A stretch of 62,498 nt of DNA. It comes from Chloroflexota bacterium (lineage in GTDB: Bacteria > Chloroflexota > Dehalococcoidia > Dehalococcoidales > UBA2162). Where the stretch lies: positions 1 through 62,498 of the forward strand of contig JACPPR010000028.1 of assembly GCA_016190895.1 (NCBI GenBank). Reading direction: 5' to 3'. Positions 1 to 62,498 of this stretch are shown in pieces. The notes beneath the pieces were generated by a model, which searched no databases, was not told the origin of the DNA, and saw only the letters and a list, made by a program, of their open reading frames with translations. Positions within the stretch are counted from its first letter, which is position 1. Every line of letters starts with the position of its first letter. The position numbers and the translations under genes were made by a program.

Positions 1-377
1 CCGAGAAATTCTCTGGCTACGTCATGCTTAAGCAGCCTCTCTTTGTTCTTGGAAAAGACCGAGGCATCAAAGGGCGGATCGATGATATTCATATCCAGAA
101 ACCACTTGAAGAGAAGGTCATACTGCAGCCGCTCACAAAAATGCCGCTCGCTGCGTACCGAGTAAAGAGCAATCAAGAGGCATGCTTTCAGGAGATGCTC
201 CGGAGGTATCGATGGCCGCCCCGTCTCGGAGTACATCCGAGTGAATACAGCCGACAGCTCCAGTAGCGCCTTGTCCACCATCGGCTTGATCTGACGAATA
301 GGGTGATCTTCCGGAACCAGGTCGTTAGCCGTCACCAGACTCAGCATTGTCACCTGTGTGTCTCTCTTCCCCCGCAT
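1..377 (-). CDS. IS5/IS1182-type transposase, N-terminal part (runs off the window start)
   Basis: Manual translation from ATG at 377 (GGAGG RBS upstream) gives MRGKRDTQVTML...VPEDHPIRQIK...YSETGRPSIPPEHLLKACLLIALYSVRSERHFCERLQYDLLFKWFL...FDASVFSKNKERL, the DUF772-type N-terminus of IS5-family transposases. Not in the supplied ORF track. Confidence 0.9.
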   Translation of the reverse strand, partial: MRGKRDTQVTMLSLVTANDLVPEDHPIRQIKPMVDKALLELSAVFTRMYSETGRPSIPPEHLLKACLLIALYSVRSERHFCERLQYDLLFKWFLDMNIIDPPFDASVFSKNKERLLKHDVAREFL

Positions 378-463
378 CTTGGCCTCCGATTACTTCGTTG
401 GCCTTACTTTACCATAACACACAAGCTAAGTCAGCCACTTTCAGGGACTTTTTCAGCACCCTG
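1..463 (-). mobile_element. IS element left end; terminal inverted repeat CAGGGTGCTGAAAAAGTCCC (444-463, minus strand) next to CTAG (464-467)
   Basis: GCTGAAAAA-containing end upstream of the transposase, with a CTAG flank typical of IS5-family targets. Confidence 0.75.
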
Positions 464-546
464 CTAGTATAGCATAATTACAAACGATGTCCTTTAAGCA
501 TTTCCAGAACCGGTCTCTCTGGAAAGCTAATCACATCTCTTTTACC

Positions 547-575
547 TTGACCTGAGCTATAGTGTCAAGTATAAT
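547..575 (+). promoter_or_regulatory. sigma70-type promoter TTGACC-17-TATAAT, overlapped by a CTTGAC...GTCAAG inverted repeat
   Basis: Near-consensus hexamers with 17-bp spacer. Confidence 0.7.
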
Positions 576-689
576 CTAGGCAAAAACCAAGGCAAATTCC
601 CAGACGGGGGGAGGGCAAAAATATCAGCCAGAGATAAGGTTTACAAGTGTTTCGAGCTTATAGTATCGACGCCTGGCGGTTGGTAGGAC

Positions 690-846
690 AAATTCTAAAT
701 TCTAATAACGAAATACTAGACAAATTCCAAAAAACCCAAAGCTCGAATAACAAATAATGTCAAGTGGTAGAACTCAAATGTCCAATCAAACCCAAACTCC
801 AAATGATACGAAGAGATACTTTGCTTTAAGACATTTGGATTTCATT
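690..846. repeat. AT-rich ~7-nt-periodic palindromic repeat (family G), left part, two nested units
   Basis: CAAATTCTAAATTCTAA...CAAATGTCCAATCAAACCCAAACTCCAAATGA...CATTTGGATTTCATT resembles the intact copy at 47008-47121. Confidence 0.65.
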
Positions 847-863
847 CAGGAGGTCTGTGACAT

Positions 864-1940
864 ATGGCTACTTCTAAAAGGTTTGCCAGGCGAGTACTCC
901 CCAAGGCAGTAGTCAAGGTCATCGCGAGCGCGACTGGTTATTGGGTTTCGGCTCTCGGAAGTCCTGTCGTAGGTTTAGCAGGTGAATTAGCCACTGAGAA
1001 GCTACTGCGTTGGACTATAGGTCAGTTTTGTGATACTTATCGCGAGGCTGAGGGCACGATTTTCGAACGGGAGTTGGGAGGCAAAGACAAGCTGTCGTAC
1101 AATAGCGTTTCCCAGTTTTGGACATGGATAGAACGAGATGTTGCAGCGCTTAGTGGTAAAGAATTCAATCCAAGACATCCTCTCAGCTTCTGGGCTATCA
1201 TGGCGTTGTCAGAAAAAGAAAAACGTAAGTTCGCGATTCCGATAACAGTTACAGGTCTCTTGAGCCCCTACGGACCGCTTACACCAGCGCATCCCATGTC
1301 TAGACCAGGATACAGCATTCAAGGGTGGGTGAATCTAGGGGACTTGGGTGTTGAAGATACTGAAGAATACGATACGCGCGACGCCATAGTCTATGGAGAC
1401 CGAGTCTTGAGACTATCGCAACCTATGAGGGGCAAATACTACGCCGGCCTGTACGACGCGGAGTTCGGCATCTCGAACGTGGCGCTGCCTTTGTATATGG
1501 ACCAAAGCTGTCTGCGAGGAACTCTGAACGAGTTGTGGCAAAATGCAATGTCAGCAGGTGTATGGGCAAGGATTCGCGGAAATCTCATTGCTGTACCGAA
1601 CTTCTATGCGCTTATTGAGCAAACACCTGAGCTCTACAAGAAGCTTCCGAGTTTCGGGGTCGAGGTGACCAAGATAGAAAAGTGGTCGCAACCGATGGGC
1701 TACACCCATATCTCAGCGTCTGTAGCTTGGGAGAGAAGCGGTGAAAAAATGATGACGCACTATTTTAACGTCCAAGACCATGCGGAATTTGAACAGGCCG
1801 AGTCACTTCTGCAACAAGCCCGTGAAAAGAATTCGAGAGTGCTCCAATTCGACTATGACGATGAGAAATACCTTAGTGGAAGATGGAAGCGGAATCTGCC
1901 AAAATATAATGAGATGCTGGCATACCTACTTTCCAAGTGA
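864..1940 (+). CDS. hypothetical protein (358 aa), accessory orphan
   Basis: Long ORF with AGGAGG upstream; no recognised motif; codon usage differs from neighbouring genes. Confidence 0.75.
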   Translation: MATSKRFARRVLPKAVVKVIASATGYWVSALGSPVVGLAGELATEKLLRWTIGQFCDTYREAEGTIFERELGGKDKLSYNSVSQFWTWIERDVAALSGKEFNPRHPLSFWAIMALSEKEKRKFAIPITVTGLLSPYGPLTPAHPMSRPGYSIQGWVNLGDLGVEDTEEYDTRDAIVYGDRVLRLSQPMRGKYYAGLYDAEFGISNVALPLYMDQSCLRGTLNELWQNAMSAGVWARIRGNLIAVPNFYALIEQTPELYKKLPSFGVEVTKIEKWSQPMGYTHISASVAWERSGEKMMTHYFNVQDHAEFEQAESLLQQAREKNSRVLQFDYDDEKYLSGRWKRNLPKYNEMLAYLLSK

Positions 1941-1990
1941 GGGGGTAACGTCTGTTGGGCATCTCTTTAAGAGATTGCTAACTTTGAGCC

Positions 1991-2042
1991 GTCATTTTGA
2001 TTTTGACATCTGAACTTGTTTAGAATTTAGTGCTTTGGATTC
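1991..2042. repeat. family G repeat, right part
   Basis: GTCATTTTGATTTTGACATCTGAACTTGTTTAGAATTTAGTGCTT completes the units begun at 690-846. Confidence 0.6.
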
Positions 2043-2065
2043 AATAATATGAGGAGGCAATTATA

Positions 2066-2719
2066 ATGGAACTCTCTGATTTAGCTAACTTGATTACCAG
2101 CCGGCGCTCTATCCGAAACTGGCAGGATAAAGAAGTGCCTGAAGAATTACTGCTACAGGCTATCGAGCTGGCAACCTGGGCGCCTAGCGGTGGCAACCAG
2201 CAGAACTGGCGATTTTACATAATAAAAAATAAGACGATTCTCAAGGCTATTGGTGATGCGGTGCAAGCCAGCTCAGACCTGATTAGTTCCTGGCCTGAGG
2301 CCAAACTCCTTAGCAGTTCGGCCGGTGGCGGACAGCGCAGGGCAGGCTTCTTTCAGGCTGCCCCGGCGGCAATCGCCGTCGCTGCCGCCAAATACCAATC
2401 GCAGGTCGATTTGACTCTCGAGGCCAGAGAGAAAATCGACACCCAGGCCGCTGAAATGAGGCAATGGCGCAACATTGCCGATAGCCGAATCCAGTCCGTT
2501 GCCTCGGCGATTGCCCACATGCTTCTGGTTTTCCACCAGATGGGACTGGGCGCTGTCTGGATGACCGGACCGATGCAGGCAAAACGAGATATAGAGAAGT
2601 TGCTCAAAGTACCCGCTCATCTGGATGTTATCGCTTTCATACCGGTGGGCTATCCGGCTGAAACTCCGGTTTCCCGCGGGCGCAAACCGGTTGGAGAGGT
2701 TTCTGAAATCATCCGGTAG
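2066..2719 (+). CDS. nitroreductase family protein
   Basis: RRSIR, WAPSGGNQQNWRF, GLGAVW and IPVGYP motifs; GAGGAGG RBS. Confidence 0.92.
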   Translation: MELSDLANLITSRRSIRNWQDKEVPEELLLQAIELATWAPSGGNQQNWRFYIIKNKTILKAIGDAVQASSDLISSWPEAKLLSSSAGGGQRRAGFFQAAPAAIAVAAAKYQSQVDLTLEAREKIDTQAAEMRQWRNIADSRIQSVASAIAHMLLVFHQMGLGAVWMTGPMQAKRDIEKLLKVPAHLDVIAFIPVGYPAETPVSRGRKPVGEVSEIIR

Positions 2720-2798
2720 CACTGGGCTCTGTTTTTCACTTAGGTCTAACTGAATAGTTACCAGGAAAGTCTGCCGCAAAACTAGACAAATTACTTCA

Positions 2799-2895
2799 AA
2801 ATCCCCCTTAATCCCCCTTTACGAAAGGGGGATACCTGGAACAAAGAAGCGTGCTAGCAGGCATCTCCCTTTAACAAAGGGAGATTGAGGGATTT
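2799..2895. repeat. palindromic repeat family A (AATCCCYCTYAATCYCCCTTTnnnAAAGGGRGA, inverted pair)
   Basis: Related copies at 13651-13803, 20271-20369, 25898-25975 and 35163-35241. Confidence 0.9.
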
Positions 2896-2985
2896 AAGGC
2901 GTTTCTCGGCTGGTCACCAGATACCGATATGCGGTATAATTCCTTTTGAATTTTAAAATCGACCAAAGGGGTACTGCGAGCCGAT

Positions 2986-5115
2986 ATGCCTCAAAAGTTG
3001 CCGGGCAGCATAAGCCGGCTAGAAGAACTTGCTAATAACCTGTGGTGGAGCTGGCACGAAGACGCTCGCCGTCTGTTCCGTTCTCTGGATTACCCGCTCT
3101 GGAGACTGAGCGTGCATAACCCGGTCAAACTGCTGCGTGATGTGAGCAAAGAAACTCTCCTGAGCGCTGCCAGCGACCCCGCCTTTCTCGCCCAATATGA
3201 TGCCGTCTTGAAAGCCTTCGATGCCGAAATGTCGGCCCCACATAGCTTCCCTGCCCCTGCCAACCAGATAGGCAAAGAGGGGGTAATCGCCTACTTTTCT
3301 ATGGAGTTTGCCTTCCATAGCTCTTTGCCCATCTATGCCGGCGGACTGGGAATTCTGGCCGGCGATATTTGTAAAGAGGCCAGTGATATGGCTTTACCGA
3401 TGGTCGCTGTCGGTTTCATGTATCCGCAGGGATATTTCCACCAGCACATCTCTGCCGAAGGGTGGCAGGAAGAAATCTACCGTCAGCTCGATTTCGATGA
3501 GGCGCCGATAACCCGGGTGCTCAGTCCCGAAGGCAACCATGCTATAGCCGAAGTGCAGATGGGTGATGTCACTCTGAGTCTCGGCGCCTGGCAGGTTCGG
3601 ATAGGCCACACGAACGTTTACTTGCTGGATACCAACCTGGATGGCAATCCTGAGCAGTACCGGCAGTTATCGGCGCGTCTCTACGTCGCCGACCGTGAGC
3701 AGAGGCTAAAACAGGAGATTATTCTCGGTATCGGCGGAGTGCGGGTTCTGAGGGCGCTCAATATTAATCCGACAATCTGGCATGCTAATGAAGGCCATAC
3801 CGCTTTTATGATGCTGGAACGCATCAGAGAGAAAATCGCTAAAGGGGCCAGTTTTGCCGAAGCCCTGGGGATGGTAAAACAGACGACGGTGTTTACAACG
3901 CACACGCCCGTGATGGCCGGTCACGATGTCTTCTCGGTCCAGACAATGGAGAAATACTTCAGCGAGTATATGAAATCTCCCGGGATTAGCCAGGAAGCGT
4001 TTTTCAAACTCGGCAGGCAAGACACTTCTTCCACTCAATCTTTCAATATGACAGCGTTTGCTCTAAGAGCGGCGAATCACAGCTGCGCCGTGAGCGAACC
4101 CCACCAGACGGTCACCAGAAAGATGTGGCGGGGAATCTGGCCCGATGTTCCTGAGGACGAATTGCCAATTTCCCATGTAACTAACGGTATCCACGTCTCT
4201 TCCTGGATTGCACCGGAACTCTATCACCTCTATCAAAAGTATCTCGGTGATGATTGGATAACGAAACATGATGACAACGCATTGTGGGAACGCGTTCTGG
4301 CTATCCCGAACAGTGAATTCTGGGCGATACACCAAAGTCTGAAGCGTAAACTCATCAGCGCTATGCGTGAGACCGGACGAACGCGCTGGGTAGATGATAA
4401 TATCGGACTGAGACAGGTATTGGCCAGCGGCGCTCTCCTTCAGACCGAATGTCTGACTATCGGATTCGCCCGCCGTTTTACCGAGTATAAAAGGCCGATG
4501 TTACTCTTCCATGACATCGAACGGCTCAAGCGTATCATCAACAGCCCGTGGCAACCCGTTCAGATAATCTTCGCCGGTAAATCCCATCCGAATGATTTCG
4601 CTTCCAAGCAACTCCTCCAGCAGGTTTACAATATAGCGATGGGCCGCGATTTTCAGGGACGCATCGCTTTTGCTGAAGATTATGATATGCATATTGCCCG
4701 CTACCTGATTCAGGGCGTAGATGTCTGGCTAAATAACCCGCGCTTGCTTCAGGAAGCCAGCGGCACCAGCGGTATGAAAGCATCGATAAACGGGGTGCCT
4801 CATCTGAGCATTCCTGACGGATGGTGGCGGGAGGGCTACAATGGCGCCAACGGCTGGTCTATTTCGAGTGATTTTGGACCGCCCAGCCCGGGGGCTGAAG
4901 ATGAGACGGACTCTAAGTCCCTCTACCGTATCCTTGAAGATGAAGTCGTCCCTCTCTTCTATAAGCGGGACCGTAACGGAGTACCGCATGGCTGGATTCG
5001 GGTGGCTAAAGAAGCAATCCGCTCAACGGCGCCCTTTTTCTCTGCCAGACGCATGCTTAAGGAGTATGTGAACAAGATGTACCTGGCATCTACGGAGCGG
5101 CCGGTACGAGTCTGA
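2986..5115 (+). CDS. glgP: alpha-glucan (glycogen/maltodextrin) phosphorylase
   Basis: LANNLWWSW, YFSMEF, GGLGILAGD, HANEGH, FTTHTP, FARRFTEYKR and EASGTSGMKA (PLP lysine). Confidence 0.96.
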   Translation: MPQKLPGSISRLEELANNLWWSWHEDARRLFRSLDYPLWRLSVHNPVKLLRDVSKETLLSAASDPAFLAQYDAVLKAFDAEMSAPHSFPAPANQIGKEGVIAYFSMEFAFHSSLPIYAGGLGILAGDICKEASDMALPMVAVGFMYPQGYFHQHISAEGWQEEIYRQLDFDEAPITRVLSPEGNHAIAEVQMGDVTLSLGAWQVRIGHTNVYLLDTNLDGNPEQYRQLSARLYVADREQRLKQEIILGIGGVRVLRALNINPTIWHANEGHTAFMMLERIREKIAKGASFAEALGMVKQTTVFTTHTPVMAGHDVFSVQTMEKYFSEYMKSPGISQEAFFKLGRQDTSSTQSFNMTAFALRAANHSCAVSEPHQTVTRKMWRGIWPDVPEDELPISHVTNGIHVSSWIAPELYHLYQKYLGDDWITKHDDNALWERVLAIPNSEFWAIHQSLKRKLISAMRETGRTRWVDDNIGLRQVLASGALLQTECLTIGFARRFTEYKRPMLLFHDIERLKRIINSPWQPVQIIFAGKSHPNDFASKQLLQQVYNIAMGRDFQGRIAFAEDYDMHIARYLIQGVDVWLNNPRLLQEASGTSGMKASINGVPHLSIPDGWWREGYNGANGWSISSDFGPPSPGAEDETDSKSLYRILEDEVVPLFYKRDRNGVPHGWIRVAKEAIRSTAPFFSARRMLKEYVNKMYLASTERPVRV

Positions 5116-5144
5116 AGCGTTTCGTGTTTCTGATTTGAAAATAG

Positions 5145-7076
5145 TTACTCGTGTTCTCTACTCTTGAAGATGACTACCGCCAGCGGCGGTATCGTAATTT
5201 CAAGAGAGTAAGAACGGCCGTGCATCGGCGTTGCGGACGCGGTTAGACTCATCGGGTTATCTTGACCGCTGCCCCCGTATTCTATGGCATCGCTATTCAG
5301 CAAGTTTTTCCAGAGACCGCCGCGCGGCACGCCTACGCGGTAATTAAAATAGGTCATCGGCGTAAAGTTGCAGACGATGCTTAAGAGGTCATCTGCCGAT
5401 TTGCCTTTACGAACATAGCTGATGATACTCTGCGAAGCGTTGTTAACATCTATCCATTCAAAGCCGGCCGGGTCGCAATCGAACTGATAAAGGGCAGGCT
5501 CGCTCCGGTACAGGCTATTCAGAGCTTGCACCCATCTCTGGATTTCGGCGTGCCGCCCGTAGTTAAGCAGGTGCCAGTCAAGGCTGGTATCATGACACCA
5601 TTCATTCCACTGGGCCAGTTCGGCGCCCATAAAGAGCAGCTTTTTCCCCGGTTGAGAATACATATAGCCTAGCAGTAATCTCAAGTTAGCGAATTTCTGC
5701 CAGTCATCCCCGGGCATTTTCCCGATGAGTGAGCCTTTGCCATGGACAACCTCATCATGAGAAAGAGGCAAGATAAAGTTTTCCGTGAAAGCGTATATCA
5801 TACGAAAGGTCATGTCATAATGATGATATTTCCTGTATATCGGGTCCCGGGACATATACAGCAGCGTATCATGCATCCAGCCCATATCCCATTTCAGACC
5901 GAATCCCAGCCCCCCCGCCGATGTCGGGCGCGAAACAGCCGGCCAGGCTGTCGATTCCTCGGCAATCATCTGGATTCCGGGATAGTTTAGATAAGTTGCC
6001 TCGTCAAGCCTTTTCAAAAAGGCAATCGCTTCAAGGTTTTCTCTACCGCCATACTTATTGGGAACCCATTCGCCTTCCTGGCGCGAATAGTCGAGATAGA
6101 GCATAGAAGCAACGGCATCCACGCGTAAGCCATCGGCATGATACTTATCCAGCCAGAAGAGGGCACTACTGATAAGGAAACTCGGCACTTCAGCCCGTCC
6201 GTAATTGAAGACGAAGCTTTTCCAGTCCGGGTGAAAGCCTTTGCGAGGGTCGTCATGCTCATAGAGGTGAGTGCCATCGAAGAAACCCAGTCCATGCTCA
6301 TCGGTGGGGAAATGCGAGGGCACCCAGTCCAGAAATACCCCGATACCATTCTGGTGCAAGCGGTCTATCAAATACATCAAATCCTGGGGAGTGCCATAGC
6401 GGCTGGTAGCGGCAAAGTATCCAGTAGTTTGATATCCCCACGAGCCTGTGAAAGGGTGCGCCATAAGCGGTAGAAACTCGACATGGGTAAAGCCCATTTT
6501 ATGGATATAATCGGGTAACTGTTCGGCGAGTTCACGGTAGCTGAGCGGACGGTTGTCTTCCTCCGGGACACGCCGCCAGGAGCCCGGGTGCAGTTCATAA
6601 ATAGATATCGGCACATCATATCTGACAGCTTCACCACGCCTTCTCATCCAGGCCTGGTCTCCCCAGGCATATTTTGTGTCCCAGATAATGGAGGCAGTCT
6701 TAGGTGGAGCCTCGCTGCGGAAGGCGAAAGGGTCGGCTTTATCTACCTCGTAGTTATTATGACTGGAAACGATATGATATTTATAAAGGCTGCCCAGACC
6801 CGCTTCAGGAACAAAACCCTCCCACATCCCCGATTGTCCCCGGGGATGCAAGAGGTGACTTTCTTTGTTCCAGCCGTTAAAATCCCCGATGACGGAAACC
6901 TGACGGGCGTTCGGCGCCCACACGGCAAAATAAGTCCCGCTCAAACCACTTACCGATAAGGGATGAGCGCCTAGCTTCTCATAGAGGCGAAAGTGAGAGC
7001 CTTCATTGAAAAGGTAGAGGTCGTCTTCTGTCAGCAGGCTCACTACTTCTAGCTCTGTTTTTTGGTTTCGGCTCAA
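5145..7076 (-). CDS. glgB: 1,4-alpha-glucan branching enzyme
   Basis: [44 protein letters not shown] and SHDEVVHGK. Confidence 0.97.
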
Positions 7077-7132
7077 TCTATCCAGTCCTTCTTTTCATTC
7101 TCTTAACCAGGTTGTTTACCAATAACCTTTCA

Positions 7133-7215
7133 CCATTCCGTGCTTGACACGGAATCCAGAAAACCAGCCTCTGCTCCTGGCTTATGATTCTGGATACCGA
7201 CTTTCGTCGGTATGG
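7133..7215. repeat. palindromic repeat family D (CCATTCCGTGCTTGACACGGAATCCAG...CTGGATACCGACTTTCGTCGGTATGG)
   Basis: Near-identical copies at 49247-49326 and 60479-60584; half copy at 29688-29713. Confidence 0.9.
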
Positions 7216-7243
7216 CGTAAAACTACTAAACATTCTCTGAACG

Positions 7244-9424
7244 TTACCTGACACGCTGGCGCAATTCATTAACAGTCCATAGTATATCAAGTACCTGATA
7301 CATCTGATAAAATTCTTCAAGTGGCGATTGAGCCTTGTGTTGCCAGTTCGGGTATTCCGTGCTGGTGCTGGGCACATTCTGGGGCCGGGTCTCCAGCCAC
7401 AGGTCTTCCAGATTAACCAGGACTATCCGCGTCGGGCTGGCAGCCAGAAAAGCCAGACAGGCTTTAATGATGGCCGGCAGATTATCCTCGGTGTCCTTAA
7501 GCCAGCCTTCGTTTTTTAGAAAGGTGGTGACTACCATTTTCATGTTCGGCAGGGAATCTCTTTCCCGCTGCGCCCCCGGCCCGTCCAGGAGGCCTAGCTT
7601 AAGCCGCTCTTCGATATCCAGACCCTGCCAGAAAGAAGCGAAGGGAGGCATATCGTGCGTATTGAGGCTGGCGACCGAATCGGCAGGCACCGGATGGATA
7701 CCACTTCGAATGTCCTCTGCCAGCTCATAACGCAGAACATACATACGCTGGAGACCGTGTTTTTTCATCGCCGGTCTGACATAGCCCGGCACGTTACCCA
7801 AATCCTCACCGACAATCATAGCCCGGTGACGCTGCGATTCGAGAGCCAGAATAGCATAGTATTCCTCGGCCCGGTAGCGCAGGTAGACTCCCTGTGTAGA
7901 ATCGATACCATCAGGAATGCAATAAAGGCGGTGAAAACCCATTACATGGTCGATGCGAAGAGCGCCGGCATATTCGAGATGATGACGGAGACAGGCGATT
8001 AAATACCGATAGCCCTGTTCTCTGATTTTTTGCGGGTGCAGCAGAGGAAATCCCCAGTGCTGTCCTCTGGTAAAGACGGTATCGGGTGGCGCACCAGTCT
8101 GAGCATTATGAATAAAGATATCGTTTTGTCGCCAAACGTCATAGCCGTCAGGATGAACGCCCAGAGGAAAATCCAGGTATAACTGAAGCCCTTTCTCTCT
8201 GGCTGTTTTCGAAACGGCCTCCATCTGCTGGTGGGCAAGCCATTGCACATAGAGGTGATAACGCCGGCTCTCCTCGTCGAAATCGCCTTCCTTGATGACG
8301 CCATCCCTGAGTGGCTGAGGCCACGACCGCCAGGAGCAACCCTGTTTTTCGCGGACAGCCCGGAAGCCGGCGTAGTCATCAACCCCGGGGTGTGTCTCGG
8401 TAAATCGCCACAGGTCTTCCAATCGCCGTGATTCATTACTGAAGAAGTGCCGGCTTAGTTCTTCCAGAGCTTGCCTTTTCAGAGCCGTCGTACCCAGGTA
8501 GTCTACCAGAGACATGGCTCGCTGCGCATTTATTCGCTCTTGAAACGATGGTGTTGAGATGAGCCTCTGCGCCGGAGGACAGCCCGCTAGCTCCGGAATC
8601 CTGTTTATATCCAGGTAAAACTCGTTCCATAGCAGACGGCTCACCGGCAGATAGGGACTGATGCTAGCGTCTCCATCCAGAAAGGTAGCGAGCAGAGGTA
8701 AGGTGGCAACAACCCGCCCCCCCAGACTCCCCGCCCAGAGCATCATCTCTTCCAGCCCGGAAAAATCGCCGCTGCCCCAGTCTCTTGCAGTGCGCAGGGC
8801 ATACAAGGGTAGAAAAGCGCCCCACATCCGGCTGTCTGTCTCCCCTTCTGGCAGGTAAGCCTCAGTGGGCGCAGAGATGACAAGGCTGCCATCAGAGCCT
8901 GCCCTGAGCACGTTCGCTTCGCTCAGTGTAAACTTCGCCGAAGGGATGCCCGGCAATTCCAGGGTCAGCCGGTGATAGCCCCAGGGTAACTTTCCAGGCA
9001 AGGTCAGGCGTTTGAGCACGTATTCCATTCCCTGTGTTTCCGCCGTCCGGAGTATGATGCCATCGGTATCAGACCACCTGCCCCGCCGTTCCTCGCCGTT
9101 CTCCAGTTTCAGATGATAATCTAAAGCAGCTCCGGCAGCGCTGGCTGGGAGACGAATTTCCACTCTGGCCGGCCGTTTATCCCAGGCAATGATTACAGGC
9201 TCCAACGGACGCCGCCAAATGGCTTGTGATTTCTCACGTAATGCCGAAGGGACATCCCTGAGAGTCTTAATCGGAGCCTCCAATGAGCGCAGCATCGACA
9301 TCAAAGATTCTGTGGAAGCCCGCTGCCGCCGGTGATGAAAGACATCGTAATATGACATCTGAATGCCGTAGAGACGGCTTAACTCGTAAAGAGAATGAAC
9401 TTGAGAAGCATAAGTATTAGACAA
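7244..9424 (-). CDS. malQ: 4-alpha-glucanotransferase (amylomaltase), long form, containing an in-frame repeat insertion
   Basis: LYALR, SPYLP, YLDFPLG, GAPPD, LRIDHVMG, GEDLG, THDMP and NVP..YPNW; TTG start. Confidence 0.95.
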   Translation of the reverse strand: MSNTYASQVHSLYELSRLYGIQMSYYDVFHHRRQRASTESLMSMLRSLEAPIKTLRDVPSALREKSQAIWRRPLEPVIIAWDKRPARVEIRLPASAAGAALDYHLKLENGEERRGRWSDTDGIILRTAETQGMEYVLKRLTLPGKLPWGYHRLTLELPGIPSAKFTLSEANVLRAGSDGSLVISAPTEAYLPEGETDSRMWGAFLPLYALRTARDWGSGDFSGLEEMMLWAGSLGGRVVATLPLLATFLDGDASISPYLPVSRLLWNEFYLDINRIPELAGCPPAQRLISTPSFQERINAQRAMSLVDYLGTTALKRQALEELSRHFFSNESRRLEDLWRFTETHPGVDDYAGFRAVREKQGCSWRSWPQPLRDGVIKEGDFDEESRRYHLYVQWLAHQQMEAVSKTAREKGLQLYLDFPLGVHPDGYDVWRQNDIFIHNAQTGAPPDTVFTRGQHWGFPLLHPQKIREQGYRYLIACLRHHLEYAGALRIDHVMGFHRLYCIPDGIDSTQGVYLRYRAEEYYAILALESQRHRAMIVGEDLGNVPGYVRPAMKKHGLQRMYVLRYELAEDIRSGIHPVPADSVASLNTHDMPPFASFWQGLDIEERLKLGLLDGPGAQRERDSLPNMKMVVTTFLKNEGWLKDTEDNLPAIIKACLAFLAASPTRIVLVNLEDLWLETRPQNVPSTSTEYPNWQHKAQSPLEEFYQMYQVLDILWTVNELRQRVR
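8897..8945 (-). repeat. CCCTTCG..CTCAGGGCAGGC-type repeat carrying a GTTTACACTGAGCGAAGCGAA insert, inside the malQ reading frame
   Basis: Insert matches intergenic copies at 21003-21030 and 58248-58274; encodes PSAKFTLSEANVLRAG. Confidence 0.85.
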
Positions 9425-9462
9425 CGCCTAAAACCTGCAAGATGCCACGCATGAATAAATAC

Positions 9463-9471
9463 ATTATAGCA
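9463..9471 (-). promoter_or_regulatory. extended -10 (TGCTATAAT) upstream of malQ-glgB
   Basis: TGnTATAAT about 40 nt upstream of the malQ start. Confidence 0.5.
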
Positions 9472-9510
9472 TAGCGCCTTCGGTCTCATTTGGTAGTCTA
9501 TTACAAGACG

Positions 9511-9539
9511 TTGACAAAGCCTCCCAAGAATAGTATACT
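9511..9539 (+). promoter_or_regulatory. sigma70-type promoter TTGACA-17-TATACT for the solute-binding protein gene
   Basis: Consensus -35, 17-bp spacer, near-consensus -10. Confidence 0.7.
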
Positions 9540-9705
9540 CTCCGCAATCATGTAGCTATTGTTACAATATTGACTTTGCTCCATTCGGAGGATATTCGAT
9601 GAACAAGAGTATTAGCGCTGGCTGTATTTCGATATACGGATTGCTGATGCCCTTTTGAGTTATTGCAAAAGAATAGGAATCGTAAATCGACGGAGGAAAA
9701 GGCAA

Positions 9706-11561
9706 ATGAGGAAAAGTATTCTTTGGCTTGTGGTGAGTGGCTTGATGGCGCTGTCCCTGGTGCTGGCAGCCTGCGGCCCGACGGCAACACCAACGGCCCC
9801 AACGACTCCCACCACTCCGACTACCCCGACAGCTCCAACAACTCCCACAACTCCCACACAGGAAAAGCCACAGCAAGAGGCGGTGAAGCCTGCACCCGAA
9901 GGCCCCAAATATGGAGGTACGCTTACCTTCGCCCAGAACGGAGACCAGAGCGATTGGCGTCCGGAACGAAATATAACGGGGCGAATTATCGGCGCACTTT
10001 ACCAGCAGCTCTGGGAAGGCGACTGGTCAAGGGGACCAGCCGGCGGCTACGGCACCAATGAGGTTGACTGGGGGATGGGTAACAGCGACCTGTTTGAATA
10101 CAAGATGGGCTTTATTGCCGAGAGTACGAAATGGACAATAGATGAAGCTAAGAACCAAGGAACCATTGTCTACCAGGTTCGACCTGGGGTGACCTACAAC
10201 CTGAACTCAGCCAGCGAAGCCAGCCGCCTGGTTAATGGGCGAGAAGTGACGGCTGATGATGTCGTCTATGTCTTGAAGAGGGCGACTACCTGGAATCTAG
10301 CCTATATCTATAGCACTAATATCGAGCTGAGGAACGCTGATATACAAAAGACAGGCCCCAGGGAGGTTACTGTCAAGCTCCCTCTTGAGGCTTTCTACAC
10401 CGGCATAATCCGTTTTGGCGATTCGGTCTTTTTCTATCCTCCGGAGGTGGTGACGAAATACGGGGATATGTCAGATTGGAAGAATGCTGTCGGCACCGGC
10501 CCGTTCATTGTTACCGAGAACGTTCCCGGCAGTGCCATCGTTATGAAGAGGAGTCCCAATTACTGGGGGATAGACCCCGTAGGTCCGGGCAAGGGTAACC
10601 AGCTACCCTATATCGATACTTTCAGGATGCTTGTCATACCTGATGCCTCTACCCGACTAGCTGCTCTGAGGACAGGCAAGATTGACCACATGACCGGCCT
10701 TACATCGGAAGACGCTATCCAACTGCGCAAGCAGGTTCCGTCATTGCTGGAAAGAGTAGCAACATCGGCTCACGGCAGAGGCACACCGCTACTGATGAGG
10801 ATAGACCGAGCGCCCTTTAGCGATATCCGGGTACGCAAGGCAATGATGATGGCTGTCGATTTCCAATCGATACTCAAGAATTACCGGGGTGGTGTCGGGC
10901 AAATCCTGACCTATCCAGCCAGTAAAATTACCCCTTACGATAAGCTCTACCTTGACCTTGACGCGCCGGATTTCCCTGAGGAAGCCAAGGAGCTTTACAG
11001 CTATAACCCGGAAAAGTCAAAGCAGCTTCTGAAAGAAGCCGGCTATCCCAGCGGCTTTAAGACCGAGATACTCATCACCAGCACTGAGGCAGACTACTAT
11101 TCGATAATTAAGGATTACTTTGCCAGAGTGGGTATCGATATGAAGCTTGATATCGTGGAATCTAGCGTCAAGAGCGCAGTCACGGAGAAAAGGGAACACA
11201 AAGCGATGTCAACTGCCACCACGGGTCCCATAGCTCAGTTTACCTCGGGATTTACAATCCAGGGCGTAGCCGCTACAACCTCAGTATGATTGACGACCCT
11301 GTCATTAACGACGCGATGACGGAGATAAGACTGGCCGCCCTCACCGACCAGAACGAAGCTATGCGATTATACCGGGAAAAGATATTCAAATACATCGTCA
11401 CTAAGGCATATGCCGTCCCGGATGTCATCGGCACTAACCACGCTTTTTGGTGGCCCTGGCTCAAGAACTACTCCGGTGAAGAAGCCGTTGGCTACGATGA
11501 CTATAACTGGATGCAGTGGATATGGATTGACCAAGATTTGAAGAAGTCAATGGGGTACTAG
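9706..11561 (+). pseudogene. ABC transporter family 5 (peptide/nickel) solute-binding lipoprotein, frameshifted near 11270-11289 (or a sequencing error)
   Basis: Lipobox LAAC, Thr/Pro linker, PKYGGTL and GTGPF; the C-terminal part (YNLSMIDDP...WWPWLKNYSGE...WIWIDQDLKKSMGY) continues in another frame. Confidence 0.8.
9781..9858 (+). repeat. Thr-Thr-Pro linker tandem repeat (coding)
   Basis: TATPTAPTTPTTPTTPTAPTTPTTPT. Confidence 0.85.
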
Positions 11562-11592
11562 TTCCGGCAAAGTAAGACCACTGACGGAAGAT

Positions 11593-11632
11593 TAGCGGCT
11601 GGGAGAGGGCAACTCAACCAGCCGCTACTTTC
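11593..11632 (+). terminator. probable intrinsic terminator
   Basis: TAGCGGCTGG...CCAGCCGCTA stem followed by CTTT. Confidence 0.5.
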
Positions 11633-11744
11633 TGAGAAGTACAGGAATACCTTTGAGATTGGTATGGCAGTTGAGGCCACTTGACAGCAATGTAATAAAG
11701 TAGCATAAATAATATGCTCGAAAATAATCTGAGGAGGAGTGAAA

Positions 11745-13535
11745 ATGCCTGCAGCAAAAGACAAGGTCTATAAGTATCTCAATCCAGTCGGCATCCAGGA
11801 GCCGGTGGATATTCAACCTCTGGCGCCACGCCTGAAAACAATCGAAGGCAAAACCATCCATATCAGCATCACAGGCGAGCCGGATATCACCATCGCCCTT
11901 GAGAAAAAACTCAAGATGGATTATCCCGATGTCAACTGGACGATGAAGAAGTCATACACTCCTGCGCCGAACCAGTTGACGGATGAGGAAATTAAGACCA
12001 CCGATGGAGTGATAGTCGGCGTTTGCTGGTGAAGCGGGGCGGTATGGGGGCAGTTGCCCTACGTAGCCAAGCTGGAAGAAGCCGGTGTCCCGACGGTGAT
12101 GATTGACTTCGAGGACCAGGAAAGCATGATACACCATACCGGGCTGCAGCTCGGCTTTCCCAATACGCGAGTCGTCCATGCTTCACGGACAATTCCCGGC
12201 CCGGAGGATGTTGAAAACTGGGTAGAGGAAGTACTGGCTGGTTTGACCACACCATTAACGGCGAAAGAAAAGGAAAGCGGCCGCTTTGCCCCTCCCCAGG
12301 ACAGGATAATTTTCGAAGGCACTCTGGATGAAGCTCAGGTATTCTTCCAGCAGACCAGAGATGTACCCGTGCCTGTAAATGCGCCTATCTGCGTCTATTC
12401 GGATGGGCTGCCGATAGTAGCCCCCACCGAAGAGAAGGTGAAGGAAATGCTGACCGGCACCAGCCACAAGCCGGACGAGCTTATCACCTACCAGCGTGAC
12501 ATCCAACCGATGATGGTGGCGCCCCTGGGAGGCGTGGCTCAACAGGGACGGGGTGGGGGGATGGGAATGATCAGAAAGAAAGGCGAGGTGGTCTCATTCC
12601 ACCCCAATGAGTGGACAGCTACCGTAGAGAAGGTGGCGACGATTGCGGTTATGGCCGGCTGCAAACCGGAGCACCTGCCTGTAGTGCTGGCCATTGCCGA
12701 ATCAGGCTGCCGCACCGGCACCACGGTTATGAATAGTCAGGCTGTCTGCCTCAGCGGGCCTATTGTTGATGAGATAAAAATGAATACCGGATGCGGCATG
12801 TTCGGTCCCGGCAGCCCGGCCAACGCACCCATCGGCCGCGCTTACCAGCTGATGGCAATCAACCTCAGCGGCGCTATTCCGGGAGTGAACCGGATGAGCA
12901 GCCTGGGCAGTCCTATCAATAACGGCGGCACCTGTTTTGCGGAAAGAACCGCTTCCCTGCCTCCTGGCTGGAAGGGTTTGAACGAGGAGTTCGGCTTCAA
13001 AAAGAACGAAAGCGCTGTCATGGTAATGGGCTTCGAGGGCGGGCTGTCAGGACGCCAGTTCTCCCCGGGCGGCTACCGGGCATTACAGAAGAGCGGCCAC
13101 GGCGGTATCGCGCGACGTCTCGGCGTCAAGGGTATCCCCGGCCCGCACAACTGGCTGGAATACTACGTCCACAGCCTCTGGGAAGGCCGCGAAGGAGCCG
13201 TGACCCTGGTGATGGTATCCGAGATGGCCAAACACTTGCACGATTACGGCTTCAAGACCAAGGATGAGGTGTACGAGTGGCTCTGGAAAGCGAGTTTCAA
13301 GCCATTATCGGAATACAGAAACCGCTCCTGGGTCGACCTGACCACCAATGGCTGGATGGGTATCGAGGCACTCTCGGGAAAGCACTGGAAAGAGTTGCCC
13401 GACGATTACAAGTTACCGTTCGCGGGCAACAATCCGGGCATGAACTGCATCATCGTCGCCTCTAGCGAGGAGGAAATCTGTCTTAACCTCGAAGGCGGGC
13501 GCGGCACTGCTTACAGCGTCGATGCCTGGAGATAG
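11745..13535 (+). CDS. probable selenoprotein (596 aa; UGSC-like redox domain fused to a DGLP/AVMAGC domain); in-frame TGA at 12030-12032
   Basis: ORFs 11739-12032 and 12054-13535 share a frame and are joined by TGA plus 7 sense codons (GVCW-U-SGAVWGQLPYVAKLEEAGVPTV); hairpin just 3' of the TGA; GAGGAGG RBS before ATG 11745. Confidence 0.8.
12033..12068 (+). promoter_or_regulatory. candidate bacterial SECIS element
   Basis: GGC.GTA..GGGGCA-GT-TGCCC-TAC..GCC stem-loop with an apical G about 19 nt after the UGA. Confidence 0.55.
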
Positions 13536-13541
13536 GGAAAC

Positions 13542-13569
13542 GTAGGGGCAAGGCATGCCTTGCCCCTAC
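13542..13569. repeat. GTAG-type REP palindrome GTAGGGGCAAGGCATGCCTTGCCCCTAC
   Basis: Perfect palindrome with GTAG/CTAC ends; relatives at 22013-22040, 57356-57417 and 58137-58183. Confidence 0.85.
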
Positions 13570-13650
13570 AAATATTCGTAACAATTAGCGCCCATATTAC
13601 CATCGGGGTGCTGAAGTTTTAATAGGAAGACTTTCGCCATTGCTATAATA

Positions 13651-13803
13651 AAATCCCTCTCAATCTCCTTCCGATTCGTTTCACTCATACGGAATCCCGA
13701 TAAAATCGGGATGAATCGGGACTTTAATAAAGGGAGATGCCTTTGTTGTAGACACTCTTGCCTCAGGTATCCCCCTTTGACAAAGGGGGATTAAGGGGGA
13801 TTT
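13651..13803. repeat. family A repeat interrupted by a family C element (13669-13721)
   Basis: Removing TTCCGATTC...GAATCGGGA restores CAATCTCCCTTTAATAAAGGGAGAT. Confidence 0.85.
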
Positions 13804-14273
13804 TTCTCAGGCTTCCGTGCTTGCAAAACGCAAACATTCCCCAGTTTTGGTTCCGGGCACGCCTCAAGTCCCAGTTGTTTCGCCCAGATACGAAAGGCCT
13901 GGCGGCAATAGCGGCAGACATGCCCTTTGCCGAGACCGAGGCTCTTCGCTATCGCCCACTGGTTCTTGCCCCACCCCCCGAGGCAGCCGCTCTTGAAAAC
14001 AAGCTCCGCGTACTCGCTACCTGCCTTGAGTACATCAAAAGTGACTTCCGGACAGAGGGTTCGAAAGGCTTCGGCTTCCTTCTCAAGATACTCGGCGGCC
14101 ATAGGTGCTTCTTTGCCCATCCATTTGACCGCCCCCTCCGACCAGAGATGGTCGGCATACTCTTCCGGAGTCAGGCCGTGTTTTCTGGCAAAAGCCAGCC
14201 CGGCTAACTCGAACTTGAGCCGGCCGAGCGCCGTCCTGCGCCAGCTTCGACGTGTGTTATCCTTGTTCTCCAT
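13791..14273 (-). CDS. hypothetical protein (~160 aa) with Cys motifs (GCLGG, CRYC, CP, C)
   Basis: Coherent ORF from ATG 14273; the upstream ORF extension is repeat-derived; the stop codon lies inside a family A repeat. Confidence 0.65.
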   Translation of the reverse strand: MENKDNTRRSWRRTALGRLKFELAGLAFARKHGLTPEEYADHLWSEGAVKWMGKEAPMAAEYLEKEAEAFRTLCPEVTFDVLKAGSEYAELVFKSGCLGGWGKNQWAIAKSLGLGKGHVCRYCRQAFRIWAKQLGLEACPEPKLGNVCVLQARKPEKNPP

Positions 14274-14295
14274 ATGCAAATGAGTTGATTCGCGT

Positions 14296-14464
14296 CCCCT
14301 CACCCAACCTCTCCCGCAAGGGGAGAGGAGGTAACATACATACACCCTCTCCCTTGACGGGAGAGTCCCGATTCACTCCGTTCATACGGGATTCCGTATG
14401 AGTGAAACGAATCGGAAGGTTGAAGTCAGCTATGAATAAAATCAAGCCTCTGGGGTGAGGGTGA
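14296..14464. repeat. family B repeats (CCTCTCCCnnnnnGGGAGAGG...GGTGAGGG) with a family C insert at 14366-14417
   Basis: Family B copies also at 39005-39076, 40337-40371, 52150-52371 and 57420-57483. Confidence 0.85.
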
Positions 14465-14478
14465 AAACATCCTTCTAA

Positions 14479-14883
14479 TCAAATCAGCTTAACCACGAAT
14501 GGCACTACCAGCGCGACAAAACCGAAAGACAGTACCACAATCATAAACAGGTTGTATCTGGTGCGGTAATCACCCAGCAACGAGGCATCATAGTAGCCTT
14601 CTACGCCCTGGTCTTTATACATTCTCAGGAGGCCTTCCAGCAGTTTTTTCCTGGATTGCCTGCCCTTTATCAGCCCGGTTTCCACGACTAGATTCATCAC
14701 TATGAGAAGCAGTATCAAAATATAGAAAACGATATCTGTTGCAACTCCTCCAGCCCTTGAAATACCGGAATTTATGCCCAGGATTATCAGGTTAAGAAAG
14801 ATGCCAGCTAGAACAAACAGGGTGTCGGTGCGGGTATTGGTATTGAGTTCCTCGATAATATGCTCGTGGACTCGCTCTATCAT
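14479..14883 (-). CDS. small membrane protein (134 aa, about 3 TM helices)
   Basis: Start MIERVHEHIIEEL after GAAGGAGG; three hydrophobic segments. Confidence 0.75.
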   Translation of the reverse strand: MIERVHEHIIEELNTNTRTDTLFVLAGIFLNLIILGINSGISRAGGVATDIVFYILILLLIVMNLVVETGLIKGRQSRKKLLEGLLRMYKDQGVEGYYDASLLGDYRTRYNLFMIVVLSFGFVALVVPFVVKLI

Positions 14884-14918
14884 ATAACCTCCTTCAACTT
14901 CGCTCAGGATAAATCTTT

Positions 14919-15788
14919 TTATTCCCTGCCGAAGCGCCTGTAAATGAAGACAAATACGGCAACCAGCGCCACACCCGCAACCAGCCAGACCCAAATCCAG
15001 ATCTGGGCAGGCTTCACGGTGAAAAACAATTGGTGTATCTGCCGGGTTTCGTTTGCCTCGGCGATAAGGGTAATTTGTGTAGCTTCTATGGTAGCTTTGC
15101 CCGGTGGTCTGATGGTGACATCGACTGTTCTAAGGTTGCCGGGCGGAAGAGAATCTATCCGGTCGGGGTTAAAACCAATGACCCAGCCTTCAGTTCTATC
15201 CGAAGAAAACTCGATACCGGTGACGACCGTATTACTGATATTATTAACCTCCAGCAGGAAGGCATTGTCCTGCCCGGCTCGTACCTCGTTGGGGAAGGGC
15301 ACACGGTTGGGGGAAAGCAACATCAAGTTCAGGGCTGCCACTTTCACTATTACGGTGAAGTTCTGCACCTTTCGCGTTTCCTTTGCCTCGGCGATAATGT
15401 TAATCGGGTGCTCGCCCCTGACTACATCCGCTGGGGGCCTGATATTGACATTAATCGTCTGAAGACTCTCAGGATTGAGCGAAGGTATTATGCCTGGCTC
15501 AAAGTCAATGGACCAACCTCCTCCTTTGTCTGAAGATAGTTTGATATCGGTGATGATATTTTTACTAACGTTTTTGACTTCCAGAAAGAGGGGATTACTT
15601 TTACCAACCTCAACTTCAATAATGGTGCCGGAGCGGTTAGGCACCAGCTTTAAAGTCAGTTCTCCTTGCTGCGCCAGGGCCGGTTGAGCGAACGCGAAAA
15701 AGGGCAGTAACGATACTGCAAGCAAGAAAAACTTGCCGGACTTAGAGAAGGCAGTCTGAAAAGAAATATCTCTTGACATAATTAACAT
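14919..15788 (-). CDS. secreted/membrane-anchored protein with two NEW3 (NPCBM-associated)-like Ig domains
   Basis: Signal peptide; internal duplication (LEV.N.S....T.I..SSD...GW.I.F.P..I.SL.P..L.T..V.IRPP); C-terminal TM helix with basic tail. Confidence 0.75.
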   Translation of the reverse strand: MLIMSRDISFQTAFSKSGKFFLLAVSLLPFFAFAQPALAQQGELTLKLVPNRSGTIIEVEVGKSNPLFLEVKNVSKNIITDIKLSSDKGGGWSIDFEPGIIPSLNPESLQTINVNIRPPADVVRGEHPINIIAEAKETRKVQNFTVIVKVAALNLMLLSPNRVPFPNEVRAGQDNAFLLEVNNISNTVVTGIEFSSDRTEGWVIGFNPDRIDSLPPGNLRTVDVTIRPPGKATIEATQITLIAEANETRQIHQLFFTVKPAQIWIWVWLVAGVALVAVFVFIYRRFGRE

Positions 15789-15809
15789 CCTTGGATAAGG
15801 GTATCAGCA

Positions 15810-15971
15810 TTACTTCGGCTTGTCAATCTCTTTCTTCTGACCCAACCGCTTCTGGACAGCTTGCTTGTAGATAGTAGCCAGCCCTTTGCCGTGCTTCTGT
15901 ATCCGCTCCTGCTTTTTCTTAAGCTTCTTTTCCCGGCGCTCTTGCCTCGTTTCAGCGTTATTATCGGCCAC
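15810..15971 (-). CDS. small basic protein (53 aa) overlapping the uvrB 3' end
   Basis: GTG start with GGAG upstream; [53 protein letters not shown]; below the ORF-track cutoff. Confidence 0.55.
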
Positions 15972-17955
15972 TCTTAATCTCCGCGTAATCGAACTCTTTC
16001 CTTAAATCGAAGATGCGGTCGCGCAGCAAGGCCGCTTTCTCAAAATCAAGGTTCTTGGCAGCTGCCTTCATCTGGGATTCCAGGTCCTTAATCAGGCGGA
16101 TAACATCCTCTTTGGAAGTAACCGCTCCCGCCATGTAAGGCGTCTTGGTTTCCGCAACCTGCTTCACCCGCTCGGTAATATCCTTGATGGCTTTCCTGAT
16201 TCCCTGCGGGGTGATGCCGTGCTCGGCATTATAGGCTTCCTGAATCGCGCGGCGGCGTTTGATTTCCTCCATCGCCGCTTTCATCGAACGGGTAATGGTA
16301 TCAGCATACATAATGACATGCCCATCGATGTGCCGGGAGGCGCGCCCCATCGTCTGGATGAGGGAGCCTTCCGACCTCAGAAAGCCCTCCTTATCGGCAT
16401 CGAGAATCGCCACCAGGCTCACCTCGGGCAGGTCCAACCCCTCACGTAAGAGGTTGATGCCGACAACGACATCATACACGCCGAGGCGGAGGTCGCGCAG
16501 TATCTCCACACGCTGTAGAGTATCGATTTCAGAATGGAGGTAATGAGTCTTAATCCCCAATTCAATCAAATAGTCGGCAAGTTCCTCGGCCATCCGCTTG
16601 GTCAGGGTGGTTACCAGGGAGCGCTCGCCTTTGGCGACCCGCTTCCTTATCTCTTCAAGCAGGTCATCGATTTGCCCCTTGGTCGGCTTGATTTCAAAGG
16701 TCGGCTCCAGCAGGCCGGTCGGCCTGACCAGTTGCTCCACCACCTGCTGGCTATGTTTGTATTCATAAGGCCCCGGCGTTGCCGAGACAAAGACAGCTTG
16801 GTTGATATGCTGTTCGAATTCACCGAAGCTGAGCGGGCGGTTGTCCAGCGCCGAGGGCAGACGGAAGCCATAATCCACCAGCGTCTGTTTGCGGGCGCGG
16901 TCGCCATTGAACATCCCGTTAAGCTGGGGAATGGTCATATGGGATTCATCGATGAGAAGCAGGAAATCATCAGGAAAGTAGTCCAGCAACGTCCAGGGCG
17001 GGCTGCCGGGGGCGCGGCCGGCCAGGGGGCGGGAGTAGTTTTCAATACCGGTGCAATAACCGGCCTCCCGCATCATTTCCAAATCGTAGTTCGTCCTCTG
17101 TTCCAGCCGGGAGGCTTCCAGCAGCTTGCCCTGCTCTTTCAGTTCCTTCAGCCGGGCAGTCAGCTCATCTTCGATACTCACGATTGCTTTCTGCAGCTTG
17201 TCCTGGGAAGTCACGAAGTGCTTCGCCGGGTAGATGGCGATTGACTCAAGCTCAGACAGTATTTCGCCGGTGAGCGGGTCGATTTGGACGATGCGCTCGA
17301 CCTCATCGCCGAAAAACTCAACTCTCAGGCCGATTTCCTCGTAGGCCGGCTGTATTTCAAGAGTATCGCCGCGGACGCGGAACTTGCCCCGGCTAAAATC
17401 GGAATCATTACGCTCGTACTGCATCTCCACCAGCCGGCGCAGGAGGCGGTAGCGGTTATAGCTTTCCCTCTTCTTTAGATTCAAAACGAAGCTGTAGTAT
17501 TCCTCCGGCTGGCCCAGGCCGTAGATGCAGGAGACCGAAGCCACGATGACGACATCCCGGCGCTCGAAGAGAGCGCGGGTGGCGGCGTGGCGCAGCTTAT
17601 CGATTTCGTCATTGATATCGGCATCTTTTTCGATGTAGAGGTCGATTTGGGGCACGTAGGCTTCCGGCTGGTAGTAATCGTAGTAGCTGACGAAGAACTC
17701 GACCGAGTTCTCGGGGAAAAACTCTTTGAACTCCTGGTAAAGCTGAGCAGCCAGGGTCTTGTTGTGGCTGATGACCAGGGTGGGCCGTTTTACCCGCTCG
17801 ATGACGTTTGCCATGGTGAAAGTCTTGCCGCTGCCGGTCACGCCCAGCAGCGTCTGCTGCTTCAAACCCTTATCCAGGCCCTCGACCAGCTTATCCACCG
17901 CCTGAGGCTGGTCGCCCGTCATTTTGAAATCAGATACTATCTTGAAATCTGGCAT
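15961..17955 (-). CDS. uvrB: excinuclease ABC subunit B
   Basis: [46 protein letters not shown] and a C-terminal UVR domain. Confidence 0.98.
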
Positions 17956-17995
17956 AGCAGTAATATTATAGCAGATTGGAGAGAGCCGTAGAGCC

Positions 17996-18620
17996 GTAGG
18001 GTGGGTGAAGCGAAGCGAAACCCACCACGTTTCATTCCAAATTCATCTTGCTAACATCCTTTGGCGCAGATTCTCCCCATTCCCGCCCATACCACCCTTT
18101 CTCAACAAATCTGCCAAAACTACTGTGCTTCCAATCCGAAGGCGCATTCACCAAACCGTGTTTCACCGGATTATAATGAATGTAATCGCAATGCCTGTTG
18201 AAATCTTCCTGGTCACGAATCTGATGCTCCCAGAACCTTCTCTGCCAGATACCTTTCTCTCCTTTTTTCATCGCCGATAGAGAAATTTTGCCATCGACCG
18301 AATCCTCGAAATGCCGGCTGAAGGTTGCCTTAATTTTCTTCCACCGGACAGAGAAATCTGAATCGTTTTCAGGCAAAGTCCAGATGGTGTGCAAATGGTC
18401 CGGCAAAACCACCAAAGCGTTAATATCGAACGGATGGATAGCAATTACTTTCTGGAAAGACATGTGCAGCAGGTCTATTGCTGGTGTGTCTTGAAATATA
18501 GGCAGCCTTTCACAGGTCACAACGGTGAAGAAGTAAACTCCGCCTTTCACATAAGAGCGACGATACTCAGGCATGCGACAAACCTCAATGGTGGGTTACG
18601 CTGCGCTTCACCCACCCTAC
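17996..18620. mobile_element. RAYT locus flanked by inverted GTAG REPs (17996-18026 and 18590-18620)
   Basis: GTAGGGTGGGTGAAGCGAAGCGAAACCCACC and GGTGGGTTACGCTGCGCTTCACCCACCCTAC. Confidence 0.9.
18032..18574 (-). CDS. REP-associated tyrosine transposase (RAYT, HUH Y1 family)
   Basis: YFFTVVT, LPDHLH (HUH), [22 protein letters not shown] and WKHSS. Confidence 0.95.
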
Positions 18621-18622
18621 GG

Positions 18623-18919
18623 CTATCTTGCACCACGTTCCAGATATAACTTAATAATAGCCACCGTGTATGATGCATTCACCGTAATATTCTGGTAATC
18701 GCCGGGTTTCAGTGAGCCGGTTCGAGCATAACGGTCAAGAACTGGGTGAAGGTAGCGTTTTTTGACGCCTCGTTCCTTGCCAGTTGATAGAGGAGTATAA
18801 TAGACCGTTTCATCCGTGACCTTGGATAACTCGAAATTAGCTCTTCCGCCTGCCGTAGGCAGTGTGGTCCCCACCAGAGTCTTGCAGAAAGTCATGAAAG
18901 AAGAAACGCTAACAGCCAT
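18623..18919 (-). CDS. hypothetical protein (98 aa)
   Basis: GGAGGAGG RBS upstream; no recognised motif. Confidence 0.65.
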   Translation of the reverse strand: MAVSVSSFMTFCKTLVGTTLPTAGGRANFELSKVTDETVYYTPLSTGKERGVKKRYLHPVLDRYARTGSLKPGDYQNITVNASYTVAIIKLYLERGAR

Positions 18920-18951
18920 ATTGCCTCCTCCAAATAATATATCAGACCAAC

Positions 18952-19443
18952 CTATTGCCTGTCCTTGTCTTCATTGACCTCCACCCCCTCCGCAATATTA
19001 ATCCTCTGGACGGAGAGGGGGACGTAGTTGACCATCTTGCACTCGATGAGGTCTTTGAGTTTGATTTCGTCCTCAGTGAACTGCGCCCGGCCGGATTTGA
19101 CTTCGATGAAATCGATACCCCGCTCGTAATCGATGCCGATGAAATCAATAGGCGTGCCGAGGTAGATAAGGCGGTCATATTTGGTCAGTTCCAGGGTTGC
19201 CAGCAGCTCGTTCAGTTTGCCGGCGCGGGTGCCCTGGCTGCGGGTAATCGAAGTGAGCACATCGCGTGGCAGGTCTTCCAGCATATCGTGAAGCTCCTTG
19301 ACCGAATCGGCTGAAGCCAGCGCAAACCTGAGCTTCGCCTCAAGCTCGGCTACTGCTGGTTGTTCGGCTTTTTTCTGACGGAAAAGCAGGACAAGGATTA
19401 TCAGGAGCAGAATAAAGACTATTGCGAATAAGGCTATTTCCAT
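18952..19443 (-). CDS. membrane-anchored PD-(D/E)XK endonuclease related to archaeal Holliday junction resolvase
   Basis: N-terminal TM helix; YLGTPIDFI...FIEVKSGRAQ motif. Confidence 0.75.
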   Translation of the reverse strand: MEIALFAIVFILLLIILVLLFRQKKAEQPAVAELEAKLRFALASADSVKELHDMLEDLPRDVLTSITRSQGTRAGKLNELLATLELTKYDRLIYLGTPIDFIGIDYERGIDFIEVKSGRAQFTEDEIKLKDLIECKMVNYVPLSVQRINIAEGVEVNEDKDRQ

Positions 19444-19471
19444 TTAGACTCCCCCAAATTCCAATACGTCC

Positions 19472-19542
19472 TGTCACCCTGAGCCTTCCGCAGAAGTGCG
19501 AAGGGTCTCACGTGAGATTCTTCGCTGCGGCTCAGAATGACA
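19472..19542. repeat. palindromic repeat family F (TGTCAYYCTGAG...CGAAG...TCTCACGTGAGA...CTCAG..TGACA)
   Basis: Reverse complement matches 58728-58800 exactly over the first 44 nt. Confidence 0.85.
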
Positions 19543-19569
19543 CTCTTAGCAAAGCCTCTCTTATAACAG

Positions 19570-20154
19570 CTACTTCCCCCCGAAATACTGCAACGCAAGC
19601 CGTACCTTTTCTTCCAGGCTGAGTTTCTTGGTGGGGGGGAGGGTGGCGACGGCCCGGCCGGCTTCGGCGACCGAGTAGCCGAGGGAGGTAAGAGCAGCCA
19701 TAACATCGGCATTCTCCGGGGCAAGCTGGACTCCAGTGGTAGCCAGCAGCCCGGCGCCTACCTTGTCCTTCAGTTCCAGGACCACGCGCTCGGCCGTCTT
19801 TTTACCGATGCCGGAGACTGTTTTGAGCAGGTCGGTATCGCCGGTAGCGATTGCCATACTTGCCCTCTCAACGCTCATCGCCGAGAGCACAGCCAGCCCC
19901 AGCTTGGGGCCGATACCGGAGACAGTGGTCAACAGTTGGAAAAGCTGCAACTCTTCGGCAGTGCTAAACCCATAGAGGGAAATGCCATCCTCCCTCACCA
20001 CCATCTGGGTATGCACGTGCACGTCACTGCCGATAGCGCCCAGCGTGCTGAGAGTGGAGGTCGGCATATTAACCTGATAGCCGACGCCATTGACATCGAT
20101 AACCGCTGCGCCGGCGCCAAACGATTCCAAACGACCGTGAAGACTGGCTATCAA
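19570..20154 (-). CDS. ruvA: Holliday junction branch migration protein RuvA
   Basis: MIASLHG, DVNGVGY, VREDGISLYGF, VSGIGPK and GIGKKTAERVVLELKDK. Confidence 0.97.
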   Translation of the reverse strand: MIASLHGRLESFGAGAAVIDVNGVGYQVNMPTSTLSTLGAIGSDVHVHTQMVVREDGISLYGFSTAEELQLFQLLTTVSGIGPKLGLAVLSAMSVERASMAIATGDTDLLKTVSGIGKKTAERVVLELKDKVGAGLLATTGVQLAPENADVMAALTSLGYSVAEAGRAVATLPPTKKLSLEEKVRLALQYFGGK

Positions 20155-20160
20155 TTACCT

Positions 20161-20369
20161 ATCCCCCTGACCCCCTTCCCTTTAGGGAAGGGGAAGAGTT
20201 TACTTTTCGAAGGGGCTGATGCCCCTTCAGCTTCCCCATATCTGAATCTTCTTGAAAAGCTGAGCCGGGTAAATCCCTCTCAATCTCCCTTTTTCAAAGG
20301 GAGATGACTACTACAGACCAATCTTGCCCTTAATCCCCCCTTTAGTAAAGGGGGGATTAAGGGGGATTT
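20161..20369. repeat. composite of hairpin repeats, including family A at 20271-20369
   Basis: CCCCTTCCCTTTAGGGAAGGGG, GAAGGGGCTGATGCCCCTTC and family A hairpins. Confidence 0.8.
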
Positions 20370-20388
20370 TCGGGCTACTAACGCCCTC

Positions 20389-20895
20389 TCAAACTCTCCC
20401 GTTCTGTCTCCCCAGCAATTCATTCAAGCGCATCTCGCCGATATGGCAGAGGGCCACCGCCAGGGCATCGGCGGCATCATTGGGTTGGGGGGCTTCGGCA
20501 AGTCCCAACTGGAGCCTGACCATTTCCTGTATCTGCTCTTTGGAGCCAGCCCCGTAATTAGCCACCCTTTGTTTTACTTGCGCCGGCGTATACTCATAGG
20601 TCGGAATGTTCCGACTGGCGGCTGCCAGAATAGCCACCGCCTGAGCACGGCCAATGGCCAGCGCTGTTCTGGCATTCTTAGCCACGAAAGGCTGTTCAAC
20701 GGCGGCAACATCCGGCTGAAACTTCGAGATAATATCCACGAGGGTATCGTACAGATAAAACAAACGCTCCCCGATTGGGGAGCGTGCTTTAGTGGTCAGG
20801 ACACCAAATTCAATCAAGGCTATTTTGTCATCTCTGCTTTCGAGCACTCCATAGCCCATAGCCACTGTGCCCGGGTCGACACCTAAAATTATCAT
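20389..20895 (-). CDS. ruvC: crossover junction endodeoxyribonuclease RuvC
   Basis: ILGVDPG, AAVEQPF, YTPAQVK and DAADALAVALCH. Confidence 0.97.
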   Translation of the reverse strand: MIILGVDPGTVAMGYGVLESRDDKIALIEFGVLTTKARSPIGERLFYLYDTLVDIISKFQPDVAAVEQPFVAKNARTALAIGRAQAVAILAAASRNIPTYEYTPAQVKQRVANYGAGSKEQIQEMVRLQLGLAEAPQPNDAADALAVALCHIGEMRLNELLGRQNGRV

Positions 20896-20935
20896 TAGTA
20901 AAACTCAAGGAATACAAAAACGACTATGATTCAAT

Positions 20936-21096
20936 TGTTATTACGAGCCCCGACTTGTTGGGGCGTAGTAATCTCGCTAAATCTTAGAGATTGCCACGGG
21001 CGGAGTTTACACTGAGCGAAGCGAATGTGCCCTCGCAACGACACCGAGAAACGGATTGCTTCGCCTCCCGACACAGTCGGGATGGCTCGCAATGAC
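20936..21096. repeat. palindromic repeat family E (TGTCATTGCGAG...GCAATC...GATTGCTTCG...CTCGCAATGAC) with nested hairpins
   Basis: Copies at 25826-26065, 53832-53970 and 58184-58342. Confidence 0.85.
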
Positions 21097-21118
21097 GTGC
21101 TTAGGCCACATGGAAGGA

Positions 21119-21874
21119 CTATACCTGCTCTTGCGACTTTTTCAAGACCTCACTGGAAAATTCGACATTGCTGTAAACACCCTGGACGTCATCAAGCTCT
21201 TCCAGCTTATGCAGCAGCTTCAGCGTCTGCAAGGCGTCCTTCTCGCTAAGCTCGATGGTTTGCTTAGGCTCCATGCACACCTCGGTCGAGGAGATGTGGA
21301 TTTTTTCCTTCTCCAGAACCCCTTTGACCTTCTCCAGAGCGTCAGGTCGTGTGTAAATCTCAACAGCTTTATCGGCGGCGTTAACATCGTCGGCGCCGGC
21401 ATCGATGGCCTTCAGAGCCAACTCATCCGAGTTCAAACCATTGGACTCTGCGATAATCACGCCTTTGTTTTCAAAAAGCCAGGCGACACAACCGGCCTCC
21501 CCCAGGCTGCCGCCGCCGCGGTTGAATATATTGCGGACCTCTTGAACAATCCGGTTGCGGTTATCGCTCACAGCCTGCACCAGGATAGCCGAGCCGCCTG
21601 GCCCGTAGCCCTCGAATACCATCTCAGCCAGCGTCGCTCCATCAGCCGTCCCACTGCCGCGCTGAATTGCCCTATCGATATTATCCAGCGGCATATTGGC
21701 GGCGCGGGCTTTCTCGACTGCCAATCTGAGGCGGAAATTAGATTCGGGATTAGCGCCAGATTCACGTACCGCCACCATAATTTCCCTGGTCAGCTTGGTG
21801 AAAATCTGGCCCCGTTTGGCATCAGCCACACCTTTCTGATGCTTGATTGAAGACCACTTATTATGCCCTGACAT
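21119..21874 (-). CDS. yebC: YebC/PmpR family protein
   Basis: MSGHNKWSSIKHQK, EGYGPGG, DNRNR and LEELDDVQGVYSN. Confidence 0.97.
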   Translation of the reverse strand: MSGHNKWSSIKHQKGVADAKRGQIFTKLTREIMVAVRESGANPESNFRLRLAVEKARAANMPLDNIDRAIQRGSGTADGATLAEMVFEGYGPGGSAILVQAVSDNRNRIVQEVRNIFNRGGGSLGEAGCVAWLFENKGVIIAESNGLNSDELALKAIDAGADDVNAADKAVEIYTRPDALEKVKGVLEKEKIHISSTEVCMEPKQTIELSEKDALQTLKLLHKLEELDDVQGVYSNVEFSSEVLKKSQEQV

Positions 21875-22012
21875 ATCTGGCGCTCCTCGGACAGCTAATA
21901 AATTCTTGGTTTAATTCTATCATCAAACCTGCCTCCGGTCAAAAGAAAAACATCATGTTTTTTGTAACACCCCTTCGACAAAATTTACCCTGAGATTCTT
22001 CGTCCGATTTGC

Positions 22013-22040
22013 GTAGAGACACGGCGTGCCGTGTCTCTAC
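22013..22040. repeat. GTAG-type REP palindrome GTAGAGACACGGCGTGCCGTGTCTCTAC
   Basis: One mismatch relative to 57390-57417. Confidence 0.85.
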
Positions 22041-22072
22041 GGTTTGTTTACGAGGTTGTGGAACCCGCCAAA

Positions 22073-22101
22073 TTGACATGCAAACTGGTGCGGGTTAAAA
22101 T
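22073..22101 (+). promoter_or_regulatory. sigma70 promoter TTGACA-17-TAAAAT, 9 nt before the glmM ATG
   Basis: Consensus -35 and spacer; no room for an SD sequence. Confidence 0.7.
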
Positions 22102-22110
22102 CAAAGACAA

Positions 22111-23409
22111 ATGAAGTTATTCGGTACTTCCGGGATACGCAGACTCGCCGATAGCAGCCTGTTAGAATTATCCCTGAAAACGGGGCTGGCGGTGGGGAAA
22201 ATATACCCGAATGTCGTGGTCGGCTGCGATACCAGGACTTCAAGCGAAGCTATCAAATACGCTTTTACCTCGGGAGCGCTGATGTCGGGGGCGAGATGCT
22301 GCGATGCCGGCGTTATTCCCACGCCCACCCTGGCTCTGGCAGCGAAAGAATTCCAGGCCGGCGCGATGATTACCGCCTCGCACAATCCACCCGAATATAA
22401 CGGCATCAAGCTCTGGAACGCAGACTGCTCGGCCTTCGATACCGACCAGCAGCAGCAAATAGAAGATATGATTCTAAATAACTCTTTGTCTGCTGCCAAA
22501 TGGAGCGAAATCGGTCGAAGCTGCTCTCGCGATGACGCTATTGAAAGGCATATCGAACACATAATACGGAATGTCCCCACGGCAACCAAGCTAAAGGTAG
22601 CGCTCGATTGTGGCTGTGGCGCTGCCTCCGTAATTAGCCCTTATTTACTGAAAAGAATGGGCTGTGAGGTTATCGCTTTGAACTGTTTCCCCTCCGGTTT
22701 TTTCCCCCACCCCGCCGAGCCGACCGAAGCCAATCTGGGGGAACTGCTACAGGCAACTCGCGAATTTAGTGCCGACCTGGGTATTGCTCACGATGGCGAT
22801 GCCGACCGGATGATGGCAGTTGATGACAAAGGCAGGTTCATCCCCGGAGACAAGCTGCTCGCCCTTTTTGCCCGGCAGAGAGCAGCCAGAGAAGTGGTCA
22901 CTACCATAGATGCCTCTATGTCCATCGAAGAGATGGGCTTTAAGATTACCAGAACCCCGGTCGGGGACACCTATGTTTCCGACCGGCTGAAAAAGGGCGG
23001 CGATTTCGGGGGCGAACCATCGGGCGCCTGGGTATTCCCGGAGAATTCGCTCTGTCCCGATGGCATTTATGCCGCCGCCCGGCTGGTTAATATCGCCAGC
23101 CATCAGAAATTGTCCCGCTTAATCGACGAGATACCCCAGTATCCTATTCTGCGGGGCAGCATCGCCAGCGACGGGGTGAAGATGACAGAACTAAATGAAC
23201 GACTTCTGTCTCTGAAACCAACATCGGTAGACAGCATCGATGGCACCAGGCTGAACTTCAAAGACGGCTGGCTGCTGATTCGAGCCTCAGGCACCGAACC
23301 CAGGATAAGAGTCACCGCCGAAGCGCGAACCGAGGCATCTGTCCACGAGCTATACGATAAGGGTATGAAAACCATCAAAGAATGTATGAAAGGGAGACAG
23401 GAAGGCTGA
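22111..23409 (+). CDS. glmM: phosphoglucosamine mutase (archaeal-like)
   Basis: LFGTSGIR, TASHNP, DGDADR, GGEPSG and RASGTEP. Confidence 0.92.
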   Translation: MKLFGTSGIRRLADSSLLELSLKTGLAVGKIYPNVVVGCDTRTSSEAIKYAFTSGALMSGARCCDAGVIPTPTLALAAKEFQAGAMITASHNPPEYNGIKLWNADCSAFDTDQQQQIEDMILNNSLSAAKWSEIGRSCSRDDAIERHIEHIIRNVPTATKLKVALDCGCGAASVISPYLLKRMGCEVIALNCFPSGFFPHPAEPTEANLGELLQATREFSADLGIAHDGDADRMMAVDDKGRFIPGDKLLALFARQRAAREVVTTIDASMSIEEMGFKITRTPVGDTYVSDRLKKGGDFGGEPSGAWVFPENSLCPDGIYAAARLVNIASHQKLSRLIDEIPQYPILRGSIASDGVKMTELNERLLSLKPTSVDSIDGTRLNFKDGWLLIRASGTEPRIRVTAEARTEASVHELYDKGMKTIKECMKGRQEG

Positions 23410-23410
23410 T

Positions 23411-24613
23411 ATGAAAGCAGTTATCTTAGCCGCCGGGGAAGGCAGCCGGATGCGCCCTCTCACTTATACCCGGCCCAAAGTGATGCTCACCATCGCCAAC
23501 AGGCCTATCCTGGAACACCTCCTTATCGAAGCCAAGACAGCGGGCATCGAAGAGTTTGTTTTCATCGTCGGCTACCATGATGAACAGATACGCCAGCATT
23601 TCGGCAACGGCGATAAATGGGGTGTCGGCATCGATTATTACACCCAGCGCAGGCAATTGGGCACGGCCGACGCCGTCAGGACAGTAAAGAATATGGTAGA
23701 GGGCAACTTCCTGATGATGAACGGCGATATTATGGTCAATCATCGGGATATCGAGTGTCTGACTAAAAGGCGAGAGAACACGATGAGCTTGGTCAAAGTC
23801 GAGGACGCGCGAGACCTGGGAACAGTCGAAGTAAGCCAGGATAGAGTGCTAAGAATCCACGAGAAAGTGGCCAAACCGCCCTCGAACCTGGCTAATGCCG
23901 GCCTCTACCTCTTCACACCTGAGATATTCGAGGCAATATCTCAGACTCCGACCTCGCCACGGGGCGAATACGAGATAACCGACTCTCTGCAACTCCTAGT
24001 CGACCATGGGTGCCCTGTCTCGTATCAGGAAATTGGCTACTGGCTCGATGTCAGCTATCCCTGGGACCTGCTGGCCGCCAACGAATCGCTCCTGGCCAAG
24101 CTGGAACCACAGAACCTGGGCACCATAGAAGCGAATGCGGTAATCAAAAATGCGGTGAGCCTCGGTAAAGGCACTGTGGTCAGGTCAGGCTCCTATATCA
24201 TCGGCCCGGTGATTATCGGTGAGAATTGCGAGATAGGACCGAACTGCTATGTTCGGCCGGCGACCTCAATCGGCAATGGCTGTCATATCGGCGCTGCCTG
24301 CGAGGTCAAAAATACAATTGTTATGAATAATAGCGCTATCCCGCACCACAACTATGTCGGCGATAGCGTTATCGGCGAGGATTGCAATCTCGGCGCCGGT
24401 ACCAAGATTGCCAATCTCAGGCTCGATGAGCAGAATATTACCGTGGCTGGACGGAACACCAAAAGACGCAAGCTGGGCGCCATTATGGGGGACGGGGTAA
24501 AGACTGGGATAAATGCCTGCATCAATATCGGCACCGTAATTGGGAACAATACGCATATTGGACCGGGAGCGGTGGTGAGCGGAATTATTCAACCGGACTC
24601 GAAAATCTTTTAA
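23411..24613 (+). CDS. glmU: bifunctional sugar-1-phosphate nucleotidylyltransferase/acetyltransferase (archaeal-type GlmU)
   Basis: LAAGEGSRMRPLT..RPK, SPRGEYEITD, hexapeptide repeats, HHNYVGDS and NLRLD. Confidence 0.9.
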   Translation: MKAVILAAGEGSRMRPLTYTRPKVMLTIANRPILEHLLIEAKTAGIEEFVFIVGYHDEQIRQHFGNGDKWGVGIDYYTQRRQLGTADAVRTVKNMVEGNFLMMNGDIMVNHRDIECLTKRRENTMSLVKVEDARDLGTVEVSQDRVLRIHEKVAKPPSNLANAGLYLFTPEIFEAISQTPTSPRGEYEITDSLQLLVDHGCPVSYQEIGYWLDVSYPWDLLAANESLLAKLEPQNLGTIEANAVIKNAVSLGKGTVVRSGSYIIGPVIIGENCEIGPNCYVRPATSIGNGCHIGAACEVKNTIVMNNSAIPHHNYVGDSVIGEDCNLGAGTKIANLRLDEQNITVAGRNTKRRKLGAIMGDGVKTGINACINIGTVIGNNTHIGPGAVVSGIIQPDSKIF

Positions 24614-24629
24614 GTCAGGGTTAGATGGA

Positions 24630-25808
24630 ATGATGAAGCAAGCGGTAATTCTGGCGGCGGGGGAGGGGCAGAGACTGAGACCGTTTACGGTGACGAAGCC
24701 AAAGACGATGATTGCCATCGCCGGCAAGCCGATACTCCAGTATGTAATCGAGGCGCTTGCCCGTAACGGCATTCGCAACATCATTATCATCGTTGGCTAC
24801 CGAAAAGAGCAGGTCTTCAATTACCTGGGCGCCGGGGAGAAGTTCGGCGTGAATATAGTTTACATAACACAAGAGAAACAGCTTGGCACAGCTCACGCGC
24901 TCATACAAGCCAAGGGAGCCGTCCAGGATGAGTTTCTTGTTCTGCCGGGCGATAATCTTATCGAGGCTAATACCATCGCCCGCTTCATCACCGCCAAACC
25001 GCAGGCTGTGCTGGTTAAGAAAGTGGAAAACACAGCCAGATATGGCGTGGTCACTACCGATGGAGATATGGTACGCAGTATCGAAGAAAGAACCGGAGAC
25101 ACCGAGTGTGATATAATCAATACTGGTATTTATGCCTTTGACGAGAGAATTTTTGACTTTATCGAGGCCGAGTTAGCCATTCCTGACGTGATAAATAATA
25201 TGATAGCCCAGGGCTCTGCCGTCAGCGCCCAAGAAACCGAGGGCACCTGGCTCGATGTCGTTTACCCCTGGGACATTTTAAGCCTGAATAACGCTATTCT
25301 CCGCCAAATCCCGCCCAGCCTGGGGGGTACTATCGAAGCCGGCGCTTATGTCAAAGGAACGGTATCGATAGGCAAAGACACGATAATCCACTCGAACTCT
25401 TACGTCTTCGGCCCGGCAGTCATCGGGGAGAATTGCGAGATAGGTCCCAATGTCTGCATCTTGCCCGCCACCAGCATCGGCGACAACGTAGTTATCTCAC
25501 CTCTCAGCTCCATAGAAAACAGCGTTATCGGGAAAGACGTTAACATCGGCCCGGGTAGCATTATCGAGGATTCGGTCATCGATGAAAGCTGCCTTATCCA
25601 GGGGCGGTTTACCGCGTGCAGCGATGAGACTGAAGTGCGGATCAACGATGAACTCCATCAGGTAAAAATAGGGGCGATGCTCGGCGTGGGCTGCAACCTG
25701 AAGAGCAACGTAGTAGCCCAGCCGGGAGTTATCATCGGCAATTACAGCCAGGTACAGGCTATGAAGCTGCTCAGCGGCCGGTTGCCTGATAAGAGCACGG
25801 TATTCTAA
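24630..25808 (+). CDS. second GlmU-like nucleotidyltransferase with hexapeptide domain
   Basis: LAAGEGQRLRPFT..KPK, WLDVVYPWD and left-handed beta-helix repeats; lacks the RGEYE and HHNYVGD motifs of the first copy. Confidence 0.85.
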   Translation: MMKQAVILAAGEGQRLRPFTVTKPKTMIAIAGKPILQYVIEALARNGIRNIIIIVGYRKEQVFNYLGAGEKFGVNIVYITQEKQLGTAHALIQAKGAVQDEFLVLPGDNLIEANTIARFITAKPQAVLVKKVENTARYGVVTTDGDMVRSIEERTGDTECDIINTGIYAFDERIFDFIEAELAIPDVINNMIAQGSAVSAQETEGTWLDVVYPWDILSLNNAILRQIPPSLGGTIEAGAYVKGTVSIGKDTIIHSNSYVFGPAVIGENCEIGPNVCILPATSIGDNVVISPLSSIENSVIGKDVNIGPGSIIEDSVIDESCLIQGRFTACSDETEVRINDELHQVKIGAMLGVGCNLKSNVVAQPGVIIGNYSQVQAMKLLSGRLPDKSTVF

Positions 25809-25867
25809 AGAATGTTGGGAGGTGATGTCGTTACGAGTCCGCCTGAGGCGGGCGCAGTAATCTCTAG

Positions 25868-26008
25868 CGGGTGCTGAAAAAAGCTTTCCTCGTTTTTCTC
25901 CCCCTTTGAAAAAGGGGGATTAAGGGGGATTTCCAAGCTCAAAATCCCTCTCAATCTCCCTTTACGAAAGGGAGAGGAAACGGCTTGAACCTGTTTTTCA
26001 TCAGCCTG
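25868..26008. mobile_element. MITE-like unit with ends resembling the IS end at 444-467, carrying family A hairpins and lying inside a family E repeat
   Basis: CTAGCGGGTGCTGAAAAA at the left end; right end reverse complement ATAGCAGGCTGATGAAAAA. Confidence 0.7.
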
Positions 26009-26077
26009 CTATGATTTTATAGATTGCTTCGCATCCCGACAAAGTCGGGATGGCTCGCAATGACATAAGTGAAGAGT

Positions 26078-27862
26078 ATGTGTGGTATCGTCGGTTATAT
26101 CGGCAATAAGCAAGCTCAACCCATCTTGTTAGGCTGCCTGGAGAAACTGGAGTACCGGGGTTACGACTCCTGCGGCGTAGCTATCGCCGGCAAAGATATC
26201 GAAGTCTATAAGGACGCCATCAGGGTGAAAATGCTCGGCGAAGTCTCGCCGAAGCTGAACGGGACAACCGGTATCGGACACACTCGGTGGGCGACTCACG
26301 GAGTGCCTTCCCAGATTAACGCTCACCCCCACCTCGATTGCAGCGGCAACATCGCCGTCGTCCACAATGGAGTCATCAATAACTGCCAGGAACTGAAAGC
26401 CCGGCTAATACGGGAAGGGCATACTTTCACCTCCGAAACGGATACTGAGGTCATCCCCCACCTCATCGAAAAATACTATCACGGCAATCTGGAAGAAGCG
26501 ACCGCAGCCGCCCTGGATGATATCGATGGCTCATATGCCATCATCGTCCTGGCCAAAGACAGGGCTGAACTGGTCGTGGCCAGAAAAGACAGCCCTCTGA
26601 TTCTCGGCCTGGGCGACCGGGAGAACTACATAGCTTCAGATGTGCCAGCAATTTTAGACCATACCGATAGGGTCGTCTACCTGGAGGACGGCGACCTGGC
26701 CGTCATTACCAGGAATGAAATCAAAATCAAGCAAAACGGCTCGGATGTCCGGAGAGATGAGCAGAAGGTTTCGTGGAATGTCGAAGAGGCTCAGAAAGCC
26801 GGCTACGAGCACTTTATGCTCAAGGAAATCCACGAGCAGCCGAAAGTGATACGGAATACCCTTGCCGAATACACGCGAGCCACCGAACACCCGGTCGATT
26901 TACTCGGGGCAAGAGACACCGGGACGGATTCTATGCTTCTGCTAGCTTGCGGCACTTCCTATCACGCCGCCATGATTGGGAAATACATTATCAGGGAGTT
27001 GCTCAAGATTCCGCCAAGGATAGAGATAGCCTCTGAATTCAACTACTATAGCGATGTCCTGTCCAGAGCTGTTGCCATCGCCATCACCCAATCGGGCGAA
27101 ACGGCCGATACCCTGAAGGCGATGAAAAAGCTAAAGGAAGCCGGCTGTCGCGTGTTAGCCGTCACTAATGTGGTAGGCAGCACAGCCAGCCGGATTGCCA
27201 ACGAGACGATTTATACCAGGGCCGGCCCGGAGATGAGTGTCGCCGCTACCAAGAGCTTTACCGCCCAGCTTATGGCGTTGTACTGGCTCGGCATCACCCA
27301 GTCCAGGATAGACGCCAGAAAGCTTGCCAGCCTGCTCACCGAGCTAAGACAGCTGCCGGGCAAGGTGCAGCAAATACTGGATGATGAGGCAATAATTGCC
27401 AAGCAGGCCAGGAACCTGTCCAGGTTTGAGAATGTCTTCTTCATCGGCCGGGGCATCAACTATCCGGTCGCCCTGGAGGGAGCTCTCAAACTGAAGGAGA
27501 TTTCCTATATTCACGCCGAAGGCTATGCCTCCGGAGAGCTGAAGCACGGGCCTTTTGCCTTGCTGGGCGAAAGTTCGCCGGTGATTGCCATCGTGTCAAA
27601 GGACAATACCCATGACGCCATGCTGACCAATATTAAAGAGGTAAAAGCCAGGCGCTCCCCTGTCATCGCCCTGGCTGAAGAAGGCGACGAGGCTATCGAA
27701 GAGGTGGCCGACGCCGTCATCAGCCTGCCGCGGGTAGAAAGCCTATTCTCACCGGTAGTCAATACGGTCGCCTTGCAGCTGCTGGCCTATTATACCGCTA
27801 AAGAGCGCGGCTGCCCCATCGACTTCCCCCGCAACCTGGCCAAAAGCGTGACGGTGGAGTAG
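26078..27862 (+). CDS. glmS: glutamine-fructose-6-phosphate aminotransferase (isomerizing)
   Basis: MCGIVGY (catalytic Cys), LEYRGYDS, GHTRWATHG, EGALKLKE and PRNLAKSVTVE. Confidence 0.98.
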   Translation: MCGIVGYIGNKQAQPILLGCLEKLEYRGYDSCGVAIAGKDIEVYKDAIRVKMLGEVSPKLNGTTGIGHTRWATHGVPSQINAHPHLDCSGNIAVVHNGVINNCQELKARLIREGHTFTSETDTEVIPHLIEKYYHGNLEEATAAALDDIDGSYAIIVLAKDRAELVVARKDSPLILGLGDRENYIASDVPAILDHTDRVVYLEDGDLAVITRNEIKIKQNGSDVRRDEQKVSWNVEEAQKAGYEHFMLKEIHEQPKVIRNTLAEYTRATEHPVDLLGARDTGTDSMLLLACGTSYHAAMIGKYIIRELLKIPPRIEIASEFNYYSDVLSRAVAIAITQSGETADTLKAMKKLKEAGCRVLAVTNVVGSTASRIANETIYTRAGPEMSVAATKSFTAQLMALYWLGITQSRIDARKLASLLTELRQLPGKVQQILDDEAIIAKQARNLSRFENVFFIGRGINYPVALEGALKLKEISYIHAEGYASGELKHGPFALLGESSPVIAIVSKDNTHDAMLTNIKEVKARRSPVIALAEEGDEAIEEVADAVISLPRVESLFSPVVNTVALQLLAYYTAKERGCPIDFPRNLAKSVTVE

Positions 27863-27973
27863 GGAGGTTAAAATCCATCCCCTTTTCCTTTACCAAAGGA
27901 AGGGGGGGATTTGTTTTTTGAGAGAGGCCTTCTAGACGATTTTATCACCTAGTTAATTGACTAAGCATCACAC

Positions 27974-29629
27974 GTGTGCGACAATTTGCTTGTTATGAGG
28001 ACCATTTCCGTAGATATACAAAATTTCCGCTGTATAGGTTCGCTACAGTTGAACTTTGATATAGGAGGATTAAACACTCTAGTCGGTGAAAACAGTGTAG
28101 GCAAGAGCAGTTTGTTTACTGCCATATCGAAGACAATTGATTCAGTAGCGACCGGTAGTGCTCAGTTCATTGTCGAGGATTTGAGATATGGTAAGTTAGA
28201 CAGCAATGAATTAAAGGTTAGTTGTCACTTTGAACTCACCGTGCAAGAGCAAAAGCAACTTCTAGAGGGAATGTTGTCGTCTCCAATAACTGGGTCTGAT
28301 CGGGAATCCTTGTATCGGAAATTTGGGGATTATCTCAGAGACCTCGAAATAGGTGTTACTTGGGATGAAGTTAGCAAATCTGCTTACGCTAAAATCGGCA
28401 AGATGTTCTTGCAGAATGATTGGGTTAGTAATAAGGTGCTTAGCCGTGGTGCTCATAACTTAGGGGCTTTCGACGATCTTCTCAAAGAATCATCAAATGT
28501 CAGCAATTTGGAGGCTAGGATTCTAGGGCTAGGCGAAGGTGACTTCTTGAGTGCCAACGCTATTCTTTCACGGGTTGGACAGCTAATCAGACTCCACTTC
28601 AAGACGTTTGATGAATTCCGGGTTCGCCCAATGGCTAGCAGCAGAAGTGGGGCTATAGAAGCGTTGAAAGGTACTGAGGTTGCGAGCGTGTTGCTAAACT
28701 TAAAGAACCATCCTGAGTTAAAGTCACGTAAGATGTATGAGCAAATCTGCTCCGAATTTTCTAGTTTCATTCCTTCCCTAACTATTGAATCCGTAGATAT
28801 GAGTCCCGGTGGAGGACTGGCAAACGTCCAGTTCATTGAAGAGGGCAAGGATTGGGCAATTCCGCTAGCTAACGTTGGTGCTGGCATAGCCGAACTCCTG
28901 ACTTTCTTAACCAATTTGGTGGCTCGGGAAGGTAACATCTACGTCATCGAAGAGCCTGAAATGCATCTTCATTCTCACGCAAAAAGACGGCTTCACACTC
29001 TAATTAAAGAATCGTCCGAGAGAAATCAAATCTTCATTATTACTCACGACGAGCATTTCATAGACTTTGATAATATACTTGGCCTGCTTCGCCTATTTCT
29101 AACCAAGGATGGGACACAAGTTGCATGTTTACCAGCGGATACACCTTCGAATCTAATGGGCCAGCTCAGCACAGCCTTGAAAGACGTGGACAAACGTGAG
29201 GCAGTTTTCGCCCGTGCCGTATTACTGGTAGAAGATGAGTCGCAGCAGAAATTTGTATTAGGGTGCGCAGATAAGCTGTCTCAAGATTTGGATAGGGCTG
29301 GCGTCAGTGTTTTACCAGTGGATGGTCATGCTGCATTCGAACCTTACATTACGTTGGTTAAATCGCTCAAAATTCCGTATATTTGTCTACGCGATAAGGT
29401 CTGGGGTTCAAATAGTACAAGACCTCCTGATATTTTTCGTGCTCTTGGCTGTGAATTGGAGGAATATGTGGAACAAGCTGGCCTGGGTGCAATGCTAAAG
29501 GAGTCAAAGGGCAAAGTTGGTACAAGCAAGCAGAGAATAGCTGAGTACGTTGCTAATAATATTGAAAGGAACCAAATTCCGCCGTTATTCTCTCAATTAA
29601 TTACTGATGTTATGACACTCGCAAAATGA
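27974..29629 (+). CDS. OLD-family ATP-dependent nuclease (ABC ATPase plus TOPRIM domain)
   Basis: IQNFRC, GENSVGKS (Walker A), GAG signature, IEEPEMHLH, ITH, LLVED and RD; AT-richer than flanking genes; the start may be ATG 27995. Confidence 0.8.
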   Translation: MCDNLLVMRTISVDIQNFRCIGSLQLNFDIGGLNTLVGENSVGKSSLFTAISKTIDSVATGSAQFIVEDLRYGKLDSNELKVSCHFELTVQEQKQLLEGMLSSPITGSDRESLYRKFGDYLRDLEIGVTWDEVSKSAYAKIGKMFLQNDWVSNKVLSRGAHNLGAFDDLLKESSNVSNLEARILGLGEGDFLSANAILSRVGQLIRLHFKTFDEFRVRPMASSRSGAIEALKGTEVASVLLNLKNHPELKSRKMYEQICSEFSSFIPSLTIESVDMSPGGGLANVQFIEEGKDWAIPLANVGAGIAELLTFLTNLVAREGNIYVIEEPEMHLHSHAKRRLHTLIKESSERNQIFIITHDEHFIDFDNILGLLRLFLTKDGTQVACLPADTPSNLMGQLSTALKDVDKREAVFARAVLLVEDESQQKFVLGCADKLSQDLDRAGVSVLPVDGHAAFEPYITLVKSLKIPYICLRDKVWGSNSTRPPDIFRALGCELEEYVEQAGLGAMLKESKGKVGTSKQRIAEYVANNIERNQIPPLFSQLITDVMTLAK

Positions 29630-29731
29630 TAGAGGTAGATGCTGGAGTCTGGTTCTACTTCAGCTTCTATCCTTTGGGGGAAGTAGTCTGGATACCGACT
29701 TTCGTCGGTATGGATAACATTTGCTACGGAC

Positions 29732-32173
29732 CTACTTCCCCTCTTTTTTCTCTTCGGCGTAGAAGCCTCTTAGCTTCTCTGCCATATCTTTAAGCTGCTT
29801 ATCGACCAGGTAATTAACGGTGTCTCTGGGGAAGGCGCCGTCTTTCCGCCTCTCGCCCGCCGGGATGCCGGTCAGTATTTCCATACCCTCATCGATAGTC
29901 TTAGCTGAATAGATATGGAATTTACCCTCACGTACAGAATCAACAACTTCCTCCTTCAGCATCAGATTCCTCAGGTTTTGTTCGGGGACGAGCACGCCCT
30001 GGTCGCCGGTTAAGCCCTTCGCCTGGCAGACCTTGAAGAATCCTTCTATTTTCTGGTTGACCCCACCAATCGCCTGAAGCTCCCCCTGTTGATTCACCGA
30101 GCCGGTAACGGCGATATTCTGCTTGAGGGGTATGCCGGAGAGACTGGACAGGATGGCATATAGCTCGGTAGACGAGGCGCTATCGCCCTCGACGCCCTCG
30201 TAAGATTGCTCGAAACAGAGGCTGGCCGAGAGGGAAAGCGGCTTGTCCTGGGCATACTTCCAACCGAGATAGCCGCTCAGAATCATCACCCCTTTATTGT
30301 GAATCGGGCCGCTGAGCTGCGATTCCCGCTCGATATTGATGACGCCGCCCCGCCCCAGGAAGGTGCGGGCTGTAATCCGCGACGGCTTACCGAAGGTGAT
30401 ATCGCCAAGAGTGTAGACGCTCAAGCCATTGAGCTGGCCGGCCACGGCGCCTTCGGTATCTATCATAATGGTGCCGCGCTTAATCATATCCCGAATTCTT
30501 TCATCGATGAGGTTATGCCGGAACAATTTCTCATCGAGGGCCTTCTGCACATGGCGGGCAGAAATATGCTTGGACTTATCCCGGTCAGCCCAGTAGTTAG
30601 ATTCCTCAATCCAGTCTTTTATCTGGGCGAATCTTGTTGACAGGCGCTCCTGGTCGGCTACCAGCCGGGCGGAATACTCAACAACTTTGGCCACGCCGCT
30701 GGGGTCGAAGTGCCTTGCCTTGCACTCTTCACAGCACCCTTTGAGAAAGGCGGCGTAAGCCAACATGTTATCTTCAGTCCTCTCGATATCGAAGGCGAAA
30801 TCCGCCTTAATCTTAAAAATTTCCCAGAAGTCTTCGTCATACTGGCATAATAGCTCATAGAGCATAACGTCACCGGTAAGAATAACTTTGACAGTGATAG
30901 GCATCGGTTCGGGCCTCAACCCCTGCGGGGCGATAAGGCCGAATTGCTCGAAAGGGTCTTCGATGCGGTTTTCCCTATTTTTGATAGCCCGCTTGAGGGC
31001 CGGCCAGACGCCGGGATTGGTGATTACCTCATTAGCGCCGACCAGCAGATAGCCGCCATTGGCCCGGCTGAGAGAGCCGGATTTCAACATGGTATGGTCG
31101 CTCAGGTAGCCGCCCAAGAGAAAGCGCCGCTCTATTTTGCCGAACAGATTGCCGAAATTAGGATTACTTTCGATGATGACGGGCGGACCCTTGGCTTCAC
31201 TGTTGTCCACGAAGACGTTTACCTGGAAGGGGAGAAAAGGGTCTCTACCCTGGATAACCTGGCTGACCGGAACGCCCAATATCGGATTGACCGGCTCCGG
31301 AGCGCCTTTGAAAAGCTCCAGATTATCCAGAATATAGGCCTTCAATCCGGTGAGATACTCCACAATCTTGGGGTGTTGGGAATATTGTTCGAACAGGGAG
31401 CTGAAAACGCCGGAGACGACGTATTCGCCGATGTCTTTATCCAGCTTTTGCAGGCGCTCGATTAACCTCATCTGGAGGCTACTAATAGCCTCGAAGCTCG
31501 ACTGCATTTTCCTGCGCAGTTCAACCTGTTTGGCTTCCAGCTGCTTTCTAACAGCTTCCTCAAGGGCCAGGTATTCCTGCTCCTGCATCGGGCGGTCTTC
31601 CACCATGGGAACCAGGACAGGCCCGACCGGGGTCGTCTGGAGCGAGAATCCTTGCCGGCGGGCTTCAACGGACAATTCTTCAAACAATCTGTGCTGTTCG
31701 GACTGACCTTCTTCTATCGCTTTTTGCTTCTGGCTCCGATACTCTTCACTGGAAAAGGCTCGTCCCAACCCCTGACGTATCTTATCAAGCAGGCTGGTCA
31801 TCTCATCACGAAAGGCTTTGCCTTTCCCCTGAGGCAAGGCGGCGACACACGGAGTATCCGAGGTCTTGAAATTATGCAGATAGCACCAATCATTAAGAGG
31901 CGTTATTTCACCCCTGGCTTCTCTTTCCCTGATAAGTTTTTCAATGTAGATTTTCACCATGGAGGTTTTGCCGGTGCCGGTCAGACCAGCCACATAGATG
32001 TTGTAGCCGACATCGGGCATATTCAGGCCGAACTGTACGGCGCGGGTCGCCCTTTCCTGCCCGATAAACTCACGCAGCGGCGCCAGGTCTTTGGTACATT
32101 CGAATTTGAATATACTTGGGTCACACTTCCAGCACAGCTTGTCAGCCGGGACTTCATATTCCTGAAGTTCCAT
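29732..32173 (-). CDS. LonC/archaeal-LonB-like protease (AAA_32 plus Lon_C)
   Basis: FIGQERA, GLTGTGKT, RANGGYL, FEQSY..VEGDSAS (catalytic Ser) and IGGVNQKIEGFF. Confidence 0.9.
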   Translation of the reverse strand: MELQEYEVPADKLCWKCDPSIFKFECTKDLAPLREFIGQERATRAVQFGLNMPDVGYNIYVAGLTGTGKTSMVKIYIEKLIREREARGEITPLNDWCYLHNFKTSDTPCVAALPQGKGKAFRDEMTSLLDKIRQGLGRAFSSEEYRSQKQKAIEEGQSEQHRLFEELSVEARRQGFSLQTTPVGPVLVPMVEDRPMQEQEYLALEEAVRKQLEAKQVELRRKMQSSFEAISSLQMRLIERLQKLDKDIGEYVVSGVFSSLFEQYSQHPKIVEYLTGLKAYILDNLELFKGAPEPVNPILGVPVSQVIQGRDPFLPFQVNVFVDNSEAKGPPVIIESNPNFGNLFGKIERRFLLGGYLSDHTMLKSGSLSRANGGYLLVGANEVITNPGVWPALKRAIKNRENRIEDPFEQFGLIAPQGLRPEPMPITVKVILTGDVMLYELLCQYDEDFWEIFKIKADFAFDIERTEDNMLAYAAFLKGCCEECKARHFDPSGVAKVVEYSARLVADQERLSTRFAQIKDWIEESNYWADRDKSKHISARHVQKALDEKLFRHNLIDERIRDMIKRGTIMIDTEGAVAGQLNGLSVYTLGDITFGKPSRITARTFLGRGGVINIERESQLSGPIHNKGVMILSGYLGWKYAQDKPLSLSASLCFEQSYEGVEGDSASSTELYAILSSLSGIPLKQNIAVTGSVNQQGELQAIGGVNQKIEGFFKVCQAKGLTGDQGVLVPEQNLRNLMLKEEVVDSVREGKFHIYSAKTIDEGMEILTGIPAGERRKDGAFPRDTVNYLVDKQLKDMAEKLRGFYAEEKKEGK

Positions 32174-32287
32174 TGTCCCTCCTCATAGTTAATTGCGAGA
32201 GCCATCTGATTCTACTCTCTTTAACACTGCTCTATCAATACCAATCGGGATTTGTTCTTCGCTATTATCTTTTGATTTATTTTTTAT

Positions 32288-32316
32288 TTGACTTCTCTTT
32301 TATCATAATATATACT
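32288..32316 (+). promoter_or_regulatory. sigma70 promoter TTGACT-17-TATACT for the Wood-Ljungdahl cluster
   Basis: Near-consensus hexamers, 17-bp spacer, AT-rich upstream region. Confidence 0.7.
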
Positions 32317-32411
32317 AACTAGGGTAAAGCGCGGGTCACCCGAATCTATAAGGCTGAGAGCTTTCCCTGGGAAGTCTCAGCTTTAATTATGTAGGTCAGA
32401 TTAGAGAATAG

Positions 32412-33212
32412 ATGAAGATTGCCATCAGTGGTAAGGGAGGCGTAGGCAAGACCTTACTATCATCTCTTCTTGCCAGGATATTCGCCGAATCAGGCTATTC
32501 CGTCATTGCTATCGATGCCGACCCGGATGCGAACCTGGCCGCCACCCTCGGTTTCCCCAATGCCGACAAGATTACACCTATCTCCGAAATGGACGAGCTT
32601 ATCGAAGAAAGAACCGGCGCCAAGCCGGGACAATCTGCCCCTTTCTATACACTAAATCCCAAAGTAGATGATATCCCAGAAAGATTTGCCCATAAACTAA
32701 ACGGTATCAGATTAATGAGAATGGGCAGAATCAAGAAGGGCGGCACCGGCTGTTATTGTCCTGAAGGCGCTTTACTCCAGGCCCTGATGGCTCACTTGCT
32801 GGTAGCCAGAAACGAAGTGATTATTCTCGATATGGAGGCTGGCATCGAGCACCTGGGGCGGGGCACCGCCGCCGCCGTTGACAAGCTAATCGTGGTAGTA
32901 GAACCGGGCAGGCGAAGCATTGAAACCGCCGTCAGCATCAAGAAACTTGCCGCTGAAATCGGCTTACGGGACATTGCAGTGGTCGGCAATAAGGTCAGGA
33001 ACCAATCAGACAAAGACTTCATCAAGTCGAGTCTTCCTGATTTTGAATTCCTCGGTTTCATTCCTTATGACCAGGCAATAGTCGATGCCGACCTGGCCAA
33101 CCGGTCACCTCTGGAGGCTAGCCGGCCGGCAAAGGCGGCGGTAATGGAGATATATCAGGCCTTGTTAGCAGGCGCCGGTAAAGGCGCCGGTTCGAAGAAG
33201 CTAAAAGTATAA
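32412..33212 (+). CDS. cooC: CODH/ACS nickel-insertion ATPase CooC/AcsF
   Basis: GKGGVGKT, DADP, GCYCP and DMEAGIEHLGRG. Confidence 0.93.
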   Translation: MKIAISGKGGVGKTLLSSLLARIFAESGYSVIAIDADPDANLAATLGFPNADKITPISEMDELIEERTGAKPGQSAPFYTLNPKVDDIPERFAHKLNGIRLMRMGRIKKGGTGCYCPEGALLQALMAHLLVARNEVIILDMEAGIEHLGRGTAAAVDKLIVVVEPGRRSIETAVSIKKLAAEIGLRDIAVVGNKVRNQSDKDFIKSSLPDFEFLGFIPYDQAIVDADLANRSPLEASRPAKAAVMEIYQALLAGAGKGAGSKKLKV

Positions 33213-33295
33213 ATGGGAGCTAAAGAGGTACTAAGTTACCTCTTTTTAATGCGCCGGTAAGCGCCGGTAGAAAAAGAAAAACAAAGGGAGGGTTT

Positions 33296-35071
33296 ATGCC
33301 ATACGACACGTCTAAAATGGCTGACTGGGAGATTGCCGAAGCAGCCGAAGAACACATGCCGACTCCGGACGAGTGGCGGGAAAAGCTGGGGCTGAAAAAG
33401 GACGAGATACTCGGCTACGGCAAGGTGTCCAAACTCGATTTCCTTAAGATTATCGACCGGCTCAAGAACAAGCCTGATGGCAAGTACATCGAAGTTACCG
33501 CCGTCACGCCGACCCCTCTGGGCGAGGGCAAGACAACCACCACCATGGGCATCATCGAGGGGCTAGGCCACGCAGGCTACAATGTGGGCGGCGCCATCCG
33601 GCAGCCCTCGGGCGGCCCCACCATGAACGTCAAGGGTACTGCTGCCGGCGGAGGCAACGCCCTTCTGATTCCCCATACCGAATTTTCTTTAGGCCTGACC
33701 GGTGATATCAATGACATCATGAATGCCCATAACCTGGCGATGGTGGCGCTGACGGCCAGAATGCAGCACGAGCGCAACTATAGCGACAAAACCCTTGAAA
33801 ACCTGAGCCATATGAAGCGCCTGGATGTGGACCCGCTGCGCGTGGAGATGGGCTGGATTATAGACTTCTGCGCCCAGAGTCTGCGCAACATCATTATCGG
33901 CATGGGCGGCCAGAAAACCGATGGCTTCCTGATGCAGTCCAAGTTCGGCATTGCCGTCAGCTCCGAGCTGATGGCAATGTTAGCCATTATCACAGACCTG
34001 GCCGACATGCGATCAAAAATGAATGACATTACCGTTGCTTATGATAAGAAGGGTAAGCCGATTACCACCGGCGACCTGGAAGTGGCCGGCGCCATGACCG
34101 CCTGGATGCGCAATACCATTAATCCCACCCTGTGCAGTACGGCTGAGCTCCAGCCCTGTCTGGTGCATGCCGGGCCGTTTGCCAACATCGCCGTCGGTCA
34201 GTCATCGATTATTGCCGACCGGCTGGGCTTGAAGATGTTCGATTATCACGTTACCGAAAGTGGCTTCGCTGCCGATATCGGCTTCGAGAAATTCTGGAAT
34301 GTTAAATGTCGCTACAGCGGTCTCAAGCCGAACGTATCGGTGCTGGTATCCACCGTTCGGTCGCTCAAGATGCATGGCGGAGGACCCAAAGTAACCCCAG
34401 GCGTGCCCTTACCTGACGCCTACAAAAAATCGGCTCCGGAACTGGTCGAGAAAGGCTGCGCCAATCTGGTGCACCACATCGGTATCATCAGGGCTGCCGG
34501 CATCAACCCGGTGGTCTGCATCAATAAGTTCCCCACCGATACTCAGGAAGAAGTTAACATAATTAAGAGAGCCGCCGAGGCGGCTGGAGCCCGTTGCGCC
34601 TTATCAGAACATTATGCCAAGGGCGGCGCCGGCGCCCAGGAACTGACCGCGGCCGTCGTGGATGCCTGCAAAGAGAAGAACAATTTCCAGTTCCTCTATC
34701 CCAAAGAGACGAAACTGAGACAGCGGGTGGAAAAGATTGCTAAGACCGTTTACGGAGCTAGCGGAGTAGCCTGGACGCCCGAAGCGGAAGCAAAAGCCAA
34801 AGCCTTCGAGGCCGACCCGAAGTATGATGATTACACCACCATGATGGTCAAGACCCATCTTTCGCTATCTCACGACCCGACTCTTAAGGGTGTGCCGAAG
34901 GGATGGACTCTGCCCATTCGCGATATCCTGATTTATTCCGGAGCCAAATTCCTCTGCCCGATGGCCGGGACAATCAGCCTGATGCCGGCCACCGGTTCCG
35001 ACCCGGCTTTCAAGAAAATCGACGTCGATGTCAAGACAGGCAAAGTCCACGGACTTCACGACGTAGCTTAA
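33296..35071 (+). CDS. fhs: formate-tetrahydrofolate ligase
   Basis: [36 protein letters not shown] and KTHLSLSHD. Confidence 0.96.
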
Positions 35072-35079
35072 TAAGACCG

Positions 35080-35113
35080 GATGACCCGCAGGATTGAGGT
35101 CTTGCGGGTCATC
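35080..35113 (+). terminator. stem-loop after fhs
   Basis: GATGACCCGCAGGA...TCTTGCGGGTCATC; weak U tract. Confidence 0.45.
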
Positions 35114-35162
35114 TTGCTGCAACAAAATAGGAGTCTTTCGCGAAACTAGAAAATTTAACTCC

Positions 35163-35241
35163 AAATCCCTCTTAATCTCCCTTTACGAAAGGGAGATACC
35201 TGGTTCTTCCCCCTTTAGCAAAGGGGGATTAAGGGGAATTT
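35163..35241. repeat. family A repeat pair, enclosed by an imperfect 15-bp inverted repeat (about 35132-35261)
   Basis: AGTCTTTCGCGAAAC ... GTTTCACGGAAGGCT. Confidence 0.8.
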
Positions 35242-35321
35242 GGAACGTTTCACGGAAGGCTTAAATAGAGAGAAAGTTGTTCTAATCCTCTTAAGAGACG
35301 TATAATAATATAGGGGTTTAA

Positions 35322-37316
35322 ATGCCTAGAAACACGTCTGGCAGGACAGGTAAGAAAAAAAGAGTTTTATTCCAGCCCGCCAACATCGAGGTTCTCGTTG
35401 AGCCAGGGGCCAATCTCAGGGAAGTTGCTATGCTGGCAGGGGTAAGGCTAATTGCATCCTGTGGCGGCGCCGGCACCTGCGGCACCTGCAGGGTCGAGAT
35501 TAAAGAAGGCGAAGTCGAGACTACAAGGACAGCCAGGCTCACGGACGCAGAATTCGCGCGGGGAATGCGGCAAGCCTGCCAGAGCCGCGTACTCACCGAC
35601 CTGGTGGTCAACGTCCCGGTAGAATCCAGACTTGAGACAGCCGTTCTGGCGCGGGAGCAGAAGGGAAGGGCGGCGGCACAGAAAGGGGTAGAAGCCCTGG
35701 CCACCGGCTGGCGCTTCAACCCTCCGCTGGCTAAATATTATCTTGAATTACCGCCTGCCACCCTGACCGATAATACCAGCGACCTCTCCCGGTTGCTGCG
35801 GGGATTGAGGCAGGAATATAAACTGAGTCACATGACCGTAGATTTTGAAGTAGTTAAGAAATTGCCGACGTTGCTGCGCCAGAGTGATTGGAAGGTTACT
35901 GTCACCACTCTGGTAACGGCTATCGAACCCAAAGGCAACGCCAAACGCCGGCCGAGATTGGTAAACGTCGAGGGCGGCGATACCAGGGACAATCATTACG
36001 CAATCGCCCTGGATATCGGCACCACCGCCGTGAAAATGCAGTTGCTCGACCTGAAAAAGGGCAGGGTTGTCGCCGAAGGCAGCGATTACAACGGGCAAAT
36101 CGATTACGGCTCTGACGTGATTACCCGGATTGCTTATTGCCAGAAACCGGGGGGATTGGAGAAGCTGCAGCAGGTAGTAGTAGGGACTATCAACGAACTT
36201 ATCGACCGGCTACTGGAAGAGAGCCGCGTCAGCCGGGATGATATCGGTCACCTGATGACGGCCGGGAACACAACCATGCTCCAGATTTTGTTGGGGCTGG
36301 ACCCGAAATATATCAGGCTGGCACCCTACACTCCAGCCGCCACCTATGTTCCGCCGGTCAAGGCAAATTCCCTGGGTATCAACCTGGCAGAGCATGTTTA
36401 CCTGTTTGCCTCGCCGCTGGTAGCGAGCTATGTGGGAGGCGATATCGTCGCCGGCGCTGTCGCCGCCGGACTGCATCAGACAAAGAAAGTAACCCTGTAT
36501 ATAGATATCGGTACAAATGGAGAAATAGTCATCGGGAACTCAGATTGGATGGTCACCGCCGCCTGTTCGGCAGGGCCGGCCTTCGAAGGCGGAGAGATAA
36601 AGCACGGTATGCTCGCCTCCAGTGGAGCCATCGAGGGAGTCACCATCGACCCGGCAACCCTGGAACCGACAGTGAGCACCATCGGCGGAACAAAAGCGAA
36701 GGGAATCTGCGGCTCAGGCTTGATAAACACTGTCTCTCAGTTGCTGGAAACCGGCATTATCAATCAGAAGGGGGAGTTCAATTACGACCTGCCGACCAAA
36801 CGAATCAGGCAGAGTAACGATGTTTATGAGTACGTCCTGGCCCGGGCGCCGGAGACACAGATAAATAATGATATTGTTATTACGGCCATCGATATCGATA
36901 ACCTGATACGGGCTAAGGCGGCAATGTACGCGGGTTACCAGACGGTAATTAAAAGCGTGGGTATGACCATGAAGGATATCGAGCAGGTAATCATCGCCGG
37001 CGGTTTCGGCAGCTACATCGATGTGGCAAAGGCGATTACCATCGGTCTCCTGCCTGATATCCCCCGGGACAAATTCATTTTCATCGGTAACGGCTCGCTG
37101 ATGGGCGTCAGGCTAAGCTCCTACTCGACCGATATCATCGATGAAATGAGAAGAGTCGCTGATTTGATGACCAATCTGGAATTGAGCGAGAACGCTGATT
37201 TTATGAATAACTACATCGCAGCCTTGTTCTTGCCCCATACCGACAGTAATGCGTTTCCTTCGGTAATCAGACAGCTTGCCCGGACTCAGAAATCAGGGCG
37301 GAGGGTAGCGGCTTGA
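35322..37316 (+). CDS. acsV: corrinoid reductive activator (RACo/AcsV; 2Fe-2S plus ASKHA ATPase)
   Basis: CGGAGTCGTC...AC, DIGTT, GSDVITR, DIGTNGE, GPAFEG, GICGSG and AGGFG. Confidence 0.92.
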   Translation: MPRNTSGRTGKKKRVLFQPANIEVLVEPGANLREVAMLAGVRLIASCGGAGTCGTCRVEIKEGEVETTRTARLTDAEFARGMRQACQSRVLTDLVVNVPVESRLETAVLAREQKGRAAAQKGVEALATGWRFNPPLAKYYLELPPATLTDNTSDLSRLLRGLRQEYKLSHMTVDFEVVKKLPTLLRQSDWKVTVTTLVTAIEPKGNAKRRPRLVNVEGGDTRDNHYAIALDIGTTAVKMQLLDLKKGRVVAEGSDYNGQIDYGSDVITRIAYCQKPGGLEKLQQVVVGTINELIDRLLEESRVSRDDIGHLMTAGNTTMLQILLGLDPKYIRLAPYTPAATYVPPVKANSLGINLAEHVYLFASPLVASYVGGDIVAGAVAAGLHQTKKVTLYIDIGTNGEIVIGNSDWMVTAACSAGPAFEGGEIKHGMLASSGAIEGVTIDPATLEPTVSTIGGTKAKGICGSGLINTVSQLLETGIINQKGEFNYDLPTKRIRQSNDVYEYVLARAPETQINNDIVITAIDIDNLIRAKAAMYAGYQTVIKSVGMTMKDIEQVIIAGGFGSYIDVAKAITIGLLPDIPRDKFIFIGNGSLMGVRLSSYSTDIIDEMRRVADLMTNLELSENADFMNNYIAALFLPHTDSNAFPSVIRQLARTQKSGRRVAA

Positions 37317-38083
37317 GCTTTGCGATTGCTGTGGCGGGGAAGGGGGGTACCGGCAAGACATCTATAGCCAGTCTCATTATTCGTTACCTGAAGAAGAACG
37401 GCTCGGGGCCGATTCTAGCCATCGATGCGGATGCCAATGCCAACCTCGGTGACGGTCTGGGTCTTCAGGTAGGGGAGACCATCGGCTCGATAATCGCCTC
37501 GTTCAACCAGGAGAAGATTAAGATACCTGCGGGCATGACCAAAGAAGCCTACCTGGAAGTCAAAATGAATGAGGTGGTGGTGGAGAGTAAAGGGGTCGAC
37601 CTGATAACTATGGGGAGGGGCGAGGGCCCTGATTGCTACTGCTACCCTAATTCCGTTCTCAGAAAGGTCGCTGACGAGATGGCGGCCAATTATGCCTATG
37701 TGGTGATGGATAACGAGGCCGGGCTGGAACACCTTAGCCGTAGAACCACCCAGAATATCGACCTGCTGCTGATAATCTCCGACCATTCGGTGAAGGGTAT
37801 CCGGACGGTAGCCCGAATCAGGGACCTGGTGAAGGAACTCAAGCTGGTGGTGAAGAAGCAGGCGGTGATTATCAACTTTGCGCCTGCCGAATTAGCCCCG
37901 ATGGTCAAGGAAGAAATAGCGAGGCTGGGTATCGAATCGCCTTATCTCATCCCCAGGGATGAAGACATATATCAATTCGACCTGGAAGCCAGGCCGCTCC
38001 TTGAGCTACCTGATAGCTGCGTGGCGGTGAAGGCAATCGACAGTTTGATGGCCCAATTCCTGAAAGATAAAGCGAAAGTTTGA
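37313..38083 (+). CDS. cooC: second CooC/AcsF nickel-insertion ATPase
   Basis: GKGGTGKT, CYCYPN and DNEAGLEHLSRRT. Confidence 0.92.
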   Translation: MSFAIAVAGKGGTGKTSIASLIIRYLKKNGSGPILAIDADANANLGDGLGLQVGETIGSIIASFNQEKIKIPAGMTKEAYLEVKMNEVVVESKGVDLITMGRGEGPDCYCYPNSVLRKVADEMAANYAYVVMDNEAGLEHLSRRTTQNIDLLLIISDHSVKGIRTVARIRDLVKELKLVVKKQAVIINFAPAELAPMVKEEIARLGIESPYLIPRDEDIYQFDLEARPLLELPDSCVAVKAIDSLMAQFLKDKAKV

Positions 38084-38098
38084 AAAGGGGATAAAGAG

Positions 38099-38980
38099 AT
38101 GACAGCAGAAATAATCGATGGGAAAAAGATTGCGGCTGAAATCCAGGCGGAACTGAAACAGCGAATCGCCAACCTTCAGAAGAAGGGAGTGACTCCAAAA
38201 ATCGTGCCGGTTCTCGTTGGAGAGGACCCGGCGTCTTTATCCTATCTGCGCGGTATCACCAGGACTTGCGGCGAGGTCGGCGTAGCCACCGAGACTGCCA
38301 AGCTCCCCGCCGATGCCACCCAGCAGGACTTGCTAAAGAAGATAGACGAACTTAACAAAGACCATAACGTTCACGGCATTCTTTTGTTCCTGCCCTTGCC
38401 CAAGCACTTGAATGCGCTGGAGGCTGAGAGCGCTATCTCACCGGCTAAAGATGTGGATGGGACTAACCCGATAAGCGCCGGCAAGCTGTTACTGGGAGAG
38501 GAAACATTCTTCCCTTCGACTCCCTACGGAGTTAAGGAACTGCTCGTCCGCAGCGGCCACAGCCCGGAAGGCAAACACGTGGTCATCGTCGGCCGCAGCA
38601 ATATCGTCGGCAAACCTTTAATGGGAATACTGGTACAGAAAGACAAGGGCGCTAACGCCACGGTGACTGTCTGCCATACCGGAACCAAGGATACAGCCGC
38701 ATTCACGAGGCAGGCTGACATCCTGGTGGCGGCTGTCGGCAAGGCGAAGGCAATCACCGCCGATATGGTGAGAGAAGGCACGGTAGTAATCGATGTCGGC
38801 GTGAACTTCATACCCGACCCGGCCACCGGCAAGAACAAGCAGGTCGGTGACGTGGATTTTGAAGCTGTAAAGGAAAAGGCAGCGGCGATTACGCCCGTGC
38901 CCGGAGGAACCGGCGCCGTCACCTCGACGATGCTGATGGCCAACACAGTCAGGGCTGCGGAGGCGGCCGCCGGTACCTGA
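38099..38980 (+). CDS. folD: FolD paralogue 1 (dehydrogenase motifs intact; cyclohydrolase Lys and Gln substituted)
   Basis: KDVDG, GRSNIVGKP, IDVG and TPVPGG retained; YLRGI replaces YxxxK and LLFLPLP replaces xxQLPLP. Confidence 0.88.
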   Translation: MTAEIIDGKKIAAEIQAELKQRIANLQKKGVTPKIVPVLVGEDPASLSYLRGITRTCGEVGVATETAKLPADATQQDLLKKIDELNKDHNVHGILLFLPLPKHLNALEAESAISPAKDVDGTNPISAGKLLLGEETFFPSTPYGVKELLVRSGHSPEGKHVVIVGRSNIVGKPLMGILVQKDKGANATVTVCHTGTKDTAAFTRQADILVAAVGKAKAITADMVREGTVVIDVGVNFIPDPATGKNKQVGDVDFEAVKEKAAAITPVPGGTGAVTSTMLMANTVRAAEAAAGT

Positions 38981-39130
38981 TTGCAGAATTAGTTATACTT
39001 CTTTCCTCTCCCCTTGCGGGAGAGTCCCGACTCCGTGCGGGATCCCGTATGAAATCGGGAGATTAAGGTGAGGGGGACATGAATTCGACCCAGGTAACAG
39101 GAACGGTTACCACATAAAAAGGATGATGCT

Positions 39131-40015
39131 ATGACAGCGACGATTTTAGATGGTAGAAAAATATCAGCGGAGATAAGGCTCGAACTCAAGGGAGAGGCGG
39201 AACGCTTGAAAGCGCGAGGCGTTGTTCCCGGCCTGGCTGGCATACTTGTCGGCGAAGACCCTGGCTCGGCACAATACGTCGGCTATAAGAGCAAGGCTTG
39301 CGAGGAGACGGGCGTCAAAGAAATGATGCGTCATCTTCCGGAGAATGTCACTGAAAGAGAGTTGCTGGGCACTATAGACCAGCTAAACAAGGACCCCAAT
39401 GTCCACGCTATCTTCATCCAGCTTCCGTTGCCAAAGCACCTGAATGAAGAGAAAGCGTTGGCAGCAATCGTGCCGAAAAAAGATGTAGACGGTTTTCACG
39501 CTATGAACGTCGGCAAGGCATGGCTGGGCCAGTCCGCCTTCGTGCCGGCGGTTGCAATCGCTATGCATGCGATGCTCATCCGCGGCGGCTACGATATTAA
39601 AGATAAAGAAGTCGTAATCGTAAACGTAGATAACATGGTGGGTAAGCCGCTAGCGTCTATTCTCGTCCAGGACAAGGACAAGGCACGCGCCAATGTGACG
39701 CTGGTTTATCCAACGACGCCAAAACTAAGGGAGTATACGCGGCGGGCTGACGTGCTGGTTGTCTCGGTCAATAAACCAAAGTTCATCACCGCCGATATGG
39801 TCAAAGATGGCGTCATCGTTCTGGACTTCGGCTCGACCTATGTCGAAGACCCGGTAACGAAAAAGAGAAAGAACCTCGGGGATGTCGATTTCGAGGCAGT
39901 AAAAGAAAAAGCAGAAGCGATAACCCCCGTGCCGGGTGGGGTGGGGCCGATGCTGGTCACAATGCTAATGCTAAGTACCGTGCAAGCTGCCAAGCTAGCG
40001 GCCGGGATTGCTTAG
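39131..40015 (+). CDS. folD: FolD paralogue 2 (cyclohydrolase motifs intact; nucleotide-binding motif altered)
   Basis: YVGYK, IQLPLP, KDVDG and TPVPGGVGP retained; NVDNMVGKP replaces GRSxxVGKP and PAVA replaces PCTP. Confidence 0.85.
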   Translation: MTATILDGRKISAEIRLELKGEAERLKARGVVPGLAGILVGEDPGSAQYVGYKSKACEETGVKEMMRHLPENVTERELLGTIDQLNKDPNVHAIFIQLPLPKHLNEEKALAAIVPKKDVDGFHAMNVGKAWLGQSAFVPAVAIAMHAMLIRGGYDIKDKEVVIVNVDNMVGKPLASILVQDKDKARANVTLVYPTTPKLREYTRRADVLVVSVNKPKFITADMVKDGVIVLDFGSTYVEDPVTKKRKNLGDVDFEAVKEKAEAITPVPGGVGPMLVTMLMLSTVQAAKLAAGIA

Positions 40016-40044
40016 ACCTTTGATTATTAACAAGGAGGGAAGCC

Positions 40045-40269
40045 GTGGTAAATAAGAATAAAGTGGAAATGAAGAGCGCCCCGGGCAGGGATAAGGTAGA
40101 GGTGCTGGGAGAGACCTTCGAGCCGGGCAAGCCCGAGGGTGAAGAAATGGGCAAATGGCGCCAGAAACTGGAGAGCCGCCAGGAGAAGCTGAAATACCTG
40201 GAAACTGGCGAAAGATATTATTACAGCAAAGATTGGTATGGCAGCGAAAAAAGGAAGAACCCGGCGTAG
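40045..40269 (+). CDS. small hypothetical protein (74 aa) within the acs cluster
   Basis: AAGGAGG RBS before a GTG start; co-oriented with the cluster. Confidence 0.7.
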   Translation: MVNKNKVEMKSAPGRDKVEVLGETFEPGKPEGEEMGKWRQKLESRQEKLKYLETGERYYYSKDWYGSEKRKNPA

Positions 40270-40272
40270 CCC

Positions 40273-40326
40273 AGTTTATTGAGTTTATTGAGTTTGTTGC
40301 GTTCATTGAGTTTCTTGAGTTAATTC
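40273..40326. repeat. degenerate 9-nt tandem repeat (AGTTTATTG) x6
   Basis: agtttattg agtttattg agtttgttg cgttcattg agtttcttg agttaattc. Confidence 0.8.
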
Positions 40327-40440
40327 ATCTTCTCCGCCTCTCCCCTTGCGGGAGAGGATTGAGGTGAGGGGACAAACAGAAACTGAATGTGCACAGGCGG
40401 GGACGCCTGTGCCACCAGAATTAGACAAGGGGGGTAATTA

Positions 40441-41388
40441 ATGCCTGTTGAAATTCCTAAGATAGCCTATAGCGGCAAAGTCAAAGAGGTAACCCTGGGC
40501 AAGGGCGGCAAAACCGTCACGGTCGGCGGGGAAACATCCTACCCCTTCTACCTCTTCGAAGGCGCTATGACTAATAAACCAAAAATAGCCATGGAGGTCT
40601 GGGACTGCCCGCCGGAAGACTGGGCGGCAGCCGCCTTAGAGCCGTTTGCCGGGGTAACCGGTGACCCGGTTGCCTGGGCGAAAAAGTGCATCAATGATTA
40701 CGGCGCCGAGATGATTGCTCTTGAGCTAATCAGCACCGACCCGAACGGTCTTAACCGGCCGGCCGCTGAAGCCGCCGCCGTGGTCAAGAAGGTATCTGAT
40801 GCCATCGACGTGCCCTTAATCGTCTGGGGAACGGCCAACCATGAGAAAGATACCGAAGTGCTGAGGCTGGTGGCTGAGCTTTGCCAGGACAAAAGACTGA
40901 TTCTTGGGCCTGTGGAAGAGGGCGACCATAAGAGAATCGGCGCCGCTTCTCTGGCTTACCATCACACGGTCATCGCCTCGACGCCCATCGATATCAACCT
41001 GGCCAAACAGCTTAATATTTTGCTGGGTAACCTGGGCGTTCCCGACGACCTGCTGGTAATGGACCCGACGGTGAGCGGCATTGGCTACGGCATCGAATAT
41101 TGTTACTCGGTAATGGAGAGGATGAGGATGGCGGGTCTGACTCAACAGGATGAGAAGCTTCAGTTCCCTATCATCTGCAATATCTCCAAGGAGACCTGGA
41201 AGACCAAGGAAGCCAAATCCCCGACCGGGGAAGTCCCCGAGCTGGGGGAAGCCAGGAAGCGGGGTATCCTGCTCGAGGCAATGTCCTCGGTAGCCTTGCT
41301 GATGGCCGGAGCCGATGTATTGATAATGAGACATCCGGAAGCAATAAAATTAGTCCGGGAAATGATTGCTGATTTAACCGCCTCATAG
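40441..41388 (+). CDS. acsD: corrinoid Fe-S protein small (delta) subunit
   Basis: VGGET.YPFY.FEG, DINLAKQLN, GYGIEY and RHPEA. Confidence 0.95.
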   Translation: MPVEIPKIAYSGKVKEVTLGKGGKTVTVGGETSYPFYLFEGAMTNKPKIAMEVWDCPPEDWAAAALEPFAGVTGDPVAWAKKCINDYGAEMIALELISTDPNGLNRPAAEAAAVVKKVSDAIDVPLIVWGTANHEKDTEVLRLVAELCQDKRLILGPVEEGDHKRIGAASLAYHHTVIASTPIDINLAKQLNILLGNLGVPDDLLVMDPTVSGIGYGIEYCYSVMERMRMAGLTQQDEKLQFPIICNISKETWKTKEAKSPTGEVPELGEARKRGILLEAMSSVALLMAGADVLIMRHPEAIKLVREMIADLTAS

Positions 41389-41416
41389 AAAAATAAAAGG
41401 GAGGAAGAGGAAAGAA

Positions 41417-43381
41417 ATGGCAGAAGAGAAGAAACTAAGTATCGACCCGGCTACTCTTGAGATGATTGAGAAGGCCAACAGCGAAGGGGTTAGTACCGCT
41501 TTCGCGAGGGCCGAGGTGATGAGACCGTGCCCGATAGGCGCCGAGGGCAGTTGCTGCAGTAACTGCGCCATGGGCCCTTGCCGGGTACCGCTACCGAGAG
41601 GTAGAACCGAAACACCGGAGGAGAAAAAGAAGCGCCGGGGCGTCTGCGGGGCGACCGTCGAGACCATCGCCGCCCGCAACTTCGTGCGCAAGATTGCCGC
41701 CGGCACGGCATCTCACGGCGACCATGGCCGCGAGGTGGCCAAGGTCTTCCTTGAGATGGCCAGGGGAGAGGCGCCCGGATTTGAAATCAAGGACGAGCAG
41801 AAGCTCTTGCAGCTTGCCCTGGAACTGGGCGTCAACATCGGTAACCGCAGCAACAAAGAGATAGCTATCGATGTCGGCAAGATACTCGAAGCAGATTTTA
41901 GCCGGCAGGAAGGCGAGCTTGTTTTCCTGAAACGGGCGCCGATAAAGCGCCAGGAAATCTGGAAGAAGCTCGGCGTTCTCCCCAGGGGTATCGATAGAGA
42001 AGTCTCCGAGGCGCTGCACCGCACCCATATGGGCTGCGACCAGGACTATAAAGACCTCCTGCTTCACGGGGCCAAGACCGCCCTGGCCGATGGCTGGGGC
42101 GGCAGCATGATTGCCACCGAACTTCAAGATATCATGTTCGGCACTCCTGCGCCGGTAGCCAGCCAGATAAACCTGGGCGTCCTGAAAATTGACGAGGTCA
42201 ATATCATCGTCCACGGCCATGAGCCTTACCTGGCTGAAACACTTGCCGTAGTGGCTCAAATGCCTGAGATGATTGAATACGCTAAATCGAATGGGGCTAA
42301 GGGTATTAACCTGGCAGGTATGTGCTGCACCGCTAACGAGATTCTGATGCGGCACGGCGTACCGATTGCCGGGAACTTCCTGCAGCAGGAACTGGCCGTA
42401 GTCACCGGCGCTGTCGAAGCGATGGTGGTCGATGTCCAGTGCATTATGCAGGGGCTGGTCGAAGCGGCGTCCTGTTTCCATACCAAGATTATCACCACCG
42501 ACCGCCGCGCCAAGATTGAAGGCGCTACCCACATGGAGTTCGATGAGCATCATGCCGTCGAATCGGCTAAAGCCGTCATCAAGGCTGCCATCGATAACTT
42601 CCCCAACAGAAGGCAGAACGTGCGCATTCCCGACTACAAGACCGACATTATCGCCGGCTTCAGCCATGAAACTATCAACTACCTGCTGGGAGGGCTCTTC
42701 CGGGCTTCCTACCGCCCCCTGAACGATAACATCATCAACGGGCGCATCAGGGGTGTGGCCGGGGTGGTCGGTTGCAATAACGCCAGGGTCACTCACGATG
42801 ATGTCCACGTCACCCTGGTCAAGGAACTCATCAAGAACGATGTCCTGGTGCTCGAAACCGGCTGCGCCGCCATGGCTTGCGGCAAAGCCGGCCTGCTGGT
42901 GCCGGAGGCTGCCGCCCTTGCCGGGCCAGGTCTCCGCTCCGTCTGTGAAGCGGTCGGCATTCCGCCGGTACTGCACCTCGGCGCTTGTATCGATAACAGC
43001 CGTATCCTCATCGCCGCCACCGCTATGGTGAAAGACGGCGGCCTGGGCGATGATATCAGCGACCTGCCGGCTGCCGGTGTAGCGCCGGAGTGGATGAGCG
43101 AAAAGGCAGTCGCCATCGGACAGTACTTCGTCAGCTCGGGGGTCTACACCATCTTCGGCGCCAGCTGGCCTACCGAAGGCAGCAAAGAAGTGACAGATTT
43201 CCTCTTTAAGGAAATGGAAAACCTGTACGGCGGAATGTGGGGCTTTGAGACCGACCCTCTCAAGATAGCCAAAATGGTCATCGACCACATCGATAAGAAG
43301 CGGAAAGCTCTGGGCATCGATAAAGCCAGAGAAAGAGTGCTCTATGACATGGCGATGAGACGGGAACTGGAGGCGGTGTAA
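41417..43381 (+). CDS. cooS: anaerobic Ni-Fe carbon monoxide dehydrogenase catalytic subunit
   Basis: CCSNCAMGPC, HGHEP, CCTANE, DVQC, VGCNN, GACIDNSR and EWMSEKA. Confidence 0.97.
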   Translation: MAEEKKLSIDPATLEMIEKANSEGVSTAFARAEVMRPCPIGAEGSCCSNCAMGPCRVPLPRGRTETPEEKKKRRGVCGATVETIAARNFVRKIAAGTASHGDHGREVAKVFLEMARGEAPGFEIKDEQKLLQLALELGVNIGNRSNKEIAIDVGKILEADFSRQEGELVFLKRAPIKRQEIWKKLGVLPRGIDREVSEALHRTHMGCDQDYKDLLLHGAKTALADGWGGSMIATELQDIMFGTPAPVASQINLGVLKIDEVNIIVHGHEPYLAETLAVVAQMPEMIEYAKSNGAKGINLAGMCCTANEILMRHGVPIAGNFLQQELAVVTGAVEAMVVDVQCIMQGLVEAASCFHTKIITTDRRAKIEGATHMEFDEHHAVESAKAVIKAAIDNFPNRRQNVRIPDYKTDIIAGFSHETINYLLGGLFRASYRPLNDNIINGRIRGVAGVVGCNNARVTHDDVHVTLVKELIKNDVLVLETGCAAMACGKAGLLVPEAAALAGPGLRSVCEAVGIPPVLHLGACIDNSRILIAATAMVKDGGLGDDISDLPAAGVAPEWMSEKAVAIGQYFVSSGVYTIFGASWPTEGSKEVTDFLFKEMENLYGGMWGFETDPLKIAKMVIDHIDKKRKALGIDKARERVLYDMAMRRELEAV

Positions 43382-43427
43382 GTGTCATATCACGAGGAGA
43401 TAATGTACAAGGGAGGATTGAAAAGAG

Positions 43428-45635
43428 ATGTCTAAGATAATTGCCTCGGCAGCAATCAGGGGAGCTCACAAGATTGTCGATAATGCTGAGTCGAAGTGGA
43501 AACAGGCGATGGACAAATGGGGAGCCAACGAACCGGTGGGCTTCCCGAATACCGCCTACTATCTGCCCATCATTTATGGAATTCTGGGCACCAAGGTAGA
43601 AAAGCTCGGCGATATGGAAAAAGTCCTCAAGAAGAGCCGGGCCATCTTGCCGCCGCTGGTGAAAGAAACACATCACCTTCCCTATCTGGCGCCAGCCCTG
43701 GACGCCGGCATGGTCACTATGTTCGCTGAAGAGCTTATCGAAGCGGTAAGGTATCTGGAAAGCCCGAATTTCTATACCAAGACCGAGGATATCAAGCCGG
43801 ATAACATCTGGCTGGGGGCCGCTGACGATATTATCCTCCGCAAGAGAGGCATCGAGTTCGTCGATGGCACGGCTCCCGGCTTCGCTGCCATTCTCGGCGC
43901 AGCGCCGACCAAAGAGATAGCCGCCCGTATCGCCCAGGAACTGCAGCAGAAAAACCTCTATGTCTTCATGTGCGCCGAGTATAACGGCAAGAGATTCTCC
44001 GAGCAGCTCCTGGAAGCAGGCGTGCAAATCGGCTGGCCGACCCGCCTGGTCTCATTCGGACCCGATGTCAGCGCCGCCGTTTTTGCCATGGGCTTCGCCA
44101 CCAGAGCGGCCATGTCCTTTGGTGGCATCGAAGCCGGCGATTTCAGAAAAATCCTCATTTATAACAAGGACCGCGTCTTCGCTTTTGCTTTGCCGATGGG
44201 CTATGTTACCGATGAGTGGTACGCCAATGCCGCCGGAGCCATCAACTGGGGCTTCCCGGTCATTGCCGATACCCCGATACCTGAAGTCCTGCCCACCGGC
44301 ATCTGCACCTACGAGCATGTCGTCTCCAACATTCCTCATGAAAAGCTGGTCGCCAAAGCGGTAGAAGTGAGAGGGCTCAAAGTTACCGTTTCCGAAGTGC
44401 CGATTCCGGTCGCCTTCGGGGCTGCCTTCGAGGGCGAACGGGTACGCGGCGAAGACATTTATCTGGAGTGCGGCGGCGGCCGGACCCAGATGGTGGAATG
44501 GGTCACCAGCAAGCCGATGAATGAAGTCGAGGACGGCAAAATCGAAGTCATCGGCCCCGAAGTAACCGATATCAAGGCCGGTTCTCGGTTGCCGATGGCA
44601 ATCACTGTTGAAGTGGCCGGACGGGAAATGCAGGAGGACTACGAGCCTATCCTGGAAAGGCAGATTCATCACCTTATCAACTACGCCCAGGGGTCGATGC
44701 ACATCGGACAGAGGGACATTGCCTGGATACGAATCAACAAACAGGCTGTGGAGAAGGGCTTCCGGCTCCATCACATCGGCACCATTCTTCACGCCAAGCT
44801 GCACCACGACTTCGGGCGTATCTTCGATAAGCTGCAGGTCAAAATTTACACCGACAAAGATAAAGTAGCCCAGCTCGTGGAACAGGCCAGAGCCGTCTAC
44901 AATAAGAGAGATATGCGCATCGAGGGCATGACCGATGAGAGCGTCGAAACCTACTACTCCTGCACCCTGTGCCAGTCCTTCGCTCCGAGCCATGTCTGCG
45001 TGATTAGCCCGGAAAGAACCGGACTCTGCGGTTCCTATAACTGGATGGACTGCAAAGCCTCTTTCGAGATTAATCCCACCGGGCCGAACCAGCCCGTCGT
45101 TAAGGGGCAACCCATCGACGCCAAGCTGGGTCAGTGGAAAGGCGTCAATGATTTTGTGACCAGGACCTCCCGCGGTAAGATAGACCACTACAATTTCTAT
45201 AGCCTGGTGAACGACCCGATGACCACCTGCGGCTGCTGCGAGGCTATAGCAGCCGTCCTGCCGCTCTGCAACGGTGTAATGACGGTCAACCGCGAGTATA
45301 CCGGCGAGACGCCCTGCGGAATGAAATTCACCACACTGGCCGGGACTATCGGCGGCGGCTTGAGCACACCCGGCTTCGTCGGTCACGGCAAGTATAATAC
45401 CACCCAGAGGAAGTTCCTCGCCGGCGACGGCGGGCTACTGAGAATGGTCTGGATGCCTAAAATGCTGAAGGAAGAACTGGCTGACAAACTGAAAGCTAGA
45501 GCTATTGAACTGGGAGTGCCCGACCTGCTAGACAAGATTGCCGATGAGACAATCGGCGTTACCGAAGAGGCGATACTGCCCTTCCTGACGGAGAAAGGAC
45601 ACCCGGCTCTGACGATGGACCCAATATTGGGATAA
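43428..45635 (+). CDS. acsB: acetyl-CoA synthase subunit
   Basis: FPNTAYYLP, CTLCQSFAP.HVC, RTGLCG, PMTTCGCCE and WMPK. Confidence 0.97.
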   Translation: MSKIIASAAIRGAHKIVDNAESKWKQAMDKWGANEPVGFPNTAYYLPIIYGILGTKVEKLGDMEKVLKKSRAILPPLVKETHHLPYLAPALDAGMVTMFAEELIEAVRYLESPNFYTKTEDIKPDNIWLGAADDIILRKRGIEFVDGTAPGFAAILGAAPTKEIAARIAQELQQKNLYVFMCAEYNGKRFSEQLLEAGVQIGWPTRLVSFGPDVSAAVFAMGFATRAAMSFGGIEAGDFRKILIYNKDRVFAFALPMGYVTDEWYANAAGAINWGFPVIADTPIPEVLPTGICTYEHVVSNIPHEKLVAKAVEVRGLKVTVSEVPIPVAFGAAFEGERVRGEDIYLECGGGRTQMVEWVTSKPMNEVEDGKIEVIGPEVTDIKAGSRLPMAITVEVAGREMQEDYEPILERQIHHLINYAQGSMHIGQRDIAWIRINKQAVEKGFRLHHIGTILHAKLHHDFGRIFDKLQVKIYTDKDKVAQLVEQARAVYNKRDMRIEGMTDESVETYYSCTLCQSFAPSHVCVISPERTGLCGSYNWMDCKASFEINPTGPNQPVVKGQPIDAKLGQWKGVNDFVTRTSRGKIDHYNFYSLVNDPMTTCGCCEAIAAVLPLCNGVMTVNREYTGETPCGMKFTTLAGTIGGGLSTPGFVGHGKYNTTQRKFLAGDGGLLRMVWMPKMLKEELADKLKARAIELGVPDLLDKIADETIGVTEEAILPFLTEKGHPALTMDPILG

Positions 45636-45657
45636 TATCCAGAATGGAGTAAAAGAA

Positions 45658-47001
45658 ATGCCACTTACCGGAATCGAAATATTCAAGCTGCTGCCCAAGA
45701 CGAACTGTAAGGAGTGCGGGGTACCGACCTGCCTTGCCTTCGCTATGAGCCTGGCGGCGAGCAAGGCAACCCTGACCGCCTGCCCCTACGTTTCCGCGGA
45801 AGCGAAGGCAAAGCTGCAGGAAGCCTCGGCGCCACCGATAAGGGTGGTGAATATCGGCGTCGGCGCCCGGGCACTAAAGGTCGGCGGAGAGACGGTCATG
45901 TTCCGCCACGAAAAGAGGTTCGAGAACCCGCCCGGCATCTCCCTCCTCATCAAGGATACGATGTCTGATGCCGAGGTCGATGCCCGTCTGGACAGGTTTA
46001 TCCAACTCCAGTACGATAGGGTCGGCTTAACCCTCCGCCCCGAGCTGATAGCTCTGAAAGCAGAATCGGGGGACGCTGGTAAGTTCGTGGCGCTGGTGAA
46101 TAAGGTTAAGCAGAAAGTCGATTGCAGCTTGATTTTGATGAGCGATAATCCGGCCATTCTAACTGCCGGAGTCAAGGCATCTGCCGAACGCAAGCCGCTG
46201 CTCTACGCCGCCACCAAGGATAATGTGGATGCCGTGGCGGCCCTGGCCAAGGAGACTGCCTGCCCGGTGGCTGTGAAGGCTACCAGCCTGGACGAAGTCG
46301 CCGAGCTGACGGATAAGCTGACCAAGGCCGGAGTCAACGACATCGTTATCGATTCCGGGGCGAGGACCGTACGCAAGGCTTTTGAAGACCAGGTCATCAT
46401 CAGGCGGGCCGCCTTAGTCAAGAAGTTCAAACCCTTCGGCTTCCCCACGATTACATTCCCGGCTGAGATGACGGACAACCCGATGAAAGAGGCGGCAATC
46501 GCCGCTATGTTCGTGGCGAAGTACGGAGGCATCATCGTCCTCTCCGATTTCCAGGGCGAAGTCCTGTTCCCGCTGCTTGTAGAAAGGTTGAATATCTTCA
46601 CCGACCCGCAGCGTCCGCTGGCGACTACCCAGGGTATCTATGAGATTAACAACCCCAACGAAAACTCGCCGGTGCTGCTGACCAGCAATTTCTCCCTGAC
46701 CTACTTCATCGTCTCCGGTGAAATAGAGTCTAGCAAGGTGCCCAGCTACCTGCTGGTGATGGATACGGAGGGACTCTCAGTGATGACTGCCTGGGCTGCC
46801 GGTAAATTCGTGGCCGATGCCATCGGGCCATTTGTTAAGAAAAGCGGCATTGCCGATAAGATTAAGCACCGCAAGCTGATAATCCCGGGCTACGCCGCCA
46901 CTGAAAGCGGCGGGCTGGAAGAAGAACTGTCCGGCTGGGAGATTCTGATTGGGCCCAGAGAGGGCTCCCTTATCCCGGCCTATCTCAAGACCTGGAAATA
47001 G
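45658..47001 (+). CDS. acsC: corrinoid Fe-S protein large (gamma) subunit
   Basis: LPKTNCKECGVPTCLAFA...CP, FRHEK, TDPQRP, NFSLTYF and GPRE. Confidence 0.96.
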   Translation: MPLTGIEIFKLLPKTNCKECGVPTCLAFAMSLAASKATLTACPYVSAEAKAKLQEASAPPIRVVNIGVGARALKVGGETVMFRHEKRFENPPGISLLIKDTMSDAEVDARLDRFIQLQYDRVGLTLRPELIALKAESGDAGKFVALVNKVKQKVDCSLILMSDNPAILTAGVKASAERKPLLYAATKDNVDAVAALAKETACPVAVKATSLDEVAELTDKLTKAGVNDIVIDSGARTVRKAFEDQVIIRRAALVKKFKPFGFPTITFPAEMTDNPMKEAAIAAMFVAKYGGIIVLSDFQGEVLFPLLVERLNIFTDPQRPLATTQGIYEINNPNENSPVLLTSNFSLTYFIVSGEIESSKVPSYLLVMDTEGLSVMTAWAAGKFVADAIGPFVKKSGIADKIKHRKLIIPGYAATESGGLEEELSGWEILIGPREGSLIPAYLKTWK

Positions 47002-47007
47002 TAGAGA

Positions 47008-47121
47008 AAATCCAAATGAAAAAATTCAAAGTCCAAATCAATATCAAAGTCCAAATGAAAAAATTTTGACATTTAAGCATTTGGATTTTCATTTGAACCT
47101 TGGATTTTGGACTTTGAATTT
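47008..47121. repeat. family G AT-rich heptamer-periodic palindrome (intact copy)
   Basis: AAATCCAAATG...CAAAGTCCAAATC...CATTTGGATTTTCATTTGAACCTTGGATTTTGGACTTTGAATTT; short relative at 48714-48747. Confidence 0.75.
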
Positions 47122-47138
47122 GTTTATGAGGGGGTACG

Positions 47139-48017
47139 ATGATTCTCATCGGAGAAAGTATCAATATCATGTCCAAAACCCTTGGCCCGGCATTGAGGGA
47201 AAGGAACCCGAAGCCTATCCAGGAAATGGCGCTGGCGGAAGTCAAGGCCGGGGTGGATTACCTCGACCTTAATATCGGCCCGGCCCGGCGGGCTGGCGAT
47301 GAGCTGATGAAATGGGTAGTCGAGACCGTCCAGGCGGTTACCGATATGCCGCTATCGCTGGATACGACCAACCCGGTGGCTATGGAGGCCGGTCTCAAAG
47401 TTTGCAAGAGCCGGGCTTTGATTAACTCCGTCTCGCTTCAGCCGGACAGGTTGCAAGCCGGGCTGCCCCTGGCCAAGAACTACAACGCCGATATGATTGG
47501 ACTCCTCTGGGGCGCCGAGGGTATGCCCAGAGACGCTAACGAGAGGTGTATGCTGGCCGTCGAACTGGTCTACCAGGCGAATGATATGGGCATTCCAACC
47601 GAAAATATCTGGATAGACCCAATCGCCAGCCCGATTTCGGTGGAGATAAACCAGGTAAAATCCTGTGTCGAGTTTATGAGCATGCTGGCGGAGGTAGCGC
47701 CCGGCTGCAAGTCAACCGTGGGACTTTCCAACATCTCGAATGGCACGCCGACACATCTAAGACCTTATCTGAACCGGACCTACCTGATAATGCTGATGAG
47801 GTACGGGCTCCATTCGGCCATCGTGGACGCCTTCGATGCCGAACTCAACGCGATAGCCAGAGGCAAGATGCCGGAGGTAGTCAAACTGGTGCATCGGGTG
47901 ATGGACGGCGAGCAAATTGACATAAAGTCGCTGAGTAAAAAAGAGGCGGAGTACGTCAAGACAGCCAGGGTACTCACAGGCGAAACCCTCTACTCTCATT
48001 CCTGGCTAGAAATATAA
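47139..48017 (+). CDS. acsE: methyltetrahydrofolate:corrinoid Fe-S protein methyltransferase
   Basis: IGESIN, DYLDLNIG, LSLDTTN, INS, IDP and GLSNISNG; cluster context. Confidence 0.92.
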   Translation: MILIGESINIMSKTLGPALRERNPKPIQEMALAEVKAGVDYLDLNIGPARRAGDELMKWVVETVQAVTDMPLSLDTTNPVAMEAGLKVCKSRALINSVSLQPDRLQAGLPLAKNYNADMIGLLWGAEGMPRDANERCMLAVELVYQANDMGIPTENIWIDPIASPISVEINQVKSCVEFMSMLAEVAPGCKSTVGLSNISNGTPTHLRPYLNRTYLIMLMRYGLHSAIVDAFDAELNAIARGKMPEVVKLVHRVMDGEQIDIKSLSKKEAEYVKTARVLTGETLYSHSWLEI

Positions 48018-48032
48018 GAAATCAGGTGGCAA

Positions 48033-48710
48033 ATGGCTGATATTACAGTAACAATGAATGGCAAGCAGGTCGGCGGACCTGCCGGGATAACCATACTCGA
48101 GTTGGCCAAGCAGAACGGCATAGACATTCCTACCCTCTGTTATCTTGAGGGGCTGCCGCCCACCGGCTCCTGCCGAGTCTGTGTGGTAGAAGTGGAAGGC
48201 TCCAGAACCCTGGTCGCTTCCTGCCACACTCCGATTTCGGCGGGCATGATTATCCAGACCCATTCTCCTAAAGTTCTGGAGGCTCGACGGGTGATAGTGG
48301 AGCTGCTCCTGGCAAGCCACTGCGGAACCTGCTATATGTGCGAAAAGGCCAATATCTGCGAGCTGCGCGAGGTGGCCGTCGACCTGGATGTGGGCGTCCC
48401 CAGGTTCCCAATCAGGAGACGATTTTATCCTATCGAGGATGAAAGCCCTTATATAACCCGCGATTTGTCCAAGTGCATTCTCTGCCGGAAGTGTATCCGA
48501 GCCTGCAATGAGGTAGCCAAAAAACATGTCTACGCTATGGGCTACCGGGGGTTTGATTCTAAAGTAGTCGTGGATTTCGATGAAGTGCTGAACAAAGAAG
48601 TTTGTCGTGACTGCGGCATCTGCATTCCCTATTGCCCGACGGGTGCCCTCAGCAACCCACAAAAATCCAGGAAAGACAAGAAGGGGCCGCCGCTGGTTAT
48701 CAAGGGCTAA
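48033..48710 (+). CDS. NuoG/HydA N-terminal-like Fe-S protein (2Fe-2S, His-ligated 4Fe-4S, 2x4Fe-4S), no catalytic domain
   Basis: IPTLC...CRVCVVE...C, HCGTCYMC...C, CILCRKCIRAC and CRDCGICIPYCP. Confidence 0.88.
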   Translation: MADITVTMNGKQVGGPAGITILELAKQNGIDIPTLCYLEGLPPTGSCRVCVVEVEGSRTLVASCHTPISAGMIIQTHSPKVLEARRVIVELLLASHCGTCYMCEKANICELREVAVDLDVGVPRFPIRRRFYPIEDESPYITRDLSKCILCRKCIRACNEVAKKHVYAMGYRGFDSKVVVDFDEVLNKEVCRDCGICIPYCPTGALSNPQKSRKDKKGPPLVIKG

Positions 48711-48777
48711 CTACAAATGGCAAATGACAAAATCCAAATGACAAATGCAGAGGAATATCTGAGAAAGAAAGAGTAGA

Positions 48778-49215
48778 ATGACTAATAAAACTACTACTTT
48801 AAGTAAGAACCAAAAATTGATACTGACGCTCTTGCAAGAGGCGCAGCAAAAAACCGGATTCATCTCCGAAGAAGCCATGGTTGGTATAGCCGAATCGCTC
48901 GGTATCTCCAGGAGCGATGTTTATGGCGTTGCCACCTTCTACTCATTTCTATCCGTCCAGCCGCAGGGCAGGAACGTAATCAGAATTTGCAAGAGCCTGC
49001 CCTGTCACCTCAAAAACGGTCAGGAAATAATCGAAAGCCTGGAAAAACAACTGGGCGTCAAGCCCGGTGAGACCACCCCCGATGGTAAGTTCTCTTTCAC
49101 CTTGACCAACTGCATCGGCGAGTGCGACCAGGCTCCGGCGATGCTGATTAATGATGATGTTCACGGTAATCTGACACCGGACAAGATAGCCCGGATTTTG
49201 AAGACGTACAAGTAA
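48778..49215 (+). CDS. NuoE/HydC-like 2Fe-2S subunit
   Basis: GVATFY, CKSLPC and CIGECDQAP. Confidence 0.92.
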   Translation: MTNKTTTLSKNQKLILTLLQEAQQKTGFISEEAMVGIAESLGISRSDVYGVATFYSFLSVQPQGRNVIRICKSLPCHLKNGQEIIESLEKQLGVKPGETTPDGKFSFTLTNCIGECDQAPAMLINDDVHGNLTPDKIARILKTYK

Positions 49216-49246
49216 CAATAAAATAAGGAGAGTTTTACGCAATCTA

Positions 49247-49326
49247 CCATTCCGTGCTTGACACGGAATCCAGGAAAACCCAGTTATTAATCCTAGTTTT
49301 CTGGATACCGACTTTCGTCGGTATGG
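49247..49326. repeat. family D repeat
   Basis: Matches 7133-7215. Confidence 0.9.
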
Positions 49327-49367
49327 ATGACGTTAGTGAACAACTTCAATAAGACAGGAGATTCTCA

Positions 49368-50579
49368 GTGCCAGAAAAACGGATTGTTTTGAAGAACTGC
49401 GGCGTTATCGACCCCAGGCGCATAGATACCTACCTGCAGCAGGATGGTTTCAAAGCCTGGCAAAAGGCTTCGGCGATGACGCCCGAGCAGGTAATCGCTG
49501 AAGTAAAAGCCTCCAATCTAAGGGGGCGGGGCGGGGCGGGCTTCCCCTGCGGGCTGAAATGGGAAGGGGCAAGAAACGCCCCCGGCGCCGAGAAATTCGT
49601 AATCTGTAACGCCGATGAGGGCGAGGTGGGGACTTTTAAGGACAGGTATATCCTGCAAAACGACCCCTTTAGCCTTATCGAAGGGCTTGCCATCGCCTCC
49701 CATGCTGTCGGCGCCAGACAAGCCTATATCTATCTGCGGGGAGAATACCGTTTCCTGCTGAGCCAGCTTAGAGGCGCTATTCGCCAGGCGAAAGAAAAGG
49801 GATTCTTGCCCCATGTGGACATCGAAGTTCGTGAAGGTTCCGGCGCTTATATTTGCGGCGAAGAGATGGCATTAATGGAATCCATCGAGGGGAAGCGGGG
49901 CGAGATTCGCTACAAGCCGCCCTTCCCGACGACCCAGGGACTGTGGCAGATGCCTACCGTCATCAACAACGTCGAAACGCTGATGAATGTTGCCCCGATT
50001 ATCTTGAATGGAGCCGCCTGGTTTAATCAAATCGGCACCGAGCGCAGCAAGGGCACCAAGGTCCTCTCAGTGAGCGGCGATGTGGCTAAACCCGGCGTCT
50101 ACGAAATCGTGCTGGGCACCACGCTCAAGGAGCTAATCGTTGATTTAGCCGGGGCGAAGAATATCAAGCTGGTCCAGATAGGCGGCGCCACCGGCAGAAT
50201 CGTGTCTGCCTCGATGCTGGATACTCCGCTCGCTTTTGAAACTATGCTCAGCGCCGGGGCAATCACAGTTTTCGATGAGACCAGGGACGTTATAGACATC
50301 GTTCACAGAACGATGGAATTTCTCGCCGAAGAAAGCTGCGGCAAGTGCTCTCCCTGCCGGGAAGGCTGCGGGATAATCGTTAACATTCTGGAGAGATTCA
50401 TCAAGGGCACAGCGACTCCCAAAGACATCACGACCCTGGAACAACTATCGAGCGCAATGATGCTGACCTCACTCTGCGGTCTGGGGCAGGCAGCCCCTAA
50501 CTCGGTGGTGGACAGCTTGAAGTATTTCCGGAGCGCCTATGAGGAGCGAATGAAGAAAGTTGAGGTGGTGGCAAGATGA
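49368..50579 (+). CDS. NuoF-like NADH/FMN-binding subunit (short form)
   Basis: GRGGAGF, NADEGE, GAYICGEE, NNVET and ESCGKCSPCREG...CGLG; no C-terminal ferredoxin domain. Confidence 0.92.
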   Translation: MPEKRIVLKNCGVIDPRRIDTYLQQDGFKAWQKASAMTPEQVIAEVKASNLRGRGGAGFPCGLKWEGARNAPGAEKFVICNADEGEVGTFKDRYILQNDPFSLIEGLAIASHAVGARQAYIYLRGEYRFLLSQLRGAIRQAKEKGFLPHVDIEVREGSGAYICGEEMALMESIEGKRGEIRYKPPFPTTQGLWQMPTVINNVETLMNVAPIILNGAAWFNQIGTERSKGTKVLSVSGDVAKPGVYEIVLGTTLKELIVDLAGAKNIKLVQIGGATGRIVSASMLDTPLAFETMLSAGAITVFDETRDVIDIVHRTMEFLAEESCGKCSPCREGCGIIVNILERFIKGTATPKDITTLEQLSSAMMLTSLCGLGQAAPNSVVDSLKYFRSAYEERMKKVEVVAR

Positions 50580-51217
50580 TATCAGCGACAGAACAAAAAC
50601 CCCTGGAAGAGATTACCCAATCTCTTGAGAAGTGTAAATCGGTCTATCTCATCGGCTGCGGCACGTGCACAACGATACTGCACACCGGCGGTAAGGCCGA
50701 GGTGCTGGCGCTGAAGGACAAGCTGGAAGCCGCCGGCAAGAAAATAGCCGGCTGGATGGTGATACCCACCGCCTGCGATGAGATAACCAAGTATGCCCTG
50801 GAAAGCAGCGAAAAGGAGATTCAGGCCGCTGATTGCCTCCTGGTTACCTCCTGCGCCTACGGAGTGCAACGGGTCAGCCAGTGGGCGGACAAGCCGGCCA
50901 TCCCGGCCGTAAATACCCTGTTCATCGGCAAAGAAGACGGGGATACCTATTCTGAAGTCTGCGCACAGTGCGGGAATTGCGTTCTGGCCTGGACGGGCGG
51001 TATCTGTCCGATAACCTCCTGCCCCAAGGGGCTGTTAGAGGGACCCTGCGGTGGCACCAACAAGGGCAAGTGCGAAGTCGACCCGACCAAAGACTGCGCC
51101 TGGACGCTGATATACAAACGCCTGGAGCAACAGGGACGGCTCGACCTGCTGGAAAAAGAACAGCCGCCGAGAAACTACCAGGCAGTGGTCAGGCCGGGCA
51201 GGCTTATCACAAAATAG
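50576..51217 (+). CDS. metV: methylene-THF reductase Fe-S/Zn subunit MetV
   Basis: GCGTC...GG, CAQCGNC, GICP...CPKGL..GPCGG...CE...CAW. Confidence 0.9.
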   Translation: MISATEQKPLEEITQSLEKCKSVYLIGCGTCTTILHTGGKAEVLALKDKLEAAGKKIAGWMVIPTACDEITKYALESSEKEIQAADCLLVTSCAYGVQRVSQWADKPAIPAVNTLFIGKEDGDTYSEVCAQCGNCVLAWTGGICPITSCPKGLLEGPCGGTNKGKCEVDPTKDCAWTLIYKRLEQQGRLDLLEKEQPPRNYQAVVRPGRLITK

Positions 51218-51251
51218 TTCGACAGGCTCACTATAAGTAAGAGGAGAAACA

Positions 51252-52136
51252 ATGCCGACACCTTTCAAAGAAGTCCTTAACTCAGGCAAGTTCGTCGTTA
51301 CCTGCGAGATAGCGCCTCCAAAGGGGACTAATCTCGAAAAGGTTATCCACCATATCGATTTGCTCAAGGATAAGGTAGACGGACTTAACGCTACCGATAA
51401 CCAGGGCTCGAGTATGCGCTATCCCTCGCTGGGACTGTGCCTCTTGATTAAGGAACGGGGTGGGGAACCCATCCTGCAAATGACCTGCCGCGACCGCAAC
51501 CGCCTCGCTCTCCAGTCCGACCTTCTCTTCGCTTACTCCCGGGGAATAAACAACGTGCTCTGCCTGACCGGCGACGCTATCACCCTGGGCGACCACAAAC
51601 AGGCCAAGCCGGTGTTCGATATAGATTCCCTCCAATTGCTCAGGACAATCCGCACTCTGGAATCGGGGAAAGACCTGGGCGGCAACGACCTGGACGGCGC
51701 ACCCAAGTTTTGCGCCGGCGCCATCGTTACTCCGGAGGCCCAGCCTATCGAGCCGCAGATGATAAAATTCAGAAAAAAGGTCAGAGCCGGAGCCGAGTTC
51801 TTCCAGACTCAAGCAGTCTATGATATCGGCAATTTAAGAAATTTTATGCAAGCCGCCCGGCAGTATAACACCAAAATCATGGCTGGCATCGTCCTGTTGA
51901 CATCGGCAGGTATGGCCAGATTTATGAACGCAAATGTCTCAGGCATCTTTGTTCCTCAAGCGCTCATCGACGAAATGTCAAAAGCCGAAAAAGGCAAAGC
52001 CCTGCAGAAGGGCATCGAGATTGCCGGGCGCATGATTAAGACCATCAAGGACGAGAAGCTCTGCGACGGCGTTCACATCATGGCAATCAACAAGGAAGAA
52101 ACGGTACCCGATATCTTAGCCGCCGCGGGGTTATAA
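51252..52136 (+). CDS. metF: methylenetetrahydrofolate reductase MetF
   Basis: EIAPPKG, TDNQ, QMTCRDRNR, LTGD, FFQTQ and GVHIMA. Confidence 0.95.
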   Translation: MPTPFKEVLNSGKFVVTCEIAPPKGTNLEKVIHHIDLLKDKVDGLNATDNQGSSMRYPSLGLCLLIKERGGEPILQMTCRDRNRLALQSDLLFAYSRGINNVLCLTGDAITLGDHKQAKPVFDIDSLQLLRTIRTLESGKDLGGNDLDGAPKFCAGAIVTPEAQPIEPQMIKFRKKVRAGAEFFQTQAVYDIGNLRNFMQAARQYNTKIMAGIVLLTSAGMARFMNANVSGIFVPQALIDEMSKAEKGKALQKGIEIAGRMIKTIKDEKLCDGVHIMAINKEETVPDILAAAGL

Positions 52137-52149
52137 GAGAACACTGCTT

Positions 52150-52463
52150 CCTCTCCCTCGACGGGAGAGGGTTGGGCGAGGCTGATACCGATTTGTGTCT
52201 CTTGCTTTTTATGTCCCCTCACCTTTAATCCTCCCACAAGGGGAGAGGAGACTGGCGTCCTTTCCCTCTAGACTGGTATTTGCTTCGTTTTCCCTCTCCC
52301 TCGACGGGAGAGTCCCGATTCACTCCGTTCATACGGGATTCCGTATGAGTGAAACGAATCGGAAGGTTGGAGTCTGTCCTGAACACAGAAAAGCGTTGAA
52401 GTTGGGCTTCGCCTGGAAGCGTAACCCACCAGCCGAGCGATAATTGGTGGGTTGCCCCTCTAC
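52150..52463. repeat. cluster of family B repeats, a family C element (52313-52364) and RAYT-like REP halves
   Basis: 52313-52364 is identical to 14366-14417; GAAGCGTAACCCACC...GGTGGGTTGCCCCTCTAC resembles the RAYT-flanking REPs. Confidence 0.85.
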
Positions 52464-53716
52464 ACCGAAAGGGAGCTTTTGTATTCTTTGATGAAGTCTG
52501 CCATTGCCCTGACGTTTTCGACCTTCGCTTCGTCCGGTATCCCCACATCTCCGTTCATAATAAAGCCGCCGTTTTTGCCGACTACATCGATTAGTCTCTT
52601 ACAGTGGCTTTTGACATCTTCCGGAGAGCCGTTAATCATTATCGAGGATGGCACGCCTCCCTCGATACAGACAGTATCGCCCAGCACCTCCTTCGCTCTG
52701 AACAGGTCGGTGCGCTCGAACCAGTAGACTGCCTTGCCCCTGGGGATATCTTTAATCACCTCGAGACGAGAAGTGCAGTCCCCTTCAAAGAGGGGATTGG
52801 GGGTAAAACCGGCATCGATGCATGCCATCATCAGCTTTCTCAAGGAAGGCCAGTAGAAGGTCTTGAACTGTGACGGCGACATAAAGCCGTCGATGCCTTT
52901 GTGCAGGGGTATGAAAACTCGGTTTACACCGGGCGTTTTGGACACTGAGATGCCTTGCTCTATCATCGACGGCAGTATCTTATCGATAGCGTCAAGGAGC
53001 TTATCCGGGTTTCGGTACATATCCAGCATGATGCCGCGCGTCCCTCTAAAAAAATCACCGAGGTAATCGAAGGGCGCGTAGGTCGAGGAAACAAACTGGC
53101 GGGGAAAGCCCAGGGATTCCATCTCCCGGGTGAACTCGCGGCCCTTTGCCACCATTTTCTGGCCTTCCTGCCCGGCCTTGACCAGCGCCTCAAAAGCGCC
53201 AGCCATTTCCGGGGTGCCGAAAGACGAGACGTAGGCGGCTGACCTGGTATACCAGGCCCAAGTGAGAGGACGCAGCTTTTTGAACGGTTCCATCACTCCC
53301 CAAACGCGCGGCAGAAAACTGCGTAGCAGGAAGTCGGAGGGGTCGGCGAGGAAGGCGTCATACTCTTCGGCTTTCATATATTCGCCTTCGACGAACTGGT
53401 AGGTAGCATCGGATTTACCCCCATGACCCGGCCAGACGAGTTGTTTGTAGTTCACGATTTCGAGAGTCGGCGCCCAGGCCAAAAGACGGAAAGTATCGGC
53501 AAAAGCATCCGGCTGAAAATCAAGAATGAATCGCTTTACAGCTATTGCTAATCTGTCGTAGTCATGCATGGCTTCTTCAAAATTAAGGCCGGCATATCTC
53601 ACCGGGAAGAAGCTCAGAAAGGGAGCGAAGGGCACCCTGTCCGGCTCCTTCAGCTCTATTGCATTTCGAATTCTTTCCGTTCTCTCCTGGAATAATTCTC
53701 CGGGGGATTTGTCCAT
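52460..53716 (-). CDS. uroporphyrinogen decarboxylase / MtaA-CmuA methyltransferase family protein
   Basis: EPDRVP, RGTRGIMLDMYRNPD, PLHKG, FMSPSQFKTFYWP, AKEVLGD.VCIEG and GGFI. Confidence 0.85.
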   Translation of the reverse strand: MDKSPGELFQERTERIRNAIELKEPDRVPFAPFLSFFPVRYAGLNFEEAMHDYDRLAIAVKRFILDFQPDAFADTFRLLAWAPTLEIVNYKQLVWPGHGGKSDATYQFVEGEYMKAEEYDAFLADPSDFLLRSFLPRVWGVMEPFKKLRPLTWAWYTRSAAYVSSFGTPEMAGAFEALVKAGQEGQKMVAKGREFTREMESLGFPRQFVSSTYAPFDYLGDFFRGTRGIMLDMYRNPDKLLDAIDKILPSMIEQGISVSKTPGVNRVFIPLHKGIDGFMSPSQFKTFYWPSLRKLMMACIDAGFTPNPLFEGDCTSRLEVIKDIPRGKAVYWFERTDLFRAKEVLGDTVCIEGGVPSSIMINGSPEDVKSHCKRLIDVVGKNGGFIMNGDVGIPDEAKVENVRAMADFIKEYKSSLSV

Positions 53717-53831
53717 TCTAATTGCCTCCGCAAGAACGAGTTAGCAGTATTATACCACGTGTTAGCAGTGCTCACAGCCTGAGGCCAGGCATGAATCAGG
53801 CCCGTAATCCGTGGATTCTCAGAACTAGTCT

Positions 53832-53970
53832 TGTCATTGCGAGACCATCCGCCCGCAGGCGGAGGCGAAGCAATCTGGGCGGGGCGCAACCCCTCCTCCC
53901 AGATTGCCACGTCGCGGAGTTTACACTGACCATGAACGCAGTGAAGGGGAATGTGCTCCTCGCAATGACA
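53832..53970. repeat. family E repeat with nested inserts
   Basis: TGTCATTGCGAG...GAAGCAATCTGG...CCAGATTGCCAC...GAGTTTACACTGA...CTCGCAATGACA. Confidence 0.85.
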
Positions 53971-54107
53971 CCCTTGAGGTGAGGTTCTTGATTCAAACAC
54001 ACGGATTATGGCAGGCATAGATACCTTGAAGAGAGTGACCCCAGCATAGTATGCTTAAAGTAGCGAGTGGAATGTAATACGAGTCAAAACAGGAAATGCG
54101 AGGTTGA

Positions 54108-56252
54108 ATGAAGGTAATATCCAGAGATAGTCATCACGTAGAGCACCCGTTCCAGGACAAGATGTTTGAGAAATTGTGGGAGCCGATTTCTATCGGCAGC
54201 CTGAAGCTTAAGAACAGGATAGCGATGGCCCCCATCCAGAGACTTCCTGCCGAGAACGTTTGGCCAGATATGCACCCCACCCATATCTTGTTCCATGAGG
54301 CGATTGCTAAGGGCGGCGCCGGTCTGATAGTCTTCGGCGAGTGTGATGTGACGCCCGGTTCGCAGGGTACCGTGCAGAACGTGAACGGAAAGAGTTCGGT
54401 AGACCCGGACCGCGGAATAAGAAGACCCACCAAAGGGATTTGGAGTGACGATGCCATGCCGGGCTGGGTGAAACTATTCGACGCCTGTCACAAGCACGGC
54501 GCCAGGGTAATGCCGGCGCTTTCCAGCTATGCCAGATGGATTCCGAAAACGCAGGCCTTGCGTGGAGAAGGAATAATCGAGTTCATTATACCTGATTGGA
54601 AAGAATCAGGCATGACTCCCGAGGCTCTGGAGGCAGAAAAGAAGAACTACGTTGCCGCGGCCGTGCGGGCCAAGAAAGCCGGTGCCGATGGGGTGCAACT
54701 GGCTGGCACCAGAGAAAGCCTGATTGCCATACTGGTATCTCAAATCAGAAATCCGGGAGTTCCCGGCTACAGTGAAGACCTCAAAGCAAGAGTCCGTTTC
54801 CCTGTGGAAATCATCAGGGAAATCAAGGCAGCCTGCGGGCAAGACTTCCCGATAACGATTCGTATTAGCGCTGTCGAGTATATGGCAGACGGTTACGGTA
54901 TCGAGTATTCGAAACAGGTTGCCAAAGAATGTGTCGACGCAGGGATAGATGCCATCGATGTCACCCAGGCCGGATTCTCCACTCAGGTCCCGCAGCTTCA
55001 GATGGTGGTCCCACCCGGAGCATACGCGCATTACGCTCGGGCCGTGAAGAGCTATCTGTCCTCGCTAGGCGCCCCATATGACAAGGTAGTCATTATGAAC
55101 GCCTGCCGAATCCAGAATCCGTGGATAGCCGCCTCGATGTTGCGAAACGGCGATTGCGATATCGTGAGCGTTTGCCGCGAACTCATCGCCGACCCGGATT
55201 GGCCTAACAAAATCAAGGAAGGCCGTATCGATGATATTGTTCCGTGCACCGGGTGCGTCTGGTGCATGAGGAGCTCTACTTGCGCCGTAAATCCTCAATC
55301 GCCCTTCTACAAGTCTGCCGAACAGACGAAGGGTTTACAGATGACCAGGGCTGCCAGGGTAAAGAAAGTCATCGTAGCCGGCGGCGGGCTAGCCGGTATG
55401 GTGGCCGCCCGGGCGCTCGCCCTGAGGGGGCACAAAGTAACCCTGTATGAGAAAGAAGCAGACCTCGGTATGAGGGTCTACGTCCAGGGTCTCGCGCCAT
55501 TCAGAACTGACATGGACTTGATGAGAAGGTACTTCTCAACGCAGATTAAGAAGCTGGGAGTAGATATCCGGTGTAACCAGGAGGTAACACCGGCCCTTGT
55601 GGAGAATGAGAAGCCGGATGCCGTGGTTGTCGCCACGGGCTGCCGGCCGACATTGCCCGCAATAGCCGGCATTGCTAAGCATCCTCATGTGGTGTGTGTC
55701 GAGGATGTTCTCCTCGAACGAGTGGATGTCGGGAAAAAGGTCTTGGTTATCGATGCCGAGGTCGACCATGATTTGGGCAGTCTCGGCAGTTTTACAGCTC
55801 AATTCGTGGCCAGGAGCGCCTGCCTGCGGGACGACGTCGCTGCTCACATCACCCGATGGAGTCCCCAGCACACAGCGGAAGACGTTAAGGTAATGGCAAA
55901 TACGCCGGTCGGGAGAGACGTGACGATTGTGACGAGGGCTGAACGGGTGGCCGATGTCGAATATCACCATTACACGACTGTGGAAGACCTGAGGAGAATG
56001 GGCGTCAACGTGTTCTTAAAGTGCCGGTACAAAGAGGTAAACGAAAAGGGTCTCGTTATGATTAGTGACGGGGAGGAACGTCTCATCGAGGCCGATACGA
56101 TAATAACTTCGGACTATGAGTCCGTCGATGAGCTTTATAAGGTGCTGGAAGGCAAAGTTCCTGAACTCCACCTGGTCGGTGATGCCAGGAATATTCAAAT
56201 CGATTACATTGCGAATGTCCATGGGCCATACCGGACGGCTCTTAGAATCTAA
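54108..56252 (+). CDS. OYE-like NADH:flavin oxidoreductase (FMN barrel, 4Fe-4S, FAD domain; DCR/BaiCD-type architecture)
   Basis: LKNRIAMAP, AGADGVQ, RELIADPDWP.K, CTGCVWC...CAVNP and GGGLAGM. Confidence 0.88.
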   Translation: MKVISRDSHHVEHPFQDKMFEKLWEPISIGSLKLKNRIAMAPIQRLPAENVWPDMHPTHILFHEAIAKGGAGLIVFGECDVTPGSQGTVQNVNGKSSVDPDRGIRRPTKGIWSDDAMPGWVKLFDACHKHGARVMPALSSYARWIPKTQALRGEGIIEFIIPDWKESGMTPEALEAEKKNYVAAAVRAKKAGADGVQLAGTRESLIAILVSQIRNPGVPGYSEDLKARVRFPVEIIREIKAACGQDFPITIRISAVEYMADGYGIEYSKQVAKECVDAGIDAIDVTQAGFSTQVPQLQMVVPPGAYAHYARAVKSYLSSLGAPYDKVVIMNACRIQNPWIAASMLRNGDCDIVSVCRELIADPDWPNKIKEGRIDDIVPCTGCVWCMRSSTCAVNPQSPFYKSAEQTKGLQMTRAARVKKVIVAGGGLAGMVAARALALRGHKVTLYEKEADLGMRVYVQGLAPFRTDMDLMRRYFSTQIKKLGVDIRCNQEVTPALVENEKPDAVVVATGCRPTLPAIAGIAKHPHVVCVEDVLLERVDVGKKVLVIDAEVDHDLGSLGSFTAQFVARSACLRDDVAAHITRWSPQHTAEDVKVMANTPVGRDVTIVTRAERVADVEYHHYTTVEDLRRMGVNVFLKCRYKEVNEKGLVMISDGEERLIEADTIITSDYESVDELYKVLEGKVPELHLVGDARNIQIDYIANVHGPYRTALRI

Positions 56253-56310
56253 GCCTTCAGCGGCCCCGAAGCTGGGACTAAGACTAAGACAAACAAAAGG
56301 AGGTATTCAA

Positions 56311-56676
56311 ATGCCCGAATATTGGTTTGACCACATTCATCTCAGGAGCCTGAACCCTATAAAAACCGCCGAGTTCTACGAGCAAATGTTCGGGGCGAAA
56401 CGGGTTAGTTCCCGCGATTCAGGCGATGGTCGAGCTATGGTGAAACTCGATTTGAAGGGAGTAACCATATTGATTAACCAGACGGCCGAGGGCACCCAGA
56501 CCGGGCTGGTTCACTTCGGTATCAGGACCGATAAACTGGAAGAATCGGTAAGCGCTATGAAAGAAAAGGGCGTCAAATTCACTCAGGATATAAGACAGGC
56601 GCGGCCGGACTTCAAGATGTCGTTTCTTGTAGCTCCGGAGGAAGTGTCTATCGAACTGCAGGAAGGGCAGTTCTAA
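56311..56676 (+). CDS. VOC (glyoxalase/epimerase) family protein
   Basis: FDHIHL...FY...FGA, HFGI and IEL; AAGGAGG RBS before ATG 56311. Confidence 0.85.
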   Translation: MPEYWFDHIHLRSLNPIKTAEFYEQMFGAKRVSSRDSGDGRAMVKLDLKGVTILINQTAEGTQTGLVHFGIRTDKLEESVSAMKEKGVKFTQDIRQARPDFKMSFLVAPEEVSIELQEGQF

Positions 56677-56699
56677 ATTCGAGGCAGCTCGATTATCAG

Positions 56700-57359
56700 A
56701 TGGAAGACAGGCACATCTCAGTACCGGAACAGAAAAACTATGAGCAGGCTTTCCAGCTGGCTCACCAGTTTGCTCGTGAGAAGCTGGCTGCCATCCCTGA
56801 CATTGAAGAACAGTGCCGGAGAAGCGGCACCCAGTACCAGCAAGCGGCTGATAAGAAGATGGTCGTCATCCGCTACCTGAACCAGCCCTACTTCCTCTCA
56901 GTTCCTGATGCTAAAATTTCCCCGGCTGAAGATGCCGACCCTATCACGAAGAGAGACGGGCTGATTATGCTCCATTATTTTCTATCGGCGAAAGGCACCC
57001 CGCCGACCGGCAGGCTGATTACCTTCCGGGAACTGCCAGAAGGCAGCGTCTACCAGCCGACCTTCGCCAAGCGGACAATCCAGCCCCTCCTGCAGAACTT
57101 CGGCAAAGAACCCGACAACCTGTTGCTGTATAGCCTGCAGATGGGAGGCTACAAATCCGATTACGGCGATATGGGAGTGACCATCAACGCTTTCAGCCGG
57201 GTGCCGGTAACCTTTGTCATCTGGCAGGGCGATGACGAGTTCCCTTCGCAGGGCAACGTCCTCTTCGATGCCAACATTTCAGATTACCTGCCCACCGAAG
57301 ACATCACCGTACTATGCGAAATCATCACCTGGAGACTCATCAGGTTTTCAAGGGCGTAG
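56700..57359 (+). CDS. DUF3786 family protein
   Basis: LHY, FRELPEG, FSRVPV...WQGDDEFP...LFD...YLPTED. Confidence 0.85.
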   Translation: MEDRHISVPEQKNYEQAFQLAHQFAREKLAAIPDIEEQCRRSGTQYQQAADKKMVVIRYLNQPYFLSVPDAKISPAEDADPITKRDGLIMLHYFLSAKGTPPTGRLITFRELPEGSVYQPTFAKRTIQPLLQNFGKEPDNLLLYSLQMGGYKSDYGDMGVTINAFSRVPVTFVIWQGDDEFPSQGNVLFDANISDYLPTEDITVLCEIITWRLIRFSRA

Positions 57360-57483
57360 AGGCAAACCTCCGTGTCTGCCCGCTCTTCGGTAGAGACACG
57401 GCATGCCGTGTCTCTACCTCCTCTCCCCTTGCGGGAGAGGATTATGCCTGCCTCGTTATTGGTGTGCACAATAAGGTGAGGGG
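57356..57483. repeat. two GTAG REPs plus a family B repeat
   Basis: GTAGAGGCAAACC..., GTAGAGACACGGCATGCCGTGTCTCTAC and CCTCTCCCCTTGCGGGAGAGG...GGTGAGGGG. Confidence 0.8.
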
Positions 57484-57499
57484 ACACACATTTCACACC

Positions 57500-57528
57500 T
57501 TGAGAATCCTACCTCAAACCCTTACAAT
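57500..57528 (+). promoter_or_regulatory. promoter TTGAGA-17-TACAAT, 6 nt before the mobA ATG (leaderless)
   Basis: Spacing places the TSS at or near the start codon; no SD sequence. Confidence 0.6.
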
Positions 57529-57534
57529 ACGCTT

Positions 57535-58140
57535 ATGACAGCAACAGGAATCATTCTGGCCGGCGGCAAGAACCTGCGCCTTGGTAAAATCAAAGCCCTC
57601 CAGACCATCGGCGGCAAGAGCCTGGTGGAACGGGCTATCGAACGCCTCCGGCCGATAGTCAGCCAGATTTTCATAGTGACATCTGCGGAACGGGCGGGAC
57701 TTCTGGACGCCGGCGAGGCAAAAATTCTGACCGACCTATATCCCGGCCATGGACCGCTCGGAGGCATCTATACCGGTCTGGCGGCTGCACAGACTTCCCA
57801 CGGCATTGTCGTCGCCTGCGATATGCCCTTCCTTAACACCAAACTGCTAGGCCATATGCTCGCGATTGCGGCTGACTTCGACGCCGTTGTCCCCCGTGTC
57901 GATGGAGGCATGATTGAGCCGCTGCACGCCGTCTATTCCCGTAAATGCCTCGACAAAATGAAGGCTCGCCTGGACAACAAACAACTCTCGGTCGAGTCCT
58001 TTATCAAGACTCTTAACGTTAGATATATCGACCCGGAGGAAAGCCAGCAGTTCGACCCCAGGCTGCTCTCATTCTTCAACATCAACTACCAGGCAGACCT
58101 GGAGCGGGCGATTGCTCTCGATGCGGCAACCAACCCGTAG
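57535..58140 (+). CDS. mobA: molybdenum cofactor guanylyltransferase
   Basis: ILAGG...R.G..KA, GPLGGI, ACDMPF, EPLHAVY and FFNIN. Confidence 0.92.
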   Translation: MTATGIILAGGKNLRLGKIKALQTIGGKSLVERAIERLRPIVSQIFIVTSAERAGLLDAGEAKILTDLYPGHGPLGGIYTGLAAAQTSHGIVVACDMPFLNTKLLGHMLAIAADFDAVVPRVDGGMIEPLHAVYSRKCLDKMKARLDNKQLSVESFIKTLNVRYIDPEESQQFDPRLLSFFNINYQADLERAIALDAATNP

Positions 58141-58342
58141 GGGCGACCGGCGGTCGCCCTGTAGGGGCAAGGCATGTCGTGCCTGTCATTGCGAGGAGCG
58201 CAGCGACGAAGCAATCCGTATAATCTCTTGAGATTGCCACGGGGCAGAGTTTACACTGAGCCGAGCGAATGTGCCTTCGCCATGACAAAGAAGTTTACGG
58301 ATTGCTTCGCCTTCCGCTATGGCGGAATGGCTCGCAATGACA
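58137..58342. repeat. GTAG REPs followed by a family E repeat with nested inserts
   Basis: GTAGGGGCGACCGGCGGTCGCCC, GTAGGGGCAAGGCATG and TGTCATTGCGAG...CTCGCAATGACA. Confidence 0.85.
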
Positions 58343-58412
58343 GCACGGGCTTCTCGTTCACTTTTTAGAAACTATGCTATAATTGCCTCGTAAGAGGAAA
58401 GGAGGATAGAAG

Positions 58413-58718
58413 ATGAGTGATGCTTTGAATGAAGCCTATGGGATAGTCCAGTGCAAGGAGTGTCCCTGGTATAAGGCCTGCGCCATGCCGATGCGCTTCA
58501 CGGCTGAAGATATCCGCAGGCAAATGGAGTCAGGTCAGGGGCTGCCAGGCATGCCCCCGCCCGACCTCAATATGCAGAACCTGCTCTCCAACATGGCGAC
58601 GGCAGCCCAGAACTCGCTGATGGAAGGCTGCCCGGTGTTCATTGACCGCCTGCGCAAAAGCCCCAAACTCGCCCAGCGCATCAAAGAAATCATGCAAAAC
58701 TGGGCGAAAGAGGAATAG
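58413..58718 (+). CDS. hypothetical Cys-containing protein (101 aa)
   Basis: GGAGG RBS and upstream extended -10 TGCTATAAT (58375-58383); CKECPWYKAC and GCP. Confidence 0.75.
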   Translation: MSDALNEAYGIVQCKECPWYKACAMPMRFTAEDIRRQMESGQGLPGMPPPDLNMQNLLSNMATAAQNSLMEGCPVFIDRLRKSPKLAQRIKEIMQNWAKEE

Positions 58719-58727
58719 CGCCGTGCC

Positions 58728-58800
58728 TGTCATTCTGAGCCGCAGCGAAGAATCTCACGTGAGACCCTTCGTCCCAATGGAATCGTGACTCAGGGTGACA
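58728..58800. repeat. family F repeat
   Basis: Inverted relative of 19472-19542. Confidence 0.85.
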
Positions 58801-58853
58801 AGCCCGTGTCTTCGCTAGACAGCTTTCCAACGAAAACGCCCGGAGGTATGTAG

Positions 58854-60413
58854 ATGTCCGAAGAATCCGAAATCAAGAAGAAACAGCTGGATGCCTTGAA
58901 CGAACGTCGCAAGAAGGCTGCCGAGATGGGCGGCGGGGAGCGGGTGGCGCGGCAGAAAGAGTCCGGCAAGCTGAATGCGCGCGAGCGCATCGATGCCCTC
59001 CTGGATAAAGGCACCTTCCGCGAGACAGGCATGTTCGCTAAAAGCCGGGGCGCCGCCGATGTCCCTGCCGATGCCGTCATCACCGGCTACGGCAAAATAG
59101 ACGGCCGCAAGGTGTACATCTACTCCCAGGATTTCACCAGCAACGGCGGCACCCTCTCGGAAATCCACGCCCAGAAGATTTGCCGCGCCCTGGATAGCGC
59201 CTTGAAAGAAGGCTGCCCGGTTATCGGCTTGAATGATTCGGGCGGCGCCAGGATTCAAGATGGTGTGGATGCCCTCGCTGGCTTCGGCCAGATTTTTTAT
59301 CGAAACACCGCTGCCTCGGGAGTCATCCCCCAGATTTGTGCCATCCTGGGGCCGAACGCGGGCGGAGCTGTCTATTCGCCCGCCCTGATGGACTTCACCT
59401 TTATGGTCAAGGGCATCAGTTTCGCCTTTATCACCGGTTCTCGGGTGGTCAAAGCGGTCACCGGACAGGATGTCACCGATGAGGAGTTGGGCGGGGCGAC
59501 AGCCGTCCAGAAAAAGGCGGGGGTCGCCTGCCGCTCGGAGAACAATGAAGCGGAGTGCTTCCAGCACATTAAAGAGTTGTTAAGTTACCTGCCATCGAGT
59601 AACAGGGAAAAGGCACCGAAAGCCGACTGGTACGATAAGCCCGACCGCACCGACCCGGCACTGTTCGATATCGTGCCGGCGGCGCCGAACCGCCCCTACG
59701 ATATGCACAAGCTCATCGAAAGAATCTTCGATAGGCACAAGGGTCAGCAGAACTACTTCGAGCTATTCCCGCTCTTCGCCACCAATATCATCACCTGCTT
59801 CGCCAGGCTCAACCAGCATTCGGTCGGCATCATCGCCAACCAGCCGATGTCCAAGGCGGGCTGCCTGGACATCGACGCCAGCGATAAGGCTTCCCGCTTT
59901 ATCCGCTTCTGCGATGCCTTCAATATCCCCATCATCAACCTGGTGGATGTGCCCGGCTACCTGCCCGGCACCGAGCAGGAGTGGGGCGGCATCATCCGGC
60001 ACGGGGCGAAGATGCTTTACGCCTACTCGGAAGCCACCGTGCCCAAGCTCACCCTGACCATCAGAAAAGCCTACGGCGGCTCCTATTTGGGGATGTGCAG
60101 CAAGGATTTGGGGGCGGATTTCGTCTTCTGCTGGCCGAGCACCGAGCTGGCGGTGATGGGGGCAGAGGGGGCGGCCCCGATTATCTTCCGCAGAGACCTG
60201 GAAAAAGCCGCCGACCCCGCCAAAGCCCTGGAAGAAAAAATCAAAGAATACCGCGAGGAGTTTGCCAACCCCTACAAAGCCGCCGAACACCTGCACGTGG
60301 ATGATGTCCTCGACCCCGCCGAAACCCGCCCTAGATTGATAGAAGCCCTTGAAATGACTTTAGAGAAGTCTGAAAGCAGACCAGCCAAAAAGCACGGGGT
60401 GGGGCCGGTGTAA
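58854..60413 (+). CDS. acyl-CoA carboxylase/decarboxylase carboxyltransferase subunit (PccB/MmdA-like)
   Basis: ARERI..LLD, DSGGARIQ, AGGAVYSPAL.D, RFCDAFNIP, DVPGYLPG, RKAYGG and AVMGAEGA. Confidence 0.95.
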   Translation: MSEESEIKKKQLDALNERRKKAAEMGGGERVARQKESGKLNARERIDALLDKGTFRETGMFAKSRGAADVPADAVITGYGKIDGRKVYIYSQDFTSNGGTLSEIHAQKICRALDSALKEGCPVIGLNDSGGARIQDGVDALAGFGQIFYRNTAASGVIPQICAILGPNAGGAVYSPALMDFTFMVKGISFAFITGSRVVKAVTGQDVTDEELGGATAVQKKAGVACRSENNEAECFQHIKELLSYLPSSNREKAPKADWYDKPDRTDPALFDIVPAAPNRPYDMHKLIERIFDRHKGQQNYFELFPLFATNIITCFARLNQHSVGIIANQPMSKAGCLDIDASDKASRFIRFCDAFNIPIINLVDVPGYLPGTEQEWGGIIRHGAKMLYAYSEATVPKLTLTIRKAYGGSYLGMCSKDLGADFVFCWPSTELAVMGAEGAAPIIFRRDLEKAADPAKALEEKIKEYREEFANPYKAAEHLHVDDVLDPAETRPRLIEALEMTLEKSESRPAKKHGVGPV

Positions 60414-60478
60414 CGCTGCGAGGGAACTGGCGGTATATCTCGAACGCTAGAAAAAGAGGATGTTTAATAATAACGCGT

Positions 60479-60584
60479 CCATTCCGTGCTTGACACGGAA
60501 TCCAGAAAACCAAGATGAAGACGGCGTCGCAAAAAACCTGGATACCGACTGGAGTTTACCCCGTACTTGTCGGGGTCGGCATGG
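60479..60584. repeat. family D repeat with an insert in its second hairpin loop
   Basis: The TTCG loop is replaced by GGAGTTTACCCCGTACTTGTCGGGG. Confidence 0.85.
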
Positions 60585-60649
60585 CTATGTTGCCAAAATA
60601 CACCCTGTAATAGAAAACGTGGTAAAATCCGTGTTAGGGGAGGCAATCG

Positions 60650-60859
60650 ATGGATAAAGAGATAATCTTTCTCGTGGAAGAAGATGTCGAGGGGGGATTC
60701 ACAGCCAGAGCCCTCGACCATGCCATCTTTACCGAAGCTGATACTTTAGAAGAGTTAAAAACAATGGCGCAGGATGCGGTTCGGTGCCACTTCGACAAGG
60801 AAGAAATGCCGGCAATCATCCGCTTGCACTTCGTGAAAGATGAGGTCATTCCAGCGTGA
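60650..60859 (+). CDS. hicB: HicB-like antitoxin (short form)
   Basis: EIIFLVEE..EGGF.A......IFTEADTLEEL.....DAV. Confidence 0.85.
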   Translation: MDKEIIFLVEEDVEGGFTARALDHAIFTEADTLEELKTMAQDAVRCHFDKEEMPAIIRLHFVKDEVIPA

Positions 60860-61098
60860 AACTCCCCAGGGGCCTCAGCGGAGATGAGCTATCCAGGGCG
60901 CTTGTGAAACACGGATACGAAGTGACCCGGCAAACGGGCAGTCATCTCAGGTTGATATCCGCTGCCAAAGGTACTGAACACCACATAACAATCCCACGTC
61001 ATAGGACGCTGAAGATAGGTACTCTCAATGGCATACTGAATGAAGTGGCTGCCTATCTCGAAATAGATAAGAAAACGCTCACGGAAGAATTATTTTGA
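60856..61098 (+). CDS. hicA: HicA family toxin (mRNA interferase)
   Basis: GY...RQTGSH, ITIP.H and LKIGTL..IL; GTGA overlap with hicB. Confidence 0.92.
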   Translation: MKLPRGLSGDELSRALVKHGYEVTRQTGSHLRLISAAKGTEHHITIPRHRTLKIGTLNGILNEVAAYLEIDKKTLTEELF

Positions 61099-61196
61099 TG
61101 AAGTCTTCCCGCCCCCGCCTCATCGAAGCCCTTGAAATGGCTCTGGATAAGTCTGAAGCTAGGCCAGCTAAGAAACACGGGGTGGGGCCGGTGTGA
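61098..61196 (+). other. recoded duplicate of the carboxyltransferase 3' end; 32-aa mini-ORF coupled to hicA (TGATG)
   Basis: MKSSRPRLIEALEMALDKSEARPAKKHGVGPV versus the gene end TRPRLIEALEMTLEKSESRPAKKHGVGPV. Confidence 0.85.
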
Positions 61197-61208
61197 GGTC
61201 TTTTTATC

Positions 61209-62312
61209 ATGAAGACTAAAGCTTTTGAGTACAGTAAGAAAACACTCACATTTCTCGATATTCTTGGCTTTGAAAGAATCGTAAGTCGGTCGGAGAACAA
61301 CCCTGAGCTTGTTGGCAAGATCGTAAATATTTTAGCGCGTTCCAAGAACATTGCATCATCTAACTTGAATGCCAAGCTCACGATACTGAAGGTAAATCCC
61401 CAAGAATACACATATCGCGCATTCTCAGATACCTCTATAATTAGCGGGCCTTATTCATCTGACGATGACATGAGTTTTTTGTCTATGTGGGTAATGTACT
61501 ACCAATACTTCATGTGGAAGGAAGAATCAGCTTTTATACGCGGAGCAGCAGTGTACGGCGACATGTACCAAGATCAAGAGATTGTTTTTGGACCAGCTCT
61601 AATAGATGCATATCATCTCGAAAGCCAGGAGACAAAAGCTTCATGGCCTAGAGTGCTTATCGGCGACAGTCTGCTCAATAAGCTTTCAAAAGAGGAACGT
61701 GAAAGAGCCTTTTACGAGTTCCTAAGGCGAGGAGACGACAACCTGGTCTACCTAGATTATTTACGAGAGCTATTCCATTTGCTATCTTTGGCAGAAAATA
61801 AGAAAATAATTGGAGAGCGGCAGGAAGATTTTGGCGAGCCAATTAAGTTATTTGAAGATCATAAGAAAGCCATTCTGGGACAAGTGAATACTACATCAAA
61901 GCAAGGTGACAGAAATCAGCATAAGAAGATTATTGGAAAGTACGTGGAACTATCTAACTACCATAATGCTACAATTGACAACCTCCGTCATGTTATTGAA
62001 GGCTTGTTAAGTAACCCAGCCATCATACGCGCGGTATTTGACGACCATCTTGCTTCCTTTACATCAAAGCAATCAGGATCAAAATATGATACCGAGTACA
62101 GTGCAGAGGAGCATCCCGACCAAGCAGATATGTTAAACATTATCTGCGCAGTGACGAACGTTATCATCAGAGATCGTCAAGAAGAGAATATTACGTTACA
62201 GGAAGCGCTCAATGACGTATGTCTTGAAATGCCAAAAGAGCTGTCGATACTAGACGTGGGCTTGCAGAAGGCATTGATAGATACAAATAGCCTAAGTCAA
62301 TTAGCTGCTTAA
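61209..62312 (+). CDS. hypothetical protein with a class III nucleotidyl-cyclase-like N-terminal domain
   Basis: FLDILGF, FSDT, IRGAAVYG, FGPALIDAY.LES and WPRV; AT-richer than core genes. Confidence 0.65.
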   Translation: MKTKAFEYSKKTLTFLDILGFERIVSRSENNPELVGKIVNILARSKNIASSNLNAKLTILKVNPQEYTYRAFSDTSIISGPYSSDDDMSFLSMWVMYYQYFMWKEESAFIRGAAVYGDMYQDQEIVFGPALIDAYHLESQETKASWPRVLIGDSLLNKLSKEERERAFYEFLRRGDDNLVYLDYLRELFHLLSLAENKKIIGERQEDFGEPIKLFEDHKKAILGQVNTTSKQGDRNQHKKIIGKYVELSNYHNATIDNLRHVIEGLLSNPAIIRAVFDDHLASFTSKQSGSKYDTEYSAEEHPDQADMLNIICAVTNVIIRDRQEENITLQEALNDVCLEMPKELSILDVGLQKALIDTNSLSQLAA

Positions 62313-62498
62313 GACTTAGTAGGCAAGGGTGGCCTGCGTTTCACCACCCTCTCCAAATGTAGCCGCTCACGCTCTCTGACCGCATTTAGCCCGATGTCAG
62401 TGGCCGTCTGGATGGCTCGATTTGTTTGGCCTGCCTGGGGTTCCGCCGAAGTCTCTCGCCTGATGAAGCCCTTGCAGGTAGGGAAGACAAGCCGGGGC

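Follow-up and report, generated by a model that had tools for sequence, protein, structure and literature searches.

The window, meaning the whole 62,498 nt stretch that was analysed, carries on its forward strand at 11745..13535 a coding sequence of 596 residues plus TAG when TGA is translated as selenocysteine (Sec, U). It starts with an ATG (11745-11747) that is preceded at 5 nt by a Shine-Dalgarno-like sequence, GAGGAGGAG (11731..11739, forward strand; read directly from the sequence), and it ends with the TAG at 13533-13535. A first-pass annotation had proposed that two called ORFs form a single frame broken by a TGA only, and the ORF list and the 596-residue translation agree with this: ORFs 11739..12032 (97 aa) and 12054..13535 (493 aa, TTG start) share a common frame, and the TGA at 12030..12032 is the sole interruption in 596 codons, with no other stops or frameshifts. 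The frame and its conservation among homologues indicate that this UGA is read as Sec at codon 96 (U96), within a W-U-S-G-A motif (context ...DGVIVGVCWUSGAVWGQLPYVAKLEEAGVPTVMI). The sequence at 11745-13535 encodes one cytoplasmic, two-domain selenoprotein of 596 residues, with an N-terminal UGSC-type domain (residues ~1-160; 11745..12224) and a C-terminal domain belonging to an unnamed family (residues 185-596; 12297..13532).

The gene upstream on the same strand (9655..11561) codes for an SBP_bac_5 lipoprotein (PF00496, 3.5e-54) with a lipobox signal peptide, so the solute-binding protein (SBP) gene that had been noted as a neighbour is indeed there, at 9655-11289. It is split in two frames (9655-11289 and 11286-11561), and the 91-aa ORF at 11286-11561 matches the C-terminal end of a paralogous SBP (E 3e-13). 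Apart from a promoter-like site ahead of the SBP gene (9511-9539), a scan for promoters and terminators returned nothing specific.

The genome has the means to insert Sec. The selA, selB, selD and tRNA-Sec genes, whose presence had been set as a check on the selenoprotein claim, all lie on one contig of the same genome (C76) and all score over curated cut-offs, with the tRNA-Sec at 75.3 bits. The selD gene itself contains one TGA. Elsewhere TGA is an ordinary stop codon, ending 183 of 797 ORFs of at least 300 aa, and since other genes are also without internal TGA, a genome-wide reassignment of TGA was rejected. Each of the 23 full-length paralogs of the genome (53–69% identity) contains a single TGA, in every case at the codon aligned with this one, and its occurrence in frame is therefore far beyond chance. 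TGA is also found at this site in 20/20 close loci from other Dehalococcoidales metagenome-assembled genomes (MAGs), and across seven kin genomes one TGA is present in 70 of 80 matches; of the ten without it, seven are partial, beginning no earlier than residue 150, and three are full-length frames at 33% identity.

The residue that homologues carry at codon 96 had also been put forward as a check, and here the outcome was divided. Close homologues all have TGA at this site, never TAA or TAG, but the distant ones have TGA or Cys and in some cases Gly, Ser, Met, Thr or Ile. Cys forms occur in the wider family, as in an uninterrupted ORF (L048) with GVGHCSTC at the Sec-aligned codon, and several full-length representatives have CxxC there. 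Within the W-U clade itself, a search with the N-terminal region as query found no full-length Cys form, and no Cys replacement of Sec was found among the 23 paralogs. Homologue entries in the database are truncated: all 120 among the matches listed were called from just after the TGA, and they cover at most 83% of the query.

Bacterial SECIS elements are hairpins that lie shortly 3' of the UGA and have a small apical loop containing a G. The SECIS-like hairpin of this gene (12043..12065, forward strand) begins 18 nt after the UGA, and fits that definition, with a core stem of 12048-12051 paired to 12056-12059 (+19..+30) and an apical AGUU loop at 12052-12055. Folding of the single sequence is unexceptional (-26.7 kcal/mol, z = -1.19, with 26 of 200 shuffles folding equally well), and the support for the hairpin is for that reason comparative and does not come from this copy. 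In 43 aligned relatives the stem is paired in 76.2% of cells, as against 21–49% when the partner strand is slid, and the covariation score is 0.191 versus 0.133 +/- 0.010, a value that none of 500 shuffles reached. At pair 19-30 of the hairpin alignment, 22 sequences have A-U and 15 have G-C, a compensatory change. Codon choice within the hairpin is also constrained: Leu is TTG in 22/22 cases (background 14%), Arg is AGG in 16/16 (background 20%) and Gly is GGG in 5/5 (background 13%). A stem-loop with an apical G just 3' of the UGA had been described from the single sequence, and the codon constraint and covariation in relatives bear this out. A scan of 11600-13700 against Rfam gave no SECIS-type or other match, the only row being an sRNA model at E 0.46. 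Given the conserved TGA, the Sec machinery and the conserved hairpin, the earlier proposal of a hidden selenoprotein stands, and UGA-96 is very probably decoded as Sec by the organism's own SelA, SelB, SelD and tRNA-Sec with the help of the hairpin.

An alternative is that the locus comprises two genes, the TGA being the true stop of a 95-residue protein and a separate 493-residue protein starting from the TTG at 12054. In its favour, annotation covers just the part after the TGA in every database relative among the matches listed, the genome ordinarily uses TGA to end genes, and a G-rich stretch does precede the TTG. However, the frame is continuous in all 23 own and 20 foreign copies, where the stop is without exception TGA, and protein conservation runs across both the TGA and the stretch between it and the called start. 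The PF24696 match (residues 11-148) likewise spans the TGA, relatives such as L048 have Cys at the same codon of one uninterrupted ORF, and the full-length structural model joins both parts in one alpha/beta domain (pLDDT 78-96 over residues 81-160). Two separate genes are thus very improbable. A pseudogene, or an assembly error at 12030-12032, was also considered, as the frameshifted appearance of the neighbouring SBP gene means that local errors or decay do occur, but the same TGA codon is present in 43/43 clade members, which come from a dozen or more assemblies made independently, as well as in the 70 of 80 kin-genome matches, and the 596 codons contain no further stop or frameshift. The chance of such an artefact is negligible.

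Residues ~1-160 form an alpha/beta domain of a divergent UGSC type (PrdB/GrdB-like), in which Sec sits at the turn from a strand to a helix. The match to PF24696 (UGSC) scores 28.6 bits over residues 11-148, above the gathering cut-off of 25, and it is marginal: a genome scan returned 14 paralogs at E <= 0.001, seven of which fall below the cut-off. The UGSC equivalog model NF041046 scores 23.6 bits, under its cut-off of 125, as do the UxxC relatives (52–59 bits). The Sec of the protein aligns with that of the UxxC relatives, which together with the PF24696 score upholds the UGSC-like character first suggested for this part. In the predicted model, where this part has a flavodoxin-like alpha/beta fold, Sec96 is flanked by a strand (88-94) and a helix (97-112), and 10-residue blocks across residues 81-160 have pLDDT values of 78-96, forming a single alpha/beta domain. 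A fold search with the whole model gave only generic flavodoxin-like matches over residues 34-176 (Z up to 9.8), those at Z 8-9.8 including sugar-binding proteins, CheY receivers and SGNH esterases (the last at 8.4-9.0), and a profile search gave no more than weak matches to DsbE/CcmG (E 0.06-0.6). A thioredoxin-like fold has been suggested for the UGSC family in the GOS selenoproteome study (PMC2398784).

Around the Sec, the clade motif is W-U-[S/H/P/T]-[G/N/D]-[A/T], with Gly at +2 in 21 of the 23 own copies. Cys at +3, which would give the U-G-S-C or UxxC motif, occurs in 0/23 own and 0/20 foreign clade members. What the W-U clade conserves, as judged from these alignments, is W-U-x-G-A, the usual +3 Cys having been lost. 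The Cys preceding the Trp had earlier been taken as part of a CxU redox site replacing UxxC, but position -2 is Cys in 13 of the own paralogs, the remainder having Ala (six), Val (three) or Ser (one), and Cys in 16/20 relatives from other MAGs, and 'C-W-U' was dropped as a defining redox motif.

The C-terminal domain (~410 residues) is recognised by a profile built from clade, UxxC-fused, thioredoxin (Trx)-fused and stand-alone members, which matches 7125 representative clusters at E <= 0.001 and 2174 at E <= 1e-30. Its alignment contains 17 invariant columns and the motifs DGLPxxPPT, TVEKVAxNAVMAG and ANxxIGR. Two of these (DGLP...PPT and TVEK.A..AVMAGC) had been read as UGSC features in the first-pass annotation; they belong instead to this separate domain, for which Pfam and NCBIfam have no model. 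Sequence and profile searches of the PDB returned nothing significant, and the ESM Atlas gave unannotated clusters only. The predicted structure (pLDDT 82.5) found as its best Foldseek match a class I fumarate hydratase (E 1.3e-3, probability 0.35, TM about 0.2), too weak to name a fold, and the highest Z among 48,161 chains compared by VIA-align was 4.8, with none at Z >= 5, a result that does not imply a new fold. Many family members (~350 aa) consist of this domain alone. Among 48 sampled long representatives, it is fused to UGSC in 27, to AhpC-TSA/redoxin in four and to ferredoxin-thioredoxin reductase beta in three, and fusions to CPTC thioredoxin-like domains also occur.

A candidate partner thiol of Sec96 is Cys306 of the AVMAGC motif (codon 12660..12662, forward strand). 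It is present in 23/23 clade members, in 0/10 UxxC relatives and in 9/9 stand-alone or Trx-fused forms. Its distribution is complementary to that of the +3 Cys, with Cys306 in 23/23 versus +3 Cys in 0/23 of the clade, and 0/10 versus 10/10 in the UxxC relatives, among which L043 is an exception that carries both. Across the whole family there is no invariant Cys. Cys397 and Cys306 are each kept in 9/9 stand-alone forms, which suggests that these have a free thioredoxin-like partner. D220, E295, R365 and E400 make up a putative conserved pocket.

The protein belongs to a clade of old paralogs from one Dehalococcoidales family, all of which have retained the TGA and lack the +3 Cys. The 2.1 Mb genome has at least 23 copies, 23 being full-length, and kin genomes have up to 27 matches each. 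An SBP_bac_5 lipoprotein gene lies directly upstream on the same strand in 14 of the 23 copies; for the copies with a 'U-H-G-A' motif this holds in only two of nine. Among close loci from other MAGs an SBP_bac_5 gene was found within 3 kb in only 1/20, which rules out the pairing as a universal rule. Distant relatives adjoin importers of the Opp-type ABC, TRAP or MFS types.

We favour the reading of the protein as a two-domain selenoprotein that probably acts as a selenol-dependent reductase on imported small substrates. In the proposed mechanism, the large domain would bind a small organic substrate, on which the Sec of the fused N-terminal domain would act as a reactive selenolate; the oxidised selenium would be resolved by Cys306, or in some copies perhaps by the Cys at -2, and re-reduced by a thioredoxin-type system, from which a selenol-dependent reductase or reductive lyase would result. 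The many paralogs, 14 of the 23 with an SBP lipoprotein gene of their own immediately in front, may each handle a different imported substrate. The component claims differ in strength. That the protein is an enzyme acting on imported small molecules is likely, and the upstream SBP genes and the importers beside distant relatives count in its favour. A thiol/selenol redox chemistry with Cys306 as partner is offered more tentatively, on the basis of the fusions to thiol/redox modules, the UxxC and CxxC motifs of relatives and the complementarity of Cys306 and the +3 Cys. Counting against the favoured model are the lack of an invariant Cys in the family as a whole, an SBP pairing that is not general, and fold searches that returned no enzymatic precedent. 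Moreover, the Gly, Ser, Met, Thr and Ile variants at the Sec site of some distant homologues indicate that the N-terminal domain is not always a redox module.

Two other roles for the Sec were weighed against this model. Sec96 could be a non-redox nucleophile, or a metal or cofactor ligand, acting outside any selenenylsulfide cycle in a hydrolase, transferase or lyase for an imported substrate. Such a role would suit the missing resolving Cys at +3 in all own and foreign clade members, and a turn of the type Sm-W-U-x-G-A, with a small residue at -2 and Gly at +2 (21/23) between strand 88-94 and helix 97-112, resembles a nucleophile elbow; a distant full-length relative (P0199) has W-S-G, with Ser replacing Sec, and SGNH esterases are among the generic fold matches of the domain (Z 8.4-9.0). 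Those matches, however, are flavodoxin-like in general and rank equally with CheY and sugar-binding proteins, a His/Asp triad was not identified, and the fusion partners of the C-terminal domain in other lineages are thiol-disulfide modules. To our knowledge, all characterised Sec enzymes use Sec for redox chemistry or as a metal ligand in a redox centre, and we consider a non-redox role conceivable but rather unlikely. Less probable still is a regulatory or protective role for the UGSC-type domain, as a redox sensor or switch for the fused enzyme domain that takes no part in catalysis. The many ~350 aa stand-alone members would fit this, and as some variants have Gly or another residue in place of Sec, a redox-active N-terminal domain is not needed for the large domain to work. 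Against it, the stand-alone forms keep both Cys306 and Cys397, and the costly UGA and SECIS have been retained in all 23 old paralogs with no Cys replacement found, which points to strong selection on Sec reactivity, as expected of a catalytic residue more than of a switch.

The GOS selenoproteome was the first to list the UGSC family, under the name 'UGSC-containing protein', with 255 Sec and 21 Cys forms (PMC2398784). The protein described here resembles it in its PF24696 score above gathering, in having Sec at the homologous strand-helix turn and in Sec forms being far commoner than Cys forms. It differs in its low NF041046 score (23.6 versus 125), in having W-U-S-G-A and not U-G-S-C/UxxC, in its fusion to a 410-residue domain and in its expansion to at least 23 paralogs per genome. 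The same study describes a 'UGSC/Unknown_1 fusion' of UGSC with a conserved domain of unknown function, which also occurs alone in some aquatic organisms (PMC2398784). This architecture agrees with that of the present protein and its UxxC relatives, and Unknown_1 may be the C-terminal domain; the forms described there are UxxC, and no W-U-x-G-A clade, paralog expansion or SBP link is mentioned (PMC2398784).

The D-proline and glycine reductases (PrdB/GrdB) offer a functional model, in which the Sec of a UxxC turn in an alpha/beta domain attacks a substrate held by a partner subunit or domain, and thiols then re-reduce the Sec. A UxxC relative has a weak match to PrdB (TIGR04483; 18.4 bits, E 0.0011, cut-off 300), and the protein itself gave no significant match to PrdB (TIGR04483) or GrdB (PF07355), falling short of the family cut-offs. 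Unlike those systems, no PrdA- or GrdE-like pyruvoyl proprotein was recognised here, and the partner is a different, uncharacterised domain. Dehalococcoides genomes carry arsenals of rdhA paralogs, dozens of genes of one catalytic family for presumably different substrates. The parallel is one of working principle only, in that a small Dehalococcoidales genome invests in dozens of related genes for a single catalytic family; the two systems share neither protein family nor cofactor nor location. A search for rdhA in this genome, whose assembly is 79% complete, gave nothing above the Pfam cut-off (best 21.2 bits versus 24.3). A bolder and rather doubtful extension would be a Sec-obligate arsenal in uncultured Dehalococcoidales, with two dozen or more paralogous reductases of a fold without solved relative, many having their own extracellular binding protein and the binding proteins all feeding one shared Opp-type importer, that would reduce or reductively cleave many different scavenged organics for energy or carbon. 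Such a set might be the selenium counterpart of the Dehalococcoides rdhA arsenals and might largely explain why selenoproteomes reported in Dehalococcoidia are so large; BSepDB lists two Dehalococcoidia MAGs, with 49 and 46 selenoprotein genes.

No paper describing the clade, its expansion or the SBP link was found in the limited collection of literature searched. Because gene callers cut all relatives among the 120 matches listed at the TGA, a whole domain and its catalytic residue are missing from annotation, and the selenoproteome is undercounted by dozens. The retention of at least 23 Sec codons by a single family in a 2.1 Mb genome, where no replacement by Cys was found, implies that selenium chemistry is under strong selection and that these uncultured Dehalococcoidales need much selenium. 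The C-terminal domain belongs to a family of 7125 clusters that is without a name, a structure or a known reaction, and with its repeated fusion to thiol/selenol redox modules and its position next to importers it is a concrete candidate for a new reductase class.

The first-pass annotation had joined two called ORFs into one hidden selenoprotein gene, and the sequence, the ORF list (11739..12032 and 12054..13535) and the translation agree with this: both pieces share a single frame, open on the forward strand from the ATG at 11745 to the TAG at 13533-13535, and the sole interruption is the TGA at 12030-12032. The sequence GAGGAGGAG (11731-11739, forward strand) lies ahead of the ATG. Read with TGA as selenocysteine (Sec, U), the frame encodes 596 residues and places U96 within GVCWUSGAVWGQLPY. 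A perfect palindrome, GGGGCAAGGCATGCCTTGCCCC (13545-13566), is found 10 nt past the stop codon, and was not flagged by the terminator scan because no T-run follows it.

The TGA at codon 96 proved to be conserved. There are 24 matches to the read-through protein in the genome, of which 23 are full length (53-69% identity) with exactly one TGA each, always on the same aligned codon and always preceded by Trp; the other is partial, lying at the end of a contig and beginning at residue 151. A set of 44 loci from species-representative genomes includes 20 of the same clade (selenoproteins with a W-U-x-G-A motif), and all 20 carry the TGA. The 120 database relatives listed are 357-504 aa long, span no more than 83% of the query and have their start called just behind the TGA. 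No full-length Cys form was found when residues 1-160 were searched against proteins of 327-1043 aa, which returned 12 truncated forms. Of 30 related genomes searched, 7 of the 18 from the same taxonomic family have the protein family (27, 17, 12, 10, 7, 4 and 3 matches, which are not gene counts because some are pieces of split genes), and it is absent from all 12 from other families of the order. One TGA is present in 70 of the 80 matches in these kin genomes, the sequences not being independent of each other; seven of the remaining ten are partial, from residue 150 or later, and three are full-length frames at 33% identity. The latter (G407:C20, G409:C18 and G409:C15, in two kin genomes) run to ~600 aa with no stop inside and are probably a Sec-free sister form within organisms that also carry the Sec clade. 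In a quick maximum-likelihood tree the 42 clade rows grouped together (SH-aLRT 96), and the genome's own copies were interleaved with orthologues of other MAGs, so the duplications are old. Two unpublished genomes were excluded from every analysis. The set of paralogs represents an expansion of the W-U-x-G-A clade in this genome.

The machinery for Sec incorporation, expected under the original annotation, is encoded in the genome (2.09 Mb in 96 contigs, 79% complete, the window being contig C3). On contig C76, selA (560 bits), selB (345 bits), selD (377 bits) and tRNA-Sec (75.3 bits) all exceed their curated cut-offs, and selD carries one in-frame TGA itself. Matches to tRNA-Sec with equal scores (75.3 bits) occur at G000:C76:14092-14183 and G000:C84:15909-16000, both at contig ends, and probably represent a single locus common to the two ends, not two genes. 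General reassignment of TGA is excluded, since TGA is an ordinary stop in this genome, terminating 183 of 797 ORFs of at least 300 aa with an ATG start, and internal stops are absent from selA, selB and the 36 matches to SBP_bac_5 (a solute-binding protein family, SBP). The 24 paralogs end in TAG (14) or TAA (10) and never in TGA, compared with 23% TGA among the long ORFs of the genome, a count that is not a statistical test because the copies are kin; it may mean that these mRNAs avoid carrying a second UGA.

A stem-loop does follow the UGA, as had been annotated, but in the window copy folded alone it is not remarkable (z = -1.19), and conserved pairing is seen only in comparison. Across the 23 paralogs, the constraint on codons +6 to +9 exceeds that of the encoded amino acids: Leu is TTG in 22/22 cases (14% of Leu codons elsewhere in the paralog genes), Arg is AGG in 16/16 (20% elsewhere), Gly is GGG in 5/5 (13% elsewhere), and Pro is CCT (16), CCC (5) or CCG (1), yet CCG is the top Pro codon (41%). 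These codons build a SECIS-like stem, (A/G)GGC ... GCC(U/C), with the loop AGUU. An alignment of 43 sequences has A-U at pair 19-30 in 22 cases and G-C in 15, with double changes also at pairs 16-34 and 17-33; 76.2% of its cells are paired, and sliding the partner gives 21-49%. The covariation score is above all 500 shuffles, which is not a probability because the sequences are related, and the outer pairs (4-6/42-44 and 9/39) have poor support. Comparative sequence evidence makes it very probable that UGA-96 is read through as Sec.

A two-domain architecture is evident in the 596-residue protein, which lacks a signal peptide. Residues 11-148 match the Pfam UGSC domain (28.6 bits, cut-off 25), and the NCBIfam UGSC equivalog scores 23.6 bits, below its cut-off of 125. 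Relatives with 28-34% identity give strong UGSC matches (80-86 bits) and carry the motifs GVGH-U-STC, GH-U-SSC, GD-U-GSC or G-U-DGC, and in a joint alignment the Sec of the window protein falls onto theirs. The Cys form GVGHCSTC occurs in one locus (L048), and in distant full-length relatives the site is occupied by Cys, Gly (MGGGSG), Ser (W-S-G), Met, Thr or Ile. At three loci (L109, L111 and L112, from Dehalococcoidaceae, Desulfobacterales and Desulfatiglandales MAGs) the relative with Gly immediately follows another gene, of 583-654 aa, that has a UGSC domain, which suggests tandem pairing of a redox-type with a non-redox-type copy. A confident full-length predicted model (pLDDT 84.7, pTM 0.88) places Sec between strand 88-94 and helix 97-112, and fold searches matched only residues 34-176, as generic flavodoxin-like. 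The GOS paper (PMC2398784) describes UGSC proteins as UxxC, with 255 Sec versus 21 Cys, and mentions a UGSC/Unknown_1 fusion. A 2026 review has an entry for a 'UGSC-containing protein', giving UGSC as its motif and its function as unknown. BSepDB reports 49 and 46 selenoprotein genes for two Dehalococcoidia MAGs, families not stated, and its text does not mention UGSC. Full-text literature searches found no description of the W-U-x-G-A clade.

Residues 185-596 have no Pfam or NCBIfam match, and a profile of this C-domain recovered 7125 representative clusters (E <= 0.001). Among 48 representatives, mostly long ones, picked from 150 listed clusters, UGSC is fused in 27, AhpC-TSA/redoxin in 4 and the ferredoxin-thioredoxin reductase catalytic chain in 3 (one also with UGSC), and 15 have no known domain, including tandem duplicates of ~710 aa. 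The C-domain also occurs alone (~350 aa) or fused to CPTC thioredoxin-like domains. Modelled separately (pLDDT 82.5), it gave no convincing match to PDB folds; the highest-ranked hits, to class I fumarate hydratase and Fe-S serine dehydratase, are weak and serve only as leads. Columns invariant across the aligned family include D220, P223, E295, N360, G364, R365, E400, P406 and W409.

The C-W-U arrangement that the first-pass annotation regarded as a distinctive site did not hold as a conserved feature, since Cys at -2 is present in just 13/23 own copies and 16/20 clade loci of other MAGs; Cys at +3 never occurs within the clade. Cys306 (AVMAGC) is found in 23/23 clade members, 0/10 aligned UxxC relatives (more distant fused homologues with Sec, and Cys at +3) and 9/9 stand-alone or thioredoxin-fused forms, with corresponding counts of 15/23, 0/10 and 9/9 for Cys397. 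USTC and AVMAGC occur together in one UxxC relative outside this alignment (L043). In the mechanism we propose, the C-domain would be the catalytic body that binds substrate and the UGSC domain would provide the reactive selenolate; after reaction, Cys306 would resolve the selenium, and a thioredoxin-type system would then reduce it. We regard this redox cycle through Cys306 as tentative; its main alternative, with Sec acting as a non-redox nucleophile or ligand, seems to us somewhat less likely.

The solute-binding gene noted next to the selenoprotein belongs to SBP_bac_5 (9655-11561), and a same-strand SBP_bac_5 gene is directly upstream of 14 of the 23 copies; the others include one behind a paralog that itself follows an SBP, one with an SBP two small ORFs away, and two at contig ends. 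The gene at 9655-11561 is split into a 544-aa ORF ending at 11289 and a 91-aa ORF (11286-11561) in another frame, the latter matching the C-terminal 85 residues of a 632-aa SBP paralog (E 3e-13); the split is due either to a frameshift or to an assembly error. The SBPs carry signal peptides of the lipoprotein type and linkers rich in Pro and Thr, and nearly all of the 36 matches (~35 genes) are lipoproteins of 615-660 aa. For Opp/Dpp-type ATPase genes, a single pair was found in the 79% complete assembly (contig C46), and one translocator may be common to many binding proteins. No rdhA above the Pfam cut-off was found in this assembly. Further recurrent neighbours are family III CoA-transferase pairs (within a few kb of the cassettes on C12, C61, C25 and C80), URO-D-like genes (on C5, C11 and C80, and adjoining a relative in L100), amidohydrolases, acyl-CoA ligases and MatE.

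In other MAGs an SBP lies within 3 kb in only 1 of 20 close loci, a set chosen by peptides of the window copy alone and dominated by one orthologue group. Four loci that reach far enough downstream (L114, L115, L119 and L130; Desulfatiglandales, Desulfatiglans and Desulfobacteraceae) have a GH-U-SSC relative followed by the same three Pfam-less ORFs (~191, 135 and 413 aa), the first of which is present also in L116, L118 and L120. Upstream ORFs include alpha/beta-hydrolases (L114, L118, L119, L120, L122 and L130), MFS_2 (L118, L120 and L122) and a tannase-like ORF (L118 and L120), and the neighbourhood looks like a conserved operon. Distant relatives adjoin Opp-type ABC genes, a TRAP permease, or MFS_2 transporters with alpha/beta-hydrolases. 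At the level of gene order, the selenoprotein is often linked to importers.

Follow-up and report, generated by a model that had tools for sequence, protein, structure and literature searches.

The window, i.e. the whole analyzed stretch of 62,498 nucleotides, belongs to the 2.09 Mb genome (79% complete) of an uncultured Dehalococcoidia bacterium, hereafter G000, and contains a complete Wood-Ljungdahl cluster with two adjacent genes of the FolD family, c1 and c2, inside it. All cluster genes with coordinates given here lie on the forward strand. The cluster begins with the gene of a CooC-type nickel-insertion ATPase (32412..33212), followed by fhs (33296..35071), encoding the formate-tetrahydrofolate ligase that makes 10-formyl-THF, the substrate of the cyclohydrolase, by the gene of a RACo-type reductive activator of corrinoid protein (35322..37316), and by a second CooC/AcsF-type ATPase gene (37313..38083) directly upstream of c1. 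Directly downstream of c2 is acsD (40441..41388), encoding the small subunit of the corrinoid Fe-S protein (CdhD family). It is followed by the CODH gene cooS/acsA (41417-43381) and the acetyl-CoA synthase gene acsB (43428-45635), by acsC (45658-47001) and the methyltransferase gene acsE (47139-48017), by three NuoG/E/F-like genes, and finally by metV (50576-51217) and metF (51252-52136), the latter encoding methylene-THF reductase, which carries out the step after the dehydrogenase.

The two FolD genes, c1 (38099..38980, forward strand, 293 aa) and c2 (39131..40015, forward strand, 294 aa), are separated by a spacer of 150 nt (38981..39130) that contains a copy of a short dispersed repeat. 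Their products are both full-length and share 50% identity over 292 residues with no gaps. The initial annotation had placed both open reading frames at these positions, and every motif that it quoted from c1 and c2 was found. In c1 these are YLRGI with Ile-53 (codon 38255-38257), LLFLPLP with Phe-97 (38387-38389), GRSNIVGKP and PSTP; its NADP-site residues GRS (165-167), H193 and T194 are intact. In c2 they are YVGYK (K53), IQLPLP (Q97), NVDNMVGKP (39623-39631), PAVA, and VYP (P194, 39710-39712). The c2 protein retains Y49, K53, Q97 and D120, and carries N165, V166, D167, Y193, P194, N214 and F233. From these sequences c1 is predicted to be an NADP-dependent 5,10-methylene-THF dehydrogenase lacking cyclohydrolase activity, and c2 a methenyl-THF cyclohydrolase with a degenerate NADP site.

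Both proteins contain the catalytic domain PF00763 and the NAD(P)-binding domain PF02882 (E = 3.4e-39 and 3.7e-60 for c1, 2.2e-39 and 6e-46 for c2) and thus are members of the FolD/THF dehydrogenase-cyclohydrolase superfamily. Each of them matches 27 distinct PDB sequences, nearly all FolD/MTHFD, with a best E-value of about 1e-71. Among the best 25 models listed, the NCBIfam cut-offs for FolD are reached by neither protein, the top scores being 328 bits for c1 and 298 bits for c2 vs 421. The predicted structure of c2 (pLDDT 91.2, pTM 0.87) superimposes on solved FolDs with TM-scores of about 0.9 (0.86-0.95). In the protein collection, close relatives of c2 come from MAGs of Dehalococcoidales/Dehalococcoidia, and some sources name them merely as a 'catalytic domain-containing protein'.

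The stretch was found in four sequencing runs, all of DNA and all from groundwater metagenomes of one study; no RNA dataset was listed among the runs containing it. In three other runs of this study, both genes are present on contigs that differ little or not at all from the window, and the key codons are unchanged. These contigs end at the spacer repeat, which has 43 further matches in the genome, and none of them spans c1 to c2; they show the presence of the genes and speak neither for nor against their adjacency, which is given by the window itself and by 15 other adjacent pairs, in which the predicted spacers are 0-42 nt long. RNA folding of the G000 spacer was not better than that of shuffled sequences (z = -1.39), and thus no riboswitch or attenuator is proposed between c1 and c2.

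To examine the two copies in a wider sample, 17 c1 and 18 c2 orthologues were aligned with 108 other FolDs from many phyla, and human residue numbers were placed by motif identity and by the residue lists of PMC3368264. According to the accessible text of that paper, the substrate-binding and catalytic residues of the human enzyme are Y52, K56, Q100, L101, D125, G273 and G276, contacts to NADP are made by T148, R173, S174, I176, H196, S197, A215, T216, Q218, M221, C236, G237 and I238, and the 2'-phosphate of NADP is bound by R173, H196 and S197. The lysine K56 has changed to Ile in all 17 c1 orthologues, which are canonical at every NADP position (R173, S174, I176, H196, T197 and G217, each 17/17). 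The c2 orthologues show the reciprocal pattern: the Tyr, Lys, Gln and Asp of the folate site are retained in 18/18, as is the PGGxGP loop, and G172, R173, S174, S/T197, G217 and V236 are lost in every one. The replacements are Asn (17) or Ser (1) for G172, Val (15), Thr (2) or Ala (1) for R173, Asp (18) for S174, Pro (18) for S197, Asn (16) or Asp (2) for G217, and Phe (18) for V236. The new residues of c2 are themselves conserved: in its own numbering, D167, P194 and F233 are present in 18/18 orthologues, N165 in 17/18 and N214 in 16/18. As for the human NADP contacts, R173, S174, I176, S197 and C236 are altered in 18/18 c2 proteins, and T148, H196 and A215 in most of them.

These positions are nearly invariant elsewhere. 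Among the 108 other FolDs the Lys is found in 107, G172 in 108, R173 in 106, S174 in 107 and G217 in 108, and the key positions are 97-100% canonical, so the substitutions in c1 and c2 are far from chance. In terms of the features of a bifunctional FolD, the K56 and Q100 pair is absent from c1 of the window (I53, F97) and present in c2 (K53, Q97; 18/18), and the NADP site is non-canonical in c2 (N-V-D, Y-P; 18/18) and canonical in c1 (G-R-S, H-T; 17/17).

The reciprocal pattern that the initial annotation had described for the window pair thus recurs in other genomes, and its core, Lys to Ile in 17/17 c1 and the loss of six NADP-domain residues in 18/18 c2, is conserved among the orthologous pairs. 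Some of its details proved to be more restricted. The loss of Gln-100 from c1 holds for the window copy and is not general: this position is filled by Phe (7), Leu (3) or Gln (7), i.e. it has changed in 10/17 orthologues, and since seven of them keep Gln, this residue was lost later, within the subclade to which G000 belongs. The change of PCTP to PAVA is likewise present in the window copy of c2, with PAVA-like motifs in 13/18 orthologues; T148 to Val or Ala and T279 to Leu, each in 13/18, are also features of a c2 subclade. In the replacement of CHS/T by VYP, it is the proline that is invariant (18/18), whereas the exact VYP varies.

An unbiased scan covered 106 positions, those with a conservation of 85% or more among the other FolDs. 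The c1 proteins have lost the consensus at 11 of them (50, 53, 64, 96, 106, 122, 123, 140, 271, 274 and 276). These 11 belong to the catalytic domain, to the PCTP motif between the domains or to the C-terminal loop PGGVGPMT, and none lies in the region 148-233. Consensus residues are lost in c2 at 13 positions, nine of which lie in 148-233, where c1 keeps the consensus in 17/17 orthologues. Over the scanned positions, the losses of c1 are those of the folate pocket and the losses of c2 those of the NADP domain.

Adjacent genes in the order c1 then c2, with intact reading frames throughout, form 16 pairs in 15 Dehalococcoidia genomes with 8 family codes. A survey of G000 and 40 relatives gave a FolD match in 37/41 genomes and two adjacent matches in nine, including G000. 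When 401 genomes were sampled evenly across the class, eight of them had c2-like proteins, with 62-75% identity (the next best match had 54%), and in a sample of 401 genomes of the phylum such proteins were detected solely in four genomes, all of the same class. A locus search with a motif pattern was less selective: the pattern had picked common FolD motifs, and only one of the 80 loci kept was c2-like. This locus (L045, a public MAG) has a c2 gene with a very divergent upstream partner. Two further genomes deviate from the common arrangement. In one (G264) the genes are apart, an intact c2 adjoining fhs and c1 being followed elsewhere by a broken c2 remnant; in the other (G018) a fragment of c1 lies at a contig end.

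The c1-c2 pair lies between cooC and acsD, a place taken in relatives by one canonical FolD gene; in distant families the gene order is c1-c2-fhs. Genera of one and the same family differ at this place, some having the pair and some a single canonical FolD, which suggests either an old duplication with differential loss or replacement in situ. In a quick IQ-TREE phylogeny of 144 rows, which has SH-aLRT support only and gives neither a root nor an order of events, c1 (17 rows) and c2 (18 rows) each form one side of a branch with support 100. Together with two canonical FolDs, L063 and a partial copy from the genome G153, the c1 and c2 clades form a group with support 91, a value not starred in the tree, and lie outside the main clade formed by the single FolDs of Dehalococcoidia. 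Both clades are under purifying selection: the median pN across 136 genome pairs is 0.175 for c1 and 0.206 for c2 vs a pS of 0.81. With pS near 0.81 and dS above 1 or undefined, synonymous sites have reached saturation, so we give no precise dN/dS ratio and state only that pN is far below pS.

No other FolD-family gene was found in the 79% complete G000 genome, nor was a further FolD-family match found in 13 of the 15 genomes with adjacent pairs. The pair is not always the sole FolD, since G153, which carries it, has a partial third copy with canonical motifs. A cyclohydrolase of the FchA type (PF04961) was found neither in G000 nor in five pair-bearing genomes that are 91-98% complete, and c2 itself has no FTCD_C domain (PF04961). 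With no other FolD in those 13 genomes and no FchA in the five, the methyl branch of the Wood-Ljungdahl pathway there apparently depends on the pair.

The initial annotation had proposed that the bifunctional enzyme has divided into a dehydrogenase and a FolD-fold cyclohydrolase, and the conserved pattern (17/17 c1 and 18/18 c2) supports this at the level of sequence comparison. We consider it probable, at roughly 0.65, that c1 works solely as an NADP-dependent dehydrogenase and c2 solely as a cyclohydrolase, so that c1 would carry out the redox step and c2 the opening or closing of the ring. The history of the pair is most likely one of reciprocal subfunctionalization. An ancestral bifunctional FolD in the Wood-Ljungdahl cluster would have been duplicated in tandem, and the two copies would then have shared out its two reactions. 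With its full NADP(H) site and folate-binding residues, c1 would interconvert 5,10-methylene-THF and 5,10-methenyl-THF with NADP(H), and because Ile fills the position of the YxxxK lysine, little or no cyclohydrolase activity is expected of it. The c2 protein would interconvert 10-formyl-THF and methenyl-THF and bind no NAD(P). It is expected to be a cofactor-free cyclohydrolase because the Tyr, Lys, Gln and Asp are kept and the residues of the dinucleotide loop and of the 2'-phosphate site are replaced, often by bulkier ones. Its Rossmann-like domain would have been retained as a structural and dimerization scaffold, and c1 and c2 together would connect Fhs to MetFV in the methyl branch. We infer both activities, the NADP specificity, the loss of cofactor binding by c2, and any heterodimer.

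Several of the c2 replacements are bulkier than the residues that they replace (V to F, H to Y, I to M), as if filling an empty NADP pocket; the conserved new residues at this site fit such pocket filling and would also fit a new ligand. In the accessible part of PMC9173628, the cyclohydrolase of MTHFD2 is described as requiring no cofactor or ions and as independent of dehydrogenase activity, and the K56E mutant of MTHFD1 as still active as a dehydrogenase, its Km being raised 6-fold and its isotope effect staying the same; half-enzymes are chemically plausible given these separable activities. On the other hand, Lys56 and Gln100 are also assigned a role in hydride transfer, i.e. in the dehydrogenase step (as given in the available text of PMC3368264), and for this reason c1 could be a poor dehydrogenase.

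The proteins may act together. A model of the c1:c2 complex has an ipSAE of 0.90 vs 0.00 for the best control, a pass expected from solved homodimers, since its interface is that of the canonical FolD dimer, so that it may merely reflect the solved FolD homodimers. Of 157 solved complexes, 116 reach the mark applied to ipSAE, as do 2 of 215 mismatched pairs. At least 97% of the contacts are shared among the three runs of the model, and the partner pLDDT is at least 92. On both chains the modelled interface comprises residues 124-134, 158, 166-179, 188-197 and 202, the symmetric two-fold interface of FolD dimers. At this interface c2 has W131 in 18/18 and A130 in 16/18 orthologues, and c1 has L131 in 16/17, T/A127 in 15/17 and G/A176 in 17/17, vs M/V/L131, V127 and N176 in other FolDs. 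These size-complementary changes at positions that contact themselves across the interface give a weak hint of a c1:c2 heterodimer. A stronger version, an obligate asymmetric heterodimer of a cofactor-free, cyclohydrolase-only subunit with a lysine-less dehydrogenase subunit, which would include the first monofunctional cyclohydrolase of the FolD fold, is a tentative proposal that we regard as somewhat doubtful.

Several other explanations of the pair were weighed against this division of the two reactions. The initial annotation had allowed for an NAD-switched enzyme, and c2 might still be a dehydrogenase/cyclohydrolase that uses NAD+ or another hydride acceptor, with c1 using NADP+, so that the pair couples two redox pools. 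The pocket residues of c2 are indeed conserved rather than random, its whole Rossmann-like fold is kept, and acetogens have NAD-using FolDs (according to the accessible text of PMC5736913). Nevertheless, we consider such a switch unlikely: c2 has lost both the first Gly of the dinucleotide loop and G217, each present in 108/108 other FolDs, together with the NADP contacts listed above, its strand beta-2 ends in x-[YHQ]-P without an acidic residue, and in the PDB alignment the NAD-using human MTHFD2 retains GRS. The same divergence of c2 could be that of a silent pseudoenzyme that stabilizes or regulates c1 in a heterodimer, the cyclohydrolase step being spontaneous or carried out on c1 via another base. 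The heterodimer model and the interface positions that differ between c1 and c2 would suit this role, as would the somewhat faster evolution of c2, whose dN is the higher one in 107 of 136 genome pairs. We find it quite unlikely, since Y49, K53, Q97, D120 and the PGGxGP loop, needless in a silent partner, are invariant in 18/18 c2 proteins, the losses of c2 are in the NADP domain and not in the folate pocket, and the intact c2 of G264 lies apart from c1 and adjoins fhs.

The folate site of c2 has clade-specific changes nearby (L95F and C140A in 18/18, T275L in 13/18), which would be consistent with c2 catalyzing another reaction of folates, with 5-formyl- or 5-formimino-THF as possible substrates, c1 then being effectively still bifunctional. 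This seems very unlikely, as the absence of the Lys from 17/17 c1 proteins followed by the loss of Gln in 10/17 looks like decay of a cyclohydrolase site, c2 is always linked to fhs and other Wood-Ljungdahl genes, and no other cyclohydrolase candidate (PF04961) was found in G000 and the five pair-bearing genomes. Finally, the break of the other contigs in the spacer repeat, with none bridging both genes, could point to an assembly chimera, or one copy could be a duplicate on its way to a pseudogene. The chance of either is negligible, and this explanation is refuted by recurrence and conservation: the 16 adjacent pairs have intact frames in 15 genomes with 8 family codes, pN is far below pS, and both clades have 100% support.

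The division of the two reactions between c1 and c2 can be compared with several known systems. The canonical bifunctional enzymes (E. coli FolD, 1B0A; the D/C domain of human MTHFD1, 1A4I; MTHFD2, 5TC4) have the same two Pfam domains and the same fold, with PDB sequence E-values from 1e-54 to 1e-71, but the bifunctional enzyme is defined by two residue sets, and c1 and c2 are each missing one of them. The monofunctional NAD-dependent methylene-THF dehydrogenase of yeast, MTD1 (1EDZ), also has the FolD fold, catalyzes the dehydrogenase step only, and is not known to have the Lys/Gln pair. It is distant from c1 (E = 1.1e-7), which retains the 2'-phosphate binders R166, H193 and T194, so c1 would not be of the NAD type and would have arisen independently of MTD1. 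In Acetobacterium woodii the methyl-branch cluster fhs1-fchA-folD-metVF likewise has the two steps on two proteins beside fhs (PMC3315566, accessible text); the cyclohydrolase there belongs to the unrelated FTCD_C family PF04961, whereas the one predicted here is a FolD paralogue. The N-terminal domain of MTHFD1L is derived from FolD and has lost its catalytic functions after duplication (PMC11064299, accessible text). In that protein both activities are lost and the domain is fused to a synthetase, whereas c1 and c2 are free-standing and each is predicted to have lost a different activity. A study of deep-sea Chloroflexi takes FolD as bifunctional (in the available text of PMC5736913), and our searches of the openly accessible literature found no description of a split FolD.

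The dehydrogenase and cyclohydrolase reactions of FolD share an overlapping active site, and what the YxxxK lysine and the NADP domain contribute to each of them has been argued from mutants and simulations. The pair is a variant within the known FolD family, and the feature is real, conserved and non-random. It offers predicted natural half-enzymes, conserved in the sampled genomes of 8 family-level groups: c1 is a test case for good dehydrogenase function without the lysine, and c2 for a cyclohydrolase without any cofactor site. If the obligate heterodimer is real, nature would here have taken apart an enzyme in which one site serves both activities. As a bacterial case of reciprocal loss after tandem duplication the pair is unusually clean, and it bears on annotation, as such genes are routinely labelled 'bifunctional FolD' in reconstructions of the Wood-Ljungdahl pathway in subsurface Dehalococcoidia. 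If the predicted division is correct, these bacteria would have a second independent route, besides FchA, to a cyclohydrolase on its own protein.

FolD proteins that differ strongly from the upstream member of the pair, the predicted NADP-dependent dehydrogenase c1, occur in other genomes. In locus L045, from the public MAG of Dehalococcoidia isolate W498, the gene preceding the predicted cyclohydrolase c2 (L045:5992-6867) encodes a far diverged partner (L045:5126-5992; 46% identity to c1, branch length 2.34), in which the lysine position is likewise filled by Ile, GRSNIVGK is changed to GGAGKQGK, and C-H-T to C-D-Y. Judging from these replacements, the cofactor preference of the partner may have changed in this lineage. 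Genome G024, which also has a canonical FolD, contains a second, very divergent FolD paralogue (locus L044 on contig C1, about 3570-4488; 41% identity to c1) with Leu at the lysine position, QEPLP, an intact GRS motif, and a 9-residue insertion ahead of PATP; it may represent a lysine-less FolD of independent origin.

Two distinct c1-c2 pairs (L125 and L126) were observed in genome G119 on the short contigs C83 and C63, their identity to the window genes being 75% and 64% for c2, and 75% and 76% for c1. They represent either a genuine second pair or two strains in one bin. Comparison of the window with X3, one of the other groundwater metagenome runs of the same study, revealed 11 single-base differences in about 70 nt of c1 (window 38335-38407), on a single low-depth contig and close to its end; this variant stretch probably belongs to a co-occurring strain.

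The spacer between c1 and c2 (window 38981-39130) contains a short dispersed repeat with a core at about 39001-39075, and 43 further matches of 65-100 nt, with identity up to 100%, are scattered over the contigs of the same genome. Metagenome contigs carry the repeat at very high depth and break there. The repeat resembles a REP/MITE-like intergenic element that has landed between two otherwise closely packed genes.

In genome G264 (locus L130 on contig C9, about 6977-8740), c1 is followed by a c2 remnant broken into two pieces. An intact c2 (L129 7260-8135) is located about 75 kb away on the same contig and adjoins fhs, acsE, and acsD, so the two genes can function unlinked.

Directly past the Wood-Ljungdahl cluster of the window lie a gene for a URO-D family protein (52460-53716, minus strand), a family that includes MtaA-type methyltransferases, and a gene for a fusion protein that joins an OYE-type flavin oxidoreductase with a pyridine-nucleotide-disulphide oxidoreductase domain (54108-56252, plus strand). 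Within the cluster, three genes (48033-50579) located between acsE and metV/metF encode NuoG-, NuoE-, and NuoF-like proteins, respectively Fe-S, 2Fe-2S thioredoxin-like, and FMN/NADH-binding. This arrangement suggests a methylene-THF reductase module that is NAD(P)H-linked and possibly electron-bifurcating.
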